From: a bacterium UBP15_UBA6099
GTDB taxonomy: Bacteria; UBP15; UBA6099
NCBI GenBank assembly: GCA_002435745.1
Contig: DIWT01000004.1
Span: 19,096 to 83,095, forward strand
Length of the DNA: 64,000 nucleotides
Reading direction: 5' to 3'
The position numbers and the translations under genes are program-made. The notes below the pieces were generated by a model. That model searched no databases and was not told where the DNA came from. It saw only the letters and a list, made by a program, of their open reading frames with translations. Positions 1 to 64,000 of this stretch are shown piece after piece; positions within the stretch are counted from its first letter, which is position 1; each line of letters starts with the position of its first letter.

Positions 1-90
1 TCTGAGCTATATAACGAAGATCGAAATAACGGCTCCGAGAAGAATATATAAAGGTTGCCCCTGATTTTGAACCCGAATCCGTCATTTCAT

Positions 91-115
91 CGTTACCAAG
101 GCCCCCTTGGTAACG
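91..115. repeat. Perfect hairpin/palindrome cgttaccaagg-ccc-ccttggtaacg (11-bp arms). First of two near-identical copies.
   Basis: Read directly. The same arms recur at 244-268 with loop 'gga'. No ORF covers it. Confidence 0.6.
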
Positions 116-243
116 CGATAACTGAAAGCTCCGCTTTCACCACTTTTCTTTCCAGTTCATTTTCTCAGGGTTCCCGACGTCCAGTCGTTATAATGATACG
201 CGCATGAGCGATAAAATACGGAAGCAGAGCTTCCTGAACTTTC

Positions 244-268
244 CGTTACCAAGGGGACCTTGGTAACG
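244..268. repeat. Second copy of the 11-bp-arm palindrome cgttaccaagg-gga-ccttggtaacg
   Basis: Read directly. Lies about 150 bp from the first copy, just downstream of a TATAAT-like hexamer (~200). Confidence 0.6.
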
Positions 269-366
269 ATGAAAGAAATGCCTTTATTTCCATTGACAGC
301 TTATTCAGGTTTATCGGATTTCTTTTAATGTTTGAAGGCGGTTTTGTATGACTTTTCAAAAAGGGG

Positions 367-708
367 TCAGATGTATTTCGATATTTTCTGTTTCAGTTCT
401 GTAAAGTCCGATTTTTTGACTACGTATTCTTCTGCGGCCCAAGACTGGAAGTCCTGTTTGAAGGTGTGATAGGCGGTGAGGAGGATGACGGGGAGGTCTT
501 TCTTTTTCTGCTTGATGGCGCTGAGGACGGCAAGGCCGTCGATTTCCGGCATTTTGATGTCGAGCAGGACGATGTTGACGCCGTAAGACATCTCTTCGAG
601 GGTGTCTAGGGCTTCGCGCCCGCCCTCGCACACGATTACCTGATGTCCGTCGTCCTCAAGCTCAAGCTTGAGCAGGTCCCGTATCTGCGGCTTGTCGTCC
701 ACAATCAT
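367..708 (-). CDS. Single-domain response regulator (CheY-like receiver)
   Basis: MIVDDKPQIRDLL...LLDIKMPEIDGL...LPVILLTAY is the receiver-domain signature: an acidic pocket DD, the phospho-acceptor D in LLDIKMP, and a conserved T/K region. I chose the MIVDD start at 708. The longer ORF up to 795 is less likely. Confidence 0.75.
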   Translation of the reverse strand: MIVDDKPQIRDLLKLELEDDGHQVIVCEGGREALDTLEEMSYGVNIVLLDIKMPEIDGLAVLSAIKQKKKDLPVILLTAYHTFKQDFQSWAAEEYVVKKSDFTELKQKISKYI

Positions 709-791
709 TATTTTTTTCACGGCAATCACCGCATATATTATACCCCGAAAACGCTTCAGAGCGCGACCGGACTCGAAAAAAACCGCCGCCG

Positions 792-1034
792 TCACACGCA
801 GTAGCCGTTTGCCCCGTTCTCCGCGGCGGTGATGTCGTGAAGTATTTTTATGGTTTTTTCCTGAAGCCGGTAGAAATCTCCCGCGCTGAGTTTTTCGACT
901 TTACGCTCCATCCCCGGCGCGGTGACTTCGGCGACGAACGCCGCGATCGCTTTTATCTGCTCCGGCTTCAGTTTATTTTCGTCTTCCAACTGATTAAGGT
1001 GCCTGATGATGCTGGACAGAAGTTTTTCGGTCAT
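792..1034 (-). CDS. Small hypothetical protein (~80 aa)
   Basis: ORF whose internal start MTEKLL is preceded by GGAGGATA, a strong Shine-Dalgarno sequence. I recognise no family. Confidence 0.4.
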   Translation of the reverse strand: MTEKLLSSIIRHLNQLEDENKLKPEQIKAIAAFVAEVTAPGMERKVEKLSAGDFYRLQEKTIKILHDITAAENGANGYCV

Positions 1035-1086
1035 GAGAGATATCCTCCGATATCGGGAATGTTCGGGCGATTGCGGGAGAAGGCGG

Positions 1087-1506
1087 TCAGGGTGTTTCCC
1101 GGCCCCTCGCGCGGTCAATTTCTTCAATCAACCTGCGCCTGCTTTCATCTCCCGATTTCGCGTCGCCGAGCATCCGAAGCCCTTTGGCGACTTCATCCAG
1201 AGTCCGTTGCCTTTTCCTGTTCAGTTCCCTGTATGTTTCGACCAGTTTTCGTTCGGTGGCCGAGGCGTCGAACGGCGGGCGGGACGGCTTGGCTTTCCTG
1301 TTCACCGCCATCTCGCAAAGTTCCTCCATGCCGATGTTGTATATCTGGGAAAAAAGGTAGGCCGCTTTGAGAGACAGGCCCCGCTCGTCCCGCTCGATGC
1401 GAGACAGGGTGGTTTTGTCGAGAACCCCGCCGGACGCGGCCACCACTTCTCTTATGGACAGTCCCTGATTTTCTCTCAGCTTCCTCAATGTCGCTCCTAT
1501 CGCCAT
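1087..1506 (-). CDS. XRE-family helix-turn-helix transcriptional regulator
   Basis: The N-terminus LRKLRENQGLSIREVVAASGGVLDKTTLSRIERDERGLSLKAAYLFSQIY has the classic Cro/C1-type HTH pattern. A GGAGAGGAG RBS lies upstream. Confidence 0.75.
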   Translation of the reverse strand: MAIGATLRKLRENQGLSIREVVAASGGVLDKTTLSRIERDERGLSLKAAYLFSQIYNIGMEELCEMAVNRKAKPSRPPFDASATERKLVETYRELNRKRQRTLDEVAKGLRMLGDAKSGDESRRRLIEEIDRARGRETP

Positions 1507-1830
1507 GTGTCTTCTCCTCTCCGCCCGGCGGATAAGCCGCCGTTTTTATCCCGGTTATTTGTCCCATTTTAGACCTTGTCACTGAACAGTGTTGTTAAGC
1601 GGCATCAAAGAAAAACAAACCTTAAAAATCGACAGAAGAGGTTTTTGCCTTTTCCCAAACATTTCGCATCTTTTGTTCGGTCAATGTTGAGAATACGCGG
1701 CGTTGTCGGCGAATTTTTACGAAGCCGTATTTCTTATCGACGAAGCCGGATTTATTCTTAAATAAAAATCTTTAATGAAAAGCGGATTCATAAGTTGTGT
1801 GAGCTAAGACTCGGCAATTTTTAGGCGAGG

Positions 1831-2655
1831 TTACTCGAACTGTCGAAACAGCCACGGGTTGATGTGTCCGAGCGCTGGCATTCGGGAGCGGATGGAGTCC
1901 TGAAAATCATAATCTATCTCCGCAATGATGACGCATTCGCGGTCGGCGGCGCGGGCTATTACCACGCCCCACGGATCCGCCACTAGGCTCCTGCCGTAGG
2001 TGTTGCGCTTGGGCGTGTTTTTTCCGAACTGTCCGGGAGCGACCACGTATGCGTAGTTCTCGATGGCGCGGGCGCGCAGGAGAGTTTCCCAGTGGTCTTT
2101 GCCGGTGAGCAGGGTGAAGGCCGCCGGAACGAACAACACTCGCGCCCCCTTTCGGGCCAGCAGCCGATATAACTCCGGAAACCTCAAATCGTAACAGACT
2201 GAAAGCCCGATGGGGCCGCAGGGTGTCTGCGCCACCACTGCTTCAGCTCCCGGATTTATATGTTTTGATTCATTATAAGACGCTCCGTCGCCGACCTCGA
2301 CGTCGAAGAGGTGAATCTTCCTGTACTTTGCGATGAATTCCCCGTCCGGGCCGATGACCGGGCAGCAGTTGTGAAGCCTGCCGTCCGGGGCCGCTTCCGG
2401 GACGGTTCCCGCGACCATAGTGACGCGCCGGGCGCGGCAGAAGGCTCGCAGGTCTTCCGCCGGGCCGTCTTCAAACAATGAAGGATCGGCGGGCGGTTCG
2501 CCGTCGTCTCTTATCAACAGCCAGTTCTCAGGCAGCGCGATAAGCGAAGCCCCTCTGTCCGCAGCCTCCGCCGCCAGTTCGAGGGCGCGCGCCGCGTTTC
2601 TTGCGGCGTCTCCGCCTGATGTCATTTGTATAGCCGCTACTGTGAACTTCCTCAT
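1831..2655 (-). CDS. Carbon-nitrogen hydrolase (nitrilase/amidase superfamily)
   Basis: MRKFTVAAIQM... with LIALPENW (catalytic Glu), a K-containing block, and LSVCYDLRFPELYR (catalytic Cys within CYD). This is the E-K-C triad layout of CN hydrolases. Confidence 0.8.
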   Translation of the reverse strand: MRKFTVAAIQMTSGGDAARNAARALELAAEAADRGASLIALPENWLLIRDDGEPPADPSLFEDGPAEDLRAFCRARRVTMVAGTVPEAAPDGRLHNCCPVIGPDGEFIAKYRKIHLFDVEVGDGASYNESKHINPGAEAVVAQTPCGPIGLSVCYDLRFPELYRLLARKGARVLFVPAAFTLLTGKDHWETLLRARAIENYAYVVAPGQFGKNTPKRNTYGRSLVADPWGVVIARAADRECVIIAEIDYDFQDSIRSRMPALGHINPWLFRQFE

Positions 2656-2864
2656 TCCTCAGAACCTTTCTCCGCAGTATGAGAGCGCGGAACGCGTCGA
2701 GGCGGAGACCGTAGAGATCGAATCATTAGAGCCGATTCTGTCGCGCCTATATGAATATCTTAATTTAACATCATTTAAAAGCCAACCGCCGCCGGGTTGG
2801 CGGGAGCGAACAGCGCAGAAAAACGCCAAAAGTGACAAAAAAAGAAACATTTTTCAATCGCCAC

Positions 2865-2892
2865 TAAAGCAAAACGCCGGGACAGCCGATGA
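2865..2892 (+). promoter_or_regulatory. Sigma-28 (FliA/SigD)-type promoter for flagellin copy 1
   Basis: TAAA-N16-GCCGATGA, compared with the consensus TAAA-N15-GCCGATAA/T, sits about 55 bp upstream of the start. Confidence 0.55.
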
Positions 2893-2945
2893 TATAACAC
2901 GGGTCACGGACGACCCGATGCGTTTCTTACAAGGAGGAAACCACA

Positions 2946-3773
2946 ATGTCTGTCGTAAACACCAACATTTCCGGTCTGATAGGACTGAACAATCTGAGGC
3001 TGACAAACCTCGGATTGCAGACGTCGCTTGAAAGGCTGTCGTCGGGGCTGAGAATCAATCACGCCTCGGACGACCCCAGCGGTCTTGCCATCGCCAAGGG
3101 GATGGAAGCGCAGATAGGCGGCATCCGCACCGCCGTGCAGAACGCCGAGGACGGGATCAACCTGATCCGCACCGCCGACGGCTCTCTGAGCGAGACGCAC
3201 GACATCCTGCTTAGGATGCGAGACCTCGCGGTGCGCGCGGCCAACGAAGCCACGCTCACTCCCGCGGATCTCAACAGGCTTCACAACGAGTTTGTAAGCC
3301 TGATCGCGGAGATCGACCGCAAGTCGGATGCCGTCACTTTCAACACGAAAGTTCTGTTCGACGGCACTTTCGCAGGAGGAGAGGTGCTTCAGGTCGGCCC
3401 GGACAACGGCGCTACTTTCCAACTAACCGTGTCCATTCCTGACCTTGATTCAACAGGGCTGGGGATCAACGCCGCGTCGCTGTCGCAGGTGGCAAACGCC
3501 CAAGCCGCCATCGACTCTGTCAACAGCGCCATCAACCAGATATCCGACGTGCGCGCGAACCTCGGCATACAGGAACGCCGCCTCGGCCACATCATCGACG
3601 ACCTGAAAGCGGCCGATATAAACATCTCCGCCGCCAAGAGCCGCATCTACGACGCGGACATGGCAGTCGAGATAAGCGAGTTCACCCGCCTGCAGATACT
3701 CCAGCAGAGCGGCACGGCGATACTCGCTCAGGCCAATGCGCAGCCTCAGAGCGTGCTGCAACTTCTGAAATAA
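2946..3773 (+). CDS. fliC: Flagellin, short form (275 aa), copy 1
   Basis: The conserved flagellin N-terminal segment (LERLSSGLRINHASDDPSGLAIAKGMEAQIGG...QNAEDGINLIRTADGSL) and C-terminal segment (ANLGIQERRLGH...RIYDADMAVEISEFTRLQILQQSGTAILAQANAQPQSVLQLL) are both present. The RBS is AAGGAGGAAA. Confidence 0.9.
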   Translation: MSVVNTNISGLIGLNNLRLTNLGLQTSLERLSSGLRINHASDDPSGLAIAKGMEAQIGGIRTAVQNAEDGINLIRTADGSLSETHDILLRMRDLAVRAANEATLTPADLNRLHNEFVSLIAEIDRKSDAVTFNTKVLFDGTFAGGEVLQVGPDNGATFQLTVSIPDLDSTGLGINAASLSQVANAQAAIDSVNSAINQISDVRANLGIQERRLGHIIDDLKAADINISAAKSRIYDADMAVEISEFTRLQILQQSGTAILAQANAQPQSVLQLLK

Positions 3774-3803
3774 AGATATAAGCATCTAATCGGAATTAAC
3801 TTC

Positions 3804-3838
3804 AAGCGCCTCCTTCGCAGGGGGCGCTTTTTTCTTTT
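3804..3838 (+). terminator. Rho-independent terminator after flagellin 1
   Basis: A GC-rich hairpin, AAGCGCCTCC...GGGGGCGCTT, is followed by TTTTTTCTTTTT. Confidence 0.7.
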
Positions 3839-3901
3839 TACGCGCGCGGCAGGCCGGACGCGCATCTCTTTTTTGATCGATTGTTTATTTTGTCGCTTCG
3901 C

Positions 3902-3928
3902 TAAAGGCAGTGGCGATTTTGTCGATAT
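3902..3928 (+). promoter_or_regulatory. Sigma-28-type promoter for flagellin copy 2
   Basis: TAAA-N15-GTCGATAT has one mismatch to the SigD consensus TAAA-N15-GCCGATAT. Confidence 0.6.
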
Positions 3929-3985
3929 ATAAAATGTTCGAAATGTCGATAATGGATTATCGGCGGAAAACATGGAGGTGTAATT

Positions 3986-4813
3986 ATGTCGGTAGTAAAC
4001 ACAAACATTTCCGGTCTGATAGGGCTGAACAACCTGAGGCTGACCAACCTCGGGTTGCAGACATCTTTGGAGAGGCTTTCGTCCGGGCTGAGGATAAATC
4101 ACGCGTCGGACGACCCCAGCGGACTTGCTATAGCAAAGGGCATGGAGGCGCAGATCGGCGGCATCCGCACCGCCGTGCAGAACGCCGAGGACGGGATTAA
4201 CCTGATCCGAACGGCAGACGGCTCGCTCAGCGAAACGCAGGACATCCTTTTCAGGATGCGCGACCTCGCGGTGCGAGCGGCAAACGAGGCCACGCTCACT
4301 TCGGCGGACCTGACGAGGCTCAACAACGAGTTCAACAGCCTCATGGACGAAATTGATCGCAAGTCGGACGCCGTTACGTTTAACACCAAGGGGCTGTTCG
4401 ACGGCACTTTCGCAGCAGGACAGGTCCTTCAGGTCGGCCCTGACAACGGAGCCACTTTCCAGTTGACTGTGTCCATCCCCGATCTCGACGCCGCCGGACT
4501 CGGAATCAATACGGCTTCTGTGGGAGTGGTGGCAAACGCTCAGTCGGCGATCGACTACATAAACAGCGCGATCAATCAAGTGTCCGACGTGCGCGCCAAT
4601 CTAGGCATTCAGGAACGCCGCCTCGGCCACATCATCGACGACCTGAAAGCCGCAGACATCAACATCTCCGCCGCCAAGAGCCGCATCTACGACGCGGACA
4701 TGGCAGTCGAGATAAGCGAGTTCACCCGCCTGCAGATACTGCAGCAGAGCGGCACGGCGATACTCGCTCAGGCAAACGCTCAGCCGCAGAGCGTGTTGCA
4801 ACTGCTTCAGTAG
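3986..4813 (+). CDS. fliC: Flagellin, short form (275 aa), copy 2
   Basis: The N- and C-terminal blocks are the same as copy 1, while the central ~100 residues diverge. Confidence 0.9.
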   Translation: MSVVNTNISGLIGLNNLRLTNLGLQTSLERLSSGLRINHASDDPSGLAIAKGMEAQIGGIRTAVQNAEDGINLIRTADGSLSETQDILFRMRDLAVRAANEATLTSADLTRLNNEFNSLMDEIDRKSDAVTFNTKGLFDGTFAAGQVLQVGPDNGATFQLTVSIPDLDAAGLGINTASVGVVANAQSAIDYINSAINQVSDVRANLGIQERRLGHIIDDLKAADINISAAKSRIYDADMAVEISEFTRLQILQQSGTAILAQANAQPQSVLQLLQ

Positions 4814-4844
4814 CGCCGCCTTTCAATAAAAAGATATTTATTAA

Positions 4845-4880
4845 GCGCCTCCTTTTAAGGGGGCGCTTTTTTGCTTTTTT
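4845..4880 (+). terminator. Rho-independent terminator after flagellin 2
   Basis: Hairpin AAGCGCCTCC-TTTTAA-GGGGGGCGCTT is followed by a T-run. Confidence 0.7.
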
Positions 4881-4947
4881 CAAGGTTTTCTATCCGAGTC
4901 GGCGAGAAACGCGGGATGGCAGCGGCTCCTGATTTTTTCGCCGCGTA

Positions 4948-4974
4948 TAAAGTTATTTTTTTTTATGTCGATAA
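4948..4974 (+). promoter_or_regulatory. Sigma-28-type promoter for flagellin copy 3
   Basis: TAAAGTT-N-GTCGATAA with a 15-nt spacer. Confidence 0.6.
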
Positions 4975-5029
4975 AAAACATATAAAAGTCGATCACGGAT
5001 GATCGACTCTACAACATGGAGGTGTAATT

Positions 5030-5857
5030 ATGTCGGTAGTAAACACAAACATTTCCGGTCTGATAGGACTGAACAATCTGAGGCTGACGAACCTCGGATT
5101 GCAGACGTCGCTTGAAAGGCTGTCGTCGGGGCTGAGAATCAATCACGCCTCAGACGACCCCAGCGGACTTGCCATCGCCAAAGGGATGGAGGCGCAGATC
5201 GGCGGCATCCGCACAGCAGTGCAGAACGCCGAGGACGGGATCAACCTGATCCGCACCGCCGACGGCTCTCTGAGCGAGACGCACGACATCCTGATGAGGA
5301 TGCGAGACCTCGCGGTGCGCGCGGCTAACGAGGCAACGCTCACATCCGCCGACCTGACGAGGCTCAACAACGAGTTCAACAGCCTCATGGCCGAGATCGA
5401 CCGCAAGTCGGACGCCGTCACGTTCAACACGAAAGTTCTGTTTGACGGCACGTTTTCCGCCGGACAGGTGCTTCAGATCGGTCCGGACAACGGAGCCACT
5501 TTCCAGTTGACCGTGCAGATTAACGACCTCGATTCCACAGGTCTCGGAATCAACACGGCTTCAGTGGGAGTGGTCGCAAACGCCCAGTCGGCGATCGACT
5601 ACATCAACAGCGCCATCAACCAGATATCCGACGTGCGCGCGAACCTCGGCATACAGGAACGCCGCCTCGGCCACATCATCGACGACCTGAAAGCGGCCGA
5701 TATAAACATCTCCGCCGCCAAGAGCCGCATCTACGACGCGGACATGGCAGTCGAGATAAGCGAGTTCACCCGCCTGCAGATACTCCAGCAGAGCGGCACG
5801 GCGATACTCGCTCAGGCAAACGCTCAGCCGCAGAGCGTGCTCCAGCTTCTTAAGTAA
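5030..5857 (+). CDS. fliC: Flagellin, short form (275 aa), copy 3
   Basis: Same conserved termini. The central region is closest to copy 2. Confidence 0.9.
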   Translation: MSVVNTNISGLIGLNNLRLTNLGLQTSLERLSSGLRINHASDDPSGLAIAKGMEAQIGGIRTAVQNAEDGINLIRTADGSLSETHDILMRMRDLAVRAANEATLTSADLTRLNNEFNSLMAEIDRKSDAVTFNTKVLFDGTFSAGQVLQIGPDNGATFQLTVQINDLDSTGLGINTASVGVVANAQSAIDYINSAINQISDVRANLGIQERRLGHIIDDLKAADINISAAKSRIYDADMAVEISEFTRLQILQQSGTAILAQANAQPQSVLQLLK

Positions 5858-5883
5858 CATCTCGCAAGACCTGAAATCCTGAC

Positions 5884-5922
5884 AAAAAAAAGAAACCCGC
5901 CACGGCGGGTTTCTTTTTTTAT
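5884..5922. terminator. Bidirectional rho-independent terminator between flagellin 3 (+) and the B12-rSAM gene (-)
   Basis: AAAAAAAAGAAACCCGCC-ACGG-CGGGTTTCTTTTTTT: an A-run, a perfect stem, and a T-run. Confidence 0.75.
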
Positions 5923-5942
5923 GCTATGGATATTTCTCGCGG

Positions 5943-7898
5943 TTATCTTTCGTTCACTGCGAATTGAAGCCCTTTGAGACGTTTGCGGAGCGCCGCCATC
6001 TGGCGCGCGTGCGCCTCCGAACAGTTTATCTTTATGTCCGCGCCTTTGCGGGAAAGAGATTCGAGCATCCTGCCGAATGCCTCAGAATCCAGACGCGCCA
6101 AAGGCGCAAGGTTTATGTGAACAGCCTTGACGGCTATCTTCTTTTCGTTGAGCGTGTTAATCAGTCTGCGCATGGTTTTCTCTTTTACAGAGCCGCGAAG
6201 GTAAACCGAAAGCTCCGCCTCTCCGCCTCTGTTTTCGAGGAAAGCCCATGCTTTGCGGAGTTTAAGGAGGGCAGTGGCGCGGGCGGCGGAACACGCGGCG
6301 GCGGCGACCTCAGCCGGCTCCATCCTGAACCGGGTGACTATCGCTCGCGGGTTGTGGGGATGGAACTCCCTCTCGTATCTCATCCGCGCCGCGCTCGCCA
6401 TGAGCCAGACCGCCGAGTTGGCTATGAAATGCGCCGGGTTTCGCGCCCCGAACTTTTCGGCGAACATCGCCTCTATGCGTTCAGCTTTCTCTTTCATCTG
6501 TTTTTCCGGGGCGAGCCATTTAAGGGCGGTCAGCGCGTGACGGTATGCTTTGCATCTGCGAACGGCGGTTTCATATCTCGCCGCCATCATCGGGTCTCCG
6601 CTCTTGTAATGAGGGGAATTCAGCCCCTGAATCATGGCCTCGCCGACCCTGAGTATGGACGGGCCAAGCTCGCGGAACTCGCGGGCGAACGCTTCTTTAG
6701 TCGTCACCGCGCTTTCCTCCCGCGTGAAGTGCGGGTGCTTGAACCACAGCATGTGTTGCCCGTGCCATTCCTCATACGGCACGTCGTCCAGCAGTAGCCC
6801 TTGCTCCTTGTATTCGAGGTAGAGTCTAGTCTGCGGCAGGGGGCCGAGCTGCATGAACTGCGTGAAGTCCGGCTTCAGGCTTATCGCGAAATCGATGTCC
6901 TCGTTGATGCTCTCTTTGTCGTGATGTTCAAGGAAAAGGATGGACGATGCCAGCACGAATATCCCGTTCGCGCGGAGTTCGGCGATGAGCGCCTGAACGT
7001 CGATTCCTTTGGTTTTCTCGAACAGGTTCCGCTTGGACTCGACGCCTATCCACACGTAGTTGACGCCCAGCGCCATCATGTTGTCCACGCCGAACGCCGT
7101 TATCGCCTCTGCGGACGAGAAAACGCTGAAGTTGAACGGCCGGTTGTGCTCGCGCATGAGCGCCAGCAGTTCCATCGCTCTGTCTTTGTGAAGGAGAAAG
7201 TTCTCGTCCATCACGAAGAAGTCGTTTGTCTTAAGCTCGTCCGCGAGCCGCACGCACACGTCGAATATGTCTTTGCCCGTTTTCAGGAACGGGGTGTATT
7301 CCTTGTCGTAGAAGTGGGACGTGCAGCAGAACCGGCAGGCGTTCGGGCAGCCAACGCCGGGCACTAGCACCGCGCCCTGTTGCGTGAACGGAAGCCCGAG
7401 AATCCTTTTGTGGTCCGCGGCGGGCATCGCCGGGTGCTTTATCGGCGCGTTCATGTCCTCTCCCAGCAGATTCCTCAGCTTGCTGATTCCCTCTCCGGGC
7501 AGAACATGGTCGCAGTCGATCAAAGTCTCGATGTCGGGGATTCTCGAACCGTGGCCTCCGAGGATTATTTTCGTCTGCGGCGAAACCTCTCTGATTATCT
7601 CCGCCATCCTTCGCGCTTTCACGAAGTTCGGGGCGATGAAGGAAATGCCCACGTAGTCGTAGCCTTTGGCAAGCTCCTTGCGAAACTGTTTTATCGATGG
7701 GAAGTCGAGCACAGTGGTGGGAGTGGACAGGTTCTCCGCGATGAAATAGAGGCCGAAACTCCTGTGATTGTATCTGAGCGAGAAAATGCCTTGCTCGCGG
7801 GTCACCTGATTGTGGAACAGTTCGAGTTTATTTTCCTTGCGGCCATAGGCGTCGTCTACGCCGAACGGCCTGAATACCGATGTAAGCAGTAATTTCAT
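5943..7898 (-). CDS. B12-binding-domain radical SAM protein (class B, BchE-like family; function unknown)
   Basis: N-terminal Rossmann-like B12-binding region (GISFIAPNFVKARRMAEIIREVSPQTKIILGGHGS), then the radical SAM cluster motif GCPNACRFCCTSHF (CxxxCxxC). 651 aa. Confidence 0.8.
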   Translation of the reverse strand: MKLLLTSVFRPFGVDDAYGRKENKLELFHNQVTREQGIFSLRYNHRSFGLYFIAENLSTPTTVLDFPSIKQFRKELAKGYDYVGISFIAPNFVKARRMAEIIREVSPQTKIILGGHGSRIPDIETLIDCDHVLPGEGISKLRNLLGEDMNAPIKHPAMPAADHKRILGLPFTQQGAVLVPGVGCPNACRFCCTSHFYDKEYTPFLKTGKDIFDVCVRLADELKTNDFFVMDENFLLHKDRAMELLALMREHNRPFNFSVFSSAEAITAFGVDNMMALGVNYVWIGVESKRNLFEKTKGIDVQALIAELRANGIFVLASSILFLEHHDKESINEDIDFAISLKPDFTQFMQLGPLPQTRLYLEYKEQGLLLDDVPYEEWHGQHMLWFKHPHFTREESAVTTKEAFAREFRELGPSILRVGEAMIQGLNSPHYKSGDPMMAARYETAVRRCKAYRHALTALKWLAPEKQMKEKAERIEAMFAEKFGARNPAHFIANSAVWLMASAARMRYEREFHPHNPRAIVTRFRMEPAEVAAAACSAARATALLKLRKAWAFLENRGGEAELSVYLRGSVKEKTMRRLINTLNEKKIAVKAVHINLAPLARLDSEAFGRMLESLSRKGADIKINCSEAHARQMAALRKRLKGLQFAVNER

Positions 7899-8168
7899 TG
7901 TGTAACCTCATCTCCGCCGGGGACGCTGACTGCGGATGCGCGTCCGCCGAGTGTCATAATGATAGCGCCTGTGACACGAATGTCCATAGAAAAGAATAAT
8001 GGTTTATGGGCTTTGTAGCTTCTGAACAAAAAGACAATAGTGAAAATACAATTCTGCGTTATTAAGATGGGAACAACAGGAAAACAATATTTCTCACCAT
8101 TGACAATAAGTGAATTTGGCATTAATATTGGCACCTAATCTGAATCAGGCTTTTCATACCCAGCCGCG

Positions 8169-8750
8169 ATGGGGAGTGTAGTTTTGAAAAAATATTCTAA
8201 AGAAAAATATGGCAATACGTTGCTTCAAATCGAAGTGTTTATACCAAAGAGATTGACAAATCTAGGTAAGCTTGTCGAACTTCTTGAAAACATGCTTGAT
8301 TTCAGAAGAGCGAAAGAAGATCTGATTTGTCGAGCAAATGAAATATTTGAGCAGACAGAATGGGGCAATGAAGGAATAAAGAATATAAAACAGGCTAAAA
8401 ATAGAATTAAACAGATAGAAAAATGCATTCATGGATATTCTATTTATGAGGTTGACGGGGCTTTCGAGACTTCATGCGACATGAAGACCAGCAAAATAAG
8501 AAAATCGGATGTGAGGATTTGTGAAGAAAGAACAATGGTTGTTAGAATGCTTGCATACGCCGATCCAACCGAGGAGGAAAAGAAGGATAACGTTGATTTT
8601 TTCAATACGAGAAGCGTTGTCGACGCGCTTTTAGTTGCAAATGAATATTTGGCATTTAAGATCGCAAGCGATGTTGCTGAGGAGGATGAGATTTGGGTAA
8701 CAGCAAGTAAAGTATGGTCAAGTATCTGGAAAAAACATAGCGATGACTAA
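8169..8750 (+). CDS. Hypothetical protein (193 aa), first gene of the AT-rich island
   Basis: Long ORF in AT-rich DNA with Lys/Glu-rich, low-GC codon usage. I recognise no motif and the start is uncertain (ATG at 8169, no clear SD). Confidence 0.45.
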   Translation: MGSVVLKKYSKEKYGNTLLQIEVFIPKRLTNLGKLVELLENMLDFRRAKEDLICRANEIFEQTEWGNEGIKNIKQAKNRIKQIEKCIHGYSIYEVDGAFETSCDMKTSKIRKSDVRICEERTMVVRMLAYADPTEEEKKDNVDFFNTRSVVDALLVANEYLAFKIASDVAEEDEIWVTASKVWSSIWKKHSDD

Positions 8751-8848
8751 AATACTGGAGATTGGAGAGTATGACATAAATTGAATAGTGGGCGGCGCAT
8801 GGCTGATTTCACAATGGATTTAGTATCATTCGGAATAATTTAAAGACA

Positions 8849-8877
8849 TTGACAAAGAATCGATTAATGTCTTAAAT
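8849..8877 (+). promoter_or_regulatory. Candidate sigma-70 promoter (TTGACA-17-TTAAAT) overlapped by an inverted repeat AAGACATT...AATGTCTT, upstream of the precursor-peptide ORF
   Basis: Read directly. The -35 matches consensus 6/6 and the -10 matches 4/6 with a 17-bp spacer. The palindrome arms (8843-8850 and 8865-8872) bracket the spacer, suggesting an operator. Confidence 0.4.
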
Positions 8878-8931
8878 TTTAAGACAGAATAAATGTATGA
8901 AAAATGAAATATAATATAATGGGGGGCTAAA

Positions 8932-9078
8932 ATGTTTGAGGACGATAAGGGATTGATTAACAATAATGAAATCGAAAATGATACACTGGAATTGGAATGG
9001 GAAGTTGCTGTTCCAGTTGATAGGTCAAGAGTAAGCCACATGTATTGTTTTAAAAACTGTTCCGTTAACTCTAATTAG
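8932..9078 (+). CDS. Candidate RiPP precursor peptide, 48 aa: MFEDDKGLINNNEIENDTLELEWEVAVPVDRSRVSHMYCFKNCSVNSN
   Basis: Not in the ORF track because it is under 60 aa. ATG at 8932 is preceded by GGGGGG 5 nt upstream. It has an acidic leader-like N-terminus and a C-terminal core with two Cys plus Ser/Asn. It ends 111 nt upstream of an rSAM-SPASM enzyme that carries an RRE. Confidence 0.55.
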   Translation: MFEDDKGLINNNEIENDTLELEWEVAVPVDRSRVSHMYCFKNCSVNSN

Positions 9079-9189
9079 AATGGTTAGGGAGAACATCAAA
9101 CTGAAATCTTCTTGAAGGAGTGATATACTTTTTTCGAATTTAAATATGAAGGAAAAGAAGTAGCAAAACAGACAGTTAGAACAACTTTA

Positions 9190-10503
9190 TTGTTACATCA
9201 CTCTTATGCTGTTCCTCAAAATGTATCAGTTGTTAGAAAAGACGATGTTATTTTGGTAATTAATCCACAAACAGCTAATTGGCTGGTGCTAAACGATATT
9301 GAATTAGAAGTATATTTTTTGCTCGCAGAAGGAATAACAATAAAAAAGGTCATAGAGAAGATTTCTAAAAAAAGCAACTGTAATCAACATGCCTCTTCAA
9401 TTGTCAAAAGATTTCTTGCTCAATCGGAAGCTAAACAATTCAACAAAACTGTTGGGACTGTGTTCGCAGATTCATTTGGGATGTATGTTTTTCTAACATT
9501 TGACTGCAATCTGAAGTGTAGTCACTGTTTTCTATACGATAAACCACGACTCGGAGATCCTCTTGAAATTGAACAATGGAAAAGAATACTCATTGATTTT
9601 CAGCTTGCCGGAGGAGAAAAGATAACATTATCTGGAGGGGAACCGACACTTTTTGATTCCTTTGCAGATATCCTTGTTTTTGCACATGGCATTGGATTGA
9701 AAGTGACATTATTGACAAATGGCATGATTTTGCATTCGGAACTACTAGAATTATATTCTAACAATGTAGATGAACTCCAGATTAGCCTCGATGGACCGGA
9801 AGAGATTAGTCACGAGATGATAAGGGGAAAGGGAACTTACTTTAAGACATACTCAAACATAAAAAAAGCGTTAGACAAGGGCGTTATGGTTACTATTGCC
9901 ATGACGCCAACTTTTGAGACATTTCCATTTTTCGAAGAGCATTTTGTTCGATTTGCGAAATCTTTACTTAATGAATACTCAAATGTAAATGTTAAATTGA
10001 CACAAAAGCTTCTTCGATCAAAAATGTCGATTTATTCGGATACGGATATGAATAAATATTACGCAAAAGGAAATAGACTGATTAATAATCTTTATGAGGA
10101 TTATTCCATCAATGCGTTTTATTTAGACCACCCTGTGAATACAATACGACGCAATTGTGGTTATGGCGAGATATCAGTTATTCCAGACGGAACCGTGTAT
10201 TTATGTAGTAGGATTTGTGATTTGAAACCAGTTGCAAATTTAAAGGAATTAAAAATGGTAAACGTGATACAAATTGCACGAGAGGAGAAAGAGAGGGCTT
10301 CAGTGGAGAATATCATCCCATGTCAGCATTGTTGTTTAAGGTATATCTGTTCTGGTGGTTGCAGAATAGACGACATCCCTGATTTTTGTAATGGACAATT
10401 GACTGTAGATTGTCCTGAAGAAAGGAAGCAACAAATATTTGACATGATGATAGAATCAAACAATATGTATTTCAATATAGAGTATAAACCAAATAATGAA
10501 TGA
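9190..10503 (+). CDS. Radical SAM/SPASM-domain peptide-modifying enzyme with N-terminal PqqD-like RiPP recognition element
   Basis: The N-terminus (VILVINPQTANWLVLNDIELEVYFLLAEGITIKKVIEKI) is PqqD/RRE-like. The rSAM motif is FDCNLKCSHCF (Cx3Cx2C), with GGEPTLF present. The C-terminal Cys cluster CQHCCLRYICSGGCR is typical of SPASM auxiliary-cluster domains. Confidence 0.8.
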   Translation: MLHHSYAVPQNVSVVRKDDVILVINPQTANWLVLNDIELEVYFLLAEGITIKKVIEKISKKSNCNQHASSIVKRFLAQSEAKQFNKTVGTVFADSFGMYVFLTFDCNLKCSHCFLYDKPRLGDPLEIEQWKRILIDFQLAGGEKITLSGGEPTLFDSFADILVFAHGIGLKVTLLTNGMILHSELLELYSNNVDELQISLDGPEEISHEMIRGKGTYFKTYSNIKKALDKGVMVTIAMTPTFETFPFFEEHFVRFAKSLLNEYSNVNVKLTQKLLRSKMSIYSDTDMNKYYAKGNRLINNLYEDYSINAFYLDHPVNTIRRNCGYGEISVIPDGTVYLCSRICDLKPVANLKELKMVNVIQIAREEKERASVENIIPCQHCCLRYICSGGCRIDDIPDFCNGQLTVDCPEERKQQIFDMMIESNNMYFNIEYKPNNE

Positions 10504-12898
10504 AGAACATAAACATAAAAGCATATTAATTATATTTATAAATTGGGCTCATCAGCCTAGGATCAGGATAGTCCAGCGAACATATGCTGCTAGAAACAGC
10601 CCCTCTCCCAATGCAATAAAAGATATTGATCATATCAATCCATCATTGATTGCGCAATTTCCTGACGATCTTGACAAAAAGTTGTTGGGTTGGCTGATGG
10701 TGCCTCACAAAGCATTGCTTCCAGACCCGGTCAGGGTCAATGATATACCTGTTGGAATAATCAATGAATACATAAAGCGCAAGCGTGCCTATTATTCTCC
10801 TTCAGGAAAAAACAAATCCTTAAAAAGAATATATTCTGTAGATATTGACATCCCTAATGTTGGTGTATATTCTTGGAGTATCAATGAACGAAATCTAATT
10901 TTGAGTAGTAGTTTTATTGGCGACGATATGGTTATCATTGAGAAACATCCTATTATGATAATCTCAAGAACAGAAAACAATAATTATGTTGGTATTCCAT
11001 ACGCAAGGGTAAAACACAACGATGGTTATGTGCCTTTGTTTTCTTTTAGTAAGGAAGCGACATTAACACTGCTAAGTCAATTAATTAAATGTGCAAGATC
11101 AGAAGATTATCTTTTGTGGTATTTTCCTGACAACATGTATGAATTGTCATTATCGATTGAAACACTTATAAACGATGGTTGGGATATCGAATATGATGAC
11201 AAGAAAAGAGTTGTAAAAACGACTCGATGGAATATGAAAGCAAATGATAAAACCGATTGGTTTGAAATTGATGGAGTTGCTCAATATAATGACAGCACAT
11301 TGTCTATATCAGAAATGCTTGCGGCATTGAGAAAGAGGTCGGCTTTTGTTGCGTTAGAATCAGGGGGTATAGCGGTTCTTCCTTCAGATTGGATAAAAAA
11401 TATTATTCCAATGGAACCATATCTCTCTGCAAATATGAGAATATCCAGATCATTCGTTGGATTAATAAGTGCGTCAACAAGCATCAATTCAGAGAATAGT
11501 ATTAGTTACAAAATAGCAAGAAAACTTATCTCAGCGCAAAACAATTATGAACCGGTATTATGGGATGGTAAATGTCTGAAACCATATCAGAATTGTGCTG
11601 TAAATTGGCTTAATGAAGCATATAAACAAAACATTGGATGTCTTCTTGCGGATGAAATGGGATTGGGTAAAACCATTGTTACTCTTGCTCACCTGTCTTT
11701 ATTTAAGGGAGATCATCTTATAGTAGCTCCAGCTTCAATCATATCTAATTGGATTCATGAAATTGAAGTAAATTTACCTAACGCAATGTGGTCTCTATGG
11801 GGATCAAAAGAAGAACAATCTGATTCTTCAAGAACCAGCATATATTTAATGAGCTATCAAACCATGCTTAGAAACATAGATGCGATAACTATGAAGCGTT
11901 ATATGGTAGCAGTATTCGACGAATCACAGTATTTAAAAAACTCATTTTCGATGACGGCGAATGCAGCAAGGAAAGTTAAATGCAATCAAGCTATCGCATT
12001 AACAGGAACACCAATTGAGAATAATGTATCGGAGTTGTGGAGTCATTTGAACCTTGTTGCGCCGAATTGGCACAATAATCGAAGGAATTTTGAGACTATT
12101 TGTAGCGAAGCAACCAAGAGTGATGCCTCGTTGATTCATCTTAGAAAAGCTTTGTCTCCATTTATATTGAGAAGAACTAGAAGTGATGTTTTAAAAGATT
12201 TACCTGATTTGAATATCGAGATAATAAGATGTGAGTTGAGTGAAGACCATCTAAAGCTCTACAAAAAATGGATGATATCAGCAAGAAAGGCTTTTTCTGA
12301 CCCTGAGCATAGAACAAGAAAAAAAGGTGCGGTGTTAGAAGTGTTGTTAAGATTGAGGCAAATCTGTTGTGACCCGCTTTTGATAACACAAGACTATGAT
12401 GGTGATGTTGTTGTGTCAGGAAAAACTGAAGCAATATTAAATGCTATTATTGTGATTTCTGAATATGACAAATTATTAGTGTTTTCACAGTTTTCATCAT
12501 ATTTGGAGTTATTAAAAACCTTACTAGATAAGCATTTTGTGAATAATTTACTATTGATCGGAACTACTGGCAACAGAGATGATGTGATAAAAGAATTTAA
12601 AGAATCAGAAAACACAAATGTATTATTAGCAAGTCTTAAAGTTGGAGGCGTCGGATTGAACTTAATAGAAGCTGCTAACGTAGTATTATGTGATCCATGG
12701 TGGAATCCTGCTGCAGAGATGCAAGCATGGTCAAGAGCATATAGAATGGGGCAAAAGAAAAATGTAAATGTTATAAAATTTGTGTGTAAAAACACTATAG
12801 AAGAACGCATATTGGAGCTTCAAGAAAAAAAAGCTACACTGAATCAATTTGTGCCAGAAAAAATATCAAGCAAAGAAATTATTGAATTATTGAAATAA
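10496..12898 (+). CDS. SNF2-family (Swi2/Snf2, RapA/YwqA-like) helicase/ATPase, 800 aa
   Basis: Motif I LLADEMGLGKT, motif II VFDESQYLKN (the DExH-like box of SNF2), motif III LTGTPIENNVSELWSHLNLV, and C-terminal AWSRAYRMGQKKNVNVIKF (SNF2 motif VI). About 350 aa at the N-terminus are unassigned. The start overlaps the rSAM stop by 8 nt, which implies translational coupling. Confidence 0.85.
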   Translation: MNEEHKHKSILIIFINWAHQPRIRIVQRTYAARNSPSPNAIKDIDHINPSLIAQFPDDLDKKLLGWLMVPHKALLPDPVRVNDIPVGIINEYIKRKRAYYSPSGKNKSLKRIYSVDIDIPNVGVYSWSINERNLILSSSFIGDDMVIIEKHPIMIISRTENNNYVGIPYARVKHNDGYVPLFSFSKEATLTLLSQLIKCARSEDYLLWYFPDNMYELSLSIETLINDGWDIEYDDKKRVVKTTRWNMKANDKTDWFEIDGVAQYNDSTLSISEMLAALRKRSAFVALESGGIAVLPSDWIKNIIPMEPYLSANMRISRSFVGLISASTSINSENSISYKIARKLISAQNNYEPVLWDGKCLKPYQNCAVNWLNEAYKQNIGCLLADEMGLGKTIVTLAHLSLFKGDHLIVAPASIISNWIHEIEVNLPNAMWSLWGSKEEQSDSSRTSIYLMSYQTMLRNIDAITMKRYMVAVFDESQYLKNSFSMTANAARKVKCNQAIALTGTPIENNVSELWSHLNLVAPNWHNNRRNFETICSEATKSDASLIHLRKALSPFILRRTRSDVLKDLPDLNIEIIRCELSEDHLKLYKKWMISARKAFSDPEHRTRKKGAVLEVLLRLRQICCDPLLITQDYDGDVVVSGKTEAILNAIIVISEYDKLLVFSQFSSYLELLKTLLDKHFVNNLLLIGTTGNRDDVIKEFKESENTNVLLASLKVGGVGLNLIEAANVVLCDPWWNPAAEMQAWSRAYRMGQKKNVNVIKFVCKNTIEERILELQEKKATLNQFVPEKISSKEIIELLK

Positions 12899-12899
12899 A

Positions 12900-13475
12900 T
12901 CATAGCGGTTTGTGCCAGTTTTTGTATATGCCGCCGTAAGCGCCGGTGTCGTAGAGGTGGGCGATGACGAGGGCGACGGCGTTTTTGAATCCGGCGTCGC
13001 CGGAGATTGCGAAAGCGAGCGGGCCTGTAGCAGCGGAATAGTAATAGACTACGGACGCATGGGCGTTGTTCGGGACGGATGGGGCGGATATGACCGCCGC
13101 CGGGTCGCCGGGGAGCACGATATTGATTTTTGCTCCGAGAGCTGACGCGATGAATTTTAGCAGGTCGGGTTCGAAGCCGCGCGCGACGCCGTATTCATCC
13201 CTGAAGCACATGGGAGGGCGTTCGCAGTCCACCGCCGCGGCGATGATGCCGGAAGCGCGAGCGGCGCGCAACGTCTCGGAGTCCCCTGCGGCCAGTTCGA
13301 CATCCGCTGCGAGAACGCTTTGCACGGGGTCTCTGGCGGTGGCGGCGGGAACGGTTTCCGAGGGGACGGCGGACGGATCTTGACCCCGGGGGCATCCGGA
13401 AATCAGGACGGCAACTGCCGCCATAACCGCCAGCGCCGACGCGCGTTTCAACCTGTTGTGTTTCGGTTCTATCAT
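12900..13475 (-). CDS. Lipoprotein, solute-binding-protein family 3-like but short (191 aa)
   Basis: Signal peptide plus lipobox (LISGC). DEYGVARGFEPDLLKFIASALGAKINIV and the C-terminal GAYGGIYKNWHKPL resemble the N- and C-lobes of amino-acid ABC transporter SBPs, but the protein is about 70 aa too short. Confidence 0.45.
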   Translation of the reverse strand: MIEPKHNRLKRASALAVMAAVAVLISGCPRGQDPSAVPSETVPAATARDPVQSVLAADVELAAGDSETLRAARASGIIAAAVDCERPPMCFRDEYGVARGFEPDLLKFIASALGAKINIVLPGDPAAVISAPSVPNNAHASVVYYYSAATGPLAFAISGDAGFKNAVALVIAHLYDTGAYGGIYKNWHKPL

Positions 13476-13481
13476 ATCTTT

Positions 13482-14696
13482 TTACGGTTTTAATCCGTCG
13501 ATGATTTCCCTGAACTCGCGCAAGGAGCGGAGCGAGGCGAAATCGGCGTCCGTGCGCGCGGGCAGGTGGAAGGTTGCTGCGTCAAGTTCGAGCGAGCGGC
13601 GCAGGGCCGCGAGGGCCTCGTCGCGCTTGCCGGACACCGCCGCCGCCGCAGCCAGCGAGTACCACACCGACGCCCTGTGCGGAGCCAGCGCCAGCGCCGC
13701 CCGGTAGTTCTTTATAGCCTGCTCGTAGTCCCCTTTTTCGTTGTAGAGCATTCCGAGCATCAGGAGCGTTTCGAGCGAGCCGGGGTCGAGGGATTTTGCC
13801 CGCTCGAACGATTTAAGCGCCGACTGCGAGTCCGCTTTCAGGTAGTATGTGAACCCCAGCCAGTATTGAGCGCCCGCGTCCCCGCCTCTGGCCGACGCCA
13901 CCTTTTCGAGCCGCTCGACCGCCCGGTTGAAGTCGAACTGCCGGGTGGTGAAGTACCTGCCGAGATAGTAGTGGATGTCGCGCGCGTCCGGCTCCACCTT
14001 CAAGGCCCTGTCGAAATCGGACAGACCGGCTTCGGTCTTCTGCGAGTTGATGTTCATTATGCCGCGCCCGAAGTGCCTGAACGCGTCTTTGTTTCGGATG
14101 ACGCGCTGTGCTGCCCAGAAACCCGCAGGGGCCTTGATGGGCAGTTCGGACATCACGCCGTCAAAGATTTTCTTCTGGTATTCCGAGACGTTGGCGATTG
14201 ATGATTTGAAGTTGATGCGGGAGGTTCGCGCGGAGTCGCCGGGGGGCATGTACAGCACTCTGAACTCCGAGTTCATCGGGCCGGAGGAGAGCCGCCAGTG
14301 ACGGCCCATGACTACTAGGTCGGCGTTGGACATCCTGCCGAACTCCTTCGCGGCGGGTTTGTCTTGGTTCCATAGTTTGCGGATGTCGGCGGCGCGCAGA
14401 TACGTTTCGATGTCCGATTCCGGAACGACGCCCGCGCCCGGCAACGATTCGATTCTATATGCCAGCGAGGTGTTTATCGCGCTCGTCAGGGCGGTGTCGT
14501 CTGCGGAGAGCTTTTCCGAATAGTCAATGACCGCCACAGTGCGGTAAGTTTCAGCAGCTTTCGTCGCGGCCCCGGCGAGCACAGCGGCCGCGAAGCACAG
14601 GCAGGCTACCCGCCTCCGGAACCGCGTCGCGCGGCTGCCCGGAGCGCGCGCTCCTCGCGCGGACATCTCTTTATCTATATGCTCAGCAAAGATCAT
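13482..14696 (-). CDS. Tetratricopeptide-repeat protein, secreted (signal peptide)
   Basis: Repeated W/Y-LG-Y...A-F...A..P TPR-like blocks (AQYWLGFTYYLKADSQSALKSFERA; YYLGRYFTTRQFDFNRAVERLEKV) and an N-terminal hydrophobic segment. Confidence 0.65.
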   Translation of the reverse strand: MIFAEHIDKEMSARGARAPGSRATRFRRRVACLCFAAAVLAGAATKAAETYRTVAVIDYSEKLSADDTALTSAINTSLAYRIESLPGAGVVPESDIETYLRAADIRKLWNQDKPAAKEFGRMSNADLVVMGRHWRLSSGPMNSEFRVLYMPPGDSARTSRINFKSSIANVSEYQKKIFDGVMSELPIKAPAGFWAAQRVIRNKDAFRHFGRGIMNINSQKTEAGLSDFDRALKVEPDARDIHYYLGRYFTTRQFDFNRAVERLEKVASARGGDAGAQYWLGFTYYLKADSQSALKSFERAKSLDPGSLETLLMLGMLYNEKGDYEQAIKNYRAALALAPHRASVWYSLAAAAAVSGKRDEALAALRRSLELDAATFHLPARTDADFASLRSLREFREIIDGLKP

Positions 14697-14812
14697 AGGC
14701 GACCGGCCGGGCGCCGCCCGGCGTTGGCAACATTATATAAATTATCGCGCCGTATCGGATAAATGGCAACCTGAGCGGAGCGGGGCTGCGCGCTGCCTTC
14801 GGTTCGCGGGCG

Positions 14813-15646
14813 TCACACAGCCGTTTTCTCAAGCCGCTTGATTCTCTCCGCTATCGGCGGGTGGGTGGAGAACAGCCCCGCCAGCGCGCCGCCTCCGAAC
14901 GGGTTGACTATGAACATGTGCGCCGTCGCGCTGTTGCCGCCTCTTATCGGATGCCGCTTTGAGACCGCTTCGAGCTTCGCCAGCGCGGTGGCCAGCCCGC
15001 GCGGATTTCTTGTCAACCGCGCCGCCGCGTCGTCCGCCATGTACTCCCTCGATCTGGATATCGCCATTTGAATAAGCATCGCGGCTATGGGCGCGAACAC
15101 TGCCGTCGCAATGAGCGTGACGACGTTGCCCCTGTTGTCCCTGCCGCCGAATATGGCGGCCCAGCGCGCCATCGAGGCCAGCATCATTATCGCCCCCGCC
15201 ATCGCCGCCGCCAGACATGATATCAGCGTGTCCCGATTCTTTATGTGGCCTATCTCGTGGGCGATGACCCCTTCGACCTCCGCCTCGTCCAGAATGTCCA
15301 GCAGTCCCTGAGTGACCGCCACCACTCCGTTCGCCGGATTCCGCCCTGTGGCGAACGCGTTCGGAACTGGCATCGGAACCAGATACACTCGGGGCGCGGG
15401 GATGCCCGCCGCCGCCGACAGCTTCGCCACCATCGCGTTGATGCGCGGCGCGGCCTCCGGCGGCAGTTCCTTCGCGCGATACATCGCCAACACTATCCTG
15501 TCGCTGAACCAGTACATCGAAAAATTCATCGCGAGAGCCGCCACGAAAGCGAACGCCATTCCTGCCTCTCCGCCCATCAGACCCCCGACAAGCAGAAAGA
15601 ATCCGAACAGCGCCCCCATTAGAAATGTTGTTTTCAACGTGTTCAT
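14813..15646 (-). CDS. htpX: Zinc metalloprotease HtpX (M48 family)
   Basis: HEIGHIKNRD zinc-binding motif, membrane helices, and an AAGGAG RBS. Confidence 0.85.
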   Translation of the reverse strand: MNTLKTTFLMGALFGFFLLVGGLMGGEAGMAFAFVAALAMNFSMYWFSDRIVLAMYRAKELPPEAAPRINAMVAKLSAAAGIPAPRVYLVPMPVPNAFATGRNPANGVVAVTQGLLDILDEAEVEGVIAHEIGHIKNRDTLISCLAAAMAGAIMMLASMARWAAIFGGRDNRGNVVTLIATAVFAPIAAMLIQMAISRSREYMADDAAARLTRNPRGLATALAKLEAVSKRHPIRGGNSATAHMFIVNPFGGGALAGLFSTHPPIAERIKRLEKTAV

Positions 15647-15913
15647 ATCTTCTTCTCCTTAACTAACAATCGCGCCGACCTGATTTCCGCGCGTTGCAAC
15701 CAAACGAGCGCGCTAATTAATACTAATGAAAAACTCTCCGGCCAACAACACGCGTCGCGGCAAACAACCGTCCGCGCCTCTCGCCTCGGCTCATCCAGCG
15801 TTTATGCTCAAACGTTTTTAATGGTATGCAGCAGTTTGTGTTGACGCGTGATTTAAGTGAAGAGCGGGAGAAACATTCAGTCAGGCATATCGAACGAAAG
15901 TTCTTATCTAAAC

Positions 15914-18484
15914 TCATTTATTAATTGACATGTTATAAAAAACACGACTGTCCTCGGCGCTTAGCACAGTATCGTAAAGGCCGATGTCTTCGCCTTCGTG
16001 CTTATTGACGCCTATATAAATTAGACTGGAATCTTCGTATCGTTTAAACTTATAGACAGCGTCATTCATCAATGCGCTATTGAATACTCCAAGGCTTACC
16101 AACAACTCGAACTCTTTCATAGTCAGGCCGGTTACTTTCTTGAACAAACCCGGCTCCAGTTGCGTGATGACATCCTTCAGACATCGCTCTCGATAATCGG
16201 TCAAATACATAAAGATTGGCAAACGCGTGGCGAACTTGATAAGTTTTTCCTGAATCTGCTTCCGCAAGCTTTTGTATTCCTTTTCCTCCTCGGTGAGCTT
16301 CTTCTTTTCCTTTGTGGAAAGCTCTTTGTCATTTGCTTCCTTTCTCGCCTTTTTCACGGCTTCCGACTTGTTGATAATAGTCTCGATGTCCTGATTGAGG
16401 TTGCGAAAGCCTTCAATTCTCATTAGCGCATCCATAGCGGCTTTGTTGCTCATGAGCCGTTTCAGGGCTTCGTTATCCACATTAACCAGCAAAGCGCTTT
16501 CCCAGCGCCTCGCCAAAAGAGTTGCTGTAGTTCCACTCATCGCCATATCCAGAATGCCTGCGGCATTGATCTCTTTCATTGAACTGCCGTCATAGGCTAA
16601 CACTGGAAGAAAGTTTATAAACTCCGCCACCTTCTTTTCGGGATTGGACTCATCGACATTCAGTCGGCAACTGTAATCGGCGATCTGCCGCAAAGCTCTG
16701 TCCGGCGCGAAATCAAAGACATAGCATTCCTCTTTAATGATTTGCTCCCGATTCGGCGCTGTGTTGTCGGGATTCCTGATTGACCAAGGTGATTGCACGC
16801 GGAAAGCAGCCTGAAAATAGGTCTCGGGACTGGACGAATTCCGCAACATGAGGATGCCGGTCCACGGCCTTACCGTGACTCCTGTGGTCAGTTTGCCGCA
16901 TGACAGGGTAATTGTTTTGGTTGCTAAGGGATCGTCCATGGCCTCCTGCACGGGCGGCAAAGCGGCAACGCCAATACCGGCGTCGCTTCCCGCCGCAACG
17001 ATTACTTCGTAATCGCGATAGAACTTATTCTGTTTCTTCGCCATAAGGTTGCGCATTGCGTGACACGAGGCAACACTGGGCAGAAACCAGAAGGTGTGCG
17101 ATAAAACATTCAGTAATCGCGCATCGGAAAACGGCATCGGCGGTTTTTGAGCGCCCAGTTTCAAGTTGTCAATATTTGTTGCCGAGAATGAGCCGCGTAT
17201 CAAATCAAGCCACTTCTGCACTTCATCCGTGTACGTAAATTTCGCCTTGTTTCCCGCCCCGGTAGCGGAAAAAAAAGTGTTAAGATCGAACTCATTGAAC
17301 TCGCCCTGCATGGCGATTTCGCGTATCGAATCGGGCAGTTGATAGGTCATTAACACCATTCGAGGAAGCGCCGCGTATGGATTGTCCCCGCCTGTCCATT
17401 CCTGCTTGGCCCGCTGCTCGTCCGAATACGTCCAGTTAAAAATCTGCTCCTCGATGAATTCGCCGGACGCAATGGCCCTAAACGGCGTGCCGGATAGATA
17501 GAGATATGCATTCGTGGTAATCGGCATAATCTCTTCGTCAAAATCCTCAATGCCGGCGCCTTCTCCAAACTCGATTTCTTTCTTGTCCTCCGCCGCAAAA
17601 AGCTCTCTGGCGTTTTCGCGCCACGCGCCGTAGTGATACTCGTCAAGGATGACACAATCCCAGTTGGTCTCATGCGCCCATTCATTCTTGGTCTTGAGCC
17701 CCCCGGTGCTTTTGTTCTTGCCAAGGTGATCCTGAAAAGAACCGAAACAGACGAAAGGCTTCTTCTTGTCCGCGTCTTCGTATGATAAACCGCCCGGCGA
17801 GATAAACTGCCACCCTTTGAAATCAATATGGCATTTCAAGTCTTCTTCCCATGCGTTCTGCACTGCGGGCTTGAAGGTCAGCACAAGAACCTTGCGCCAG
17901 TCCATTTTCTTAGCGAGCTGATAGGCGGCAAAGGTTTTGCCAAAGCGCATTTTAGCGTTCCATAGAAAGCGCGGCGACTTATCCTTGTTTTCCTTTCTGA
18001 AACTCTTGAAATAAGCGACGGTCTTTTCCACCGCCGCTTCCTGTTCCGGTCGCATCTTGAAATCAAGCGAACGGTTTTCCTCGTTCATTTCACCAGTTCT
18101 CAGAGCAATGACCGCCGCTTTTACCTGTTTTGCCGAACATTTGAACCATTCCCCTTTGGGATTTTTGACGCCGATGGCTCGTAAGCGACGGTGAACATCA
18201 TGGTCGGTGAAGACCGTGCCGTCATTGCGCATTGCGAATTCTTCAAGGACGATCCGATACGGCGGTTTTCCCGGCCTCAATGTCGGATATTGCTGTTCCA
18301 CGCGCGTCCGGGCGTCCGCTAATGTATAGCCGACTTTGAGCAATCCCGCGTATTGAGGATTTGTGTCCTCGTAGGCGTAGATGGTCGGTTTGGAATCCGG
18401 CCGCTGAGGGAAGAAATTATCAGGTTTCCTCGGCATTGTTTCCCAGCTTCTTTTTAGTTTTTGCGGGCGGAAGAAAGTTGTCAC
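15914..18484 (-). CDS. Defense-type helicase: N-terminal T5orf172/GIY-YIG-like domain fused to an SF2 (Type III Res-like) DEAD/DEAH helicase, 856 aa
   Basis: IYAYEDTNPQYAGLLKVGYT is a GIY-YIG/T5orf172-like beta-hairpin. The Walker A is AKMRFGKTFAAYQLA and the DExH box is VILDEYHYGA. About 450 aa at the C-terminus are uncharacterised. An alternative start lies at 18436. Confidence 0.7.
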   Translation of the reverse strand: MTTFFRPQKLKRSWETMPRKPDNFFPQRPDSKPTIYAYEDTNPQYAGLLKVGYTLADARTRVEQQYPTLRPGKPPYRIVLEEFAMRNDGTVFTDHDVHRRLRAIGVKNPKGEWFKCSAKQVKAAVIALRTGEMNEENRSLDFKMRPEQEAAVEKTVAYFKSFRKENKDKSPRFLWNAKMRFGKTFAAYQLAKKMDWRKVLVLTFKPAVQNAWEEDLKCHIDFKGWQFISPGGLSYEDADKKKPFVCFGSFQDHLGKNKSTGGLKTKNEWAHETNWDCVILDEYHYGAWRENARELFAAEDKKEIEFGEGAGIEDFDEEIMPITTNAYLYLSGTPFRAIASGEFIEEQIFNWTYSDEQRAKQEWTGGDNPYAALPRMVLMTYQLPDSIREIAMQGEFNEFDLNTFFSATGAGNKAKFTYTDEVQKWLDLIRGSFSATNIDNLKLGAQKPPMPFSDARLLNVLSHTFWFLPSVASCHAMRNLMAKKQNKFYRDYEVIVAAGSDAGIGVAALPPVQEAMDDPLATKTITLSCGKLTTGVTVRPWTGILMLRNSSSPETYFQAAFRVQSPWSIRNPDNTAPNREQIIKEECYVFDFAPDRALRQIADYSCRLNVDESNPEKKVAEFINFLPVLAYDGSSMKEINAAGILDMAMSGTTATLLARRWESALLVNVDNEALKRLMSNKAAMDALMRIEGFRNLNQDIETIINKSEAVKKARKEANDKELSTKEKKKLTEEEKEYKSLRKQIQEKLIKFATRLPIFMYLTDYRERCLKDVITQLEPGLFKKVTGLTMKEFELLVSLGVFNSALMNDAVYKFKRYEDSSLIYIGVNKHEGEDIGLYDTVLSAEDSRVFYNMSINK

Positions 18485-19280
18485 CGGTCACCACGCCGCG
18501 TCCGGTTTTCCGCTCCAGTTCCAGCCTCGCCTTTTTTGCGATTCTTCCGCCTTTTCTGCCCGCCTGCGCATTTTCATCCATGCCGGTTGCTTCAACGCTC
18601 TCCGCAATCTGGCGGGTGGAAAGCTCCGCTAAAGCTGTAAAAATCAGTTCCGCCTCGCTCATGTGGTCGCGTAGGTTTTGAGTTTTGAGGTCCTTTATCT
18701 GCTTGTGTTTCTTGACCGAAACCCCGCTCCATTCTTTGTGAATTATATTGGTCAGAATGGCGTATTCGTCTTCGCCTTTAATCTCGTGGTCTTTCCAGTA
18801 ATCGGTGAGTTTATTGCGGGTTTCCTGCCCCATCATCCGCTGCTGAATCCATTTTTCGCTTCTGCCGCTCTGTTGCCAGTAGTCGCGCGCCCGGTCAAGG
18901 GATCGGGCCGGATCGCTCATGTCCTGAATGCGCTCGTAACCCGCTTTGGCAAGCCATAGCTTGATGGGTTCCGCTCTGGGACTGGGAACCGACTGTATGA
19001 TTCGCAGAAGAGCCTCCGGGCCGGCCGCGTCGGTCAGGTATTTTTTCCCGTCAGCGGCTTCCATTTTCAGTTGGTGACAATTTGTCACCGACTGATTTCC
19101 CTCTTTCTTGAGGCGTTCTTTCAACTTGTTCCAGTACTTCCGGGCAGTCTGATAATCCGGCTGCTGAATCAGCGCGGCGATGATATCCACAACGGAAAAC
19201 AACCATGTTTCTGTCTTTTCATCATAAATCCTGCGGATTTTAAAGTTTTCAAAAACCGCAAGCGCCTTTTCTTCATTCAT
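18420..19280 (-). CDS. Bro-N domain protein, DinD-like (DNA-damage-inducible protein D family)
   Basis: The N-terminus FENFKIRRIYDEKTETWLFSVVDIIAALIQ...KLWLAKAGYERI is Bro-N-like. The rest resembles E. coli DinD. Confidence 0.6.
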   Translation of the reverse strand: MNEEKALAVFENFKIRRIYDEKTETWLFSVVDIIAALIQQPDYQTARKYWNKLKERLKKEGNQSVTNCHQLKMEAADGKKYLTDAAGPEALLRIIQSVPSPRAEPIKLWLAKAGYERIQDMSDPARSLDRARDYWQQSGRSEKWIQQRMMGQETRNKLTDYWKDHEIKGEDEYAILTNIIHKEWSGVSVKKHKQIKDLKTQNLRDHMSEAELIFTALAELSTRQIAESVEATGMDENAQAGRKGGRIAKKARLELERKTGRGVVTGDNFLPPAKTKKKLGNNAEET

Positions 19281-20781
19281 TGTTAATCTCCATCGGTCGA
19301 ACTATTAAGTCAATAAAATCAATTTCGTCGTCTGACAAACCAAAATGAGCGAAGAGTTTTTCGTCTGTCCATATTTTTGACATAGGCAGAAGAGGCACAA
19401 ATGAAAATTTGTCCTTTGTGTTGTCCTGTGTGTTTTTGCGTAAGCCCACCAGAAACCGCAGAAACTTTGTTCTAAGATATTTGTCCAGATTTTTTGCGGC
19501 GCTTTCGGTTTCATAAGCTCCAACTACAATGTAGGTCTCGGTGCAAGCGCTGGATGGAGGCGCTATAATCGGCTTGCCCATTATCATTCGTGGATAATCG
19601 CGAGCTTCACCTCCTTCCCCGTATGCCTTAGAAATTAGAACCTTCCACAAATCCAGCAACTCCATTCCATTTTTGATGTCCGATTTTTCTATCCATCCGA
19701 CAGTTTTTGTTGCATACAATTTAATGTTGCCTTTTCCAGTAGGCCGGACAAATGTCGGGAGCCCAAATGGTTTTCGACTATAGATTTGTTCACTTATTGA
19801 TGTGTATTTCTTTTCTTTTACCTTTTCGAGAATCGAAATAGCCTTATTGAATCGAACAAATGAATCAAATTGATCCAAAGAGCGCTTCATCGTATCATCC
19901 ATGCCACTCATGCGTGTAGTTACTTCACATTGACCGCTGTAATCCCGCTCCCATAAAAAATAACATACACCGCCAATCACCTTGACGCCGGGGAAAACAT
20001 CAGATGCTATTGGATAGTCAACCAAATGAGAGATTCTGCGATCCTTTAGCATTGTATCGCGAAAAACATCCAGCCCTTTCCCACCGGCAAACCATCGGGA
20101 TGGGATAATCATTGACAAATATCTCGGTTCAAGTTTTTTAGCTTGTTCGACAAAATTGTGATAAATAGGAGATGAGCCTGTGCTATCTCCAGCATCACTC
20201 AACTGATACGGTGGATTACCTATAATTACATCAAATTTCATATTGAATATCGCCTCCGGATTTTCCGTGTGAATAAATTGATAGGCATGGGTTTCGAGTT
20301 CTTCGCCCCGCTCATAGCTTTCCTGACTGGCGCCGCAGAAAACGCAGCGCCCGTTTTCCCATGTGTGCTCCACTCGCTCAAAGCGAATATTCCCTTGCGG
20401 GTCGTCGAAAGTTTCACAGACGGAGTATTTTCCATTGGCCGTTTTGGAGCAGTAAACAGAACGGCGGGAAAGCAACGCGGTCAACTCAGTTATTGCCACG
20501 CCGAAGATCTGGTTCTTGAAGATGTGGTTGATTCGAGCCTGCCTGTCCGGGATTTTTTTTTCAAGCCCCGCATCCAACCGCCTTGCGATTTCGCGCGGAA
20601 ACACACCGGACTTACAGAACGGATCGAGAAACCGGGTGTTCTTATTGCCCCAGATTTCCGGAGGCAGCAAATCCAATATTTGATTAACCAATTGCGGCGG
20701 CGTGAACACTTCGTCGCTGCTCAGATTGGCCAGACAGGTCAGCACATCCGGGTTGTAGCTATTGCCTGTCAACATCGGCAA
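19273..20781 (-). CDS. N6-adenine DNA methyltransferase, gamma class (Eco57I-like), with C-terminal target-recognition region
   Basis: Motif X EVFTPPQLV, motif I RFLDPFCKSGVF, and motif IV IIGNPPYQ. 502 aa. Confidence 0.8.
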   Translation of the reverse strand: MPMLTGNSYNPDVLTCLANLSSDEVFTPPQLVNQILDLLPPEIWGNKNTRFLDPFCKSGVFPREIARRLDAGLEKKIPDRQARINHIFKNQIFGVAITELTALLSRRSVYCSKTANGKYSVCETFDDPQGNIRFERVEHTWENGRCVFCGASQESYERGEELETHAYQFIHTENPEAIFNMKFDVIIGNPPYQLSDAGDSTGSSPIYHNFVEQAKKLEPRYLSMIIPSRWFAGGKGLDVFRDTMLKDRRISHLVDYPIASDVFPGVKVIGGVCYFLWERDYSGQCEVTTRMSGMDDTMKRSLDQFDSFVRFNKAISILEKVKEKKYTSISEQIYSRKPFGLPTFVRPTGKGNIKLYATKTVGWIEKSDIKNGMELLDLWKVLISKAYGEGGEARDYPRMIMGKPIIAPPSSACTETYIVVGAYETESAAKNLDKYLRTKFLRFLVGLRKNTQDNTKDKFSFVPLLPMSKIWTDEKLFAHFGLSDDEIDFIDLIVRPMEINNE

Positions 20782-21409
20782 CCTCCAGAAAGTGCGTTAA
20801 CGGGTACTCTTTCACAGGCTCATTTAAGTATGCCTCGTTATTCTCATCGCTGAATATCATTAGTTGGTGTTGCTTGTCTACTAGAAACGAAAGCATGAAA
20901 TCGCGCCGCTTTAGCATGCTACCGTTGACCGGCGACCATTCAGAAAATATAATCGGTCGCGGATTGTTTCCCACGGTTTTCAGATCAAGCGCGTCTCCAT
21001 GAATAATATTGCGCTCAAGGATATATTTGACCGCATTCCGACATTCATTCCTTGCGCCGAATATAAAAAGGCGCGTGTAGTTCAGATCAAAGATGTCAAA
21101 AAGCCGGTTGCGACATTCCTGAACATTATCCTTAAGAATATCAATGCCGTATATGGAGGACACGGCAAGAACAGCATTCCTCTCGTACTCCAGTTGAATC
21201 TTTTCGTATCGGAATTCAACGACGCGCAATTTCCGTTCCAGAATTTCCGACAGAAAATTGCCCGTGCCGCATGCGGGTTCAAGAAACCGGGATTCGATCC
21301 TTTCTGTTTCCTGTTTCACCAGATCAAGCATGGCGTTGACTTCTCGTTTTCCAGTCAATACCTCGCCATGATCAGCGACCCTCTTCTTGGAGACAACTTG
21401 CTTTTCCAT
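20759..21409 (-). pseudogene. Truncated paralogous MTase N-terminal fragment. It has motifs I-III (FLEPACGTGNFL, IYGIDI, IHGDAL) but no NPPY.
   Basis: The N-terminus parallels that of the adjacent full-length MTase (GEVLTGKREVNAMLDLV vs EVFTPPQLVNQILDLL). The ORF stops before the catalytic motif IV, and its 3' end overlaps the start of the 502-aa gene by 23 nt in another frame. Confidence 0.5.
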
Positions 21410-21590
21410 GTTCTCGCAATCACTCTATAAAGCGAATAATTTTTCTTTATCCCTGTTCTGAATGTTTCGGATACCGCACCTTAATTTATCACGCCGCAAC
21501 CGGAGCGTCAATCTATGCAATCCATCACAGCTAAAAAACTGTGTGGAGAAGGCGGATGCACGACGGTTTTTTCAGAGGATGCGCGGGGCG

Positions 21591-23897
21591 TCAGCGGGGG
21601 GCGGGGGAGAGGGAGGCGACGCAAGCGGCAAGGCAGAGGATGGAGGCGGCGTAAAGGGCTCCGAACGCGCCGAGGGTTGGGATAAGGATGGAGCCTGATA
21701 GGAGGGCGGCGGCGCACGCGCCTGCTAGGTCGGCGAAATAGAGCGAGCCTGCGGCGGAGGTTTCGAGCGCGGCTCCGGCATGCCGTCGCGCGGGCCTGAC
21801 TCTTTCGACCGCAAGCGGGAATATTGCTCCTGAGCAAAAGCCGCAGACGATGGCGAAGCCGAAGAGGGTCATGGCGGCGAATGCGGGGGATGCGGAGGAG
21901 GCCGCAGTGTAAACAGCGGGGAGGGAGGCGGTGGCGCCGCACAAGCCGAGCGCCGCCGCGCCGAGCGCCGCAGGGCCTCTTCGCAGGTCTTCGCGCCTCG
22001 CGCGCGACATCGTTCCGGCTCCCGCCGCGCATCCCGCCAGATACGCCGCGTTCACAAGCCCGAGATACTGATAGACGACGCCAAAAGATATCTGAAAGAG
22101 AAAGACGACGACGAGGACGACGATGAGGGCTGCCGCTCCGGCGGCGGCGGTTGTGAAGTGGGCGGAGGCGGCGCGGGCTGCGGGGGATTTCGCCGAGGCC
22201 GCCGCGAGAAGGGCCGCAAACATCAGAATGACGAGCGCCGCCGTCCGTCGCGCGCGGGGCGTGTTCGCGTTGCCGACCGCGTCCAGAACCGCCGCGGCGG
22301 GCATGGACTTATACATTCCAGCCGACAGTCTGTTCTTTAGGAATACGGCGTTGGGAGACAGGTCGGAGTTAGTGGCCGCGCCGGGTCTGGACGCCAGCCA
22401 ACGCGCCGCCGCCGCCGTTTTGTCCGCCGCCATGAGATGTTCCATCGGGTCGTCGCTGAACTGCATGAGAGCGGCTTCCGCGCGTCGGGGGTCGAACAGG
22501 AACGAGGCTGCTGCTGCTGTGAAGCGCTCGGAAGACAAGCCGCGGGAGTGGAACCGGGCGGCGACTTCTTCGGGCGTCGGGGCGGGAGCTCCGTCGCGGC
22601 TCATTATCAACAGCGGCTTCTGTCCGATTATGAAGAAGAAGGGGGCGCGGGCGGGTTCGACCGGCGGAGTCGCGTTGCCTTGCCGCAACTCCGGAGCCGC
22701 CGCCATGAGCGTCCCGGCGAGCAGCGCCGCCTCGTGTTCGGACATGTAATTCTCCGTGAACGGGACGGTTATGGCGAGGACTCCGTTTTCGGTCAGGCGG
22801 GACTTCATCAGGTCAAACGCCTCGCGGGTGAACATCCTGTTGAGGACTATGGTTTCGGGGGGCGCGGAGGAGATGACGATGACGTCGAATTTTTCCCTTG
22901 AGCGGGAGAGCAGGCGGCGCGGGTCTACGGCGGCCGGGAAGACGCGCGGGTCGTCGAAAACGGGCGCAAGCTCAGGAGGGGCGTGTTTGCGCCGCAGGGC
23001 GAACATCGCCGGGTCAAGCTCCGCCCACACGACGCGGTCGAGGCCGTGGTTGATAGCTTCGCGGATCGCCGTCGCGTCCACTCCTGCGAACATGGCGGAG
23101 CGAGGGGCGGGGTGTGAGAGCAGGGGGACGTGGGCCATGTATTCGCCGACGGCGACGTCCGGGGTGACGCCCGCGACGCGACCGCCCGCGTAGAAAGCTT
23201 TCTGTCCGCCGTCGTCGAGGACGGTGATGTTGCCGTAGCCGGACTCTAGGCTGTCCGCCGCCGGGCGGCCCCACGAGAGAGCGCGGAGGAAGTTTTCCGA
23301 GGGAGCGGCCCACAGGGGCGAAAGCAGCGCTGCGGCGGCGAGCGCGGACCATGCCGCAAGGCGCGCGCGCCTCTGCAACCACGAGGCTCCGATGACGGCG
23401 GACATCCCGCCTGCCATAGCCGCGCACGTCACAGGGGTCGTCGCCTGCGCTAGGATGAAACAGAACGCCAGCCCGCCTGCGACCGCTCCGCCGGTGTCCC
23501 ATGCGAACATTCTGCCCGCCGCGCCTGACATCAGCGGTCGGTCTTCCAGCGCGCTGAGCGCGGGAAACAGGAATCCGTGAACGAAACAGAGAGGCCCCAG
23601 AGTGACGAGCGCCATGAGGGCGACGATTTCTACCGGGACGGCCTCGCCGCGAAGATATCCGAACAGAGGGCCTTGGGTGCGAGCAAGAGCGATTGACGCC
23701 GGAGCGAGAGCGCCTTGAAGGATGAGAAGGAATCCGGCGGAGGAAGGGGAGGGACGCCGAGAGCGGAAGAAGAGGCCGCCCGCCGCGCTGCCCGCCGCAG
23801 CCCACGCCATCCAAGCGAACAGCGCCAGCCCTACGCTCAGCTCGTCTCCGAGACTGACGACGATAAGCTCGCGGGTCAGGGCCAGTTGCGCGACCAT
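21591..23897 (-). CDS. Polytopic membrane protein with embedded spermidine-synthase-like (aminopropyltransferase/class I MTase fold) domain
   Basis: Multiple Ala/Gly/Leu-rich TM segments flank a soluble block FDVIVISSAPPETIVLNRMFTREAFDLMKSRLTENGVLAI, typical of spermidine synthase-like domains. I chose the start at MVAQLALT (23897). The track ORF extends to 24179 and overlaps the upstream gene. Confidence 0.6.
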   Translation of the reverse strand: MVAQLALTRELIVVSLGDELSVGLALFAWMAWAAAGSAAGGLFFRSRRPSPSSAGFLLILQGALAPASIALARTQGPLFGYLRGEAVPVEIVALMALVTLGPLCFVHGFLFPALSALEDRPLMSGAAGRMFAWDTGGAVAGGLAFCFILAQATTPVTCAAMAGGMSAVIGASWLQRRARLAAWSALAAAALLSPLWAAPSENFLRALSWGRPAADSLESGYGNITVLDDGGQKAFYAGGRVAGVTPDVAVGEYMAHVPLLSHPAPRSAMFAGVDATAIREAINHGLDRVVWAELDPAMFALRRKHAPPELAPVFDDPRVFPAAVDPRRLLSRSREKFDVIVISSAPPETIVLNRMFTREAFDLMKSRLTENGVLAITVPFTENYMSEHEAALLAGTLMAAAPELRQGNATPPVEPARAPFFFIIGQKPLLIMSRDGAPAPTPEEVAARFHSRGLSSERFTAAAASFLFDPRRAEAALMQFSDDPMEHLMAADKTAAAARWLASRPGAATNSDLSPNAVFLKNRLSAGMYKSMPAAAVLDAVGNANTPRARRTAALVILMFAALLAAASAKSPAARAASAHFTTAAAGAAALIVVLVVVFLFQISFGVVYQYLGLVNAAYLAGCAAGAGTMSRARREDLRRGPAALGAAALGLCGATASLPAVYTAASSASPAFAAMTLFGFAIVCGFCSGAIFPLAVERVRPARRHAGAALETSAAGSLYFADLAGACAAALLSGSILIPTLGAFGALYAASILCLAACVASLSPAPR

Positions 23898-23935
23898 CGC
23901 GCAGAAACCGCTTATAGCCGCAGACAGCCGGGTTT

Positions 23936-25237
23936 TCACGCGCCCGCGCCTCCGGGCTTTCTGCCGGCAGCGTCCGCGGCGAGATCGATGTATATCCCTA
24001 TCAGCGCCGCCGTCTTGAGCGACGTCATGAATGCGGTCGAAACCTTGAACCCGTGTGTGAGCGCGTCGAAGTTCCACGGGAACAGCCACTGGGATGCGAA
24101 TCCCGCCGCCGCGAACAAAGCGAGCCGGGGGATTCCCCTTATCTGAGTCGCGAGGGCCGCCAGCGCGGGGGCCGTCCACGACAGGAATTGCGGAGACGAG
24201 ACTTTGAATCCGACTATCGCCGCCGTCAGAATGAGCGCCGACGCGACGAGGAGGCGGCGGACGCTCTGCGCGTCAGGTTCTGGCGCTCCGGGGGCGAGCG
24301 CGGGTCTGCGTTGCAGGGCCGTAGCGTACGCTCCGTACGCGCGCGCAACGAGGAGCGCCAGCGCGAACGTGGACAGCTTCATAGCGAGGTCTGTGGCCGC
24401 GCTCTCGCCGGGAGGCCATGAAAGGTTTCCCATCGCGGGCGGAACGTTCGCTCCGGCCAGCCCCAGCGTCAGAAGGACCGCCCCGTATGCGGAATGTTTT
24501 TCGACCCCTCTAGCGGCATGGAAAACGAACGAACCCGCCACTCCGTCCGGCGACAACAACGCCGGGATGCCGAATAGAAACGCCGAAACGGCTACGAACG
24601 CCGCCGCGCCTTCGAGCGCGCCCCGCTTGTCGGATTTCAACGCGGCTTCCGCCAGAAAAAGGGGTAGCAGAACGACAGGGTATCCCTTCGCGGCGGTTGC
24701 GGCGGCGAGCAGCGCGAAAGCCGGGACGCGTTTTCCCCGCGCAAGCTCGACCATCGCCCAAGCCGAAAGGGCCATCGGAATGTAGTCAAGGGAGACCATG
24801 CCCACCGGGCCTGCCGCGATTATGACAAACGTGTACGCCGCCGCGGCGGCAATCTTTGCGCCCGGCCTCGGCCCGGCTCCCGCCATCATCTCCGCAAGCT
24901 TGAGCGCGGCCAGAAGTCCCGCGACCGACACTGCGAACATGCCGACGGCAAACACGGCGTAATAGATGTAGAGGTCTTTTGAGAACGGGGCCATCGCCCA
25001 CAGCCACGCCGCGCCGAGCGGGGGGTATTCCACAGCCACATCCCGGTACGGCAACAGCCCAGCCGCCGCCGCTTCTCCTAACTTGCGGTAGTAGTTCAGG
25101 TTGACCGACACGTGCCCCGCGAACAGCCTGCCGCCGGCGGGCGTGAAAAACAGGACGCTTATGACCGCGCAGTATCCGGCGGCGAGCGCTGTCGTTAAAA
25201 AGTCGATTTTTTCAAAACGGGCCAGATTGATTTTCAT
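23936..25237 (-). CDS. Polytopic membrane protein, GT-C/DUF2029-like putative glycosyltransferase
   Basis: About 12 hydrophobic segments with very high GC. The family assignment rests on overall topology and the YRDVAVEYPPLGAAWLW-type loop and is weak. An alternative start lies at 25315. Confidence 0.4.
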   Translation of the reverse strand: MKINLARFEKIDFLTTALAAGYCAVISVLFFTPAGGRLFAGHVSVNLNYYRKLGEAAAAGLLPYRDVAVEYPPLGAAWLWAMAPFSKDLYIYYAVFAVGMFAVSVAGLLAALKLAEMMAGAGPRPGAKIAAAAAYTFVIIAAGPVGMVSLDYIPMALSAWAMVELARGKRVPAFALLAAATAAKGYPVVLLPLFLAEAALKSDKRGALEGAAAFVAVSAFLFGIPALLSPDGVAGSFVFHAARGVEKHSAYGAVLLTLGLAGANVPPAMGNLSWPPGESAATDLAMKLSTFALALLVARAYGAYATALQRRPALAPGAPEPDAQSVRRLLVASALILTAAIVGFKVSSPQFLSWTAPALAALATQIRGIPRLALFAAAGFASQWLFPWNFDALTHGFKVSTAFMTSLKTAALIGIYIDLAADAAGRKPGGAGA

Positions 25238-25343
25238 ATTGAGACGCCTGCGCGGTTGCTCGCGCGGGGCAAGTTCCTCTCGAAAAAGGATATACCTAAA
25301 CGCGGCAATCTTCAACGCGCGGGAGCGGGGAGCGGAGCGGCGT

Positions 25344-26723
25344 TCAGCCCGCCGGGGCGGTTTTGCTCAACTCGGCCAGAATGTCGCGGCAGAAGGAGGG
25401 CAGGGTGTCGTCTCGCGCGCCCATGACGACCACGATGTCTCCGGGCCGGGCGGCGGCGGCGATGGGAGCCGCGATGTCCGCGCGGGACTGGTAAAACTTG
25501 GCGGCGGCCCCTCGCGCCTCGACCTCGCCGATGATGTCCGCTGACGATATGGACTTGTCGGCGGAACCGCCCGCGTAGAAGATTTCAGGCATGTAAAGAA
25601 TGTCTGCGCCGGGGCGCAGCATCGCCGCGAACGTGTCGACCAGCTCGTCGCGCATAAATTTCGTCGGGCCGAATCCGTGAGGCTGAAACACGATGTGGCG
25701 CGCGCCGGGCAGAGCGTCGAGAGCATCGAGCGTCGCCCGGATTTTGTCGGGATTGTGGCCGAAGTCGTCGATGACTTTTATCCCGCGCGCCTCCCCGACA
25801 AGGTCGAACCTGCGCGCTATGCCGGAGAACCATTCGACGCCGTCTCTCACCGCTTCGGCGTCCAGTCCGAAATGCCTGCCGACGGCAATCGCGGCCAGCG
25901 CGTTCGACACGTTGTGCGCGCCGGGGACTTGCAGATTGTGTTCCAAGCCGTCCACTGTGAACGAAGCGGAGAAAGGCCGCAACGATACCTGTTCGGCGAC
26001 AATGTCCGCGCCGGGTTTCAGGCCGTATGTCACTGCGTTCGAGGCGAGGCCGCGCAACGCGGACGCTTTCGGGCAGTCAGCGTTTAGAACGGCTAGCTCG
26101 CGCGCGGCGGCGACGAATTTTCCGAATATCTCAACCAATTCGTCTATGGGCTTGTGATCTTTGGTGATGTTGGAGACGATGGAGACGGCGGGGGCGTAAT
26201 TGACGATTGAGCCGTCGCTTTCGTCGCTTTCGATGACGATAATATCGGAAGCGCCCGCGCGCGCGGAGCCGGACAACCCGTCGCCGACGAAGTTTTTCAT
26301 GATGCCGCCGTTGATGATGGAAGGGTCGAGTCCGGCGCGGGTCAGCAGAGCGCCGGTCATGCCGCAGATGGTGGTTTTGCCGGACGTGCCGCCGGCGGCC
26401 ACGCCGCGTTTTTCGTTAAAAATGCCGGCTAGCGCCTGCGACCTGTGCAACGTCCGAATGCCGAGCGCTCGCGCCCGCGCCATGTCAGGCACGGTGTCTT
26501 CTATCGCGGACGACGCCACTACGAAATCGCATCCCGCCACTCCGCTTCCGTCCTGAGGAAACAGTTTTATCCCGGAGGATTTCAGCCTGTCGAATGACGC
26601 TTGGTTCAAGCCCCTGTCGTTGTTTCTGTCGGAGCCGGAAACGCCGTGTCCCTGCGCCGCGAGAGTCTGCGCGATCGGGCTCATTCCGCTGCCGCCTATG
26701 CCTATGAAAAAGTAGTTTGCCAT
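25344..26723 (-). CDS. Mur ligase, MurC/Mpl family (UDP-N-acetylmuramate:L-alanine ligase or murein-peptide ligase)
   Basis: MANYFFIGIGGSGMSPIAQ (N-terminal Rossmann), GTSGKTT P-loop, and DESDGS. I cannot tell MurC from Mpl by eye. It sits outside any dcw cluster. Confidence 0.8.
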   Translation of the reverse strand: MANYFFIGIGGSGMSPIAQTLAAQGHGVSGSDRNNDRGLNQASFDRLKSSGIKLFPQDGSGVAGCDFVVASSAIEDTVPDMARARALGIRTLHRSQALAGIFNEKRGVAAGGTSGKTTICGMTGALLTRAGLDPSIINGGIMKNFVGDGLSGSARAGASDIIVIESDESDGSIVNYAPAVSIVSNITKDHKPIDELVEIFGKFVAAARELAVLNADCPKASALRGLASNAVTYGLKPGADIVAEQVSLRPFSASFTVDGLEHNLQVPGAHNVSNALAAIAVGRHFGLDAEAVRDGVEWFSGIARRFDLVGEARGIKVIDDFGHNPDKIRATLDALDALPGARHIVFQPHGFGPTKFMRDELVDTFAAMLRPGADILYMPEIFYAGGSADKSISSADIIGEVEARGAAAKFYQSRADIAAPIAAAARPGDIVVVMGARDDTLPSFCRDILAELSKTAPAG

Positions 26724-26872
26724 GTCGTCTCCGGGCGAAGCCGTCGGCGCTCGCCGCCGTTTCTTTCGCCGATGGATTATAACACACCGCGCGGACTCCG
26801 GAAATCGCGCGTGGACAAAGCCTTCCGCGCCGCGTTATAATTGAAAAAAGAAATCCGAAAGAGGCGCGCGGT

Positions 26873-27175
26873 GTGAAAATCGACAGGACATCGAAAGACG
26901 GAACCGTTCTCGTCAGGGTGGACGGCGACATCGATTACGATTCGTCGCGGGAGTTCGCGGACGAGCTGATGTGTTGCGTGGCGGCAAAAGAGCCGCGCGT
27001 CGAGATCGATATGTCCGGCTGCCGGTTCATCAACAGCGCCGGGCTTGGGGCGGTCGCGGCGGCGGTCGCTGTGGCGCGCGCGCGCGGCGGCGACGTCGTC
27101 CTCGCCGGCGTTTCTCCCTCCATAAGAAAACTTTTCGCAATCACAGGTCTGGACAACATCATCGAGTTTAAATGA
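26873..27175 (+). CDS. STAS-domain protein (anti-sigma-factor antagonist, SpoIIAA-like)
   Basis: GTG start. DMSGCRFINSAGLGAV plus the conserved Ser region. 100 aa. Confidence 0.75.
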   Translation: MKIDRTSKDGTVLVRVDGDIDYDSSREFADELMCCVAAKEPRVEIDMSGCRFINSAGLGAVAAAVAVARARGGDVVLAGVSPSIRKLFAITGLDNIIEFK

Positions 27176-27206
27176 AGCGCGCCGGGCTGTCGGCGAGCGC
27201 CCGGCT

Positions 27207-28175
27207 ATGGAATCCGAGCGCCGGGTTGGGTACAATATTCGGCGTATGCGCGAGCCTGTGTATGTCGAAACATATCGAAGCGGCCTGCTGAGAGAGCGGG
27301 TCGAGTCGGCGCGCGAGATTCTCAGGGAGTGCGCGCTGTGCCCGCGCGAATGCGGGGCGGATCGGCTTGCGGGCGAGACTGGGGTATGCCGCGCGGGGGC
27401 GGAGGCGCGCGTCGCAAGTTTTAATCTCCATCATGGCGAAGAGCCGCCCATCTCCGGCTCGAGAGGCAGCGGAACGATCTTTCTATCTCACTGCAATCTC
27501 AGATGCGTGTTCTGTCAGAACTATCCGATCAGCCACATGGGCAACGGGGTTCCAGCCCCGCCGCGCGAACTTGCGGACATGATGCTGAAGCTTCAGAAAC
27601 GCGGCGCGCACAACATTAACTTCGTCACGCCGACCCACTACATGCCGCAGATAATCGAGGCGTTGGAGATAGCCGTCGGGGACGGCCTGCGACTGCCCGT
27701 TGTTTACAACTGCGGCGGATACGAGTCGGTGGAAGCCGTGCGGATGCTGGAGGGGATAGTAGACGTGTATCTTCCGGATATAAAATACAGAAGCGCGGAG
27801 CCAGCCGAAGCGCTGTCGGGCGCGCCGGACTATTTCGAGCGTGCTTGCGCGGCAGTCAAGGAGATGTTCTCTCAGGTCGGCCTGCTGGAGACGGACGAAG
27901 AAGGCGTCGCCGTTCGCGGGCTGATAATCCGGCATCTTGTGTTGCCCGGCGGGCAGGCGGGCAGCAGGGAAGTATTTGAGTTCGTCGCTCGCGAGATTTC
28001 GCCGGATGTCAGCATGAGCGTAATGAGCCAGTATTTTCCGGCGCACGAGGCTCCGCTGAACTCGGCGGTGTCCCGGCGCGTGACGGTCGCCGAATATCAG
28101 GAAGCTCTGGACGCTCTGGAAGAAACAGGATTGACGAAGGGCTGGACGCAGAGCGATCCTGATTTGGAATACTAA
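27207..28175 (+). CDS. Radical SAM protein, PFL-activase-like (AmmeMemoRadiSam-type N-terminal Cys motif)
   Basis: CNLRCVFCQN (Cx3Cx2C) preceded by CALCPRECG and followed by a glycine-rich SAM site. Confidence 0.7.
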   Translation: MESERRVGYNIRRMREPVYVETYRSGLLRERVESAREILRECALCPRECGADRLAGETGVCRAGAEARVASFNLHHGEEPPISGSRGSGTIFLSHCNLRCVFCQNYPISHMGNGVPAPPRELADMMLKLQKRGAHNINFVTPTHYMPQIIEALEIAVGDGLRLPVVYNCGGYESVEAVRMLEGIVDVYLPDIKYRSAEPAEALSGAPDYFERACAAVKEMFSQVGLLETDEEGVAVRGLIIRHLVLPGGQAGSREVFEFVAREISPDVSMSVMSQYFPAHEAPLNSAVSRRVTVAEYQEALDALEETGLTKGWTQSDPDLEY

Positions 28176-28202
28176 AAGCGCGGGCAGCGCGGAAGGTTCG
28201 GC

Positions 28203-28763
28203 ATGGAAGACATTTCGCCTCTGGCGGTTGAAATCAGGGAGATGCGGCTGGACGATCTTGACCACGTCTACTGCATCGAGACGTCCGCGTATTCCAACCC
28301 ATGGCCGTTCCAGTCATTCGTAGACGAGCTGACCCGCAACCACTGGTCGCGCTATATCGTCGCCGAGTCGGAAGGGCAGATACGGGGATACGCGGGGATG
28401 TGGCTCATCGCAGGAGAGGCCCACATCACGAACATCGCCGTGGACTTCTCGTTCAGGCGGCGCATGGTAGGCGAACAGTTGCTGTTGCGCCTCATTGAAA
28501 TCGCCCTCGCGGAGGAGTGCTTTTCGATGTTCCTCGAAGTGAGGCGTTACAACCTTCCCGCGCAGCGGCTCTATTCGCGGTACAGGTTCAAGCCTATCCG
28601 CGTGCGAGAGAAATACTATCAGGACAATCTGGAAGACGCTATAGAGCTTAGGGTTGAGGACACTGCATCGTCGGATTTCGCCGATGCCTGCCGCGCGAGG
28701 CGTGCCGCGCTGACCGCCGCTCTTGGCAAGGAAGATTTTTACGACGGCGATTCCTCTTTCTGA
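28203..28763 (+). CDS. rimI: GNAT N-acetyltransferase, RimI-like
   Basis: The acetyl-CoA motif IAVDFSFRRRMVGEQLL (Q/RxxGxG/A-like) and overall RimI-like layout. Confidence 0.55.
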   Translation: MEDISPLAVEIREMRLDDLDHVYCIETSAYSNPWPFQSFVDELTRNHWSRYIVAESEGQIRGYAGMWLIAGEAHITNIAVDFSFRRRMVGEQLLLRLIEIALAEECFSMFLEVRRYNLPAQRLYSRYRFKPIRVREKYYQDNLEDAIELRVEDTASSDFADACRARRAALTAALGKEDFYDGDSSF

Positions 28764-28899
28764 CTTTCGAATATAATATCCTTAAGCTGTCGAGCGTCGA
28801 AAAAATTCGTTTTCTTGGAACTTATCGCGGCGGCGGGAAGTTAAACATTTCGACGGGCGAACAAAATTAACGCGCGAAAGCGTTTCGGGAGGAATTAAA

Positions 28900-29424
28900 A
28901 TGGCGGCGGAACTTCAATCTTCAAACTTCGACCAAGAGGTTATCAAGTCCTCGACCCCGGTGGTAGTGGATTTCAGCGCGGTGTGGTGCGGGCCTTGCAA
29001 GATGCTTGCTCCGGTGATAGACAAGCTGGCTAATGCTTACGAAGGCAAGGCTAAGGTTTTCAAGATGGACGTGGACAACTCGCGCGATATCGCCACGAAA
29101 TTCGGAATTCGGGGCGTGCCGACAGTCATATTCTTCAAGGGCGGAGCGGAGAAAGACAGAGTTGTGGGGCTGGTGCCATACGAAATGCTCGACAAAAAGC
29201 TTTCGGCTATGATTGAGACACCTGTGCCAGAAGCAATTAAATGTCCACAATGTCAATCAACACAAATAACATCCCAAGAAAAAGGATTCAGCTTGGGAAA
29301 AGCAGCTGCTGGCGGTGTTTTACTTGGTCCCGTTGGCTTATTGGGTGGAGTATTAGGAAGCAAAAAAATCAATGTTGTATGCTTAAATTGTGGGCATTCT
29401 TGGAGTCCGGACGCAAAAGAATAA
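28900..29424 (+). CDS. trxA: Thioredoxin with C-terminal zinc-ribbon-like extension (174 aa)
   Basis: WCGPCK active site and the Trx fold up to about residue 108. After that an AT-rich encoded tail carries CPQC...(Gly-rich hydrophobic)...CLNC. Confidence 0.8.
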   Translation: MAAELQSSNFDQEVIKSSTPVVVDFSAVWCGPCKMLAPVIDKLANAYEGKAKVFKMDVDNSRDIATKFGIRGVPTVIFFKGGAEKDRVVGLVPYEMLDKKLSAMIETPVPEAIKCPQCQSTQITSQEKGFSLGKAAAGGVLLGPVGLLGGVLGSKKINVVCLNCGHSWSPDAKE

Positions 29425-29546
29425 GAGGAAATGCCTATAGAAGACGCAAAAACGATCTGTTGAAAGCATCTTGATGCAATAATCAAACCAGATTCGTTAA
29501 GGCGATGGAAGACAATATAGTTGCGATATAGAGATAAAGTTGTCGT

Positions 29547-29840
29547 CTATATATCTTTCAGAGGTTTTGCGCTGTTGCATATAGCGGCAATTTCAACATA
29601 TCCGTCTTTGAGCCGATAGACGATTCTGTAATTTTTAAAAATTCTTTCCCTGATATTTTTATCTTCATATTCTGACAGAGCGCGGCCGGCCAAAGGGAAA
29701 TCCGGAATAGATTCAACGATTGCAATAATGCGTTTTGCGAAAAGAGCCGCATAATATTCGGAGTCTCTGGAAATGAATTCGCAGACGTCTTCAAGATCGG
29801 CAATGGCTCCCGGCGCCCATCTTATTCTTTTGATATCCAT
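29547..29840 (-). CDS. RelE/ParE-family type II toxin
   Basis: 97 aa with a RelE/ParE-like C-terminal half (IVYRLKDGYVEIAAI). It overlaps the upstream small ORF by 19 nt. Confidence 0.65.
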   Translation of the reverse strand: MDIKRIRWAPGAIADLEDVCEFISRDSEYYAALFAKRIIAIVESIPDFPLAGRALSEYEDKNIRERIFKNYRIVYRLKDGYVEIAAICNSAKPLKDI

Positions 29841-30022
29841 TTTGACATCCGTTTCTTGACATCATCATGAGCAATCCCTTTACCCTCTTCCAAGTCCTTC
29901 AAGCCGGAATCAACCTTTATCCTGAAATACAACTCAGCCATAACATCGTCCAATGTCGCGTCATCCGGCAGACGCTCAATGATACTTATCATCTGTTGTT
30001 TTATTCCGACCATTTCAATCAC
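29822..30022 (-). CDS. Putative antitoxin of the RelE/ParE module (66 aa)
   Basis: Small acidic protein immediately upstream of, and overlapping, the toxin gene. The LPDDATLDDVMAELYFR pattern matches addiction-module antitoxin components. Confidence 0.5.
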   Translation of the reverse strand: MIEMVGIKQQMISIIERLPDDATLDDVMAELYFRIKVDSGLKDLEEGKGIAHDDVKKRMSKWISKE

Positions 30023-30141
30023 CCCTTTATAAAATTATATATTATCTCTGCCGCTTCTCAAAGTGAAGTCCCGTCATGTCAAACTCGTATCTTGGAGCGC
30101 GATCAGAACTGCGATTTCACCCATAGATGTTTAGCGTTATA

Positions 30142-30170
30142 AACCCGAATCCTAATGCCGGATTCGGGTT
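30142..30170. terminator. Perfect 11-bp-stem hairpin aacccgaatcc-taatgcc-ggattcgggtt at the 3' end of relA/spoT
   Basis: Read directly. It lacks a clean U-tract, so it may be an mRNA stability element or boundary hairpin rather than a canonical terminator. Confidence 0.45.
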
Positions 30171-30174
30171 GAGG

Positions 30175-32337
30175 TTAAAGTTTTCTGCGGGCGGAGATTA
30201 CGTCAACGATGGAGGAGATGCGGGGGAGGATGCGGGAGACATCTTCGATGTCGCCGACTTCAAGGCGGATGGTGGTGAGCGCGGTGGTATCTTTCATTAT
30301 CTTGGAGGTCATTTCGACGACGTTGAGTTTGGCTTCGCTGATGACAGCGAGGATTTCCTGAAGCACGCCGACTCTGTCGATGGAGTTGATCTCGATTTCG
30401 GCGATGTAGAGGTTGCCTGAGGTCTCGCCCCATTTGACGGGGACGATGCGGTCGCCGGACTCGACGAAGGAGCGGACATTCGGGCACTGGGAGCGATGAA
30501 TGGCGAGGCCGCGCCCACGCGTGACGAAACCGACGATGGGGTCTCCGGGGGCGGGAAAACAGCATTTGGGGAACGATACCATGACGTCGGGCAGTCCCTC
30601 GACGATTACGTCCTGTTTTCTGCTTTTGCGGATTGTGGTTCTGGCGCGAGCCGCGCCGCGCGCAGCAGGCTCCTCGACCGCCAGCAGTTCGCGGTAAGCG
30701 CGTCTGTATCTTTCCATCACCGCGCCGAGGGAGATGTCTCCGCAGCCGAGCGCGGCGTGAAAGTCGTCTTCCGATTTGAAGCTGAACGATTCGAGAAAAT
30801 CCTCGATGTCGATTTTTTCCAGCAGGTCTTCGCGTTTGAGGCCCGCGCGCTGAAGCTCCCGATGGAGCATCATTCTTCCCTGAACGATGTTTTCGTCGCG
30901 GTCCTGTTTTTTGAACCAAGCGCGGATTTTGTTTCTGGCCTGAGGGCTGACGGCGAAGCGGAGCCAGTCTCGGCTGGGCGAGCCTGTTTTGGATGTGAGG
31001 ATTTCGACGACGTCGCCGTTGCGGAGCTTCTGGTCTAGGGTGGAGATGCGCCCGTTGATTTTTGCGCCTCGGCAGGTGTGTCCGACCTGCGTGTGGATGT
31101 CATACGCGAAGTCGACTGGGGTGGCCCCGGCGGGCAGCGAGATCACTTTGCCCAGCGGGGTGACGGTGTAGACGGTGGTCCCGGCGTCGACGGAGATGTC
31201 TTCGGAGCGGTTGTGGGCGGCCTGAGCGGTCTCCGACGCGGACGCCATTTTGCGCACCCATCCGACAGTGTCATCGTCCGCCTCTCTTTTTCCCTGAGCT
31301 TTTTCCTTGTACTGGAAGTGGGCGGCGACGCCGTACTCGGCCAGCATGTGCATCTCCCACGTGCGGATCTGCACTTCGACCGGCTGGTTGTTCGGCGCTA
31401 TCACCACGGTGTGGATGCTCTTGTAGCCGTTCGGCTTCGGCTCTGCGATGTAGTTGTCGAACTCGTCAGGGATGGGCGTCCACAGCATGTGCAGCAGGGC
31501 GAGGACTCGGTAGCAGTCTTCGACGGTGTTGGCGATGATGCGGACGGCGGCCAGATCGAACAGTTGGTCGAAGTCCTTGTTCTGCCGGAGCATCTTCAGG
31601 TATGTGCTGTAGAGTCTTTTAGTGCGGCCTGTGATGTGCACTTTGAGGTCGTGCTCTTTGAATATGCCGCGAAGGAGGGAGACGACGCGGTTGATGGCTT
31701 CTTCGCGCTGGGCGGCGGACTCGTCGGCCTGCCGCTTCAGCCTATTGAACTCCGCCGGGAAAAGGAACTCGAAACAGAGGTCTTCCAGTTCGGATTTGAG
31801 CTGAGACATACCGAGCCTGTGGGCGAGAGGAGTGTAAATGTCGATGGATTCCTGAGCGAAGTTGTCGCGGCCCTCTGCGGGCGCGTTTTTGAGATGCCGC
31901 ATCAGGTCGAGCCGGGAGGCGAGCTTGATCAGAAGGAGCCTGACGTCCTGAGACATGGCGACCATAAGCTCGCTGAGTTGTGTGGCGCGGGCGCGTTCCT
32001 CGGCGGAGAAATGCAGCGAGCGCATCTGGGCGAGACCGCGCGCGAGCGCGGCGGCTTCCGGGCCGACTGCGGACTGGACGCGGGCGGCTGCTTTTTCGCC
32101 CCCGATGTCCGCCGTTCCCATCAGTATCGTCGCCGCGAGCGTGTTCGCGTCCATTGAAAGAGATGTGAGCGTGAGAGCCGCTTCAAGGCAGTGTTCGAGC
32201 AGGGGTCGCCCGTCGGGGGTCGCGCGTGACGCGTAGATGTCTGCCGCCGTCTCAAAGGCGCGGTCGAGAAGGGACGCATCCGCCGAGGGGTCGTATCCGG
32301 CGAGGTTCCGTTTGATTTTGTCCAGAAGCGTTTTCAT
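30175..32337 (-). CDS. relA: Bifunctional (p)ppGpp synthetase/hydrolase RelA/SpoT (HD-RelA_SpoT-TGS-ACT)
   Basis: An HD hydrolase N-terminus, a synthetase block (RTKRLYSTYLKM...DLAAVRII), a TGS region and a C-terminal ACT domain. 720 aa. Confidence 0.9.
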   Translation of the reverse strand: MKTLLDKIKRNLAGYDPSADASLLDRAFETAADIYASRATPDGRPLLEHCLEAALTLTSLSMDANTLAATILMGTADIGGEKAAARVQSAVGPEAAALARGLAQMRSLHFSAEERARATQLSELMVAMSQDVRLLLIKLASRLDLMRHLKNAPAEGRDNFAQESIDIYTPLAHRLGMSQLKSELEDLCFEFLFPAEFNRLKRQADESAAQREEAINRVVSLLRGIFKEHDLKVHITGRTKRLYSTYLKMLRQNKDFDQLFDLAAVRIIANTVEDCYRVLALLHMLWTPIPDEFDNYIAEPKPNGYKSIHTVVIAPNNQPVEVQIRTWEMHMLAEYGVAAHFQYKEKAQGKREADDDTVGWVRKMASASETAQAAHNRSEDISVDAGTTVYTVTPLGKVISLPAGATPVDFAYDIHTQVGHTCRGAKINGRISTLDQKLRNGDVVEILTSKTGSPSRDWLRFAVSPQARNKIRAWFKKQDRDENIVQGRMMLHRELQRAGLKREDLLEKIDIEDFLESFSFKSEDDFHAALGCGDISLGAVMERYRRAYRELLAVEEPAARGAARARTTIRKSRKQDVIVEGLPDVMVSFPKCCFPAPGDPIVGFVTRGRGLAIHRSQCPNVRSFVESGDRIVPVKWGETSGNLYIAEIEINSIDRVGVLQEILAVISEAKLNVVEMTSKIMKDTTALTTIRLEVGDIEDVSRILPRISSIVDVISARRKL

Positions 32338-32413
32338 AGGTTTATTTATTAGACATTATAAAGCCTTTGGCGTTCCCGCGTCCTTAATGAAAATAATTTC
32401 GGGTCGGCGCGGA

Positions 32414-32926
32414 TCAGAAGCAGAGCAGGGAGAACGCGTCGCAGTCGCCGAGGGCGGCGCGGCCGTTGAGAGATTCAAGCTCGATGACGAAGGCGCAAGA
32501 GGCTACGGTCGCGCCCAGTTCGCGGACGAGAGCTATGGCGGCCGCGGCTGTGCCTCCGGTGGCCAAAAGGTCGTCCACAATCAGAACCCGGTCTTCCGGC
32601 CCCAGCGCGTCCTTGTGAATCTCTATGCTGTCCGTCCCGTATTCGAGAGCATATTCCTTCTTTGCGGTTTCTGCGGGAAGTTTGCCGGGCTTGCGGGCGG
32701 GAACGAACCCGGCTCCGAGGGCGAGCGCCACTGGCGCTCCGAAGATGAATCCACGCGATTCTATGCCGACGACTTTGGTGATTTTTTCATTCTTGAATTC
32801 GTCGGACAGGAGATTGACGCATTCGGCGAACGCGGCTGAGTCTTTCAGCATCGTCGTGATGTCTCTGAACATAATCCCCGGTTTCGGGAAGTCCGGGATG
32901 GCTCGGATGACTTCGGAAAGATTCAT
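32414..32926 (-). CDS. apt: Adenine phosphoribosyltransferase
   Basis: The PRPP-binding motif VLIVDDLLATGGT, the typical 170 aa length, and an AAAGGAG RBS. Confidence 0.9.
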   Translation of the reverse strand: MNLSEVIRAIPDFPKPGIMFRDITTMLKDSAAFAECVNLLSDEFKNEKITKVVGIESRGFIFGAPVALALGAGFVPARKPGKLPAETAKKEYALEYGTDSIEIHKDALGPEDRVLIVDDLLATGGTAAAAIALVRELGATVASCAFVIELESLNGRAALGDCDAFSLLCF

Positions 32927-32949
32927 GTTGCGCTCCTTTCGGCGGAGTT

Positions 32950-34701
32950 TTATTTTCTTATGTCTTTAAGATGCAGTTTCGGTTTGGGCCTGCCCCCGAA
33001 CGCGTCTTCTTTCAGGACGTAGGCGATGTCGATGCTCTCGCCCATAAGCTGGTCGGGGGACCAGTTGTTGCAGAACCTGAACCCGATGCAATCCTGAACG
33101 GAGTTGCCTTTGCCGACGCGGATTTGCAGATGGCTGTTGTCTGCGCCGACGGCGCGGCACATCAGGACTGCGACGCCGATGGAGGCGAAGACAGGTTCCG
33201 GGTTGCCGACGCCGAAGGGTTTGAGCCTGCGGCACTGGCGGATGAGCTCGAGGTTGGCCGAATTGAGGGAGAGTTCGGCGTCGATGCGAAGGTCTGACGC
33301 GGCGGCCCGGCCTTCGGCGCTCTGCGCGGCCATGCGGTTCATTTCGGCCTTGAAGGCCGGGATGTTTTTCTCGTAAATTTTCATGCCCGCCGCAAGAGCG
33401 TGCCCGCCGAAAGTTATCAGCAGATCGGAGCAGGCGGACAGGGCCTGAAACACGTCGAATCCGGGGACGCTGCGCATTGTTGCTTGGCAGACGCGGCCCA
33501 GCTCCGGGTGGGGCGATTTCATGTCTAGCGGGTTTTTCGACAGGGTGGCCAGAGCGACGGGCCGACGTCGGGTCTCCATCAGTTTCGAGGCCACAACGCC
33601 CATGATGCCGATCTGCCATGACGGGTCGAACATGACGATAAACGAGCCGCCGCCGGCGTCGTCGGACGACTTGATGGCCGCCGCCGCGCTCTCGAAGACG
33701 CGGTTTTCCTGAACCATGCGGCGTTTGTTCTGGTCGTCGAGTTTGCGGGCGAGCAGCCGGGCGCGCTCAGGGGATTTCGCCAGCAAAAGCTCGACGCCCG
33801 CGCGCGGCCTCCACACGCGGCCCGCCGCGTTTATCCGGGGAGCCAGCCCGAAACTGATGTGGTCCGTCTCCATTTCCGTCCGCTCGCCTATGCCCGCCAC
33901 TTCCAGCAGGCTGTATATGCCGAGATGTCGGCTCTTGGGCATCTTTGCCAGCCCGTAGTTTGCGAAAAACCTGTTCTCATCGACAAGCGGAACCATGTCC
34001 GCCACAGTGCCGAGCGCCACGAACTCGCCATATCTTTCCAGCATGGTTTCCATCGGGACGCCGCGTGCCTCGCCGACGGCGGCGGCCAGCTTGAATGCCA
34101 CGCCGACCCCCGCAAGCTCTCTGAAGGGGTATTGCGAGTCGGCTCGTTTGGGATTTATCACAGCCACCGCGTCCGGCAGTTGCTCCGGCGGCTCGTGGTG
34201 GTCTGTGACTATGACGTCCACCCCAAGCTCTCTGGCGAGTTGGATTTCCTTGAAGGCGGTAACTCCGGTGTCTACGGTGATGACAAGGCCGTAGCCCGCC
34301 GTGCCGGTTTTCCTGACGACGTCGGAACTGATGCCGTAGCCTTCGATGTCGCGTTCGGGGATGTAGTAGCGGACGTGGCCGCCGAGGGATTCGAGGAAGG
34401 AGACGAGCAGGGCGGTCGAGGTGATGCCGTCCACGTCGTAGTCGCCGAAAATGAGGATGCGCTCGTGATTGTCGAGCGCGCGCAGGACCCGCTCCACCGC
34501 CGGGGCCATATCGTGAAAAAGGGCGGAGGCGTGCATGTCGTCCGCCGATGGGTTCATGAAAGCGAGAGCATTATCGACGGAAGAGATGCCCCGGTTGGCG
34601 AGAGCGCGCGCCGCCGGTTCGGGCATCTCGAGCTTATTGCTCAAGTTTTTCGCGACGGCTGTGTCGGGGTCGCGAAACTGCCAGTTGTATAAAGATTTCA
34701 T
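32950..34701 (-). CDS. recJ: Single-stranded-DNA-specific exonuclease RecJ
   Basis: DHH motifs (ILIFGDYDVDGITS; TDHH) and a DHHA1 region. 583 aa. Confidence 0.85.
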   Translation of the reverse strand: MKSLYNWQFRDPDTAVAKNLSNKLEMPEPAARALANRGISSVDNALAFMNPSADDMHASALFHDMAPAVERVLRALDNHERILIFGDYDVDGITSTALLVSFLESLGGHVRYYIPERDIEGYGISSDVVRKTGTAGYGLVITVDTGVTAFKEIQLARELGVDVIVTDHHEPPEQLPDAVAVINPKRADSQYPFRELAGVGVAFKLAAAVGEARGVPMETMLERYGEFVALGTVADMVPLVDENRFFANYGLAKMPKSRHLGIYSLLEVAGIGERTEMETDHISFGLAPRINAAGRVWRPRAGVELLLAKSPERARLLARKLDDQNKRRMVQENRVFESAAAAIKSSDDAGGGSFIVMFDPSWQIGIMGVVASKLMETRRRPVALATLSKNPLDMKSPHPELGRVCQATMRSVPGFDVFQALSACSDLLITFGGHALAAGMKIYEKNIPAFKAEMNRMAAQSAEGRAAASDLRIDAELSLNSANLELIRQCRRLKPFGVGNPEPVFASIGVAVLMCRAVGADNSHLQIRVGKGNSVQDCIGFRFCNNWSPDQLMGESIDIAYVLKEDAFGGRPKPKLHLKDIRK

Positions 34702-34930
34702 TTTGCTGCGGCTGCGCCGGGCGCTCGGCTTGGAGGCGGAGCTTCTGACTGCGGCTTGCGGGTTTCAAAGGCGGAGTCGCTCATCGATGTTTAGATGCCT
34801 TGAGCGTCGGGGGCAAAGACTTTATCGAGAGTCGGAATTCGTCCCGGCGATGGTCGTCCTTTCGATTTATATAAAAACGAATTGTAAACTTATTCAGGAG
34901 ACGCGCCCCGGGGCGCGCCCGCGCCCGGCG

Positions 34931-36277
34931 TTACCGCCTGCGCTGTTTGCCGTGCTTCTTATTGTCTTTCTTCTTTTTGTCGTCTTCCGCCGAGTCCTGA
35001 GAAGCGGTCTGGGGCGCGCGCGGGGCGGACGCCGCCGGAGCGGCTTTCTCCCGCCTTGTTTCTCTTTCCTGAACCGGGGCCGGAGCGGAGGCTTTCTTCG
35101 ACTTGCTACCGGCCGTCTGCGGCGCGCTTGCCGCTCCCTTCTTCGACTCGAACGTCTTGAACAGATACACCAGCGGAGCGGCTAGGAATATCGACGAGTA
35201 TCCGCCCGCGAACACTCCCACGCACATGCCGAGCGCGAAGTCTTTTATGCTTTGTCCGCCGAGCAGCAGGATGGCCACTATAGCCATCTGCGTCGTCAAC
35301 ATGGTGTTTATCGAACGCGCCATGGTTTCCCAAAGACTCATGTTCACCACGGCGTCGAGCGACATCTTTTTGTTTTTCCTTATGTTTTCCCTCATCCGGT
35401 CGAAGATGACTATCGTGTCGTTTATGGAGTAACCGAAAACGGTGAGGATTATCGCAACGAACGCGCTGTTCACTTCAAGCTGGAAAATCGAGTAGAAGCC
35501 GATGGTGATGATGCAGTCGTGGAGCAGGGCGATGATGCCCGCTATGGCGTACCAGAACTCGAACCTGATGGAAATGTAGATAAGCATGCACACGATCGCG
35601 ATGATGAGAGCGGTCGCGGCGTTATTGCGAAGCTCAATCCCGAACACCGGGTCCACTTTGTCCTCGCGGGTGAACTGGCGGAATCCGCCAAGCCCGTCAT
35701 AGAGGGCGGTCGCGAGTTTCTTCTGATCCTCTTTTTTATCTATTCCGTTGAATCTGAAAGACATATTATAGCGGAGCGCGTCGCCTTCTTCAGTCGGCGG
35801 GATTTCTTCCATGTCGATCAAGGTGACAGCGTCTTCCGGAAAGCCGGCTTTTTTAAGTATGTCTTTGAGTTTGGAGGCTTTTATCTGGTCCTGCATCCGG
35901 AGGAGCTTGAAGGAGGCCGGGTCGATCTCGTGGAACTCGACGTTGAAAGCGATGAGCAGGGAGCGGATTTTCTCGCCGAATGCGATGGCTTTTTGGGGGT
36001 CGGCGAACTCTTCCGTCTTGACGGTGAACTCGTAGCCGCCGGCCATTATCTGCACAGGATTGTGTTTGATGTCGAAGGGAGCCATGACTTTTTCGACGTC
36101 GGCTGTTTTCACCGGGACGCCCGTCTGGAACCAAAGTATGCGCCCGCCGGTGAAGTCGATGCCGTAGTTGAGCTTGCGGATCCCTAGGGACGCCAGCCCG
36201 GTCGTCACCAATAAAATCGCGATGGCGAACCACACGTAGCGGGTTTTTATGAAGTCTAATCTGATTCTGGTCTGCAC
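34931..36277 (-). CDS. secF: Protein translocase subunit SecF with ~90-aa basic Lys/Ala/Pro-rich C-terminal tail
   Basis: The SecF TM core (LNYGIDFTGG ... SINDTIVIFDRMREN) plus a tail KKGAASAPQTAGSKSKK...KKKKDNKKHGKQRRR. The RBS is GGGAGG. Confidence 0.85.
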   Translation of the reverse strand: MQTRIRLDFIKTRYVWFAIAILLVTTGLASLGIRKLNYGIDFTGGRILWFQTGVPVKTADVEKVMAPFDIKHNPVQIMAGGYEFTVKTEEFADPQKAIAFGEKIRSLLIAFNVEFHEIDPASFKLLRMQDQIKASKLKDILKKAGFPEDAVTLIDMEEIPPTEEGDALRYNMSFRFNGIDKKEDQKKLATALYDGLGGFRQFTREDKVDPVFGIELRNNAATALIIAIVCMLIYISIRFEFWYAIAGIIALLHDCIITIGFYSIFQLEVNSAFVAIILTVFGYSINDTIVIFDRMRENIRKNKKMSLDAVVNMSLWETMARSINTMLTTQMAIVAILLLGGQSIKDFALGMCVGVFAGGYSSIFLAAPLVYLFKTFESKKGAASAPQTAGSKSKKASAPAPVQERETRREKAAPAASAPRAPQTASQDSAEDDKKKKDNKKHGKQRRR

Positions 36278-36308
36278 TTTTTAAAGCCTCCCGTCAATCT
36301 TCGAAATG

Positions 36309-37664
36309 TCAATGAGCAGCAGCCGACCGCTGATCCTGCTTTGAGGGGCGGACGCCGTATAACGAGAGCGGCTGCAACCCTTTAGAGTTCGATGCCAGCA
36401 TGAGAAGGACGCGCGTCACTATCAGCGCCGAGAACATGCCGACCACTATGCCTAAGCTGATGGTGACGGCGAAGCCCCGGATCGGGCCTGTGCCGAACGC
36501 GTACAGGACCGCCGTGGCGATGAGCGTGGTGACGTTGCCGTCGAGAATGGCCGTGAACGCGCGGGAGAACCCGGCGTCGAGGGCGGCCTTCAGAGTTTTG
36601 CCGATACGCAACTCTTCCTTGAGCCGCTCGAATATGATTATGTTCGCGTCCACCGCCATGCCGATGGAAAGTATGAGGCCGGCGATGCCGGGCAGGGTGA
36701 GCGTGGCGTTCACCAGCGAGAGCATCCCGAACGCCACGATGACGTAAAAAACAATCGCCACGTCTGCCAGAACGCCGGGCAGTTTGTAATATAGAGGCAT
36801 GAATAAGAAGATGAGGACGACGCCGAGGATGAGGGCGTAAGAACTCTGGCGAATAGAGGCAGCGCCGAGGGTCGGCCCGACCACCCGCTTCTCAAGAACT
36901 TCCACCATCACCGGCAGCCGACCCGCGTTCAACTGGTTGACCAGCTCGCGGACCTGTTTCTCGGTGAAGTTGCCCTCGATGATGCCGGTTCCGCCGAAGA
37001 TGGCGGTCTGAATAACCGGGCAGGAAATCATCACGCCGTCGAGCGCGATGCAGAGATATTTGTCGATGTTGCGGGCGGTGAACTTGCCGAACTCGTCAGC
37101 CGCCGCCTTTTTGAACTCAAACTCGACCACCGGGCGACCGTACTTGAAGCCGACGCGCGCCGACGCTAGGTCGTCTCCAGAGAACACCACTTTCGCGTCT
37201 TCTGGCTTCTCTGTTCCGGCTTCCCAGTACTTGCCTCGGCTGTCCAAGAACTCCAGCCAAGCCATGCTGACCAGATGCCTTTCGACCTGATCGGCGTCCT
37301 GTTCGCCCGATATCTCGACCAGCACCCGGTTCGTGCCCTGCTTCTGGATAGTGATTTCGCGGACGCCGTCCGGGTCGAGCCTGTTTCGCAGAACCTCGAT
37401 AAGCCCCTGAACCTTTTCGTCCGTCAGAAGCTCGTTTTTCGGCGGCAGGGCCTGCACCAAGAAGTGCACTCCGCCCTGCAGGTCCAGTCCGAGGTTCACT
37501 GGGAACTTCTTGGACTTGACTGTCCTTTCCACCATCTCGTCCCCGACCTTGACCTTCTCGACTTTCGTCTCGATGTCCGTCAGGAAGCGGACTGTGAGCA
37601 GTCCCGCGAAAAGAAGCGCGACCGCCGCAATCAGGATAACCTGCGGTAAAAGTTTTTTCTGCAT
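36309..37664 (-). CDS. secD: Protein translocase subunit SecD
   Basis: The SecD periplasmic domain and the C-terminal TM bundle (GIAGLILSIGMAVDANIIIFERLKEE). I chose the MQKKLL start at 37664, which has a GGAGTGGAAGG RBS. Confidence 0.85.
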   Translation of the reverse strand: MQKKLLPQVILIAAVALLFAGLLTVRFLTDIETKVEKVKVGDEMVERTVKSKKFPVNLGLDLQGGVHFLVQALPPKNELLTDEKVQGLIEVLRNRLDPDGVREITIQKQGTNRVLVEISGEQDADQVERHLVSMAWLEFLDSRGKYWEAGTEKPEDAKVVFSGDDLASARVGFKYGRPVVEFEFKKAAADEFGKFTARNIDKYLCIALDGVMISCPVIQTAIFGGTGIIEGNFTEKQVRELVNQLNAGRLPVMVEVLEKRVVGPTLGAASIRQSSYALILGVVLIFLFMPLYYKLPGVLADVAIVFYVIVAFGMLSLVNATLTLPGIAGLILSIGMAVDANIIIFERLKEELRIGKTLKAALDAGFSRAFTAILDGNVTTLIATAVLYAFGTGPIRGFAVTISLGIVVGMFSALIVTRVLLMLASNSKGLQPLSLYGVRPSKQDQRSAAAH

Positions 37665-37853
37665 GCCTTCCACTCCCGGGCGGCGAGAGCCGCCGCCGCG
37701 CAATTTTTAACCCGCATTCAAGCCGGAACCGACTCTCTCCGGTTCCGCAACATCAAAGTATTCTATTTGAATTCCATCCCTATATCAACAGGAGATTTAA
37801 ATTTTGCGCATAGCAAATAAAAAAGCGGTTTCCACTATTGCGGACGCATTCAA

Positions 37854-40355
37854 TTATATATCTCCGAAAGAAACGCGGTTGATGATGTCGTCTTGGAGCG
37901 GGCGGCCGAGGTCGGTGAAATAGGCGCTGTAGCCGCTGACGCGCACGAGAAGCCCTCTGTGCGAGTCAGGGTCGAGCTGAGCGGCGCGCAGGGTTTCGTC
38001 GTCCACGACGTTGAATTGGACGTGCATTCCGCCCAGCGAGAAGTACCCTCTCAGCATCGCCTCGAATTTCCGCCGGTTCTCTTCATTTTTAAATACGCCG
38101 GGCATCAGCTTCATGTTCAGGGAACTGCCGTTTGTTATTTTCGAGTGTTCTAAAGAAGCGACGGAGCGCATGACGGCGGTCGGTCCGAGAGATTCCGCGC
38201 CGTTCACGGGCGACAGGCTGTTCGAGACGGGTTGTCCGGCGAGGCGTCCGTCCGGAGTGGCGCCAAGAAGGGAGCCGTCCAGCACGTGCATCCCATAAGA
38301 GAAAAACCCCGGTCTGAACGCGCCGCCTTTGCGGATGGATTTGTGTTTTGCGACTTCTTCGCAGAACATGGCTGCGACCTCGCGGGCCATGGCGTCCGCT
38401 TCGGGGTTGTCGGAGCCGTAGCGCGGCGTTCGGCTCGACAGAAACGCTCTCATTTTCTCGCGGCCTCTGAAATTCGTTTTCAGCGCGGCGGAGAGTTCCT
38501 TCATAGTGTATTTTTTCTCGTCGAAAACGAATTTTTTAATCGCCGTCAGCGAATCGGCGACGGTTCCAAGGCCGCGCGCGCTGATGGAAGCGTAGTTGTA
38601 TTTCGCCCCGCCTTGAGTCATGTCTTCGGCGTTCCTTATGCAGCCTTCGAGGGTGGCGGATATGAATGGATTGTGGAACCCTGCGGCGTAAACTTCGTCT
38701 TTGGCGTTCACGCAGCGGGCGATGTGAGCGACGGTGAAGCTCAACTGCCGCCGAAACGCGTCTAGAAACTGCACGAAGGAGTTGAACTTCGCCGGGTCTC
38801 CCGTGCGCGGGCCGGCGCGGCGGCCCGCCATCCTTATTCTTCCCTGTGTGAAAACCATCTCAAGAACGCCCGCCAGCGAGATGTCGTTGCCGGAGGTGCA
38901 GCCGAAAGTGTTTCCCTGAGACGTCGGCTCCACGCACCCTATTATCGCGTAGTCCCTCGCGTCTTCCGTCGAGCAGCCCAGTTCTTCCAGCATCGGGATT
39001 ATGACATCGTCGTTGAACAGAGCGAGTCCCGACGTGGCCGCGTGGACTTCCGAAATCTTCGCGAGGAATTCCGGGGGCGTCTTAGAACTGACCCGGACGG
39101 AATATGAGTTGCTCATGCCTTCAATATTTTTTACCGCGTCGAGGAATAGGAGGGAGAGTTCGTTTGAGGCGTCCTCGCCGTCCGGGCCTGCGCCGCCGAA
39201 GGTGGGGGCCATGCTGTCCGCGCCCATTTCCGACCCGGAATTTTTTCCGAAAGAGGGCAGGGGAATGAGGTTGACGCTCAATTTGACGAGGAGTTCCTCG
39301 ACGAGTTCGAGCGCGCGGGTCTCGGAGATTGCGCCGGATTCGACATCTTTTTTGTAGAAGGGAAATAGTATTTGGTCTAGCCGTCCGACGGCGCAGATGC
39401 CCGCCAGACCGTAGCTGATTCCGCACATGACCTGAGCGAGCCACAAGGATTGGACGGCCTCGTGGAACGATTCGGGCGGCAGCCACGGCGCGCGGGATGT
39501 GTGCCGGGCGATAAGCCGCAGTTCTTCTCTACGCGCCGGGTCATTCTCGTTCTCCGCCATGCGCGCGGCCAAGTCGGAATATCTTTTTGCGAACATTCGC
39601 GCCGCGTCGCAACAGATTATCGTCGCTTCGAGGAATTTCCGGCCCTCTTCCGTTACGGGCTGTTCGAGTCTGCGCGCCGCCATGTCCCGCAGCCCCTTGA
39701 ACCCGCAACGCGCAACATTGTTGTGACCGATCACAAGATGTCCCTGAGTGTCGAACACGTTGTTCACCATGTTGGGATTGTTCACGGGAAGTTCCGCCGC
39801 CGAGCGGGGCAGAGCGCGCCAGCGCCCTTTTGCGAACACGGACAGGCTTTCCGCCAGCCGGGCCGCTCCGAAGCTTCTGACGAGATCGAACAGCGCGAAC
39901 GGCGTGAAACCCGGCTTGATGATAAGGCCGTCGCGCTCGAAGAGGCGGCGCTTGCCGTCCCGGACGGTCTTTCCTCTCCAATATGGCAGAATGTCGTTCA
40001 GCAACTCTTTTTTGTCGTCGGGGTCGATGCGGTACGGCCTGTCCGGGCGGTTCAGCAGGTTCTCAATGTCCATTTCGAGCACGAGGTTCATCTCCCCGCG
40101 TTCCACGGGAAGCAGCGTTCCGACAAGCGCGCTGTTGTGGTTGCCGGCTATAAGCTCCTCGTCGAGGATGAAAACGGTTTTCTTCCGGAGCGTGTTCTCA
40201 AACGCTTTCGCCGCGCGGATGGAAGGATGTTCCCCTTCCGTCCGGCGGTAGGACTCGGTAACATATCTTGCCCGCTCGACGCAGATAGCGTACTGTTCGT
40301 CGAGAATCCTTTTTCTCAGGCGCTGAGTCCGCGATTTCTCTTCAGCAACCGCCAT
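37854..40355 (-). CDS. Glycyl radical enzyme, PFL2/glycerol-dehydratase-like clade (substrate unknown)
   Basis: The C-terminal glycine-radical motif RVSGYSAYF, the active-site loop IIGCVEP (single Cys, GD-like rather than PFL CC), and a PFL2-type N-terminus. 833 aa. No activase gene is adjacent. Confidence 0.85.
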   Translation of the reverse strand: MAVAEEKSRTQRLRKRILDEQYAICVERARYVTESYRRTEGEHPSIRAAKAFENTLRKKTVFILDEELIAGNHNSALVGTLLPVERGEMNLVLEMDIENLLNRPDRPYRIDPDDKKELLNDILPYWRGKTVRDGKRRLFERDGLIIKPGFTPFALFDLVRSFGAARLAESLSVFAKGRWRALPRSAAELPVNNPNMVNNVFDTQGHLVIGHNNVARCGFKGLRDMAARRLEQPVTEEGRKFLEATIICCDAARMFAKRYSDLAARMAENENDPARREELRLIARHTSRAPWLPPESFHEAVQSLWLAQVMCGISYGLAGICAVGRLDQILFPFYKKDVESGAISETRALELVEELLVKLSVNLIPLPSFGKNSGSEMGADSMAPTFGGAGPDGEDASNELSLLFLDAVKNIEGMSNSYSVRVSSKTPPEFLAKISEVHAATSGLALFNDDVIIPMLEELGCSTEDARDYAIIGCVEPTSQGNTFGCTSGNDISLAGVLEMVFTQGRIRMAGRRAGPRTGDPAKFNSFVQFLDAFRRQLSFTVAHIARCVNAKDEVYAAGFHNPFISATLEGCIRNAEDMTQGGAKYNYASISARGLGTVADSLTAIKKFVFDEKKYTMKELSAALKTNFRGREKMRAFLSSRTPRYGSDNPEADAMAREVAAMFCEEVAKHKSIRKGGAFRPGFFSYGMHVLDGSLLGATPDGRLAGQPVSNSLSPVNGAESLGPTAVMRSVASLEHSKITNGSSLNMKLMPGVFKNEENRRKFEAMLRGYFSLGGMHVQFNVVDDETLRAAQLDPDSHRGLLVRVSGYSAYFTDLGRPLQDDIINRVSFGDI

Positions 40356-40371
40356 GGCTATGCTCCCTTTG

Positions 40372-41958
40372 TCAACATCCCTTTTCGGGGTATCCGGTTA
40401 TCTGCTGCATTTCTCTAAAAATGGGAAGTAATTGCTTGTAAATTTTAGTGTAAACCCGGTCATAGAGGGCGGCATAGAGGGCGACGTTTTCCGGCACAGG
40501 CTCGAAGATGTCGCCGGGGCGGGTCATTGCGGCTACGGCGTCGTCGAAGCTTTTGAAAAAACCGAGGCCGACTGCGGCGACGATGGCGGCTCCGAGAGCT
40601 GAAGTCTCGTGAGTGTGAGGTCTCTGCGCGGGCATCCCGAAGACGTCCGCGCATATCTGCATGGCCGAAGAGCTTTGAGAGCCGCCGCCGGACACGCGCA
40701 ACCCCGTTATTGGAATTTTATTCTTCTTCTCGGTCAGTTGCGCGCCTTCTTTCAGCGCGAACACAAGCCCTTCGAGTATGGCGCGGTAAAGGTGGGCGCG
40801 TTTGTGGAAGTCGCAGAACCCGATGACGGAGCCGCGCGCGCATCGGGCCTTGTCCGGAGCCGGCGTCCAGTACGGCTGGAGCGTCAATCCCATCGACCCC
40901 GGCGGGATGTCCTTTATCAGAGCGTCGAGAAGTTGCTCGGGGGATACCCCTTTGTCGCTCGCTTCGAGGCGCTCCTGAAGCCCGAACTCCTCTTTGAACC
41001 ATGTTATCATCCATGCGCCGCGCAGCACGGCCACTTCGGTATAGTATCGTCCCGGGACCGCCGAAGGATACGGCGGCCAGAAAGGTTTTAATTCCACATA
41101 CCTGTCGTTCATCGTGTTGATGGTGGAAATGGTTCCGAAACTTATGCAGGCGTTTTCAGGGGACACGCAACCGGCGCCGAGAATTTCGCACGCTTTGTCG
41201 TTTGCCGCGGCGATTACCGGAAGTCCTGCGGGGATCCCGGTTTCTTCAGCCGCTTTCCGCGAGATATGGCCCAGCAACCCGGTCGGCGCGATCAGATCGG
41301 GCAGTTTTTCAAGCTCGATCGGGAACAACCTGTGCTTCGGATCGAACCGTCCTGCCCACCGGCCTTTTTTGATGCTGAACGGCACATAGCCGACTATGCT
41401 GCCGCTTGAATCCACGAACTCGCCTGTCAGCTTGAGCGCGAACCATCCTGACAGGTATATGTGTTTATGGACGCGCTTCCAGATTTCCGGCTGATTCTGG
41501 CGAATCCAGTTCGATTCGCAATCGCGGATCGCGCCCTCTATGAGCTCTTCGTATTTAACCGCTTTCAGCAACGGACGGAAGACTGAAGGGATGATGTTGC
41601 CGGAGTCGGATTTGCGCTCGTCCAGCCAGACGATTGCCGGACGGAGCGGAACTCCGTTCTTATCGACGTCGATAAGCGTGTTCCGTTGAGTGGCAACCGC
41701 GACGCCTTTGATCGCTTCTTTCGATTCAATGTTCCTTTCGAGAAGCTTTTCGCAAGAGCGGCACAACATTTCCCAGAAATATTCCGGCCGTTGTTCCGCC
41801 CACCCCGGTTGCGGAGAGCAACAAAGCTCGATGGGCGTCTTCACCATGTCGCGGATATTGCCGTCGAAGTCAATCAGCGCGGCCCGTATCGATTGCGTTC
41901 CCGCGTCGATTGCGAGCGCCAGTTCCGTTTTTCCAATCCCTTTTCCAGCCATGACCAC
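40372..41958 (-). CDS. FGGY-family carbohydrate kinase, copy A
   Basis: N-terminal ALAIDAGTQSIRAAL (the FGGY phosphate-1 motif) and the C-terminal ATP-binding block GGGSQSSSAMQICADVFG. Confidence 0.8.
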   Translation of the reverse strand: MVMAGKGIGKTELALAIDAGTQSIRAALIDFDGNIRDMVKTPIELCCSPQPGWAEQRPEYFWEMLCRSCEKLLERNIESKEAIKGVAVATQRNTLIDVDKNGVPLRPAIVWLDERKSDSGNIIPSVFRPLLKAVKYEELIEGAIRDCESNWIRQNQPEIWKRVHKHIYLSGWFALKLTGEFVDSSGSIVGYVPFSIKKGRWAGRFDPKHRLFPIELEKLPDLIAPTGLLGHISRKAAEETGIPAGLPVIAAANDKACEILGAGCVSPENACISFGTISTINTMNDRYVELKPFWPPYPSAVPGRYYTEVAVLRGAWMITWFKEEFGLQERLEASDKGVSPEQLLDALIKDIPPGSMGLTLQPYWTPAPDKARCARGSVIGFCDFHKRAHLYRAILEGLVFALKEGAQLTEKKNKIPITGLRVSGGGSQSSSAMQICADVFGMPAQRPHTHETSALGAAIVAAVGLGFFKSFDDAVAAMTRPGDIFEPVPENVALYAALYDRVYTKIYKQLLPIFREMQQITGYPEKGC

Positions 41959-41990
41959 GCCTTTTAGGAATGACCGCGCATCCTGCCGGG

Positions 41991-43694
41991 TCAGGTTCCG
42001 CTCTTGCCTTTCAGCGCGAGTTGCCCGCCGGGGTTCATTATGTTGTTCGGGTCGAAATGCGTTTTAAGAGCGCGGAGCGCGTCCATCTGCGTTTTTCCCA
42101 GATGCTCTTCCATCCAAGGAGACAGCAGTTTTCCGACTCCGTGATGGTGGCTCAACGAGCCTCCGTTTTCAACAATTGCGCTAACGATTTTGCTGTGAAC
42201 TTCGTTGTATTCTTCCGGTCTTTCCGGTTTCAGCACGAAAATGAAATACAGGTTGGTTCCATTCGGATAGAAATGAGACGCGTGGGTCATGCAGATTGAG
42301 CCGGGCCTGCTTTTCACGACAGCCCGAACCTCTTTGTGAAGCCGCAGCAGGTTGTCCCATGTCACGGCTGATTCCAGCGTGTCCGTCACTATGCCGAAGT
42401 CCAGAAAATCCTCCCGCATCAGCGGCTCCTTGTAGCGGGTTTTCTCCCACGCCTTCACAACCACCGCCGGAAGCTTCATCGCTCCGTTCGCGCGACACAC
42501 TTTTCCTATGCTTTTCTTCACATGTTTCGCGTATCCCTTCTCTCCCTCCACCGTTCCCATGCACACGCACCTGCTCATCGGCTTCATTACCCGAGCCGAC
42601 ATGAACTTTTCGAAATATGCGTTGTCGAACCCGTACAATTTCAGCCCCCTGTCGGTTTCCTCAGGGTCGGAAATTCTGTAAACCGCAGGCAACCCGAACT
42701 CGGACTGCATGATCTCTCTCGAAGCGTTGACAGCCGACTCCCACGATGGGAACATGAAAGCGAAATACTGCCTGTTTTCCGGCATGAAGCGGAATATTTT
42801 CATCGTGATTTCCACAAGCGCTCCGAAAGCGCCCTCGCTGCCTTTCATGATGTCGTTCAGTTTCGGGCCTGTGGCGGTCGCGGGATATTCCAGCGTTTTG
42901 AAAGTCCCCGCCGGGGTGACGTATTCCTGCGAGATCGCTAGGTGGTAGGCGTCTCCATAATACGTGGAAGCCTGCCCGGATCCGAGCGCGGCTATCCAGC
43001 CGCCGACGGACGACATCTCGAACGATTGAGGAAAATGCCCGCATGTGTATCTTCGGGCGGTCTTGAACATCTGAGGCGCGTTGTTCAGCGCCGCCTCGAA
43101 ATCAGGCCCCATCATGCCCGGTTGAACCGTCGCCGTCTGGTTCGCCTCGTTGATGTTAAGCAGCTTGTTCATGTGGGTCTTCATAACAAGCGTCACGCCG
43201 CCCTTTTCCGGCGCGATTCCCATTACCACGGAGGATCCTCCGCCATAGACGCAAATCGGTATTCTATGCTTATCGCAGTATTCGACAATGCGGCGGACGT
43301 CGTTCTTGTCTCTAGGATGAACCACCGCATCGGCGACATTCCGGGGCCTGTTCATGCGCAGATCCATCACTTCTTTCATCGTCTGCCCGTGGCTGTATTT
43401 TACGCGGTCGTAGTCGTCAGCCGACACGTTTTCAGAGCCGACAATTGCTTTAAGCGCGTTTATATGCTCGTCGTTTAAACCCGGTTTTCCGCCCAACGAG
43501 ACCTTCTCGTTTCCTTCGTTCTGTTTACGAGAAAAATATTCTTCCGTGACGCCGAATTCGGACATCATCATCTCCACAAGCTCGGCGCGAGGATGCTTGA
43601 ACTCGTTCGGCTCGCCGAACTTAAAAATGGAACGGTACGATCCCGGTTCGGGAGCCCGCTCCGTCCAATCCGGCGTGAATTTTTTTCCAGACAT
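41991..43694 (-). CDS. FAD-linked oxidase (PCMH-type FAD-binding domain, alkyl-DHAP synthase/D-lactate dehydrogenase-like)
   Basis: The FAD-binding region VVHPRDKNDVRRIVEYCDKHRIPICVYGGGSSVV and the C-terminal HHHGVGK motif typical of the VAO/PCMH family. 567 aa. Confidence 0.7.
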   Translation of the reverse strand: MSGKKFTPDWTERAPEPGSYRSIFKFGEPNEFKHPRAELVEMMMSEFGVTEEYFSRKQNEGNEKVSLGGKPGLNDEHINALKAIVGSENVSADDYDRVKYSHGQTMKEVMDLRMNRPRNVADAVVHPRDKNDVRRIVEYCDKHRIPICVYGGGSSVVMGIAPEKGGVTLVMKTHMNKLLNINEANQTATVQPGMMGPDFEAALNNAPQMFKTARRYTCGHFPQSFEMSSVGGWIAALGSGQASTYYGDAYHLAISQEYVTPAGTFKTLEYPATATGPKLNDIMKGSEGAFGALVEITMKIFRFMPENRQYFAFMFPSWESAVNASREIMQSEFGLPAVYRISDPEETDRGLKLYGFDNAYFEKFMSARVMKPMSRCVCMGTVEGEKGYAKHVKKSIGKVCRANGAMKLPAVVVKAWEKTRYKEPLMREDFLDFGIVTDTLESAVTWDNLLRLHKEVRAVVKSRPGSICMTHASHFYPNGTNLYFIFVLKPERPEEYNEVHSKIVSAIVENGGSLSHHHGVGKLLSPWMEEHLGKTQMDALRALKTHFDPNNIMNPGGQLALKGKSGT

Positions 43695-43756
43695 ATTGTC
43701 CTCCCATTTTTATCGCGCGTTTTCTGTCTTGTGTCCGTCGCCATCAACCCGCGGGC

Positions 43757-45403
43757 TTACCGCGGGATCTCGAACATTTTTTTCGCGTCCGCGACTTCCT
43801 TCGATTTGCGCGAATCGTCCCAGCAGAGTTCCTTCGCCGCCACATCCGCCACGGCGTCGACGACCGCGTCGCCCGGATCCCCCATCGTGCCAAGTCCCGT
43901 CCTGCGGAATAGGATGTCCTTCAGCGTCAGCGCCATTTCCTCCCGGATCGCGTAAACAGCCTGCGCGGCGATTTCGCCATCCGCGTTCAATGGCGTCGCA
44001 AGAGCGTTGTTCTGACGTCCTATGCTCAGCAATTTGTCGATTTCCGTTCCATAGTATTTTCCTAGACATTCAATCGTTTCATTCTTGAAATCCGCGTTGG
44101 CCGTTTTCTTCTCAGCGAGAAAAGCGTTCATATCTTTTATTTCGCATCCGGCTAGATACTGTTTGTCCGTGACGCATTTCGTTTCCTTCAAATTTAATTT
44201 CCGCGAGACCATTTTCATCACGTTTTGCGCAAGGTTGCGGCTTGTCGTATATTTGCCGCCCTCGACGGTGATCAACCCGGAAAGGCTGTCATTAGCGTTG
44301 TCGTATATCTCGTACCGCCGGGACGACTCCCGAACGGATTTCTTTTTATCTTCAAGAAGAGGGCGCAGACCGCCGTAAGCGCGCTCCACATCATCGTAGC
44401 CGATCCGCTCCTCTCCGCGCATCGCGTCGTTCGCCATTCCGATTAATTCCATTATCGCTTCTCGCGTCACCATGTAGTCGTCGGGGTTTCCCTCGTAATC
44501 CTTGTCGGTGGGGCCAATCAACGTTCTTCCTCTCCACGGGGTCATCACGAACCCGCCGCCGGAGGAAGTCACCATCGCCAACATCCCATTCAGGACGGGC
44601 TTCTTCGTTATTATGTGAATTCCTTCCGATCTCCTGATGCGACGCGATCCGCTTTCGCCTCTCGCCGCGTCCAGTATCAGGTCCGCCCAAGGCCCGCCGC
44701 AGTTGATCGTCAACTTGCTCCTCAATTCCACGTTTCTTCCGGTTGTCAGGTCTTTTACGTTCACGCCCGCGATCCGTTTTCCGTCTCCGGCTGCGGAATA
44801 AATAAATCCTTCGACTTTGCTGTAATTGGAAACGCGCGCTCCGCTTTTAACCGCCGACTTCACGAACGCCAAGGTCAGCCGCTCCGGAAAAATGCTCGCG
44901 CAGTCGTAATAAGAAAAAGCTCCTTTGAATCCGTTCCGCGGAATCGACGGTTCCATCTCCAGCGCTTTCGCCGCCGGAACCGCCTTATGGAAACCTATGC
45001 TTTTGCTCTTGTCCCAAGTGCGCCCTTTGTCGAAAGAAAGAGAATCGTACAGCATCATCCCCAGCCTTATCGCCCATGTGTGTTTAGTTATTCCCTGCTT
45101 GTAGCACGGGACCATCACCCGAATAGGATAGACTAGGTTCGGAGCGATGTTCTCCAGAGTCCGACGTTCTTTCAGAGATTCCCGCACTATGCCGAACTCA
45201 AGGTTGGCAAGATATCTGAATCCGCCGTGGATCAGCTTTGAAGTGGCTGCGGAAGTGGCGCATCCGAAATCGTTTTTCTCCAAAAGAGCCACAGACAGTC
45301 CTCTCGATGCCGCGTCATAAGCCACCGCCGCTCCGGTGATTCCTCCGCCTATCACCGCAACGTCGAACTCTCCTGTGTTTGGGTCTTCAATGAACCTTTT
45401 CAT
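43757..45403 (-). CDS. glpA: FAD-dependent glycerol-3-phosphate dehydrogenase (GlpA/GlpD family)
   Basis: FDVAVIGGGITGAAVAYDAASRGLSVALLEKNDFGCATSAATSKLIHGGFRY is the classic GlpD/GlpA N-terminal FAD fold. 548 aa. Confidence 0.8.
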   Translation of the reverse strand: MKRFIEDPNTGEFDVAVIGGGITGAAVAYDAASRGLSVALLEKNDFGCATSAATSKLIHGGFRYLANLEFGIVRESLKERRTLENIAPNLVYPIRVMVPCYKQGITKHTWAIRLGMMLYDSLSFDKGRTWDKSKSIGFHKAVPAAKALEMEPSIPRNGFKGAFSYYDCASIFPERLTLAFVKSAVKSGARVSNYSKVEGFIYSAAGDGKRIAGVNVKDLTTGRNVELRSKLTINCGGPWADLILDAARGESGSRRIRRSEGIHIITKKPVLNGMLAMVTSSGGGFVMTPWRGRTLIGPTDKDYEGNPDDYMVTREAIMELIGMANDAMRGEERIGYDDVERAYGGLRPLLEDKKKSVRESSRRYEIYDNANDSLSGLITVEGGKYTTSRNLAQNVMKMVSRKLNLKETKCVTDKQYLAGCEIKDMNAFLAEKKTANADFKNETIECLGKYYGTEIDKLLSIGRQNNALATPLNADGEIAAQAVYAIREEMALTLKDILFRRTGLGTMGDPGDAVVDAVADVAAKELCWDDSRKSKEVADAKKMFEIPR

Positions 45404-45424
45404 GCGCTTCGCCTCAATTCGCGA

Positions 45425-46153
45425 TTATTCCGCTTGAATATTCGCGATCGTTTTGAATAGTTCCTGCTCGGCGCGTATATACATAGCCAGAGCTTTCTGT
45501 CGGGCTTGTTCGAAGTCCTTATTCTTTATCGCGTCGAACATTTCGCGATGATAGACTTCCGTATTTCGCGCGTTCTTCTCGACGTCGTAATACAGGTAGG
45601 CGTAATCCCTCAACAGCCCGGTGAACGCGTTGAGCAGGATGACGAAAAAGGCGTTTCCGCCGGCTCTCGCGATGATGTTGTGAAATCGCCAATCCTTTTC
45701 CGCCATAGGCATTTCGCCGCTTTCGAAGACTATTTTTTCGAGGGCTTGCAGGTCTTTCTCCGATCTGTTCCGCGCGGCGAGGCTTGCCATTTCAGGCATA
45801 AGGATTATTCTCAGTTCGGAGAGATTTCTTAATATGCCGACATCCGGAGTTCCGTCCCTGATCAACAACTGTTTTGCCAGTTCCAAGCTTCCGCTTTCGA
45901 GATAATCCCTGACGTAAACGCCGTCTCCATGCCTGATTTCCACAAGTTCCATGCTTTCTAATTTGTTAAGCGCCTCGCGCAATGTGGAACGGTTCACGTT
46001 CATAGCATCAGCAAGCTCGCGCTCGGGAGGAAGCTTGGCTCCGGCGGGAATCTGTCTGGAAATAATCTTGTTCTTGAGTTGTTCGGCGATTCCCTCGTGA
46101 AGTCTGACGCGTTGAGGCGGAACGAAGAGAGAGGAGTTATTATCGCGAGTCAT
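45425..46153 (-). CDS. GntR-family transcriptional regulator (FCD-type C-terminal domain)
   Basis: The winged-helix block LPPERELADAMNVNRSTLREALNKL plus the helical FCD-like C-terminus. Confidence 0.75.
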   Translation of the reverse strand: MTRDNNSSLFVPPQRVRLHEGIAEQLKNKIISRQIPAGAKLPPERELADAMNVNRSTLREALNKLESMELVEIRHGDGVYVRDYLESGSLELAKQLLIRDGTPDVGILRNLSELRIILMPEMASLAARNRSEKDLQALEKIVFESGEMPMAEKDWRFHNIIARAGGNAFFVILLNAFTGLLRDYAYLYYDVEKNARNTEVYHREMFDAIKNKDFEQARQKALAMYIRAEQELFKTIANIQAE

Positions 46154-46329
46154 GATGAGACATCCCCGGCGGGCGTTTAATTGGTACGGTGGCCCGACCA
46201 ATTAATCATGCGCTTTTTCTGCGGCCTTGTCAACTTTTTTAATTTGTATATTCCCGTAGGGGCGCAAAAGCGCAAGAAAGGTATCTAGCAAGACGAGTTC
46301 TTCAAGAGCATCTCGCTCTAGTTTAATCC

Positions 46330-47910
46330 TCATCCGCCTTCTTCGGGGTATCCGGTTATCTGTTGCATTTCTTTGAAAATGGGAAGCAATTGTTTGTAGA
46401 TTTTCGTGTAAACACGGTCGTAGAGGGCGGAGTACAGGGAGACGTTTTCCGGCACAGGCTCGAAGATGTCGCCGGGGCGGGTCATGGCGGCTACGGCGTC
46501 GTCGAAGCCGTTGAAAAAGCCGAGACCGACTGCGGCGTCGATGGCGGCTCCGAGAGCTGAAGTCTCGTGAGTGTGGGGTCTCTGCGCAGGCATCCCGAAC
46601 ACGTCCGCGCATATCTGCATGGCCGAAGAGCTTTGAGAGCCGCCGCCGGACACTCGCAGCCCCGTTATTGGGATTTTGTTTTTTTTCTCCGTGAGTTGAG
46701 CGCCTTCTTTCAGCGCGAACACAAGCCCTTCGAGTATGGCGCGGTAAAGGTGGGCGCGTTTGTGGAAGTCGCAGAACCCGATGACGGAGCCGCGCGCGCT
46801 TCGGTCTTTGTCGGGGGTTGGCGTCCAGTACGGCTGGAGCGTCAGCCCCATCGACCCCGGCGGGATGTCCTTTATCAGAACGTCTAGGAGTTGCTCAGGA
46901 GCGACGCCTTTTTCGCTTGCTTCGAGGCGCTCCTGAAGCCCGAACTCTTCTTTGAACCACGTTATCATCCACGCGCCGCGCTGCACCGCCACTTCGGTGT
47001 AAAAGCGTCCGGGGACTGCGGACGGATACGGAGGCCACAGAGGCTTCAACTCCACATATTTATCGTTCATCGTGTTTATTGTTGATATGGTTCCGAAGCT
47101 GACGCAGGCGTTTTCGGGGGACACGCAACCCGCGCCGAGAATCTCGCAAGCCTTGTCATTAGCCGCCGCGATGACCGGAAGCCCGGCGGGAATGCCTGTT
47201 TCTTCAGCCGCTTTCCTCGTGATATGGCCCAACAGGCCCGTCGGCTTCACGAGGGTCGGGAGTTTTTCTCGCTCGATGGGGAACAGCAGAGATTTCGGGT
47301 CGAACTTTCCGGCCCACTCGCCTTTTTTAGCGCTGAACGGCGTGTAACCGACGATGCTGCCGCTTGAGTCCGAGAACTCGCCTGTCAGCTTGAGATTGAA
47401 CCATCCTGACAGGTAGATGTGTTTGTGGACGCGCGCCCAGATTTCCGGCTGATTCTGTCGGATCCAGTTCGATTCGCAGTCCCGGACGGCTCCGTCTATG
47501 AGAGTGTGGAGGCCGAGCATTTTGAGAGGGAGGCGGAGCGCGGCAGGGAGCGCGCCTCGGGAGTCCGCCTTGCGCTCGTCGAGCCAGACTATTGCCGGGC
47601 GGAGCGGCGCGCCGTTCATGTCCACGTCTATCACTGTGTTGCGTTGCGTCGTCACCGCCACGCCCCGGATGGCGTCCTTGCTCTCTGATGTTTTCGCGAA
47701 CAGCCCGGCGCACGCGGTCCGCAGAATGTCCCAGAAGTATTCCGGGTCCTGCTCGGCCCAACCGGGCTGCGGCGAATGGCACAGGCGCATCGGCGTCTTG
47801 ACGATGTCCCTGATTTCGCCGTCGAGATCGATTAGAGCCGCCCTTATCGACTGTGTCCCGGCGTCTATCGACAGTATGAGATCGGATTTGCTCTTTTCGC
47901 TCTTTCCCAT
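46330..47910 (-). CDS. FGGY-family carbohydrate kinase, copy B (recent paralog of 40372-41958)
   Basis: Near-identical protein and DNA over the C-terminal two-thirds, for example the identical GLRVSGGGSQSSSAMQICADVFGMPAQRPHTHETSALGAAI block. The N-termini diverge. Confidence 0.8.
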   Translation of the reverse strand: MGKSEKSKSDLILSIDAGTQSIRAALIDLDGEIRDIVKTPMRLCHSPQPGWAEQDPEYFWDILRTACAGLFAKTSESKDAIRGVAVTTQRNTVIDVDMNGAPLRPAIVWLDERKADSRGALPAALRLPLKMLGLHTLIDGAVRDCESNWIRQNQPEIWARVHKHIYLSGWFNLKLTGEFSDSSGSIVGYTPFSAKKGEWAGKFDPKSLLFPIEREKLPTLVKPTGLLGHITRKAAEETGIPAGLPVIAAANDKACEILGAGCVSPENACVSFGTISTINTMNDKYVELKPLWPPYPSAVPGRFYTEVAVQRGAWMITWFKEEFGLQERLEASEKGVAPEQLLDVLIKDIPPGSMGLTLQPYWTPTPDKDRSARGSVIGFCDFHKRAHLYRAILEGLVFALKEGAQLTEKKNKIPITGLRVSGGGSQSSSAMQICADVFGMPAQRPHTHETSALGAAIDAAVGLGFFNGFDDAVAAMTRPGDIFEPVPENVSLYSALYDRVYTKIYKQLLPIFKEMQQITGYPEEGG

Positions 47911-47943
47911 GATGTGTCCTCGGTTCCCAATGGCGGATTCGGA

Positions 47944-49077
47944 TTATTTTGAGACGGTGTATGACGAGGCGGCGAGCCGCGCGCGGGTCAGCCCTGTTAT
48001 GTCAACGAAACTGTAGTGGTCCAACTGCTTGTTCCTCAACACGCCGGTGTGGGCGAAGACGATAAACTCGGTCAACGGCTGTTTCCCCGGCCACAGTTTT
48101 CTTTTAACTTTAAATAGAGCGTGGGAATCTCTGATTTCGCAGACCACTGAAGAAACGTCCTCCGTCGGAATGCCGTCCCGGTTGATTATGACCGCGCACG
48201 GCTGAGCGATCCCCGAAACCGAATAGCCGAGGGGCAGCAGCCGGACGAGAGCGCCGTCGAGCGGCAGTCCCTGTTCGGGGTCGGGCGCGGAGGACGCTGG
48301 GTTCATCACAGTAACCGCGTACTGGTTGAGCGCGATGGGGGTCAGGCTTCCGGTCGAGATTTCACCTTGCACCGTGATGTCGAAATAAAGCCAGTTGGAG
48401 TCGTATCCCATGCGGAAGTCGAGGATGTCGAAGTCCTCGCCCGCTCTTGAAGGCGGGTCGTCCACCGGCGTCTCTTCTTCGCCAAGAGCGAACATGCAGC
48501 CTCTGGGCCGCCTGTTTTCGAGGCATTCGGCGAAGGGCCGCTTGGCAAACTCGTCGCAGTCCTGTTTGAAGTAGGCGGCGGAGGGCGGCCACGAGGACTG
48601 AGCGCACGCAAGGTCAGCCAGAGTTCCGCTCTTTTCATTCCGCGCCCGGAATGCGGTTAAGACTTTCGCGCCCGCGGACCTGCCGGGAAGGGACGCTAAC
48701 ATCCGCCCGCGTTCTTTCGCCGGGGCCAGTTCCGAAACGTCCCAAGTTTTGCCGCCGTTGGCGCTGTGAAAAACGCTCGCGGAATCCATCTTGAGCGGGA
48801 CGGCGGACACGTGGGCGAATGTCGCGCCGAGGATGGCGGGTTTCTTGGGAGCGGGCGGAGACGGGTCGAACTCAGGCGTCGTGGCGGAGGGCAGGGGGAT
48901 GTCTTTTAAAAACAATATGTGCCTGTGTTTCAACTGGGAGGGGATGAGAACGACCGCGTCTGGGTCAAAGTCGCCGGCAGCCGGGGGCGTCTGCGCGGTC
49001 AGGGGCGCGCATATAATAACGGACAGAATGAAGGAGGCTATCGCCACTGTCGATTTTTGGCGTTTTTTTTCAGGCAT
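47944..49077 (-). CDS. Secreted hypothetical protein (signal peptide)
   Basis: The N-terminus KKRQKSTVAIASFILSVIICAPLTAQ is a signal peptide. I recognise no family. Confidence 0.45.
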   Translation of the reverse strand: MPEKKRQKSTVAIASFILSVIICAPLTAQTPPAAGDFDPDAVVLIPSQLKHRHILFLKDIPLPSATTPEFDPSPPAPKKPAILGATFAHVSAVPLKMDSASVFHSANGGKTWDVSELAPAKERGRMLASLPGRSAGAKVLTAFRARNEKSGTLADLACAQSSWPPSAAYFKQDCDEFAKRPFAECLENRRPRGCMFALGEEETPVDDPPSRAGEDFDILDFRMGYDSNWLYFDITVQGEISTGSLTPIALNQYAVTVMNPASSAPDPEQGLPLDGALVRLLPLGYSVSGIAQPCAVIINRDGIPTEDVSSVVCEIRDSHALFKVKRKLWPGKQPLTEFIVFAHTGVLRNKQLDHYSFVDITGLTRARLAASSYTVSK

Positions 49078-49122
49078 GTTTGTTAAAGTCCTTTCTTTGC
49101 CGGCTTCCGCGCTGTCCCGGTC

Positions 49123-50556
49123 TCACAACAAGGATTTTCCATCAACGCCGGGCGTTTCAAACCCCATGATTTTGCCGATTGTCGGAACGATGTCCACGAT
49201 GCTCGCGCCGCGGACGGTGGAGTCCGGAATGCCGGGGCCTGAGACCGCGAACGGGACCGCGGAGTCCAATATATGAAGCCCGCCGTGCTCGCCCGCTTTC
49301 GGTTTGTCCCCGAAGTAATAACCTTTTCGGCAATCGAGAAGAACCATCATGTCGCCGCAACGGGAGCAGTTCACGCCTTTTAGTCGGCGGACTGCGTCGG
49401 GATACTCAGATTCCTTGCCGGAGAAGAAGTTTTCGAGGGAAACGAGGGAGCCGCCGGAGAATACTTCGTAGTCCGCGCCGAAGCCGCGTCTTACGAGAAC
49501 GATGTCGACGAATGGCATCTGACCATTTTTTAATTTCTCGAAAGCGGCGGCGGCGGGGAGCGTGTCGCGCTCGAAGTCCGGCTCGTCCGCCCAGCGCCCT
49601 GTTTGCCTGTTCTTAAGGTGAACCTGAGCCGTGAACGCCTCCGTGCATATCACCGCGGTGTCCGCGTCGCGCACCGTTTTTTTGTCGAACAGATCGAACC
49701 CGCCGCCGGGAACGCCCTTCATAACTTCCGCCAGCATTTCGTTGGTTGCGATGTGGGTCTTCTCTCGCACGGTCTTGGCTTGGCAGTGATCCGCCGCCAG
49801 CAGAAAATGGAATTCTTCGAGCGGCCGGTTTTTTTCAAGCTCGGCGATGAACAGCCCGAAAAGCGGATCCACGATTGAGCGGTAGTAGTCGTTCTGAGTG
49901 TCCGGGCCGTGTTCGTGGCTGCTGTTGTCGTGGCCGGAGATGTAGAACACCGTCAGGTCGGGCAGCGGGTTCTTCCGCATGTCCCGGAAGAGGTGTTTGA
50001 ACGTCGCCTTGTCCCAATGTTTGTTATGGACAAGCTCTTCGTGGCAGAGCGCGAAAAGAATCATCTCCGGCCGGGTCGGCTTAATCCATTTGCCAACGCC
50101 CCGGCTTATCTGATTGAACACCTGCCATGAATCCAGCCCGGCGGCGGCGGCGAACTGGTAAACTGTTTTGATGTCGGCGGCCATGTCGTTGTTCGCGTAT
50201 TGGAGCTGGGGCCGTTGCGGCAGGATTATTGTGGGCCAGCCGACAAGGCCGAACCCGTAGACCCCGGCGGCGGTGGCCGCCGTAGTGTACCTCCGGTACA
50301 TCAGCGGGTCGCTGTGGCGGTCAAACCAACTGTTGCCTATGATGCCGTGCCTGCCGGGGAACACGCCCGTGAACATCGAGGGCTGGCAGGAGAGGGTGAC
50401 GGCGGGGAAGACGGCGGACGCTGTTTCCGCCCTCAGCCCGGTCCCGGCTATCCGGGACGTGTTGGTCGTCTTGTCGTCGAGCGCCGCGTACAGCACATCG
50501 GGATGAATCCCGTCGATGTCTATCATTATTAATTGTTTGCGCGAGTTGTCTGTCAT
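49123..50556 (-). CDS. Alkaline-phosphatase-superfamily protein (type I phosphodiesterase/nucleotide pyrophosphatase-like)
   Basis: LIMIDIDGIHPDVLY is the AlkP-core metal-ligand Asp region, and the GHDNSSHEHGPDT block carries His/Asp ligands. Confidence 0.6.
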   Translation of the reverse strand: MTDNSRKQLIMIDIDGIHPDVLYAALDDKTTNTSRIAGTGLRAETASAVFPAVTLSCQPSMFTGVFPGRHGIIGNSWFDRHSDPLMYRRYTTAATAAGVYGFGLVGWPTIILPQRPQLQYANNDMAADIKTVYQFAAAAGLDSWQVFNQISRGVGKWIKPTRPEMILFALCHEELVHNKHWDKATFKHLFRDMRKNPLPDLTVFYISGHDNSSHEHGPDTQNDYYRSIVDPLFGLFIAELEKNRPLEEFHFLLAADHCQAKTVREKTHIATNEMLAEVMKGVPGGGFDLFDKKTVRDADTAVICTEAFTAQVHLKNRQTGRWADEPDFERDTLPAAAAFEKLKNGQMPFVDIVLVRRGFGADYEVFSGGSLVSLENFFSGKESEYPDAVRRLKGVNCSRCGDMMVLLDCRKGYYFGDKPKAGEHGGLHILDSAVPFAVSGPGIPDSTVRGASIVDIVPTIGKIMGFETPGVDGKSLL

Positions 50557-50596
50557 TGTTCCCCCGTTCGGCGTTGTGCGGCGAGCGCGCCGCCTA

Positions 50597-51166
50597 TTAG
50601 AACCCTCGTTTTATGGATGAATCAGGCATCGAACGCCTGACGGAATCCTCGGCGTTCTCTCCTGCGTTAGCCGGATGCAGGTCCCAGTATGCGACGGCTC
50701 CGCCTTTAAGATTGAATACGTAGTTGAAGCCCGCTTTCCTCATTCTGGCCGCCGGTTCAACGCTCTCGTCTCCCTTTTCAGACACCACGATGTAATCCGC
50801 GTTCGGGTCCATGTCGGAAAGAGCCTCGTCAAGCTCGTCGTCGGGAATGTTTATCGAGTCCGGGATGAGCGGCGCGCCGCTCCAGATATCATCCGGGTCC
50901 CTGATGTCGATGATCACCGCGCCTCTGGAGACCATGCCTTCCACTTCTTCGGCGCGCACTGAATACACCGCGCGACCGACGACCTCTTTAGGCTTCCTGT
51001 CGTCCGCGTCATCTTTGTAATCGCCGGAATCGCGCTCGGACTCCGAATTGGCGGAAGCTGGAGCCTGTGGTTTCGCGCCTCTGCTGCAACCCGGCGCGAA
51101 CGCCCCGGCGGTCAGAAGCAATGCCAACGCCAAAGCCGGCAATGCCATGCGCTTCTTTGTGTTCAT
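50597..51166 (-). CDS. Rhodanese-domain lipoprotein
   Basis: The start is MNTKKRMALPALALALLLTAGAFAPGCS (lipobox) with a GGAGGTG RBS. The rhodanese fold is GAVIIDIRDPDDIW...YIVVSEKGDESVEPAARMRKAGF. The track ORF upstream of 51166 is probably a read-through artefact. Confidence 0.65.
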   Translation of the reverse strand: MNTKKRMALPALALALLLTAGAFAPGCSRGAKPQAPASANSESERDSGDYKDDADDRKPKEVVGRAVYSVRAEEVEGMVSRGAVIIDIRDPDDIWSGAPLIPDSINIPDDELDEALSDMDPNADYIVVSEKGDESVEPAARMRKAGFNYVFNLKGGAVAYWDLHPANAGENAEDSVRRSMPDSSIKRGF

Positions 51167-51582
51167 CGGCCACCTCCGGTTATTGACACATTGTAACTGT
51201 GCGGGGCCAAACAAGCAAAGGGGCGGAGACGGGAACCGAGCGAAAAAAGTCGACACTGAAGGCAATCTCGGACCGCACCAGCGCGTCGCGGGCAACCAAG
51301 CAATTATTCGACATAACAAAACAGACATAATCGGCGCGGTCGGCGCGCATGGTTTTTCATGCGGGCGCAACAAATGTTGCAGTCGGAGCGATGGGCGCGC
51401 AAACGCTAAATAACGCAACATAAAATATGTTTCTACAAATATCGGTTAAATCAAGGCGCTTTTTAGGATAGAAACCGCGCCCGGCGGAAGAGCCGATTTG
51501 TGGGCTGAAATCACTTTTGGTAAAAAATGTTGCAAATTGTCGGATGCTATATTAGATTAAAATACTATAGATAGAGAGGCTC

Positions 51583-52500
51583 ATGGATTTAGCGATAGTA
51601 GGAACAATGGCTCTGGACACAGTGGAGACGCCCTTCGGGAATGTGAAGGACGCGTTGGGCGGCTCCGGATCGTACGCGGGATGCGCGGCGAGTTTTTTCG
51701 CCCGTCCGGGGCTTGTGGGCGTGGTGGGGGAGGACTTCCCCGATGAGCATCTGGCGGCTCTGAGGTCTCGCGGAATAGACACATCCGGGGTCGAGCGCGC
51801 TCCCGGCGGCACTTTCAGATGGGGCGGACGCTATGAGACCGACGTCAACGTGAGAGCCACTCTCTTCACCGAGCTTAACGCTCTGGAGAAATTCGACCCC
51901 AAGTTGCCGGATGATTATAAAAAAACAAAATATCTTTTTCTGGCGAATATCGAGCCGGGACTTCAGAACAAAGTTCTGGACCAGTGCGGTTCGCTGGAAT
52001 TCACGATACTGGACACGATGAATTTCTGGATAGAAGGATACAGGGCGGAACTGGACAGGGCGCTGAAGAGGGTGGACGCGGTGATGCTCAACGACGAAGA
52101 GGCGAGGATGCTCACCGGGCGCGGAAACCTGAGGGCGGCGGCTGCCGCCGCTCTGGAGATGGGCCCCCGGATTGTGGTGGTGAAAAAAGGCGAGCACGGC
52201 GCGATGATGTTCACAAAAAGCAGCCACTTCGCGCTTCCGGGATACCCGCTGGAGACATTGAAGGACCCGACGGGAGCCGGGGACTCGTTCGCGGGCGGCT
52301 TCATAGGCTACGTGGCCTCGCGCGGCTCGGCGGACGAAGAGACGCTCCGGCAGGCGATGGTCGCCGGAACAGCAACTGCTTCCTACTGTTGCGAGGACTT
52401 CAGCATAGACAGATTCAGGACGTTGAACATATCGGATGTAGCCGCGAGAGCGGCGTCGGTGGGCGAAGCCGTGAGGTTTTCCCCGCTCGAATGGAAATGA
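51583..52500 (+). CDS. PfkB-family carbohydrate/nucleoside kinase (adenosine-kinase-like by context)
   Basis: The N-terminal GG motif (LGGSGSYAGCA) and the C-terminal DPTGAGDSFAGGF anion hole. It lies directly upstream of ahcY. Confidence 0.75.
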   Translation: MDLAIVGTMALDTVETPFGNVKDALGGSGSYAGCAASFFARPGLVGVVGEDFPDEHLAALRSRGIDTSGVERAPGGTFRWGGRYETDVNVRATLFTELNALEKFDPKLPDDYKKTKYLFLANIEPGLQNKVLDQCGSLEFTILDTMNFWIEGYRAELDRALKRVDAVMLNDEEARMLTGRGNLRAAAAAALEMGPRIVVVKKGEHGAMMFTKSSHFALPGYPLETLKDPTGAGDSFAGGFIGYVASRGSADEETLRQAMVAGTATASYCCEDFSIDRFRTLNISDVAARAASVGEAVRFSPLEWK

Positions 52501-52505
52501 AATAA

Positions 52506-53840
<1,335 letters not shown>

Positions 53841-53883
53841 GACATCCGCATAAGACAGCCCGAGAGACGGCGGGAGGAACGCT

Positions 53884-56049
53884 TTGGAGATAAGAGATTA
53901 TTGGGCGATTATATGGAAGCGGAAATTCATCGTCTTCCTGTGCGTCATCGGCGTGGCGTTGATCGGCTTCCTGTACACTTTCATTTACCTGAAACCCGTA
54001 TATAGCGCCACCGCCAGAATACTCGTCGACCAGCCTAGCAGGGTTCTTCTCATAACGTCTCCGACGCCCAACATGCAGTCCCCGATGAGCGTAGAGACGC
54101 AGCGAAAACTGCTCAAGAGCAGGGCGGTGGCCGAGCGCGCCGCCGAGAAGCTCAACTGGCCCCCGGAAAAAGCCATCGAGCTTGTCAACAGGGTGATGGA
54201 CAAGAGCGACGAGGACACCGGAATAATCTATGTGACGATAGAGGGCGGAAATCCCTCCGAATGCTCGAGCGTCGCCAACGCATACGCCCGCGCTTTCGAG
54301 GACTTCAGCAAGGACCTCTCCGAAAAGTCTTACCGCGAGACGCTCGAATTCATCAAACAGCAACTGGATCACGCGCGCGAAGGCTTAGAAGAGAAAGAAA
54401 AGAACATCTTCGATTTCAACCTGCAGAACGGCGTCGTCATGCTCGACGAAACGGCGATTCAGAAAAACAAGAATATAGCCGATTTCGAGACGGAGCGAAT
54501 CATGGCGGACATAGAGGTCAGGCTTCTCGAGACCCAGTCCGCAGGCGTGAGGTCCGCCTTGAGGGACAAGACTCTGCTGGTGGCGCAGAATGTGGAATCG
54601 CTCGCTGAAACGACCCAGTTCACTTCCGGCGACTCGACAAGCGTCACCTCAATGCTGATGAACCTCAAAATGGAGAAGGAATCGAAGCTCAAGAAGTATA
54701 AACCGGAGCATCCCGCCATAAAAGAGATTGACGACAGAATCTCGGTGCTCGAAAAACAACTGGACAAGCACGCGGCCGACCTTATAAACAACAGGGTCAT
54801 ATCGCCCTCGAAATACGTCAAGGAACAGGAAGCCCTAGAGGAGTTGAACTCCCGGATGCAGTTGGCGAGAGTTAGGTCCGCCAACCTCGAATCCAACATA
54901 AACAAGCTGAAAGCCGAGCAGCGTGACTACCCGCAGTTGCAGTATGAGCTGAGCCGGCTCATCAGGGAAAAGCAGATAGCCGAGGAGTTGTTCATGATGC
55001 TGTACGAGCAGCATCAGAGGATAATGATCGAGGAAGTCCGCAAAGACGTAAAAGTGAGAGTGTTCGACGAAGCTGAAACGCCCAACAGGCCGATTAGGCC
55101 GAACAGGGCCAAGAACATGGCGGTGGCTCTCATGTTCGGCCTGCTGTCAGGCATCGGGCTTGCCTTCATCCTCGAAGAGATGGAAGAGACCGTCCGCACC
55201 AGCGACGACGTCAAGACCTATCTGAACCTGCCCGTGCTAGGCTCGATACCTTACAGCGCTGAAACCATAAACAAGCTCATCACCGACGTGCCGTTGAAGT
55301 CGCCCATAGCCGAGGCATACAGGCGGCTTAGCTTCTTCACCCAGTTGTTCTGCTTGGATCCGCCTGTTAAAACCCTGCTGGTGACAAGCTCGAAATCGGA
55401 CGAGGGGAAATCCACGACTATGGCCAACTTGGCCATATCGATGGCGCAGGAAGGCACGAAAGTGCTTATGATCGACACCGACCTGCGCCGCCCCATGCTG
55501 CACAGAATGTTCGGGGTCGACAACTCGCTCGGATTAAGCTCGATACTCACAGGAGAACTGGAAGCCGAGATAGCCGTCAGCGACCTGTCCGTGAGCGGAA
55601 GGCTCCCCAAAGAGTCGTTCATGGACGTCGTGGTCGACCGCCTGATTCAGCCGGTGGGCATCAAAGGCCTGAGCATGATACCTTCCGGCCCGCTGCCCGC
55701 GAACTCGATTGAGCTGCTGCGCTCCGAGCGCATGCTTCAGTTCCTGCGGTGCGTCGAGAGAAAAGCCGACATCGTGCTGTTCGACAGCCCGCCCTCCATC
55801 CACGTCATCGACTCGGTGGTCATGGCGCAGATGCTAGACGGTGTGCTGCTTGTCATTAACTCCGGACGAATCAACCGGGACGAAGCGGTTCAGGTCAAAT
55901 ACATGATAGAGAGCACGAAGACACCCATAATCGGCGTGGCCCTCAACAACATCGAGGCCTCAAGCCCGGATTATTATTACTATTATTATTACGGCGGCTA
56001 CGGCTACGGAAGCCGGCAGAGGCAGAAGAGAGTGAAGCTCAAACGCTAG
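53884..56049 (+). CDS. Polysaccharide co-polymerase/BY-kinase (Wzc-like) with C-terminal hepta-tyrosine cluster
   Basis: N-terminal TM plus Wzz-like coiled coil, then the P-loop VTSSKSDEGKSTTMANLA and DTDLRRP. The C-terminus is SPDYYYYYYYGGYGYG. Confidence 0.85.
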   Translation: MEIRDYWAIIWKRKFIVFLCVIGVALIGFLYTFIYLKPVYSATARILVDQPSRVLLITSPTPNMQSPMSVETQRKLLKSRAVAERAAEKLNWPPEKAIELVNRVMDKSDEDTGIIYVTIEGGNPSECSSVANAYARAFEDFSKDLSEKSYRETLEFIKQQLDHAREGLEEKEKNIFDFNLQNGVVMLDETAIQKNKNIADFETERIMADIEVRLLETQSAGVRSALRDKTLLVAQNVESLAETTQFTSGDSTSVTSMLMNLKMEKESKLKKYKPEHPAIKEIDDRISVLEKQLDKHAADLINNRVISPSKYVKEQEALEELNSRMQLARVRSANLESNINKLKAEQRDYPQLQYELSRLIREKQIAEELFMMLYEQHQRIMIEEVRKDVKVRVFDEAETPNRPIRPNRAKNMAVALMFGLLSGIGLAFILEEMEETVRTSDDVKTYLNLPVLGSIPYSAETINKLITDVPLKSPIAEAYRRLSFFTQLFCLDPPVKTLLVTSSKSDEGKSTTMANLAISMAQEGTKVLMIDTDLRRPMLHRMFGVDNSLGLSSILTGELEAEIAVSDLSVSGRLPKESFMDVVVDRLIQPVGIKGLSMIPSGPLPANSIELLRSERMLQFLRCVERKADIVLFDSPPSIHVIDSVVMAQMLDGVLLVINSGRINRDEAVQVKYMIESTKTPIIGVALNNIEASSPDYYYYYYYGGYGYGSRQRQKRVKLKR

Positions 56050-56067
56050 AGGGAAAAGGCGGCGCCG

Positions 56068-56949
56068 ATGCTTGAGCGGTTCGTAAGAGGAATCATCGAA
56101 AAAGAGGGAAAGAAATCCGTCGTCGACTTGCCTGTCGACGAGATTTCGGTCAACCCGTATCAGCCCAGAAGAACGTTCGATCCCGACAAGCTCGACGAGC
56201 TTGCCAAGTCCATCCGGGAACAGGGCGTGTTGCAGCCGGTGATAGCGCGCAAGTTCGGCGGCGGATACGAGCTTGTCGCCGGAGAGCGCAGGCTTCGCGC
56301 CTGCAAGCTGATAGGCCTTAAAACCATCCCCGCGATTGTCAGGCAGCTCGACGATCAGGACATGATCGAGATTGCCTTCATAGAGAACCTCCAGCGCGAG
56401 CAGCTCGACGATGTCGAAACCGCCGAGGCGGTCGGCAAGATGGCCGCGGCGGGCGGCGATATAAAAGCCGTCGCCGAGCGCATAGGCCGCGACGTCGATT
56501 CGGTCAAAGCCAAGCTCTGGATGCTCAAGCTGCCCCAAGTCGTCAAAAAAGCGGTCGTCTCCAAGCTTATAACCGTCGAACACGCGAGGCTCCTTTCTGA
56601 GATAGTCGGAGAGAAAAAACAGATGGAGGCCCTCGAAAAAATTTACCGGGAAAAATTGACGGTGGAGCAGACGCGCGAACTGGTAAGCTCCCTGCCTGAA
56701 TATATGAAGGCAAAACGCGGCTTCGAGAAGCCGCGCGGAAAAACTTACAGGTACTCCAAGGAGAGTTTGGGCAGGGCCGCTGCCTGCGTCGACATGATAA
56801 GACAGTTGGTGGGCGAGTTCCGCGACGCGGGCGTGAGAGTGGAGGTCAGCGAGCTTGTAACAGGCAAATCCGTCAATGTTAGGCTGTCTTTTCCTCTGGA
56901 GCGCGAAGAGTCCGGCCCTCAGCCCCGCGCGGAGGCTACAGGCGAATAA
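56068..56949 (+). CDS. ParB-like nuclease-domain protein (ParB/Spo0J/Noc-like N-terminus)
   Basis: ISVNPYQPRRTFDPDKLDELAKSIREQGVLQPVIAR...YELVAGERRLRAC is the ParB box II/III region. Confidence 0.7.
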   Translation: MLERFVRGIIEKEGKKSVVDLPVDEISVNPYQPRRTFDPDKLDELAKSIREQGVLQPVIARKFGGGYELVAGERRLRACKLIGLKTIPAIVRQLDDQDMIEIAFIENLQREQLDDVETAEAVGKMAAAGGDIKAVAERIGRDVDSVKAKLWMLKLPQVVKKAVVSKLITVEHARLLSEIVGEKKQMEALEKIYREKLTVEQTRELVSSLPEYMKAKRGFEKPRGKTYRYSKESLGRAAACVDMIRQLVGEFRDAGVRVEVSELVTGKSVNVRLSFPLEREESGPQPRAEATGE

Positions 56950-56952
56950 TCG

Positions 56953-58383
56953 ATGAACGCTCAGTCGCGCGACATGGTTTCCCCTAGGCACGCGTTCATC
57001 TTGGCCGCGATTATCGTGGCTTCAGTCGTCCTTAATTCTTTATTCGGATTTATCGATCCGGAATCGAGCCTGAAAGTCTCAAAATTCGTCGTCGGCTCAT
57101 ATTACGCCGGCGGCGCTCTTCTAACCCTTATCGCCATCCTCAATTTCGAGCTGGCGGTCCTAATTCTGATTTTCTTATCCCCGCTTGCCGGCTACACCTT
57201 GCCGGGCTTGAAGTTCTTCTTCACTCTGTCCGATATGTATTTGGTGATTCTTGTTTTTCTTATGTTAGTCCGTTCAAACCTCCGGCGTGAGCGCGGCGTT
57301 CCTTCTACCCACCTGAACAGAATAATTTTCATTTTCGTAGCTATCACCGTGTTATCCATGATGAACAGCAGAGACATGTCGAGCGGGTTCGCAAATCTGG
57401 CGCAGACTCTGGAATTCTTCGTCTTTGCTTATTTCCTGATTGTCGTCGCGGTTTACAAACGGGGCGTGCTTGACGCGATTATTTACGCGATTGTGATTGT
57501 CAGCGCCCTCGTGTCGATACAAGGGATACTTCAGTATTTCCAACTCGGCGGCGGCGACACGAGGATATTCGGCGCTCTGGGGCATTTCAACGCCACCGGC
57601 TCATATCTGGCGATGAACTTGGTCTTCACTTTCAATCTGGCTTTGGCCCAGAAGGATCTCAAAACGAAATACTTCTACTATGCGATAATAATACTGAACA
57701 CCGCCGCTCTTCTTATGACATTCTCGCGCGGAGCGTGGATCGCCACAATATTAGGCATAGTGTTGTCTGCGCAGATTCGAGGAATGATACAGTTCATCAG
57801 GGCGTTCGCGCTCATAGTAGTGGCGATAACGGTTCTGGCCGTAGCCGCGCCTCCCCGCTACATAGGAAGGCTTTACTCGGCTCCCCGCGTGGCTGACGAG
57901 GCTTCTCTCAGTCGCCTCCGCCAGTATGAAATCGCCACGGACACTATCTCCACGTATCCTCTGCTCGGCGTCGGGCTTGGCAGCAATCTCGAATATGTCA
58001 CTCTGGTCTACAATGAGCCTCACAACAGCGAGATTCACAATCTTTTCCTTCATGTCGGCAGCGAGAGGGGCGTCCCGGCGATGATAGCGCTATGCGCGAT
58101 CTTCGTGTCTTTCTTCGTTAATATCGTCCGCCGCATCGGCCGCACGACAGACCCTTTCTTTTACTCTTTTTACATCGCCCTGTTCGCCGCCGTCGTGGCG
58201 TTTGCGACTGTGAATATGTTTGCCTATCAGCTTATCCGCGGGCTTGGCATTCCGTTCGCCATATTTCTGGCGCTTTTCCCGGCGGCGACCTATATAGAAG
58301 ACAACACGCCGGCGGAGACTGAATGGGCGGGAATGCTTTCGTCCCTCGACCTGAAGCGACACCATATAGAAATGGGAATCTGA
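56953..58383 (+). CDS. O-antigen ligase/polymerase-like (Wzy_C) integral membrane protein
   Basis: About 11 TM segments with a large loop and FSRGAWIA-type motif typical of the Wzy_C family. Confidence 0.6.
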   Translation: MNAQSRDMVSPRHAFILAAIIVASVVLNSLFGFIDPESSLKVSKFVVGSYYAGGALLTLIAILNFELAVLILIFLSPLAGYTLPGLKFFFTLSDMYLVILVFLMLVRSNLRRERGVPSTHLNRIIFIFVAITVLSMMNSRDMSSGFANLAQTLEFFVFAYFLIVVAVYKRGVLDAIIYAIVIVSALVSIQGILQYFQLGGGDTRIFGALGHFNATGSYLAMNLVFTFNLALAQKDLKTKYFYYAIIILNTAALLMTFSRGAWIATILGIVLSAQIRGMIQFIRAFALIVVAITVLAVAAPPRYIGRLYSAPRVADEASLSRLRQYEIATDTISTYPLLGVGLGSNLEYVTLVYNEPHNSEIHNLFLHVGSERGVPAMIALCAIFVSFFVNIVRRIGRTTDPFFYSFYIALFAAVVAFATVNMFAYQLIRGLGIPFAIFLALFPAATYIEDNTPAETEWAGMLSSLDLKRHHIEMGI

Positions 58384-58386
58384 CCC

Positions 58387-59547
58387 GTGGCCCCAGCCGC
58401 CGTTCTCTACGTCGTCTGCGATTCAGACCTTTACGGCACGCAGAGGAACATTCTCAGCGCGGCGCGACGTCTGGACCCCGCCCGCCACATGCCTCTGGTC
58501 GCCTCGCCTCCGCGAGGACGTTTCACCGACGCTCTCAGGGCCGAAAGAATACCCCACTTCCCCGTGCCTCTCGCCAACCTCAGAGACGCCTCGTCCGTCG
58601 CCGCCCTGAGAAACATCATTGCGACCGAAAACGTCGCCATCGTCCATGCCCATCTCGGAATAAGCGCGTTCCTGTCGCTTGCGGCAGCGCGGCTTTCCGG
58701 CAACCCTCCAGTCGTCGCCACCCGCCACTTCATCGAGGATAGATACGCGACAATATCCAACCCCGCCCTTAAACGGCTTTACACCCGGATATATGCCCGC
58801 ATGAACAAGCGGTTCGCGCGCGTCATATTCGTGTCGGAGGCCGTTCGCTCAGCCATCGAGCGGCGCGAAGGCGCGCTCGGAGAGCGAGGCGTAGTCATCC
58901 CGAACGGAATAGACATACTGCGAGGGCCTTTCAAAGAGGAGCTTCTGCCAGAAGACTCGGAGCGGATACGCGACAGGTTCGGCGTCCCTCCCGGAAGATT
59001 CCTTGTCTCCACGCTCTCGCGTCTGGCGCCGGAGAAAGGGCTGGACACACTTCTCGAAACCGCCGCCGTCCTCGAACGCGCGTTCCCGGGACGCTTCCAC
59101 TTCATAGTCGCGGGCGAAGGCCCGCTGAGAGAGTCTCTGCCGTCCGCCGCCGCCGCCCTGAACGTTTCAGCTAGCGTGACGCTCGCCGGATACGTCGACA
59201 ACCCCGGAGAACTGCTGGCCGCGTCGGACGCTTTCGTGTTGTGCTCCCGCGCCGAGCCGTTCGGAATAGCCCTGCTGGAGGCTATGGCTGCGGGGCTGCC
59301 TTGCGTCGCCGCCGGCGCGGGCGGCCCGCTCGAAATCATCTCCGACAACGACAGCGGCCTGTTCTTCGCGCCGGGCGATGCGCGGGGATTGGCCTCGCGA
59401 CTGCTCGATATCGAAGCCGACCTTTCGTTGCGCGAGCGTTTGGTGCGCGGCGCCCGCGCCCGCGTCGTCAACTTCGACGAACGCTCTCTCTCCTTGCTCC
59501 TCGCCTCCGTTTATGACGATGCGCTCGCCCTCGGCAAACGCCGGTAA
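58387..59547 (+). CDS. Glycosyltransferase family 4 (GT-B, group 1)
   Basis: The C-terminal EPFGIALLEAMAAGLPCVAA is the E-x7-E-like GT4 signature. Confidence 0.8.
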   Translation: MAPAAVLYVVCDSDLYGTQRNILSAARRLDPARHMPLVASPPRGRFTDALRAERIPHFPVPLANLRDASSVAALRNIIATENVAIVHAHLGISAFLSLAAARLSGNPPVVATRHFIEDRYATISNPALKRLYTRIYARMNKRFARVIFVSEAVRSAIERREGALGERGVVIPNGIDILRGPFKEELLPEDSERIRDRFGVPPGRFLVSTLSRLAPEKGLDTLLETAAVLERAFPGRFHFIVAGEGPLRESLPSAAAALNVSASVTLAGYVDNPGELLAASDAFVLCSRAEPFGIALLEAMAAGLPCVAAGAGGPLEIISDNDSGLFFAPGDARGLASRLLDIEADLSLRERLVRGARARVVNFDERSLSLLLASVYDDALALGKRR

Positions 59548-59717
59548 TCCATTATAAAACAGGCTTGATTGTCGTTTTTTTCTGCTAACGATTTATTTGT
59601 GTTGCCATAAAGCAATGGTTTTTGAATCTGCGCGCGCTATCGGCGAATCAGGCTTACAGCGTCATATATACGAAGAACTAAATGAAAGCTCCCATTTGCT
59701 ATTTTGGTGAAAAGCAT

Positions 59718-59746
59718 CATGCGCAAAAGAAAAAGTTTTGCGCATG
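59718..59746. repeat. Perfect palindrome catgcgcaaaa-gaaaaag-ttttgcgcatg in an AT-rich convergent intergenic region
   Basis: Read directly. It has 11-bp arms. Confidence 0.5.
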
Positions 59747-59836
59747 GCACACTTGGCAGTGGGTAGAATCATCTAATAGCATGTATAATATCATTTGTGA
59801 TTTTATACGGTAGTATTACTAAAGCAAGCAGATGTT

Positions 59837-60862
59837 CTAGCCCTTTTTCACAAAAACGATCTGGACGCCGTGCGCCCATGAGACAAGTCTGAACGTTCTG
59901 TGAAGCGCTTCGATGAACACGAGGCAGGCGAGCAGAATCGGATGCCTGTCGAAAAACATGCTGCCGCTGAAGACAGACGCCGGGATAATCTCTGCCGGAG
60001 CTAGGCCAGCTTCCGCGCCCGCCTTAAGGTATCCTTTCAGATTCATTTCGGATATGTGGCCGTAACCGTGTTCCGGCTTGTCGGTCTTGCCGATGCCCGG
60101 TTTTGTGCCGCCGTCGTAATACTTTTTCTCAAGTTTTCCGAACGAAACGGCGCTCAGGATTTTTGAGGCCGTCTTGAAAAGGCTGTTCTTGAGGGGAGAG
60201 GTGAACACGATTTTGCCGCCGGGCTTCAGCGTCCGCGCGGTCTCTCTCAAAGCGGCGGCGAGGTCTTGGCTGTGTTCGAGAACGTCAGAGCAGAGAATGA
60301 TGTGGAAAGAGCCGTCCTCGAATACAAGCCCGGCGTCGACATCGCCCTCTGAAAACTCGCAGTTGTCGTATCCCGGTATCGCGTCGCTGAAAGCCGTGGC
60401 GAACTCAAGGGCCTTAGGGTCTATGTCGATTCCGGCGAAGTGGATGTCGTTCCCGCCGCCGTGCCGGGCGTTGAGCATGAAGATATGGTTTCCATACGCG
60501 CAACCGACGTCCAGAACCCGGATTTCTTTTGTTCCTGCCGTCCTGAGCCTTTCAATCTCTTCTTTCACAATTCTGAATATGTTGGCGTTCCTTTCCCTGT
60601 CCATCCAGACGGTGAGCAGGGAGATTTCGCGCTCGTGCTGATGCGCCACCTTGTTTTCGAGCGAGGGCCGGAACTTCTCTCCCTCTCTTAATAACAGTTT
60701 TCTGTAAAGGCCGTCCATTAAGAATCTGTCCCGGACGCGGTATTGCGGCGAAAACGCGCCGCGAGCGTAGAATCCGCGAAAGTCTGATTCACTATCATAT
60801 TCTACAAAGAAAACCGGCGAAGGCAAATCCGGGGGTGGCGGCGGGGGGCGGTTGCTTATCAA
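59837..60862 (-). CDS. Class I SAM-dependent methyltransferase
   Basis: Motif I IRVLDVGCAYGNH and the post-I LKPGGKIVFTS. Confidence 0.75.
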   Translation of the reverse strand: MISNRPPPPPPDLPSPVFFVEYDSESDFRGFYARGAFSPQYRVRDRFLMDGLYRKLLLREGEKFRPSLENKVAHQHEREISLLTVWMDRERNANIFRIVKEEIERLRTAGTKEIRVLDVGCAYGNHIFMLNARHGGGNDIHFAGIDIDPKALEFATAFSDAIPGYDNCEFSEGDVDAGLVFEDGSFHIILCSDVLEHSQDLAAALRETARTLKPGGKIVFTSPLKNSLFKTASKILSAVSFGKLEKKYYDGGTKPGIGKTDKPEHGYGHISEMNLKGYLKAGAEAGLAPAEIIPASVFSGSMFFDRHPILLACLVFIEALHRTFRLVSWAHGVQIVFVKKG

Positions 60863-60976
60863 TCATTGCGTGTAAAAAAGGTTGCTTTTTTGCGTCTTGA
60901 TGCGCGCTCTCGGGGCGACGGATAATCAAGACGCGAAAGCTGAAAACACAAATCTTAACAACGGAGGACTCGAAGG

Positions 60977-62119
60977 ATGAAGATTGACGTGAGGGTTGCG
61001 CGCGTTTTTGCGACTGCGGCGCTCATTGCGGCGGTCGCGGCGCAGTTTGCCGGAGCGCAAAAGGCTCCGCAAGGAGCGAAGGGCGGCAAGGCCGAAGACG
61101 CGAACGTGATGATTGTTTATTCTGGAAAGCATTTTGCGTCCGCCGACCCGATGAGCGCCGTGTCAGGCTCGTCGTTGCCGACGAAAAGGCAGGTTGAAAG
61201 CGAAACGAAAGAGCCCTCGCTCGAAGATAGGATGTCCGGCCTCGAAAGCAGGATGGACGACATACAGAAGGATTTAAGAAAGATATCCATATTGATAAGC
61301 GGGTTCGCGGGCGACTACCCGGTGTTCAAGACGGAGACTGCCGGCAAGCTTGAAAGGATTTCCGCGCAGGTGGGCTCGTTCCAAAAAGACGTGTCGGACG
61401 TTGAAAAAGCAAAGGCGGCGGCTCTCGATGCCGCCGCGAAGATGGAGGCGATGCGAGGCGAGGCGCTTATTCTGGCGGAGGATATCAAGACGAGCCGGAA
61501 TTATTTGAGCGAGAGGTACGAGGAACTGCGCTTCGTGGAAGAGAACATAGGAAAGGTTGCGGAGGACGCTGGAAATAAAAAGCAACAAATAGACCAGAGA
61601 TACGACGCTTTTAAAGAGTATTCGGAAAAGCTTAACGACAGGACGTCGATGCTGGCGGACATGGCGATGCGCGCCGCCGGAAACGCTCAGAGCCAAGCCG
61701 TCGCCGCCGAGCGAAAAGCGGAAAACGCGCAGAAAACAATCGTGGATACCGCTAAGACTGCGGCAGGAGAAAAGTATTCGGAGGAATACCCCGATCTTTC
61801 CGATAGGATTCGAGAAATGGTCGACAAGCGCACCGATGTGGTTTTTGATGAATCAATGAAGACAGCCAAAGATGTGGTGGTATCCGGAATAGAGGCTGCT
61901 GTTAGTCATACGATGATGTGTCTCGGTATAGTAGCGATTATGGTAACCTTTGTCGCGACAGTAGTAACAGTGTATTTCAGCAAAAGGCTCAATTTTGAGA
62001 CCGAAATAAGCAAAAGCGACTCGAAAAAAAGACGCGACGCGGACGACGAGACCGCGCCGCTGCTGCCCGAAAAGGCGGCGACAAAGCCTCCTGAGCCAGA
62101 GGATAAAACGGCAAGCTGA
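60977..62119 (+). CDS. Hypothetical secreted/membrane-anchored coiled-coil protein
   Basis: A signal peptide, long Glu/Lys/Ala-rich helical regions, and a C-terminal TM helix (IVAIMVTFVATVVTVYF). Confidence 0.45.
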   Translation: MKIDVRVARVFATAALIAAVAAQFAGAQKAPQGAKGGKAEDANVMIVYSGKHFASADPMSAVSGSSLPTKRQVESETKEPSLEDRMSGLESRMDDIQKDLRKISILISGFAGDYPVFKTETAGKLERISAQVGSFQKDVSDVEKAKAAALDAAAKMEAMRGEALILAEDIKTSRNYLSERYEELRFVEENIGKVAEDAGNKKQQIDQRYDAFKEYSEKLNDRTSMLADMAMRAAGNAQSQAVAAERKAENAQKTIVDTAKTAAGEKYSEEYPDLSDRIREMVDKRTDVVFDESMKTAKDVVVSGIEAAVSHTMMCLGIVAIMVTFVATVVTVYFSKRLNFETEISKSDSKKRRDADDETAPLLPEKAATKPPEPEDKTAS

Positions 62120-62229
62120 CAATCTGCGGAATGAACAAAGATGGAAGGGGAAGATTGTGTGAGCGGCATATGATTTGCTTTCAGTCGCCGCGAGGCGGGC
62201 GTTGAAAAAACAAAACGGGGAGGGCGATT

Positions 62230-62565
62230 ATGCAAGAACAGGGGTTTATGAGCGTGGATCAGGCAAAAAGCGTCGCAATTTCATTCCTAGGTCAGTTCGG
62301 AAGCTCGGTTTCGGAAAGCGACAGTATAGATTGGAACATTGTTTTTAAGAATAAACTGGCATCTTCGGGCTGGAACCGCGAACAGGTTCTCGGGTGGGCG
62401 TTGATGATTCTAAACGGGATTGTGAACACGGAGATGGGTTCCCAGCCGGGCATCTGGCACATGGAAGAGAATAAATGGTTCCGGTATTTTGCGACGTGGG
62501 TAAGTTCCGGAGAGCAGTCCAACAGCTTTGAAAACTTCGTCGCATTTTTGAGATGGGCGGTGTGA
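62230..62565 (+). CDS. Hypothetical protein (111 aa)
   Basis: ORF with a GGGGAGGG RBS. I recognise no family. Confidence 0.4.
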   Translation: MQEQGFMSVDQAKSVAISFLGQFGSSVSESDSIDWNIVFKNKLASSGWNREQVLGWALMILNGIVNTEMGSQPGIWHMEENKWFRYFATWVSSGEQSNSFENFVAFLRWAV

Positions 62566-63974
62566 CAATGCAAAAATACAACGGAGCAGTCGCGGCGGCG
62601 GTTCTAGCATTGTCACTGGTCATGTCTTGCGCGGCGGCGGCGGGGCAAGAGGGCGGAAACCGGACGGCAAAAAGCGAAATAGCCGCATCGGCCAATGCGG
62701 AGGAAACCCGTCCTGTTTGCGATCCGGGAAAACTCGCGATATCTAAGACTCTGGAATACAGCTATACGATGAAAAAGTTTTTGGCGACCGTGGAGTTTGG
62801 CGAGAATTACGTGGATAAAGACAAGACGCCAAGCGATGTTCAACCTGTAGCGACGGAGAAAGACCCGATGCTTTGCGTGGGAGAAAAAGACAAGGAATGT
62901 GTGGAAATCACGCCACTTGAATGTAATTTCAGAATTGTAAAGGAGGGAAAAAAGGTCGAGGCAGCCGACGCGAACACCGGAATGGAGAAGTTTGAGATTC
63001 AATGCTCATACGATGCCCGAAAGGTGGAAGCGGCGAAGCGGCTATCCGCAGAAATAAAGCTGACCACTCCGCCCGGAACGTTCGTGTGCTCAGGCCAACC
63101 GATATCCGAAGAAATTGTTTTCACTCTGGAAGACAAGGGAAAGTTGCTTGAAAAACTTTTCAGGGCGGGGCCGAAGATTGGAGTTGAAAATCTCGAAGTG
63201 GCGCCATCCGCGAGTTCGGACGAGTCAGGCAAAGACGGTTTTTACATCAAGTTCGATTTCACGACGACTCCGGCGGGAATGAAGCATAAATATTCGGAAG
63301 ATGGGCAGGGCATGACAACGCAATATTGGTCCGCAAAGATGTCCGGCAAATTCGCCACGAACGAAGCCGACTATTTCGACGCCCTGAAGTTCGAGGGCGC
63401 GTGGGTGGCGGAGAGATCGAGCTGGGGCGAGGGGAACTTGCTCGCGGACCGCTCATTCTCGGTGTACGCGCGGCCTGAGACTACATCGGACGGGGACGAC
63501 ACGGATTTCAACTGCGGTTTGAGGTTGGCGGGAGTTCCCCGCGTCGCAATCCGAACCGGCAACAGAATGAACTTCCAGCCGTATCCCTACGCGCAACTGA
63601 GTTTCGAGTCGGTCAATCCCGTGAAGCGCAAGACAGGCGACGAGCCGGAGGCGTACGAACGCGTCACCGGCGCTCTGCGGTGGGATATTTATCTGACCAA
63701 CGATTCTCTTCTTTCGTTCGACGGCAGATTGGACCGGAACTTCGGCGCGGGCGAAGCGCCGCGTTGGACCCGTCTGGTTGATTTGAAAGTGATGATCGCG
63801 GATGACATCGCAGACGGCGCGGGAGGGACGAAGCGGAAGTGGACGCCTTTCATCAAGTACACAGTCGGCAAGGACGGCCCGAAGAGCGAATTCATTCAAA
63901 AAACCATGCTCGGAGTCTTGTTCGGCATTTCTGACACCGGCAAAACGACGCCCGCAAAACCCAAATCGGATTAG
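62553..63974 (+). CDS. Hypothetical lipoprotein/secreted protein (473 aa)
   Basis: The signal/lipobox is LALSLVMSC. I recognise no family. Confidence 0.45.
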   Translation: MGGVTMQKYNGAVAAAVLALSLVMSCAAAAGQEGGNRTAKSEIAASANAEETRPVCDPGKLAISKTLEYSYTMKKFLATVEFGENYVDKDKTPSDVQPVATEKDPMLCVGEKDKECVEITPLECNFRIVKEGKKVEAADANTGMEKFEIQCSYDARKVEAAKRLSAEIKLTTPPGTFVCSGQPISEEIVFTLEDKGKLLEKLFRAGPKIGVENLEVAPSASSDESGKDGFYIKFDFTTTPAGMKHKYSEDGQGMTTQYWSAKMSGKFATNEADYFDALKFEGAWVAERSSWGEGNLLADRSFSVYARPETTSDGDDTDFNCGLRLAGVPRVAIRTGNRMNFQPYPYAQLSFESVNPVKRKTGDEPEAYERVTGALRWDIYLTNDSLLSFDGRLDRNFGAGEAPRWTRLVDLKVMIADDIADGAGGTKRKWTPFIKYTVGKDGPKSEFIQKTMLGVLFGISDTGKTTPAKPKSD

Positions 63975-64000
63975 AAGAAGAAGCGGTCGCGGCAAAGCAA

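Follow-up and report, generated by a model that had tools for sequence, protein, structure and literature searches.

The closest described relatives of the peptide–enzyme pair analysed here are CteA/CteB (thermocellin), SkfA/SkfB and StsA/StsB. In each, a short precursor made of a leader and a C-terminal core with Cys is encoded directly upstream of a radical SAM enzyme with an RRE, a CxxxCxxC motif and a SPASM domain, and these enzymes are the best sequence and fold matches of the one at our locus. The PqqA/PqqE and MftA/MftB/MftC pairs belong to housekeeping redox-cofactor pathways with dedicated downstream enzymes. They combine a SPASM radical SAM maturase with a precursor whose C-terminus is invariant, and their product is intracellular, with no export machinery. 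RiPP precursor/radical SAM pairs are usually read as antibiotic, signal or cofactor pathways. A different setting has been computationally predicted for the VMAP/FtsH ternary conflict systems, where the target of a radical SAM-SPASM enzyme is a stand-alone peptide with an intracellular role (Kaur, Burroughs, Iyer, Aravind, eLife 2020, PMC7159879); these systems have peptides of their own (FxSxx and other types) and vWA-MoxR and AP-ATPase partners, hold no SNF2 or RdrB-like gene, and have no reported phage-borne copies.

We analysed a 64,000-nt stretch of contig DIWT01000004.1 from the bacterium UBP15_UBA6099 (the window), where a peptide gene is followed by a radical SAM/SPASM maturase and an SNF2-family ATPase. 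The cassette shares the precursor–maturase layout of the sactipeptide and ranthipeptide systems, but it has no transporter or protease and an obligate SNF2 partner, its peptide core is nearly invariant across phyla, orphan precursors occur in phages, and its cross-link is a predicted one. It resembles the PQQ and mycofactocin pathways in its SPASM maturase (PqqE is among the matches), its invariant precursor C-terminus, its lack of export machinery and a product that would remain intracellular; unlike them, it is a mobile cassette linked to enzymes that act on DNA and nucleotides. With the VMAP/FtsH systems it would share an intracellular stand-alone peptide beside a radical SAM-SPASM enzyme. 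Most of its relatives resemble RADAR (RdrA ATPase and RdrB adenosine deaminase) in having an RdrB-like deaminase beside a large ATPase; this ATPase, however, is an SNF2 helicase rather than RdrA, and beyond the RADAR pair these relatives also have the peptide, the radical SAM enzyme, an M42 peptidase and a HIRAN-like protein. Since the peptide is almost always followed by the radical SAM and SNF2 genes, and since phages carry lone copies of it, the peptide system is probably an undescribed phage-defence-type system and not an ordinary antibiotic cluster. We found no description of the peptide/radical SAM/SNF2/RdrB-like combination in the full-text literature searched, which leaves most subscription journals outside, and an earlier description is possible.

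The precursor peptide and its maturase

The peptide gene occupies positions 8932–9078 of the window, from an ATG at 8932 to a TAG at 9076–9078, and encodes 48 amino acids; it lies on the forward strand, as do the three other genes of the island and the promoter-like, Shine-Dalgarno-like, leader and core segments described below. An earlier note on this DNA had quoted the same reading frame, which is present in the sequence, and had called it unannotated. The exact peptide sequence is found on eight contigs (NCBI, JGI, Logan and ENA sources), where it is called but nameless, and the ORF is therefore unnamed rather than uncalled because gene callers predicted it in other assemblies. The peptide has zero matches in Pfam, NCBIfam and PADLOC. 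The G-rich ribosome binding site proposed for it can be read from the sequence as a Shine-Dalgarno-like run of six G (8921–8926), 5 nt before the ATG, and the closest relative, locus L001, has AGGAGG at the equivalent place.

The coding evidence is strong. Across the last 28 codons of 68 nucleotide versions, which were counted as distinct and are not phylogenetically independent, variability is 0.43 at third positions versus 0.18 and 0.15 at the other two, and the peptide's dN/dS is about 0.16. R33, Y38-C39-F40-K41, C43 and N46 (the N at −3) are invariant in 68/68 versions while being written with all their synonymous codons, R with all six. The tail of the family reads R-[VI]-G-x-M-YCFKxCxxNxN-COOH and ends in N in all 34 distinct cellular tails. 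The amino-acid sequence is kept from Campylobacteraceae to Bacteroidales and Desulfamplus, and its core is far more conserved across phyla than the maturase. We conclude that 8932–9078 is a real gene under strong purifying selection. The conservation check set beforehand for the precursor-peptide call also supports it: dozens of loci, spread over different phyla, keep the ORF, both Cys and the C-terminal Asn residues beside a homologous RRE/SPASM radical SAM gene. The reverse-strand ORF over the same DNA, previously judged probably spurious, is unnecessary given the codon-position signal of the forward frame, but it is not positively refuted; reverse open stretches of at least 60 aa overlap the peptide gene in 18 of 39 loci, and are so common there that their presence is uninformative either way.

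Two conserved segments define the layout of the precursor. The predicted leader recognition motif, L19-E-L-E-W23 (8986–9000), follows a family pattern of [ILF]-x-[FL]-x-W that we derived from the alignment and from per-position counts, with W in 62 and F/L/I in 65 of the 68 versions. The conserved core, R33-V-S-H-M-Y38-C39-F40-K41-N-C43-S-V-N46-S-N48 (9028–9075), is the predicted modification site, as judged from the residues that are invariant across the 68 versions. Some details given earlier for this layout have to be changed: the two Cys are spaced C-x3-C (C39 and C43), with three and not four residues between them, and the proposed VPVD junction is not kept in relatives. The distance of 111 nt to the radical SAM gene holds when measured to the TTG at 9190, but the open frame reaches back to 9124, close behind an AAGGAG (9115–9120), with no canonical start before 9190.

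The radical SAM/SPASM enzyme (9190–10503) shows all three features by which a peptide maturase is recognised. Pfam Radical_SAM matches it with an E-value of 5.9e-22, and its cluster motif CxxxCxxC is present as CNLKCSHC, whose C106, C110 and C113 are invariant in 30 homologs. The SPASM pattern, C-x10-G-x4-C followed by C-x2-C-x5-C-x3-C and a final C, is complete, and all of its residues (C323, G334, C339, C378, C381, C387, C391 and C408) are invariant; PF13186 is precomputed for many of the homologs. The third feature is an RRE-like domain at the N-terminus. In an AlphaFold2 model (mean pLDDT 90.5), strands at 13–17, 20–25 and 30–34 precede helices at 36–46, 51–62 and 65–81, the arrangement of a PqqD-like winged helix that would bind the leader, and Pfam PqqD gave no match to the window's maturase. 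The best Foldseek matches are SkfB, CteB and SuiB, with full-length alignment to the RRE-bearing CteB and SuiB. Among NCBIfam models, StsB (NF045574) scores best over residues 26–417, but its 110 bits lie below the curated cut-off of 625, and we therefore reject StsB-family membership and treat the maturase as a separate family.

A precursor with Cys donors lies directly upstream of this enzyme as a rule: in a peptide-anchored metagenome scan, the radical SAM gene is directly downstream in 60 of the 63 loci that extend at least 1.7 kb beyond the peptide, and both Cys are invariant. By analogy with the described enzymes, we infer that the chemistry is thioether cross-linking; its type and the acceptor residues named below are guesses.

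The SNF2 ATPase, its neighbours and the acquired island

The third gene encodes an 800-aa SNF2-family ATPase/helicase (10496–12898), whose start overlaps the radical SAM stop by 8 nt. In the same scan, radical SAM and SNF2 genes both follow the peptide in 46 of the 49 loci with at least 4.2 kb downstream of it. Among genome matches anchored on the radical SAM gene, Bacteroides, Prevotella and Desulfamplus show this triad again; in a Treponema locus, no peptide was seen beside the radical SAM and SNF2 genes, and a Campylobacteraceae sequence with peptide and radical SAM genes ends before SNF2. The peptide, the RRE/SPASM radical SAM enzyme and the SNF2 ATPase are a conserved three-gene core with near-obligate linkage.

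Known helicase-based defence systems account for only part of the SNF2 protein. Its core scores 299 bits with DpdE and 271 bits with ZorD in PADLOC, over the ATPase core alone (residues ~350–790), and no PADLOC model matched the cassette beyond the generic radical SAM and SNF2 cores. We rejected membership in Zorya, Dpd and DISARM, as only the helicase core matches and ZorABC, DpdA-C and DrmABC are absent from the island. Compared with ZorD, DpdE, DrmD and the HLTF-type HIRAN-SNF2 proteins, the likeness lies in this helicase core and, in relatives, in the co-occurring HIRAN-like protein, whereas the N-terminal ~355 aa, presumed to be the peptide-binding part, have no assignable fold.

Most relatives, chiefly gut and rumen Bacteroidales, add an M42 aminopeptidase, a RADAR-type RdrB-like deaminase and a HIRAN-like protein. 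The RdrB-like protein has ~870 aa and matches PADLOC RdrB (E 1.7e-33) and Pfam A_deaminase. It is present in 37 of 46 related loci, or in 42 of 46, in three different arrangements, when either it or its HIRAN-like partner is counted; the HIRAN-like protein travels with it and co-occurs with SNF2. Among the top PADLOC families listed for 69 neighbour ORFs, the RdrA model is absent, the adjacent ATPase being SNF2. In 70 of 73 loci, the gene directly upstream, in the same orientation, encodes the M42 aminopeptidase (40–100% identity), a pattern that could in part be inherited synteny because most of these loci come from one order, Bacteroidales; in some loci, the M42 gene has system genes on both flanks. 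Other neighbours of the cassette include AbiEii, MqsRA and AriA/PtuA/GajA-like ATPases, counted as raw presence with no background rate. No transporter or leader protease recurs among the 69 neighbour ORFs.

In the window, the cassette lies on a 4.9-kb island of about 35% GC with four genes (8006–12904), delimited by its composition profile within surroundings of 55–63% GC. Three related MAG contigs (L192–L194) have the same flanks at 92–95% nucleotide identity with 85 nt replacing the island, and an independent Logan contig carries the same island with both junctions. The island is thus horizontally acquired and strain-variable, while as marks of mobility it shows no tRNA, no target-site duplication and no integrase among its four genes. 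A second variable segment, 2.9 kb away, encodes an Eco57I-type methylase and a T5orf172 helicase. The first island gene, a 193-aa ORF (8169–8750), sits in the slot held by the M42 aminopeptidase in most relatives; it has no Pfam, NCBIfam or PADLOC match and no homolog in any fetched locus, and its cluster has three members, all from this lineage. Among the four genes there is neither the RdrB deaminase of RADAR nor the RdrB-like, HIRAN-like or M42 gene of most relatives, and the case for defence in the window is therefore partly borrowed from those relatives.

Phage-borne precursors and the role of the cassette

Phages carry the peptide without the rest of the cassette. In all 26 IMG/VR loci and in three phage-like metagenome contigs, the peptide stands alone, with no SPASM radical SAM, SNF2 or RdrB gene within 6 kb on either side; the three exceptions in the metagenome linkage scan hold the peptide alone. 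On one phage contig it lies between the portal gene and the next gene. Phage leaders match the variants of host lineages at 70–93%. The last residue, N in every distinct cellular tail, is changed in six of 14 phage tails and retained in the other eight; phage variants include tails ending in CDVNQT and in CSVNLY. All phage copies come from metagenomic viral contigs, as a tblastn search of the phage-type peptide against the isolated phage genomes of INPHARED gave no match. Some phage lineages have unrelated radical SAM-like genes 0.3–0.5 kb from the peptide, which could mature the phage peptide independently. A scan of IMG/VR for the maturase itself returned one full-length relative only, L195, which belongs to a sister clade and has neither SNF2 nor a YCFK peptide.

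The best overall explanation, in which we place moderate confidence, is that an intracellular, thioether-cross-linked peptide works with the SNF2 ATPase in a conflict system, to which phages respond with decoy precursors; both its chemistry and its role in defence are inferred. The signs that point to defence are indirect ones: the variability of the island, the defence genes nearby, the RdrB-like partner and the homologs in phages. The RRE domain of the maturase would bind the leader through its phi-x-phi-x-W motif, and the enzyme would join Cys39 and Cys43 to C-terminal residues by one or two thioether cross-links, most likely at the invariant Asn46 and Asn48, so that a small nested hairpin results. 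Trimming of the leader may fall to the M42 aminopeptidase in most relatives. The product would not be exported but would serve as an intracellular ligand, a switch or cofactor, of the SNF2 ATPase, which, where the partners are present, would work with the RdrB-like deaminase and a HIRAN-like DNA-end binder as a phage-defence-type system. The orphan phage precursors, with their host-specific leader, most of the core and the frequent loss of the last Asn, may serve as decoys, tying up the maturase or the helicase and so weakening the system; this reading is not uniform, because eight of the 14 phage variants keep the last Asn. A more specific proposal, which we put forward tentatively, is that the cross-linked peptide is a built-in regulatory ligand of an SNF2/RdrB-like anti-phage system and that phages have acquired its precursor gene again and again for use as a decoy substrate or ligand, keeping the host-specific leader and often mutating the final acceptor Asn.

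The same cassette could instead make a conventional RiPP, an exported antibiotic or signal of the sactipeptide- or ranthipeptide-like type, with SNF2 providing self-immunity by clearing the compound or stalled complexes from DNA, in parallel to the UvrA-like resistance proteins in clusters for DNA-binding drugs. SkfB, CteB, StsB and SuiB, the closest enzymes in sequence and fold, all make secreted peptides, sister radical SAM clades without SNF2 show typical variable Cys-rich cores, and one sister clade (L022, L023) combines a different Cys peptide with a radical SAM enzyme and a UvrA-like ABC ATPase, which fits DNA-directed immunity. We nevertheless consider this origin unlikely: the cassette has no recurring exporter, C39 peptidase or other leader protease beside it, conservation of a core far beyond that of its enzyme is unusual for antibiotics, the RdrB-like deaminase and the HIRAN-like protein are not partners of the immunity type, and phages with a toxin precursor but no maturase make little sense. 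A secreted-RiPP framing is not supported, given these observations and the obligate presence of SNF2.

A peptide-derived cofactor or housekeeping regulator, comparable to the products of PqqA/PqqE and MftA/MftC, would explain the absent export genes, the invariant C-terminal core, as in PqqA and MftA, and the aminopeptidase, which could release a small C-terminal product. SNF2 would then need the ligand for DNA repair or transcription, with no connection to phages, and HIRAN plus SNF2 is indeed a repair-type pairing, as in HLTF. A housekeeping role is nonetheless quite improbable. The cassette is mobile, has a patchy distribution and varies between strains; it is AT-rich in contrast to its GC-rich host, and related MAGs lack it. 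Nor does such a role fit the RdrB-like deaminase, the association with defence genes or the orphan phage copies. Finally, the ORF could have arisen by chance, or it could be an upstream leader ORF that is translated only to regulate the radical SAM gene; either would be compatible with the short length, the position in the 5′ region of an operon and a promoter-like site that is statistically undistinctive. We give this very little credence, as it is the amino-acid sequence itself that is conserved while synonymous codons vary freely, phages keep the peptide as a stand-alone gene, and the region has no Rfam RNA match.

If an intracellular cross-linked peptide does control an SNF2 conflict system, RiPP chemistry would take part in immune control, and the phage copies would form a new class of peptide-mimic anti-defence genes. 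A RiPP precursor/radical SAM pair is here tied to an SNF2 DNA translocase and, in most relatives, also to the RADAR deaminase effector type and a HIRAN-like DNA-end binder. The known immune systems would gain a new multi-gene member that gut and rumen Bacteroidales commonly carry, and it would offer a testable handle on the control of RdrB-type effectors without RdrA, with about a dozen natural phage variants marking which peptide residues matter.

The promoter region

The promoter-like TTGACA (8849–8854) and TTAAAT (8872–8877) noted earlier upstream of the peptide are present with their 17-nt spacer, but they are statistically undistinctive in AT-rich DNA; the AT-rich 5.1 kb holds 31 such sites versus 19.8 ± 4.4 in shuffles. 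An Rfam scan of the intergenic regions gave no RNA match at E up to 1. The inverted repeat AAGACATT/AATGTCTT is real and belongs to a larger arrangement, a candidate operator (8837–8886) in which three copies of TTTAAGACA surround the −35 and −10 elements (8837–8848 direct, 8866–8879 inverted and 8875–8886 direct). Inside it lies a perfect 9-nt palindrome (8868–8876/8878–8886); an arm of at least 9 nt arises in 2.3% of Markov-simulated 181-nt intergenic regions. In L001, TTTAAGACA lies directly 5′ of its TTGACA, and GTTAAGACA follows its −10. A conserved operator is thus plausible, as the earlier note had suggested, with modest support from two loci. In other loci, the TAAGACA motif is about fivefold enriched in the 200 nt that precede the peptide gene; its two-copy arrangement occurs only in the window and in L001/L085, and the single matches in Bacteroidales loci are probably inherited sequence.

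The peptide gene and its upstream region

The 48-aa open reading frame upstream of the radical SAM gene is present as the earlier note claimed, running on the forward strand from the ATG at 8932 to the TAG at 9076–9078 and encoding MFEDDKGLINNNEIENDTLELEWEVAVPVDRSRVSHMYCFKNCSVNSN, with a putative G-rich ribosome binding site (a six-G run, 8921–8926) 5 nt ahead of the start codon. It had been considered unannotated; an identical 48-aa sequence is already called on 8 public-collection contigs, but carries no name there. Two details required correction: the two Cys form a C-x3-C pair, rather than standing four residues apart, and the supposed VPVD junction is not kept in relatives. The family consensus has an [ILF]-x-[FL]-x-W leader, ~8 variable residues and the core R-[VI]-G-[AHS]-[ML]-Y-C-F-K-x-C-x-x-N-x-N-COOH.

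We characterized the coding signal across the last 28 codons of 68 distinct nucleotide versions of the gene, taken from genome, metagenome and viral loci. Variability is concentrated at the third codon position (0.18, 0.15 and 0.43 at positions 1, 2 and 3), and dN/dS is ~0.16 by NG86, with dS close to saturation. R(-16) and N(-3), counted from the C-terminus, and the Y, C, F, K and C between them never vary; both Cys positions are thereby invariant in homologous loci, as the original call implied. The invariant residues use every synonymous codon, including six for R. The comparison shows a conserved peptide gene that, judged by its codon usage, is translated, and we are nearly certain that 8932–9078 is a real precursor gene. 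The codon pattern rules out a non-coding element or a purely regulatory uORF; Rfam returned zero family matches in the peptide region.

The proposed promoter, TTGACA (8849–8854) and TTAAAT (8872–8877) separated by 17 nt, can be read in the sequence but is not distinctive. A simple scan of the AT-rich 5.1 kb found 31 promoter-like sites, compared to 19.8 ± 4.4 in shuffles, and the promoter match alone therefore carries little weight. The inverted repeat is real and belongs to a three-copy set of TTTAAGACA (8837–8848; 8866–8879, inverted; 8875–8886) that includes a perfect 9-nt palindrome; an arm of this length occurs in 2.3% of simulated intergenic regions. In the closest relative (locus L001, whose radical SAM protein is 53% identical), TTTAAGACA lies directly upstream of TTGACA and GTTAAGACA directly past the -10. 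The two loci lend modest support to a candidate operator around the TTTAAGACA repeats. Separately, 58 of 84 loci, including Bacteroidales examples (L089, L105 and L136), have the 8-mer TATATGCA (extended form GATATATGC) in the 150 nt before the peptide gene; it could be a shared regulatory element or simply inherited sequence.

Linkage to a radical SAM enzyme and an SNF2 ATPase

The peptide ORF is located inside a sharply bounded block of ~35% GC (8006–12904), surrounded by DNA of 55–63% GC. The block comprises a 193-aa ORF with no family match and zero relatives outside the window's lineage, the peptide, the radical SAM gene (9190–10503) and an 800-aa SNF2 helicase, whose reading frame shares its first 8 nt with the end of the radical SAM frame and whose N-terminal 355 aa obtained no assignment. 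Three related MAG contigs (L192–L194) carry the same flanking genes at 92–95% nucleotide identity, with 85 nt where the block would be, so the four genes form an insertion that varies between strains. Neither a target-site duplication nor a tRNA or integrase was found at or in it.

The maturase motifs, CNLKCSHC and a complete SPASM Cys pattern, are invariant in 30 homologs. The best NCBIfam match, to the StsB sactipeptide maturase, scores 110 bits where the cut-off is 625, which places the enzyme outside that family, and its best PDB sequence matches are SkfB and CteB. An AlphaFold2 model using the 30 homologs (mean pLDDT 90.5, pTM 0.84) begins with three strands followed by three helices, the RRE arrangement, and Foldseek ranked SkfB, CteB (full length) and SuiB at the top. 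The Cys motifs, sub-threshold StsB score and fold together indicate a peptide-modifying radical SAM/SPASM enzyme of a separate family, with only ~33 full-length relatives in 5.8 billion clusters. Modification of the peptide by this adjacent enzyme is highly probable.

The maturase frame is open from 9124, right behind a strong AAGGAG (9115–9120), and contains no ATG, GTG or TTG before the TTG at 9190; by eye, the translated 9124–9190 stretch is similar to the N-terminus of the L001 protein. The missing start codon could reflect a non-canonical start, a frameshift or a sequencing error, and the model begun at 9190 still includes the whole RRE. The same 5′ region has a six-T run (9129–9134), and one gene caller picked GTG 9286, which would truncate the RRE.

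The first contexts, reached through radical SAM homologs (L001–L004), all had the order peptide, radical SAM, SNF2. This triad occurs in Bacteroides sp. OF04-15BH, Prevotella sp. 885, Bacteroidales MAGs and Desulfamplus magnetovallimortis; a Treponema MAG has the radical SAM and SNF2 genes with no peptide seen, and a Campylobacteraceae contig ends after the peptide and radical SAM genes, before any SNF2. We performed the reciprocal test with a metagenome scan anchored on the peptide alone. Of the 63 loci with 1.7 kb or more of downstream sequence, 60 had a radical SAM gene after the peptide, bearing out the pairing claimed earlier, and of the 49 with 4.2 kb or more, 46 had both radical SAM and SNF2 genes. 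The peptide is thus near-obligately linked to an RRE/SPASM radical SAM enzyme and an SNF2 ATPase with intact motifs. The cassette is mobile.

The cassette is also frequently linked to three further genes. An RdrB-like deaminase (~870 aa, C-terminal adenosine deaminase domain, PADLOC RdrB E 1.7e-33) is found in 37 of 46 complete loci, accompanied by a 103–128-aa HIRAN-like protein (a weak match, E 8e-4, under the Pfam cut-off); just 4 of the 46 have neither. The pair takes three layouts relative to the core: downstream in either orientation, or upstream in the orientation of the core. In 70 of 73 loci, the gene directly 5′ of the peptide, in the same orientation, encodes an M42 aminopeptidase (40–100% identity), which in some loci sits between the RdrB/HIRAN pair and the peptide; this placement makes it a likely leader-trimming enzyme. 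The window's cassette lacks all three, and the orphan 193-aa ORF holds the upstream position. Other neighbours of relatives include AbiEii, MqsR/MqsA and AriA/PtuA/GajA-like ATPases, and no recurrent transporter or leader protease occurs near the cassette in those neighbourhoods. In locus L117, where RdrB precedes M42, the RdrB-like gene is directly preceded by a 623-aa ORF with no Pfam match (127–1998), possibly an additional component.

The Cys peptides of sister radical SAM clades are different (GCYTQCC and GCFAQCC, for example), and these clades have no SNF2. In gut Bacteroidales, Treponemataceae and Clostridia (L008, L012, L014–L017, L019 and L020), the peptides are 34–45 aa long and lie ~100–200 nt upstream of the radical SAM gene; their leader is [IL]-x-[YF]-x-V, their cores are of the G-C-[FY]-x-x-C-C type, and they look like a separate, uncharacterised RiPP family. 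In Veillonella and Asaccharospora (L022, 5812–9450; L023, 607–5195), a ...QRSQCRTTHKRKDC peptide precedes a related radical SAM/SPASM gene and a UvrA-like double ABC ATPase, the second instance in which a Cys peptide and its radical SAM partner go with a DNA-binding ATPase.

Phage copies and possible function

Phages carry orphan homologs of the peptide. The three metagenome exceptions have the peptide alone, either between a portal gene and the following gene just past the terminase (L130) or beside an endolysin and other phage genes (L151 and L159). An IMG/VR scan found the peptide on 26 viral contigs, none with a SPASM radical SAM, SNF2 or RdrB-like gene within 6 kb; around it lie genes of phage DNA metabolism, for ParB-like proteins, helicases and methyltransferases. 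Isolated phage genomes gave zero matches. In some phage lineages, genes for other proteins lie directly beside the orphan: a 361-aa protein with CSMNCKFC (L172, 6393–7478; phrog_24834, weak Pfam Radical_SAM match), a 302-aa radical SAM protein with CPRGCDFC (L165, 4579–5487; phrog_9298) and a Cys-rich ~290-aa protein with no family match (L151, 6099–6965; also L159 and L189).

The leader motif persists in phage peptides, which match cellular variants specific to particular lineages: L130 and L135 are 83% identical and have a rare ...SDYTGRVGAMYCFKHC... tail in common, L170 and L117 are 93% identical, and L179, from a 32% GC phage, is 70% identical to the Campylobacteraceae peptide (L005). N(-3) is invariant in all cellular and phage peptides, whereas all 34 distinct cellular tails but only 8 of 14 phage tails end in N, with T, Y, A or D as the phage replacements (Fisher p 2.4e-4 for sequences that are not phylogenetically independent). 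This asymmetry favours a competitor that would depend on the leader and on most core residues without requiring the complete set of cross-links; the data would also fit the alternative, a faithful, antitoxin-like replacement. We put counter-defence by the phage copies at about an even chance.

In the mechanism that we propose, the radical SAM enzyme would bind the leader and form one or more thioether bridges between C39 and C43 on one side and, probably, N46 and N48 on the other. The modified peptide would be kept inside the cell to control or assist the SNF2 enzyme, which, where an RdrB-like deaminase is present, may work with it as a phage-defence-type system; phage copies would act as decoys. 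A secreted RiPP with SNF2 as its immunity protein would agree with the maturase's relatives and the UvrA-linked sister clade, but is hard to square with the absence of export genes, with a core that hardly varies, with the RdrB/HIRAN partners and with the phage orphans. The same lack of export genes, together with the invariant C-terminus, suits a housekeeping cofactor, against which stand the cassette's mobility and its presence in phages. On balance, we lean towards the cassette belonging to a conflict or defence system.

As a pair, the peptide and radical SAM enzyme resemble sactipeptide and ranthipeptide systems and have the structural hallmarks of membership, with the chemistry predicted only. 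The whole system resembles RADAR through RdrB only, and Zorya, Dpd and DISARM through the SNF2 core only. The full-text literature searched gave no description of the peptide, radical SAM and SNF2 combination, with or without RdrB; because its coverage is incomplete, the absence of prior description is not proven. The nearest conceptual precedent is the prediction of radical SAM-SPASM-modified peptides in other conflict systems (Kaur et al., PMC7159879).

Other features around the island

The SBP_bac_3 gene (12900–13475, reverse strand) encodes 191 aa in the window, against 198 aa where the site is empty; only 1 nt separates its stop from the SNF2 stop, and its last codons appear to have been replaced by the insertion. 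Synteny with the related MAGs breaks again after 15775, the last syntenic position. Located 2.9 kb from the peptide island, 15776–21409 is a second strain-variable, lower-GC segment. Its genes encode an 856-aa T5orf172-ResIII helicase, a Bro-N protein, an Eco57I-type RM methylase and a fragment of an MmeI-like methylase. The segment resembles a restriction or defence island, and the neighbourhood looks like a defence-island hot spot.

On the other side, three tandem flagellin paralogues of 275 aa each (2946–3773, 3986–4813 and 5030–5857) are followed by a B12-binding radical SAM gene (5943–7898, reverse strand), in the same order as in the related MAGs. Farther away, an AT-rich patch (44% GC) at 29–30 kb contains a ParE-family toxin gene (29547–29840, reverse strand) beside two small unassigned ORFs (29867–30142 and 30127–30420).

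Follow-up and report, generated by a model that had tools for sequence, protein, structure and literature searches.

A thioredoxin with an old, selected LITAF-like tail, acquired from the mobile gene pool and possibly acting as a membrane tether, in an uncultured bacterium

Introduction

Human LITAF binds zinc and inserts into membranes in a monotopic manner (PMC5142333, PMC5095921). The LITAF/SIMPLE domain (PF10601; also present in CDIP1 and plant GILP) has two CxxC knuckles with a hydrophobic stretch of ~22 residues between them and lies at the C-terminus, features that are shared by the thioredoxin tail described here. The tail differs from LITAF in that its insert is a glycine zipper with a central proline (GGxLLGPVGLLGG) rather than a Leu/Val-rich helix, and in that the histidine of the HxCxxC second knuckle is missing, the tail reading VVCLNCGH at this position. 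In addition, its hosts are bacteria and phages and its partner is an enzyme, whereas LITAF carries PPxY/PSAP adaptor motifs.

Trx2-type thioredoxins, which carry a zinc finger, are an established precedent for a zinc site on a thioredoxin. E. coli TrxC couples a WCGPC thioredoxin to an extra two-CxxC domain that is presumably zinc-binding; however, TrxC is a soluble protein whose zinc finger is N-terminal and lacks a hydrophobic insert, whereas the extra domain of the fusion is C-terminal and contains a membrane-type segment. The thioredoxin fold is also found at the cytoplasmic membrane in TlpA, ResA, CcmG/DsbE and CcsX, which belong to specialised non-TrxA families and use an N-terminal transmembrane helix or lipid anchor to hold the fold outside the cytoplasm. 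In contrast, the fusion is TrxA-type, and its anchor is predicted to keep to the cytoplasmic side. Next to the fusion gene lies a type II toxin–antitoxin (TA) pair that resembles other ParE/RelE systems in its 97-aa PF05016 toxin, the overlapping gene for a 63-aa antitoxin ahead of it, a promoter-like site and an AT-rich composition relative to the host; it has no unusual feature, and its antitoxin is weakly RelB/ParD-like.

Our search of the literature found no account of a bacterial Trx–LITAF fusion or of the module that forms its tail. The locus lies in a 64-kb stretch of contig DIWT01000004.1 (hereafter the window) from an uncultured anaerobic bacterium. An earlier note on this DNA had interpreted the tail and the TA pair as a single small mobile insertion that replaced the 3' end of trxA.

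Results

The fusion ORF (28900–29424, + strand) encodes a protein of 174 aa in which a linker of 7 residues connects a canonical 105-residue thioredoxin to a module of 62 residues. The thioredoxin domain (codons 1–105, 28900–29214, + strand) matches PF00085 at residues 3–101 (E = 8.8e-31, 106.4 bits; cut-off 23.5) and scores 114.2 bits with TIGR01068, above the cut-off of 96.8; together the two matches cover residues 3–103, and the active site W29-C30-G31-P32-C33 (WCGPC; nt 28984–28998, + strand) is intact in the translation. Single-domain TrxA proteins have ~105–110 aa, and the fusion protein exceeds this by 69 residues at its C-terminus. The thioredoxins of the relatives are all 105 aa long and end at the same position as the thioredoxin domain of the fusion. 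Residue 105 of the fusion closes the sequence KKLSAMI, and the relatives end in KKLSAML, KKLNALL or SKLNGLL followed by a stop codon, so the C-terminus of the domain is native-like and of native length. What the fused trxA has clearly lost is its stop codon and 3' UTR. The protein is TrxA-type and apparently has no signal peptide. The NCBIfam TrxC model (NF008229) reached 82.5 bits, below its 125-bit cut-off, and aligned with the Trx fold only, while the scores for the TlpA, ResA, CcmG/DsbE and CcsX families were far below their cut-offs. Among the best 120 full-length matches, the tail was found only in the window protein itself (P0074) and in P0075, nearly all the others being single-domain thioredoxins of 102–126 aa.

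The linker ETPVPEA (codons 106–112, nt 29215–29235, + strand) is fast-evolving and reads DSSEPEV in a second lineage. It leads into a LITAF-like split zinc-ribbon module (29236–29424, + strand; stop codon 29422–29424), and the tail of the fusion protein reads ...ETPVPEAIKCPQCQSTQITSQEKGFSLGKAAAGGVLLGPVGLLGGVLGSKKINVVCLNCGHSWSPDAKE. The earlier note had described two CxxC pairs around a Gly-rich hydrophobic segment, and this architecture holds: knuckle 1 is formed by C115/C118 (nt 29242–29253, + strand) and knuckle 2 by C161/C164 (nt 29380–29391, + strand), with the Gly-zipper hydrophobic segment LGKAAAGGVLLGPVGLLGGVLG at residues 132–153 (nt 29293–29358, + strand). The 19-residue Kyte–Doolittle maximum of the tail, 1.72, falls at AAAGGVLLGPVGLLGGVLG. 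PF10601 (zf-LITAF-like) is the sole Pfam model that covers both knuckles and the insert; it aligns with the tail alone over profile positions 2–64 of 70 at 22.2 bits, just short of the gathering cut-off of 23.8, and gives 18.6 bits, also under the cut-off, with the full fusion protein. In structural terms the tail conforms to the LITAF pattern of two Cys knuckles around a hydrophobic stretch of ~20–25 residues.

An AF2 model of the tail, of moderate confidence overall (mean pLDDT 65.8), placed beta strands beside the knuckles with a pLDDT of ~84, and two 4-residue helices around a GP turn within the Gly-rich hydrophobic segment, for which confidence was low (pLDDT 53–56). A fold search of the PDB with this model returned generic zinc ribbons only, at E > 0.1, and in a profile search of PDB sequences with the tail the best match did not fall below E 0.08; the matches from fold and sequence searches are ribbons such as those of Rpb9, TFIIS and Rpo12.

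The tail has 73 homologues that are either free-standing or C-terminal, the best being 81% identical, and a profile search with it yielded 4,152 representative clusters, which sets the size of the family at 4,152 or more. In most of the best 150 of these 4,152 representatives, the module forms the last 60–65 residues of proteins of 72–488 aa. The partners identifiable among 113 of the longer representatives are DZR and other zinc ribbons, EIIBC-GUT_N, L7/L12_C and MORN, together with one TerD+TerB protein. Ten PHROG families match the module, in each case at or near the C-terminal end of the profile. PF10601 matches 21 of the 73 relatives at E ≤ 0.01 and reaches 25.0 bits with one of them (P0040), and the glycine-zipper region of C19orf12 is matched by 14 of the 73. 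Some of the relatives carry a newer, separate Pfam accession, PF27000.1, in precomputed annotation. The knuckle cysteines are kept in at least 90% of the 73 relatives. Conservation in the family is highest not in the knuckles but in the Gly/Leu hydrophobic hairpin: every one of the nine invariant columns (seven Gly and two Leu) falls between the two CxxC motifs, where the Pro is nearly invariant. Of the best 150 profile matches, 146 representatives were new, and phmmer detected no further thioredoxin fusion to the module among them. A tblastn search of GenBank phages with the tail gave one weak match only, to a protein of Solobacterium phage SMO_1P annotated as L7/L12.

The closest free-standing gene encodes 66 aa on locus L005, where it adjoins resolvase and HTH genes on a contig of 41% GC. 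The tail is 78.8% identical to it in nucleotides over L005 positions 5007–5199; this similarity ends at the gene ends, and no TA pair lies beside the gene. Free-standing copies occupy variable, defence-like or mobile contexts. Neither the tail nor the TA genes have a match in PADLOC. The copies in L005, L117, L119 and L122 are each followed by a downstream gene; the products of these genes are mutually unrelated, and the genomic context therefore yields no functional clue.

The origin of the tail is foreign. DNA homology to tail-less relatives stops at 29201 and homology to the free-standing small gene starts at 29230, so that the junction can be placed only within 29202–29229; pairwise and BLAST alignments define a zone of junction and linker at 29202–29235 (+ strand). 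As the earlier note had seen, the ORF switches abruptly from GC-rich to AT-rich codons, GC3 dropping from 0.667 in the thioredoxin domain to 0.246 in the tail (P = 8.5e-8 by Fisher's test). GC3 is 0.39 in the ParE gene and 0.49 in the antitoxin gene, and 0.74–0.77 in the neighbouring GNAT and relA genes. The AT-rich block does continue through the convergent toxin and antitoxin genes to the relA hairpin (29202–30145; GC 0.412 against 0.548 across the whole window). Comparison with a close relative without the block set its borders at 29201/29202 and 30145/30146, within 15–25 nt of the ends near 29215 and 30170 that had been proposed from the letters. Immediately upstream of the tail, no Shine–Dalgarno-like GGAGG or AGGAG is present in either fusion-bearing lineage, and the in-frame ATG/GTG codons there differ between the two.

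Only two lineages, both of the same uncultured clade, are known to carry the fusion. Twelve contigs from at least four samples encode the identical 174-aa protein (lineage A), and a second fusion with 92% amino acid identity (lineage B; P0075/P0340) is encoded on 12 further contigs from at least six samples. Lineages A and B share the same junction and an intact frame at ~14% nucleotide divergence, across at least ten independently assembled samples. In haplotype C (L010 and L071–L078), some 376 non-coding nucleotides separate a gene for a plain 105-aa thioredoxin from relA; neither the tail nor the TA pair is present, and the whole 29202–30145 block is missing. Haplotype E (L079) carries the ParE/antitoxin pair (90% nucleotide identity) beside a normal 105-aa thioredoxin gene with no tail. 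The outgroups likewise encode a plain 105-aa thioredoxin. These comparisons bear out the view that the gene truly combines a host thioredoxin with an AT-rich module of foreign origin, and they show that the block is not present or absent as a unit: A and B have both parts, E only the TA pair and C neither. The earlier note had set against an insertion a fusion that lacks the TA pair and follows the codon usage of the genome. This arrangement was not observed, and at the trxA–relA locus the tail was always accompanied by the TA pair; the converse, a TA pair beside a tail-less thioredoxin, was seen.

The fusion is old and under purifying selection. Between lineages A and B, dS was 0.447 for the thioredoxin domain, 0.44–0.49 for the tail, 0.472 for the GNAT gene, 0.50 for ParE and 0.54 for the antitoxin. 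The A–B dN/dS was 0.058 for the thioredoxin domain and 0.048 for the tail core, where only 3 of 17 changes were non-synonymous (P = 4e-7), compared to 0.15 for ParE and 0.11 for the antitoxin. The synonymous divergence of the TA genes was 0.22–0.26 between A and E, 0.50–0.54 between A and B and 0.52–0.66 between B and E, and thus tracked that of core genes. This marks the TA pair as an old resident of the clade which, as judged from these divergences, is vertically inherited within it. Judged by the identity of their flanks, haplotypes C and E, which lack the tail, are nearer to the window than lineage B, which has it. A single ancient gain would thus also need a later allelic replacement or reversion in C and E, or recombination that blurs the tree. 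In the outgroup loci L012 and L014, trx is not beside relA, and these outgroups consequently do not polarise the arrangement.

The DNA between the convergent fusion ORF and ParE gene (29425–29546) has only 29425–29452 in common with lineage B by BLAST of the window against L069 and L070, and no terminator-like site was found in this spacer. The toxin gene (29547–29840, − strand; 97 aa), also found in haplotypes B and E, belongs to the ParE/RelE superfamily, matching PF05016 (ParE_toxin; E = 1.7e-13, 51.4 bits, cut-off 23) and phrog_2455 (E = 5e-14); its 17 bits with TIGR02385 (RelE_StbE) are under the 27.9-bit cut-off. The antitoxin gene (29822–30013, − strand; 63 aa) was assigned from its position and its 19-nt overlap with the toxin start. 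It scores weakly with RelB and RelB/ParD-type models (14–16 bits against cut-offs of 50–60) and has no Pfam, PHROG or PADLOC match. Of the 34 loci that the ParE search retrieved, 13 have a detected antitoxin homologue immediately upstream of ParE. A consensus scan predicted a sigma-70-like promoter upstream of the antitoxin gene (30034–30061, − strand; TTGAGA, 16-nt spacer, TATAAT; 11 of 12 matches), in a region whose conservation extends to window nt 30136 in A and B and to 30102 in E. Outside the clade, even the nearest ParE relatives do not exceed 60% identity, and the tail is absent from all ParE loci.

A hairpin with perfect 11-nt arms (30142–30170) lies directly 3' of the stop codon of relA (30175–32337, − strand). 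Homology to haplotype C restarts at 30146, by this hairpin, which bounds the variable block on the right and is a point where rearrangements recur: in haplotype E the hairpin is inverted and lies between trx and the TA pair, and L009 and L011 have different DNA past it. Two sequences are absent from the 64-kb window: the DUF169/Pyr_redox region of haplotypes B and E, and the DNA that follows relA downstream in L009 and L011.

Signs of a mobile element that the earlier note had led one to expect at the block were missing. A search of 29050–30300 with a 7-nt seed found no direct repeats pairing the borders at 29195–29235 and 30130–30150, the short repeat pairs that do exist in this interval being unrelated to the block borders. 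The block contains no transposase, integrase or recombinase gene and no inverted repeats at its borders, and its only ORFs with family matches are those of the tail, ParE and the antitoxin. No Rfam family or tRNA was detected in the window.

Discussion

We assign a probability of about 0.55 to the reading that the protein is an old, selected fusion of thioredoxin with an acquired LITAF-like module that acts as a membrane tether. A small, horizontally acquired gene has been joined to a housekeeping cytoplasmic thioredoxin through a short, fast-evolving linker; this probably happened a single time, through illegitimate recombination at the extreme 3' end of trxA. The acquired gene belongs to a large family of split zinc ribbons, present in bacteria and phages, whose two CxxC knuckles appear to clamp a 22-residue glycine-zipper hairpin. 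The trxA–relA gap is probably a recombination-prone spot in which the ParE-type TA pair was already resident, and the AT-rich block is therefore a mosaic of two foreign pieces with different histories rather than one mobile element. The four tail cysteines are predicted to bind one zinc ion on the cytoplasmic side, and the Lys-flanked GGxLLGPVGLLGG hairpin may enter the inner leaflet without crossing the membrane. Such a topology would hold the thioredoxin at the cytoplasmic face of the membrane, where clients or electron acceptors bound to the membrane would be close by. The sequence comparisons show the fusion, the foreign origin of its tail, its age, the purifying selection on it and the separability of tail and TA pair; zinc binding, membrane tethering and topology are inferred. 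The hydrophobicity of the Gly/Ala-rich segment is only moderate, and the segment could be a flexible or oligomerising element instead of an anchor.

A single mobile element, carrying a zinc-ribbon gene and the TA pair into trxA–relA and overwriting the 3' end of trxA to create the chimera in one step, would account for the contiguity and common AT-richness of tail, spacer and TA pair, for the absence of the entire block from haplotype C and for the fact that the tail never occurs at this locus without the TA pair. We nevertheless consider it distinctly unlikely, because haplotype E contradicts it directly and the dS values of the TA genes match the core-gene tree. The unequal GC3 values (tail 0.25, TA genes 0.39 and 0.49) likewise argue against a common source, as do the L005 homologue, whose similarity is confined to the gene and which has no TA pair, and the distant ParE relatives, whose loci have no tail. 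Target-site duplications, terminal inverted repeats and recombinase genes are also lacking at the block. A functionless tail, left by a neutral accident or an artefact (a mistake in assembly or sequencing, for instance, or the recent loss of a stop codon), fits the restriction of the fusion to one uncultured clade whose nearest relatives by flanks do not have it. This is highly improbable: the selection test on the tail core and the intact frame in two diverged lineages from independent assemblies effectively refute it, and before the tail neither lineage has a Shine–Dalgarno-like sequence and the in-frame ATG/GTG codons differ between them.

The remaining alternatives concern what the tail does. 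It may be a zinc–thiolate redox switch or client-binding domain that regulates thioredoxin in the manner of TrxC or Hsp33, oxidation freeing the zinc and altering activity or partners. The four conserved cysteines, paired in two CxxC knuckles beside an oxidoreductase of the CxxC type, and the generic zinc ribbons returned by the tail searches are in keeping with this, as is the precedent of the zinc-finger thioredoxins. However, conservation in the family peaks in the hairpin between the CxxC motifs, the module occurs on many unrelated non-redox and phage proteins, and the TrxC model stays below its cut-off, with the zinc site of TrxC at the opposite end of the protein; we regard the switch as unlikely. 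The roles of anchor and redox switch are compatible with each other. Very unlikely, in our estimate, is that the module is an oligomerising, membrane-perturbing peptide of phages or mobile elements (holin-like, or acting in exclusion or abortive infection) that has been domesticated or neutralised, with thioredoxin as a mere carrier. The glycine-zipper pattern with its C19orf12 match, the strong matches to ten phage protein families and the variable, defence-like or mobile settings of the free-standing copies point in that direction. On the other hand, PADLOC gave no match, no conserved partner gene lies beside the free-standing copies, the thioredoxin domain is itself under strong purifying selection, and the helices at the GP turn look too short for a membrane-crossing hairpin, as judged from the 22-residue segment and the AF2 model.

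If the tail of the thioredoxin fusion is a monotopic anchor, the protein would apparently be the first TrxA-type thioredoxin placed at the cytoplasmic membrane face by a LITAF-type module; if it is only a zinc redox switch, a zinc thioredoxin resembling Trx2 would have arisen a second time, independently. More tentatively, a membrane-tethered reductase may have been made from a housekeeping thioredoxin with a phage- or mobile-borne prokaryotic counterpart of LITAF, and the unit of ~60 residues may serve bacteria and phages as a general, hitherto uncharacterised device for membrane targeting, from which LITAF domains possibly evolved. The locus offers a clean, datable capture of a domain from the mobile gene pool, in which the donor-like gene and the fused and unfused states all occur in close relatives and the captured tail bears a measurable signature of selection. 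Bacterial and phage proteins that share the module make up a very large, unstudied family, to which the fusion draws attention.

The TA pair and the AT-rich composition of the block are ordinary, and a functional tie between the pair and the fusion is not evident. In 7.5% of 944-nt windows the GC content equals or undercuts that of the block, and these lie in other AT-rich islands at about 7.5–13.3, 15.7–16.8 and 18.9–20.6 kb.

Architecture and junction of the fusion protein

The fusion ORF (28900–29424, + strand) encodes 174 residues, of which residues 3–103 form a canonical thioredoxin domain (PF00085, E 8.8e-31; TIGR01068, 114.2 bits against a cut-off of 96.8 bits) with the WCGPC active site at residues 29–33. 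After residue 105, a seven-residue linker (ETPVPEA) leads into the tail, IKCPQCQSTQITSQEKGFSLGKAAAGGVLLGPVGLLGGVLGSKKINVVCLNCGHSWSPDAKE, in which two CxxC pairs (C115/C118 and C161/C164) lie on either side of a 22-residue Gly-rich hydrophobic segment with a Kyte-Doolittle maximum of 1.72 in a 19-residue window. The abrupt switch in composition that the earlier note had described within this ORF was borne out practically at the same position, with GC3 falling from 0.667 in the thioredoxin domain to 0.246 in the tail (Fisher P = 8.5e-8). The GC3 values of the ParE toxin and antitoxin genes are 0.39 and 0.49, those of the neighbouring GNAT and relA genes 0.74 and 0.77, and the block 29202–30145 has a GC content of 0.412 compared with 0.548 for the whole window.

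The thioredoxins of all relatives and outgroups are 105 aa long and terminate in K-L-[N/S]-[A/G]-[L/M]-[L]. The fusion reads K-L-S-A-M-I(105)-E at the same site, so the protein retains a C-terminal helix of native length and native-like sequence. The last position with DNA similarity of the window to the tail-less haplotypes C and E is 29201 (codon 101), and the free-standing tail gene matches from 29230 onwards, leaving 28 nt whose origin is ambiguous from sequence comparison. The ATGATT in this zone also occurs upstream of the free-standing tail gene of locus L005, but is too short to count as evidence. The native stop codon and 3' UTR of trxA were certainly lost; the last four codons may be either replaced or native.

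Haplotypes of the trx–relA locus

In haplotype A (the window and L001–L004), the gene order is GNAT, Trx::tail, ParE/antitoxin and relA. The ParE/RelE-superfamily toxin gene (29547–29840; PF05016, E 1.7e-13) overlaps that of a 63-aa antitoxin (29822–30013), both are convergent with the fusion ORF, and a near-consensus promoter-like site lies at 30061–30034. A hairpin with perfect 11-nt arms (30142–30170) directly follows the stop codon of relA (30175–32337, − strand). Haplotype B (L069, L070 and L113–L116; P0075/P0340) carries the fusion at 92% aa identity and the same TA pair, followed by DUF169 and a single Pyr_redox/rhodanese/TusA/DsrE protein in place of relA. Haplotype C (L010 and L071–L078; P0076) has a 105-aa thioredoxin ending in SKLNGLL; a 376-nt non-coding, AT-rich spacer (GC 0.436) separates this gene from relA, and both tail and TA pair are absent. 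Haplotype E (L079, a 133-kb contig) combines a C-type 105-aa thioredoxin, the C-type intergenic DNA together with its relA hairpin in inverted orientation, a TA pair with 90% nt identity to that of the window, and DUF169/Pyr_redox genes arranged as in B. Homology between A and C stops at 29201 and restarts at 30146. A and B remain homologous across the tail as far as 29452, and then over 29548–30136. The relatives of the source organism include "bacterium ADurb.Bin236".

The earlier note attributed the AT-rich block to a single mobile insertion that brought the TA pair and the tail together, a model that these comparisons do not support. Haplotype E has the TA pair without the tail, and the dS of the TA genes parallels that of core genes in every haplotype pair (A–B: Trx 0.447, GNAT 0.472, tail 0.44–0.49, ParE 0.50, antitoxin 0.54; A–E: Trx 0.16, ParE 0.26, antitoxin 0.22; B–E: Trx 0.53, ParE 0.52, antitoxin 0.66; the tail is absent in E). 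A search of the block borders revealed no direct or inverted repeats that flank it, and the block contains no recombinase gene. The nearest free-standing tail relative (L005) has no TA pair beside it, and its DNA similarity to the window (29230–29422 versus L005 5007–5199, 78.8% identity) is limited to the gene. By its dS values, the TA pair is thus old, long resident and vertically inherited in the clade; the nearest ParE outside the clade in the metagenome search is only 60% identical. Neither the TA pair nor the AT-richness is unusual.

Among genomes with ~95% identical relA, the DNA past the hairpin holds trx in C and the TA pair in A, while L009 has a PAS histidine kinase gene and L011 an unrelated 161-aa gene at this position, indicating that the relA 3' flank is a recurrent rearrangement point. 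In L079, the entire trx–relA intergenic segment with its hairpin (~3549–3575, locus coordinates) is inverted and separates trx from the TA pair, which suggests inversions between hairpin-containing copies. Beyond trx/TA in B and E (L069 7546–10877, L079 25–2735 and L113 7576–10907) lie the DUF169 gene and one for a protein of 823 aa that resembles CoA-disulfide reductase and combines Pyr_redox_2, rhodanese, TusA and DsrE domains, so that thioredoxin adjoins a second sulfur/redox gene there.

Age of the fusion and selection

The junction is identical in lineages A and B, indicating one fusion event, and the tail shows the same dS as the core genes that flank it. Between A and B, the tail core (codons 113–168) has 14 synonymous and three non-synonymous differences, giving a dN/dS of 0.048 (binomial P = 4e-7) compared with 0.058 for the thioredoxin domain; the two are equally constrained, while the linker has diverged freely (ETPVPEA versus DSSEPEV). 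Judged by these substitution patterns, the fusion is old and under selection. No Shine-Dalgarno-like sequence lies just upstream of the tail in either lineage, and the only ATG/GTG codons in frame at this position are not the same in A as in B, which argues that the tail is produced within the thioredoxin polypeptide. An assembly error was ruled out by 24 contigs from at least ten samples; the fusion contigs derive from metagenome runs SRR943309, SRR943312 and SRR943314 and JGI metagenome 3300002498 (contig prefix TOLCLC).

The fusion is confined to lineages A and B, both from a single uncultured clade. Flank identity to A is ~0.90–0.92 for C and E and ~0.86 for B, in a mosaic pattern. Two histories would explain this: an origin of the fusion before the four haplotypes diverged, with allelic replacement later restoring a native trx end in the C/E lineage, or a haplotype tree obscured by recombination.

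The tail belongs to a large module family

A search with the tail alone recovered 73 proteins of 53–120 aa, none containing thioredoxin. The best homologue (P0001, 66 aa, 81% identical) has resolvase and HTH genes as neighbours on a 41%-GC contig. A profile of the family matched 4,152 representative clusters among 1.84 billion representatives (2,136 at E <= 1e-10), and in most of the best 150 of the 4,152 the module forms the last 60–65 residues of proteins of 72–488 aa. Partner domains identified in the 113 longer members scanned comprise extra zinc ribbons (DZR and others), EIIBC-GUT_N, the L7/L12 C-terminal domain and MORN, together with one TerD+TerB protein, and never thioredoxin. Ten PHROG phage families also match (best phrog_2546, E 3e-21), each at or near the profile C-terminal end.

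The family consensus, CPxC-x(10)-KGF(S/G)LGKAAxGGxLLGPVGLLGGxxGxKK-x(5)-CxxCG, contains seven invariant Gly and two invariant Leu residues and one almost invariant Pro. PF10601 (zf-LITAF-like) is the sole Pfam model that covers the whole module; the tail scores 22.2 bits against a cut-off of 23.8 bits, one relative reaches 25.0 bits, and 21 of the 73 match at E <= 0.01. The glycine-zipper region of C19orf12 is matched by 14 of the 73, and some carry a precomputed PF27000.1 label. In P0335 (488 aa), the CxxC/Gly-zipper/CxxC module lies between TerD and TerB domains, which is the probable reason for the JGI label 'tellurium resistance protein TerD' on several free-standing members of 60–120 aa. 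The closest free-standing homologue is adjoined in L005 (GCA_022704265.1; 5400–7339) by two more membrane proteins with zinc ribbons, of 98 and 523 aa, which have a CPxC motif region in common, in a mobile-looking segment rich in resolvase and HTH genes.

Proposed role of the tail

The AF2 model of the tail, built from the family alignment, is of moderate confidence (mean pLDDT 65.8), highest (~84) at both knuckles and the adjoining strands and low in the Gly-rich part, where two four-residue helices flank a GP turn. Foldseek and PDB sequence searches returned generic zinc ribbons only. Both knuckles together would bind one zinc ion and, because they must meet on it, the ends of the hydrophobic segment, which has Lys on both sides, would not be separated by the membrane but share one side of it. 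The two modelled helices look too short for a bilayer-crossing hairpin. The promiscuous attachment of the module to the C-terminus of unrelated domains, most of them of soluble type, is consistent with a membrane tether of general use. We therefore propose that the fusion keeps TrxA, in active form, on the cytoplasmic side of the membrane. The tail may alternatively be a Trx2-like zinc redox switch or an oligomerising, membrane-active peptide.

Zinc-finger thioredoxins (TrxC) are known, but their zinc finger is N-terminal and soluble, whereas the module here is C-terminal with a hydrophobic segment. TlpA, ResA and CcmG are membrane-anchored thioredoxin-like proteins, but these are extracytoplasmic specialists with transmembrane anchors, unlike the proposed cytoplasmic-face tether. 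Literature searches found neither a report of TrxA fused to a LITAF-like module nor a study that characterises the module in bacteria or phages. We rate the protein as a thioredoxin domain fusion with a putative LITAF-like anchor; the evolutionary evidence for the fusion is unusually clean and a large unstudied module family is indicated.

Defence-type genes in other AT-rich stretches

Further AT-rich stretches of the window (~7.5–13.3, 15.7–16.8 and 18.9–20.6 kb) carry defence-type genes. At 9190–12898 (+), a 437-aa radical-SAM protein matching pVip (prokaryotic viperin) models (E 3e-22) is followed directly 3' by an 800-aa SNF2 helicase matching DpdE and ZorD models (E 2e-89), which looks like a candidate defence pair. 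A second island (15914–20781, −) encodes an 856-aa T5orf172/ResIII protein matching type IIG restriction-methylase models, a Bro-N protein matching the PADLOC candidate PDC-S13 nearly end to end (E 4.5e-116) and a 502-aa Eco57I-type methyltransferase; together these look like a restriction/defence island.

Follow-up and report, generated by a model that had tools for sequence, protein, structure and literature searches.

The window analysed here is a 64-kb stretch of DNA, and all coordinates are positions within it. All the gene types named by the initial annotation were present: a glycyl radical enzyme (GRE), two FGGY kinases, an AGPS-like flavoenzyme, a dehydrogenase and a GntR-type regulator. 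Pfam searches confirmed that both kinases, FGGY1 (40372..41958) and FGGY2 (46330..47910), lie on the minus strand and flank the FAD-linked oxidase, the dehydrogenase and the GntR regulator. They form direct repeats with a copy-to-copy spacing of 5,958 nt, and the stretch between them (41959-46329) measures 4.37 kb. The GRE gene (37854..40355, minus strand) lies beyond FGGY1. Three genes lie upstream of FGGY2, also on the minus strand: 47944-49077 encodes a secreted protein of 377 aa without a known family, 49123-50556 a cytoplasmic phosphodiesterase of the alkaline-phosphatase superfamily, and 50597-51421 a lipoprotein with a rhodanese domain, whose start is probably later. These genes (47944..51421) are syntenic in relatives that carry a single kinase.

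The four-gene cassette

The AGPS-like FAD flavoenzyme (567 aa, 41991..43694, minus strand) contains FAD_binding_4 and FAD-oxidase_C domains. Its assignment held: the best solved relative was the Dictyostelium AGPS (2uuu, 249 bits, against 94 bits for D-lactate dehydrogenase), and the equivalents of residues R419, R515, Y578 and H615-617 (SHHHGVG) of mammalian AGPS were all conserved. The two domains and an N-terminal extension are shared with the AGPS enzymes of Dictyostelium (2UUU), mammals (4BBY) and Myxococcus xanthus (MXAN_1676), whereas the activity of this bacterial subfamily is putative and predicted from sequence. Known AGPS genes work with or adjoin genes for a fatty-acyl reductase and a DHAP acyltransferase (PMC13012113). 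Neither an acyltransferase nor a fatty-acyl reductase was found in the cassette, where the partners are instead a GlpD-like dehydrogenase, an FGGY kinase, a FadR-type regulator and sometimes DUF362.

The dehydrogenase (548 aa, 43757..45403, minus strand; DAO and DAO_C domains) had been named GlpA, but proved to be a GlpD/GlpO-type FAD-dependent (glycerol-3-phosphate-like) enzyme. It scored 310.8 bits with PRK12266 (cutoff 360) and 181.7 bits with the GlpA model TIGR03377 (cutoff 552.8), and its best solved relatives were glycerol-3-phosphate dehydrogenases or oxidases (3da1, 2rgh and 2qcu). The regulator (242 aa, 45425..46153, minus strand) belongs to the FadR/FCD subfamily of GntR proteins (Pfam GntR, FCD, and FadR_C at 35 bits). 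Its open frame reaches 46201, but the start is most likely the ATG at 46153, a preference for which the gene call and the promoter-like site and operator at 46177-46233 are cited. FGGY1, the cognate kinase with FGGY_N and FGGY_C domains, comes last in the gntR-glpD-AGPS-FGGY order; its likely start at 41952, as called in L001, gives 526 aa.

A consensus scan located a promoter-like site for the cassette (TTGACA-17-CATGAT, 46177..46233, minus strand), and a perfect palindrome, TTAATTGGT-N11-ACCAATTAA, overlaps it as a candidate GntR operator. With at most one mismatch, 11 of 30 other cassette loci had a TTGGTCGGACCACCCGACCAA-type box ahead of gntR, and in about eight of them it was clearly the same box. 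Autoregulated FadR/GntR catabolic operons likewise combine a winged-helix GntR domain and an FCD/FadR_C domain with a palindromic TGGT...ACCA candidate operator overlapping the -10 element, but the candidate operator TTGGTCGGRCCACCSKACCAA is specific to this cassette family. The operon is probably autoregulated through the palindromic operator that overlaps its promoter.

Among 30 metagenomic loci with enough flank, the AGPS-like gene was accompanied by a GlpD-like gene in 22, an FGGY kinase in 19 and a GntR regulator in 19, in the recurrent order GntR>GlpD>(DUF362)>AGPS>FGGY. Many anaerobes, among them Desulfobacterota and Syntrophia, have the cassette with its gene order unchanged, and at some loci Pyr_redox_2 and DUF1667 accompany the GlpD-like gene. 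The AGPS-like homologues were 63-77% identical across phyla. The set at this locus had been proposed as one undescribed pathway; the gntR-glpD-like-AGPS-like-FGGY1 cassette is instead a canonical, self-contained operon conserved in its own right.

The kinase pair and the 5,958-bp unit

The kinases had been described as about 90% identical and as products of a recent segmental duplication. Alignment gave 85% identity for the proteins and 80.5% for the DNA, the repeat comprised the kinase coding sequence only, and the longest exact run common to both was 100 nt. DNA identity rose from 63% in the first 450 nt, where third codon positions were 28-52% identical, to 92-94% in the last ~500 nt. Along the genes from 5' to 3', dS fell from 2.47 through 0.88 to 0.31 and dN from 0.27 through 0.077 to 0.025, values that argue against a recent duplication. 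FGGY1 and FGGY2 were sisters when compared with 43 other cassette kinases, their N-terminal identity being 79%, against at most 66% to any other of the 45 kinases. The single kinase of ADurb.Bin236-type genomes was the ortholog of FGGY2, and the 3' diagnostic sites were mosaic in L010 and L011. The two genes are old paralogs specific to this lineage, and gene conversion has acted on their 3' ends. FGGY2 is a paralog of the cassette kinase that stands alone; its 5' part, which holds the substrate domain, would have diverged to saturation, with gene conversion keeping the 3' part alike. The kinase missed every NCBIfam equivalog cutoff; its best model was xylulokinase (XylB, 256.7 bits, cutoff 380.25), and GlpK scored 143.7 bits (cutoff 590.35).

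Comparison of the window with L011 by blastn, together with a map of the diagnostic sites, delimited a presence/absence unit of ~5,958 bp (40412..46370). It contains the 3' tip of FGGY2, gntR-glpD-AGPS and FGGY1 without its 3' tip, and its two junctions are placed no more than ~50-90 nt from the 3' ends of the kinase genes. Close relatives, whose GRE is 93% identical, have one kinase (C-terminus EKGC) directly before the GRE and lack the unit. This single-kinase state was found in at least four independent assemblies, including a 419-kb contig, and also in L011; the two-kinase state was found in the contig of the window, a 76-kb ENA contig, a HOC931xx MAG and L010. The locus had been suspected to be recombination-prone, and sister populations with one kinase and without the operon bear this out. 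Homologous recombination across the kinases, acting as direct repeats, would have added or removed the unit among these populations.

GC3 was 0.60 in GntR, 0.645 in GlpD, 0.68 in the AGPS-like gene and 0.64-0.70 in the 5' part of FGGY1, compared with 0.72-0.79 in the flanking genes and 0.77-0.78 in the 5' part of FGGY2. This base composition hints at acquisition of the cassette, and the sister relation of the kinases hints at an ancestral two-copy state. One possible but doubtful explanation treats the cassette as an island of foreign DNA, acquired recently when its kinase underwent homologous, Campbell-type recombination with a solo kinase already present beside the GRE. The single-kinase state would then be ancestral, and the adjacency of GRE and cassette an accident of the integration site. 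The GC3 of the cassette genes, below that of both the flanks and 5' FGGY2, the junctions inside the kinase 3' ends and the wide occurrence of the cassette in other phyla at 63-77% identity are consistent with such an entry. However, FGGY1 and FGGY2 are mutually closest among the 45 kinases, which is unexpected for a distant donor, and dS, which is 0.3 or more even where conversion has occurred, speaks against a very recent arrival. An integration would leave the same chimeric pattern as an excision, and the data therefore do not discriminate between the two. It is highly improbable that either arrangement is a metagenome assembly artefact of the repeat: although contigs from short reads (Logan, JGI) repeatedly break off inside the 3' repeat of the kinase, at 141-473 nt before the GRE, each configuration was recovered from several independent assemblies and samples, including contigs of 76, 104 and 419 kb, and a repeat that is ~91% identical over 300 nt, with the exact shared run given above, is too little for collapse at k=141.

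The glycyl radical enzyme and its activation

The GRE (833 aa) matched Pfam PFL-like (534.9 bits) and Gly_radical (102 bits) and showed both motifs ascribed to it, the single-Cys loop G473-C474-V-E476-P and the glycyl motif R805-V-S-G808-Y-S-A. It is thus of the CXE type, the C-X-E Cys-loop motif defining the eliminase and isomerase GRE classes (PMC13450708). Fold, domains, C-X-E Cys loop and RVSGY glycyl loop are shared with glycerol dehydratase, PD, HypD, HpsG/HpfG, CutC, IslA and YbiW/PflD. Placement against these enzymes put the GRE in no characterised clade: it missed all NCBIfam equivalog cutoffs by about 2-fold, was ~35% identical to every characterised enzyme and scored roughly equally across the CXE-type structures (347-457 bits), compared with 930-1285 bits within its own uncharacterised clade, where relatives were 50-67% identical. 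The best solved relative was the B12-independent glycerol dehydratase of Clostridium butyricum (1R8W/1R9D, 457 bits). H206 is the equivalent of its His164, whereas Asp447 is replaced by S488, His281/Ser282 by A318/G319 and Tyr640 by F685; Arg672 of HpsG is replaced by G683. The clade is large, with members in Asgard archaea, Desulfobacterota, Myxococcota and others, often from hydrocarbon-associated taxa such as Desulfatibacillum, Smithella and Methanolliviera. Unlike the characterised CXE enzymes, it has invariant motifs of its own (GCVEPTSxGNTFGCTSGND and FRPGFFSYGMH) and usually no adjacent activase.

The GRE is an orphan within the window, as had been proposed, with no canonical GRE activase in the 64 kb. 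When three bona fide activases were searched against the window by tblastn, the only match covered 15-49 residues around the CX3CX2C motif of a radical SAM protein (322 aa, 27207..28175, plus strand). The only other CX3CX2C open frames in the window were at 9124-10500 and 5946-7907. This radical SAM protein, which has CNLRCVFC and an N-terminal Cys-rich stretch and keeps its synteny in relatives, had been regarded as AmmeMemo-type, but it did not match the AmmeMemoRadiSam model of NCBIfam. Nor, by model match, is it a canonical GRE activase: it matched none of the NCBIfam GRE-activase models, its sole match being a weak one to NrdG2 (23.9 bits), and it had no relative in the PDB. Outside the genus, an activase adjoined the GRE in 3 of 65 clade loci, and in one of 28 with at least 5 kb on both sides. 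Activation of the GRE would have to come in trans from an activase whose gene lies outside the window; this is an assumption, since the organism's own activase was looked for and not found.

The ATG of the GRE lies 16 nt past the FGGY1 stop, with its own Shine-Dalgarno sequence (GGGAG) 7 nt before it, and a kinase of this family occupies the same position, 16 nt upstream, in all three sister genomes. Directly after the GRE stop, the consensus scan picked out a terminator-like hairpin with a T-run (37824..37836, minus strand), followed by a promoter-like site for secD (37788-37760), both as pattern matches only. In this genus, the GRE is probably co-transcribed with whichever kinase precedes it.

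Separate functions side by side

Public annotation names the GRE otherwise. The clade is called pflD in an Asgard genome paper (PMC11291895), ADurb.Bin236 records give benzylsuccinate synthase alpha subunit, and many clade members come from hydrocarbon-associated taxa. That it is a pyruvate formate-lyase or a benzylsuccinate synthase is nevertheless scarcely credible. Its single catalytic Cys is followed by Glu (GCVEP), in place of the Cys-Cys pair of pyruvate formate-lyase (given as C418/C419), and TIGR01255 scored 113.6 bits against a cutoff of 994. Structures of BSS and MASS scored 247-250 bits, against 457 bits for glycerol dehydratase, and no small subunits were found nearby. A different proposal joins the GRE, the kinases and the GlpD-like and AGPS-like enzymes in one anaerobic pathway, as yet undescribed, by which a C3 polyol or polyol phosphate would be metabolised. 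The GRE would act on the substrate or product of the kinase; it might, for instance, dehydrate a phosphorylated glycerol derivative by radical chemistry or cleave its C-O bond. FGGY1 and the GRE are 16 nt apart, nothing terminator-like separates them, and a terminator-like hairpin comes only after the GRE. This operon-like layout is consistent with the proposal, as is a family kinase directly before the GRE in both configurations. There is also precedent in the CXE-type YbiW/PflD, which acts on phosphorylated sugar derivatives by C-O cleavage (PMC13450708). We nonetheless consider a single pathway unlikely. Outside the genus, none of 65 GRE-clade loci had an FGGY, GlpD or AGPS-like gene within 10 kb; no neighbour family was conserved across the clade loci, and the GRE was a stand-alone gene in unrelated contexts. 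Only two of 84 AGPS-like loci had any GRE nearby, and these two GREs, whose Cys-loop and substrate-strand sequences differ, belong to other clades. In many genomes the cassette is complete although it includes no GRE, and it carries a promoter-like site and a candidate operator of its own. The GRE adjoins the conserved four-gene operon in this bacterial lineage only. We therefore judge, with fair confidence, that the locus holds three separable things side by side, a self-contained operon, a second kinase and a GRE, and not one new pathway.

The glpK-glpD route likewise pairs an FGGY kinase with a GlpD-family flavoprotein, and EryA/EryB of erythritol catabolism follow the same logic of kinase and FAD-dehydrogenase. 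The pairing suggests that the substrate is first phosphorylated and then oxidised at a position adjacent to the phosphate ester. The cassette differs from both systems in its AGPS-like enzyme, which has no counterpart there, and from glpK-glpD also in a kinase under all equivalog cutoffs and a dehydrogenase just under the GlpD cutoff. Judging from family membership and residue conservation, the kinase would most likely make a glycerol-3-phosphate-type ester, which the GlpD-like flavoenzyme would most likely oxidise to the level of dihydroxyacetone-phosphate. Because every catalytic residue of alkyl-DHAP synthase is retained, the AGPS-like enzyme may then carry out an AGPS-type substitution at C1 of the DHAP derivative, related to ether or ester lipids. 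By analogy with other CXE enzymes, the GRE most likely acts on a small molecule that carries a hydroxyl group and, on the neighbouring carbon, a leaving group, and within this genus there may be some functional coupling between the kinase and the GRE.

Gene layout and the FGGY kinase paralogs

The genes from a rhodanese-domain lipoprotein to the glycyl radical enzyme (GRE) all lie on the minus strand. The lipoprotein (50597-51421), a cytoplasmic alkaline-phosphatase-superfamily phosphodiesterase (49123-50556) and a secreted 377-aa protein of no family (47944-49077), which gave no Pfam match even at E<=10, precede the FGGY kinase FGGY2 (46330-47910). After a 128-bp gap come a GntR/FCD (FadR-type) regulator (45425-46153), a GlpD/GlpO-type flavoprotein dehydrogenase (43757-45403), a flavoenzyme resembling alkyl-DHAP synthase (AGPS; 41991-43694) and the second FGGY kinase, FGGY1 (40372-41958). 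The 833-aa GRE (37854-40355) starts 16 nt after FGGY1, and the housekeeping genes secD, secF, recJ and relA are next. Scanning the window for Rfam families and tRNAs returned zero hits, indicating that no riboswitch and no integration-site tRNA is involved. The initial annotation was largely right, and its gene inventory stands with two corrections, to the type of the dehydrogenase and the identity of the kinases.

Elsewhere in the window, the gene calls of identical contigs place a small ParE-toxin gene (97 aa; 29547-30013, minus strand) between relA and the thioredoxin gene, with an overlapping 63-aa ORF upstream as its presumed antitoxin. An island of 35% GC (8100-12900), within a contig of 55-60% GC, encodes an unknown protein of 193 aa, a radical SAM protein (9190-10503) with a Cys-rich C-terminal tail and a radical SAM core that weakly matches pVip models, and a SNF2 helicase of 800 aa, the helicase half of which matches the defence models DpdE and ZorD (299 and 271 bits); it looks horizontally acquired and is possibly defence-related. 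The stretch 21591-26000 is unusually GC-rich (65-67%), with long ORFs overlapping on both strands, and encodes an 862-aa protein whose only match is a spermine-synthase domain and a 459-aa ORF without a Pfam match.

The two kinases had been described as about 90% identical and as a recent segmental duplication. The results showed 85% identity between the proteins and 80.5% between the DNA sequences, with homology limited to the kinase coding sequence. Nucleotide identity rose from 63% over the first 450 nt, where third codon positions were 28-52% identical, to 92-94% over the last 500 nt. In the 5', middle and 3' thirds, Nei-Gojobori dS was 2.47, 0.88 and 0.31, and dN was 0.27, 0.077 and 0.025. 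The confinement of homology to the coding sequence and these dS values refute a recent segmental duplication. FGGY1 and FGGY2 were mutually closest among 45 kinases of the family (N-terminal identity 79%, versus at most 66% to others), each had an ortholog in a sister genome (92-94%), and diagnostic sites in the 3' third were mosaic in both relatives, the two-kinase locus L010 and "bacterium ADurb.Bin236" (L011). The kinases are a lineage-specific duplication older than the split of the sampled populations, and their 3' (ATP-domain) part has been homogenised through gene conversion.

Related loci were found in two states. The window, a 76-kb ENA contig, a TPA MAG (HOC93148-93153, consecutive accessions) and L010 carry two kinases. 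The order rhodanese–phosphodiesterase–377-aa protein–one kinase–GRE–secD is that of ADurb.Bin236, whose GRE is 93% identical, and of no fewer than four other independent assemblies, including a 419-kb contig. The two states differ by one 5,958-bp unit with its bounds inside the kinase 3' ends, which supports the earlier suggestion of a recombination-prone cassette. The lone kinase of the single-kinase state is FGGY2-type almost throughout, with its last ~45 nt and C-terminus (…EKGC) from FGGY1. Collapse of the repeat during assembly is unlikely to have produced the two states, because the longest exact run common to FGGY1 and FGGY2 is 100 nt and both states recur in independent assemblies. Integration and excision predict an identical chimera, so the data accommodate either direction of the indel without deciding between them: the lower GC3 of the cassette (0.60-0.68 versus 0.72-0.79) favours acquisition of the 5,958-bp unit, and the sister relationship of FGGY1 and FGGY2 favours an ancestral two-copy state. 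In short-read assemblies, contigs identical to the window (L001-L006) repeatedly break off within the 3' repeat of the kinases, at 141-473 nt upstream of the GRE; the repeat of the paralogs breaks up assemblies of the window's population. The kinase repeat is an ordinary but clean case of gene conversion between paralogs, together with an operon that sister populations have gained or lost through recombination at the repeat.

A stand-alone clade of glycyl radical enzymes

The GRE has a PFL-like domain (PF02901, 534.9 bits) and a C-terminal glycine-radical domain (PF01228, 102 bits) with the RVxG[FWY] loop, which places it in the PFL-like GRE superfamily. The motifs reported earlier were confirmed as the single-Cys loop G-C474-V-E476-P and the glycyl loop R805-V-S-G808-Y-S-A. 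C474-V475-E476 (C-X-E) was invariant in 31 clade members. According to a 2026 review, the C-X-E Cys-loop motif marks the GRE 1,2-eliminase and isomerase classes, and whole GRE clades and all archaeal PFL-like GREs have no assigned function (PMC13450708).

We compared the GRE with solved structures and family models. The scores were 457 bits for glycerol dehydratase, 436 for propanediol dehydratase, 433 for HpsG, 425 for HypD, 407 for CutC, 382-405 for IslA/IseG and 331-390 for YbiW, PflD and HplG, so that the GRE was roughly equidistant from its solved relatives by score. All NCBIfam equivalog cutoffs were missed, by about two-fold; TIGR01774 scored 590.6 versus a cutoff of 678.2. The TIGR01774 score and the replaced diol-binding residues speak against a glycerol or propanediol dehydratase: His164 of glycerol dehydratase is kept as H206, whereas Asp447 is replaced by S488 and His281/Ser282 by A318/G319, and Tyr640 is replaced as well. 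Assignment to the C-S lyases (IslA, IseG, HpsG) or HpfG was rejected with NF048011 at 529.7 and NF048009 at 523 versus a cutoff of 1000; at Arg672, the one position compared of the Arg/Gln/Arg sulfonate anchor of HpsG, the GRE has G683. CutC (455.3 versus 1050) and HypD (511.5 versus 1100) were rejected by score, pyruvate formate-lyase by the single Cys in GCVEP in place of a Cys-Cys pair and by TIGR01255 (113.6 versus 994.2), and X-succinate synthases (BSS, ASS) by 247-250 bits to 4pkc/9o8u versus 457 to glycerol dehydratase. No small-subunit ORFs were found beside the GRE.

The GRE belongs to a clade of hundreds of environmental proteins that are 50-67% identical to it (930-1285 bits) and have invariant motifs peculiar to them, GCVEPTSxGNTFGCTSGND and FRPGFFSYGMH. 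The hosts include Asgard archaea (Frey-, Atabey-, Jord-, Thor-, Hel- and Hodarchaeia), Desulfobacterota (with the cultured Desulfatibacillum alkenivorans), Myxococcota, Planctomycetota, Syntrophomonadaceae and Methanolliviera. A pattern scan of GTDB species genomes gave 191 matching stretches encoding GRE relatives, and 80 of them were kept, including a subgroup of Loki type that is more distant (37-39% identity). Public records name the enzyme "Benzylsuccinate synthase alpha subunit" (ADurb.Bin236) or "formate C-acetyltransferase" (JGI records), and an Asgard genome paper named it "pflD" (PMC11291895). All three names conflict with the C-X-E Cys loop, and the first and last are contradicted by the scores too. 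The clade is broad, stand-alone, CXE-type and routinely mis-annotated. Its Cys loop is that of eliminases and isomerases, so reconstructions of metabolism that link the clade to formate or hydrocarbons are probably in error.

GRE activases are radical SAM proteins with a GPGxR...CX3CX2C signature and a ferredoxin-like insert. No canonical GRE activase was found anywhere in the 64 kb, and the GRE is an orphan in the window, as had been stated. The radical SAM protein at 27207 has a CNLRCVFC motif and a Cys-rich N-terminus, lacks the ferredoxin insert and did not match GRE activase models. Its earlier designation as AmmeMemo-type did not hold either, as it gave no match to the AmmeMemoRadiSam model, with NrdG2 (23.9 bits) as the sole NCBIfam match at E<=0.001; it lies among genes for a GNAT acetyltransferase, a thioredoxin and a Mur ligase. 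The third radical SAM gene of the window (5946-7907, minus strand) encodes a 654-aa B12-binding protein unrelated to GRE activation. Of 65 clade loci outside the window's genus, three had an activase next to the GRE; among the 28 that are flanked by at least 5 kb on either side, the number was one. A missing adjacent activase is the rule for the clade. In three distant members, a textbook activase lies directly downstream of the GRE, and from these exceptional loci conventional activation in trans is expected for the clade. When a profile built from the three activases was run against a set of 5.8 billion proteins, the 8000 candidates scored were all generic GRE activases, none attributable to the window's organism.

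Relation between the GRE and the cassette

The gap between FGGY1 and the GRE is 16 nt, a GGGAG ribosome-binding site serves the GRE itself, and a terminator-like hairpin was found after the GRE only; judged from this layout, co-transcription of the GRE with the kinase before it is probable in the window's genus. Outside the genus, an FGGY, GlpD-like or AGPS-like gene occurred within 10 kb of the clade GRE in none of 65 loci, and these loci had no recurrent neighbour of any kind. All-versus-all clustering of 1,059 ORFs from GRE loci gave no family common to more than 11 loci; the 11-locus family is enoyl-CoA hydratase-like and concentrated beside the GRE in the Loki-type subgroup, with scattered copies elsewhere. 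B12-binding radical SAM neighbours occurred in five loci, too few for meaning. Conversely, a GRE was found near AGPS-like genes in 2 of 84 loci (L092 and L095), at about chance level, and both GREs belong to other clades. The initial annotation had considered one undescribed GRE-centred pathway possible. This is not supported by the counts, and a single pathway has low probability because the association of GRE and cassette vanishes beyond the genus in both directions.

In Promethearchaeota (L080, L082-L089), the distant GREs regularly have one to three enoyl-CoA-hydratase-like genes as neighbours, along with other recurrent small families, which suggests a conserved acyl-CoA-linked context missing from the window's clade.

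The AGPS-like operon and its possible chemistry

The 4.4-kb segment together with FGGY1 is a canonical, widespread operon. AGPS-like homologues with 63-77% identity were found across Desulfobacterota, Syntrophia and unclassified MAGs, in the recurrent order GntR>GlpD-like>(DUF362)>AGPS-like>FGGY. Among 30 metagenomic loci with enough flank, GlpD-like genes occurred in 22, FGGY in 19 and GntR in 19, and a subset of cassette loci has Pyr_redox_2 and DUF1667 proteins alongside the dehydrogenase. Upstream of the window's gntR lies the perfect palindrome TTAATTGGT-N11-ACCAATTAA, which overlaps a promoter-like site (TTGACA-17-CATGAT). The TTGGTCGGACCACCCGACCAA-type palindromic box there (46177-46205) is kept ahead of gntR in cassette loci of divergent organisms (L090 at 4061-4081, L105, L118, L119, L133, L172 and others) and can serve directly as a regulon marker of the operon family. 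The recurrent gene order, the promoter-like site and the conserved box argue for a self-contained, probably autoregulated unit.

The best solved relative of the AGPS-like flavoenzyme was AGPS (249 bits, versus 94 for D-lactate dehydrogenase). VAO-type FAD domains are present, and equivalents of mammalian AGPS Arg419, Arg515, Tyr578 and the His615-617 (HHH) loop are kept (vyRisD, lmRedf, tnlYfif and slsHHHgvg). Given this relationship and the retained catalytic residues, AGPS-type chemistry on a dihydroxyacetone-phosphate derivative may be predicted. The dehydrogenase had been called GlpA, but it scored 181.7 with TIGR03377 versus a cutoff of 552.8, and the window's cassette has no GlpB or GlpC genes. 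It is GlpD-like instead, with DAO and DAO_C domains, a PRK12266 score just under the cutoff (310.8 versus 360) and 3da1, 2rgh and 2qcu as best PDB matches. The best NCBIfam match of the kinase was xylulokinase, below cutoff, and alignment of the window kinases with solved FGGY kinases gave no substrate clue. Kinase and GlpD-type dehydrogenase together would convert a glycerol-type compound into a phosphate-bearing substrate at the DHAP level. The FadR_C match of the regulator fits lipid-related control.

In known AGPS systems, the partners are a fatty-acyl reductase and a DHAP acyltransferase (PMC13012113), whereas both are missing from the cassette. In the 84 AGPS-like loci the neighbours were GlpD-like, FGGY, GntR and DUF362 genes, and no acyltransferase or reductase family was recurrent. 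The missing partners, a kinase nearest to xylulokinase and an operon without a published description count against a simple "ether-lipid synthase" label. It is improbable, but conceivable, that the operon is an oxygen-independent route by which anaerobes handle glycerol ether or ester lipids. Here the substrate of the kinase would be a 1-O-alkyl-glycerol, a 1-acyl-glycerol or plain glycerol. Oxidation of the phosphorylated product by the GlpD-like enzyme would give alkyl- or acyl-DHAP, whose C1 chain would be exchanged or released by the AGPS-like enzyme. If so, ether lipids would be cleaved without O2, or ester lipids converted to ether lipids without a DHAP acyltransferase. In a bolder extension, the adjacent CXE-type GRE could have been recruited, in the window's genus, to the same substrate pool; its relatives YbiW and PflD cleave C-O bonds of phosphorylated substrates.

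A literature search found the AGPS/FGGY/GlpD cluster nowhere described, and papers on bacterial AGPS homologues list them merely as ether-lipid markers. The AGPS-like operon is strongly conserved across phyla and has a conserved operator, with no published function. As its flavoenzyme keeps the full set of AGPS catalytic residues, the operon is a concrete candidate for ether-lipid metabolism, which is poorly understood in anaerobic bacteria and on which the chemistry of the cassette may bear.
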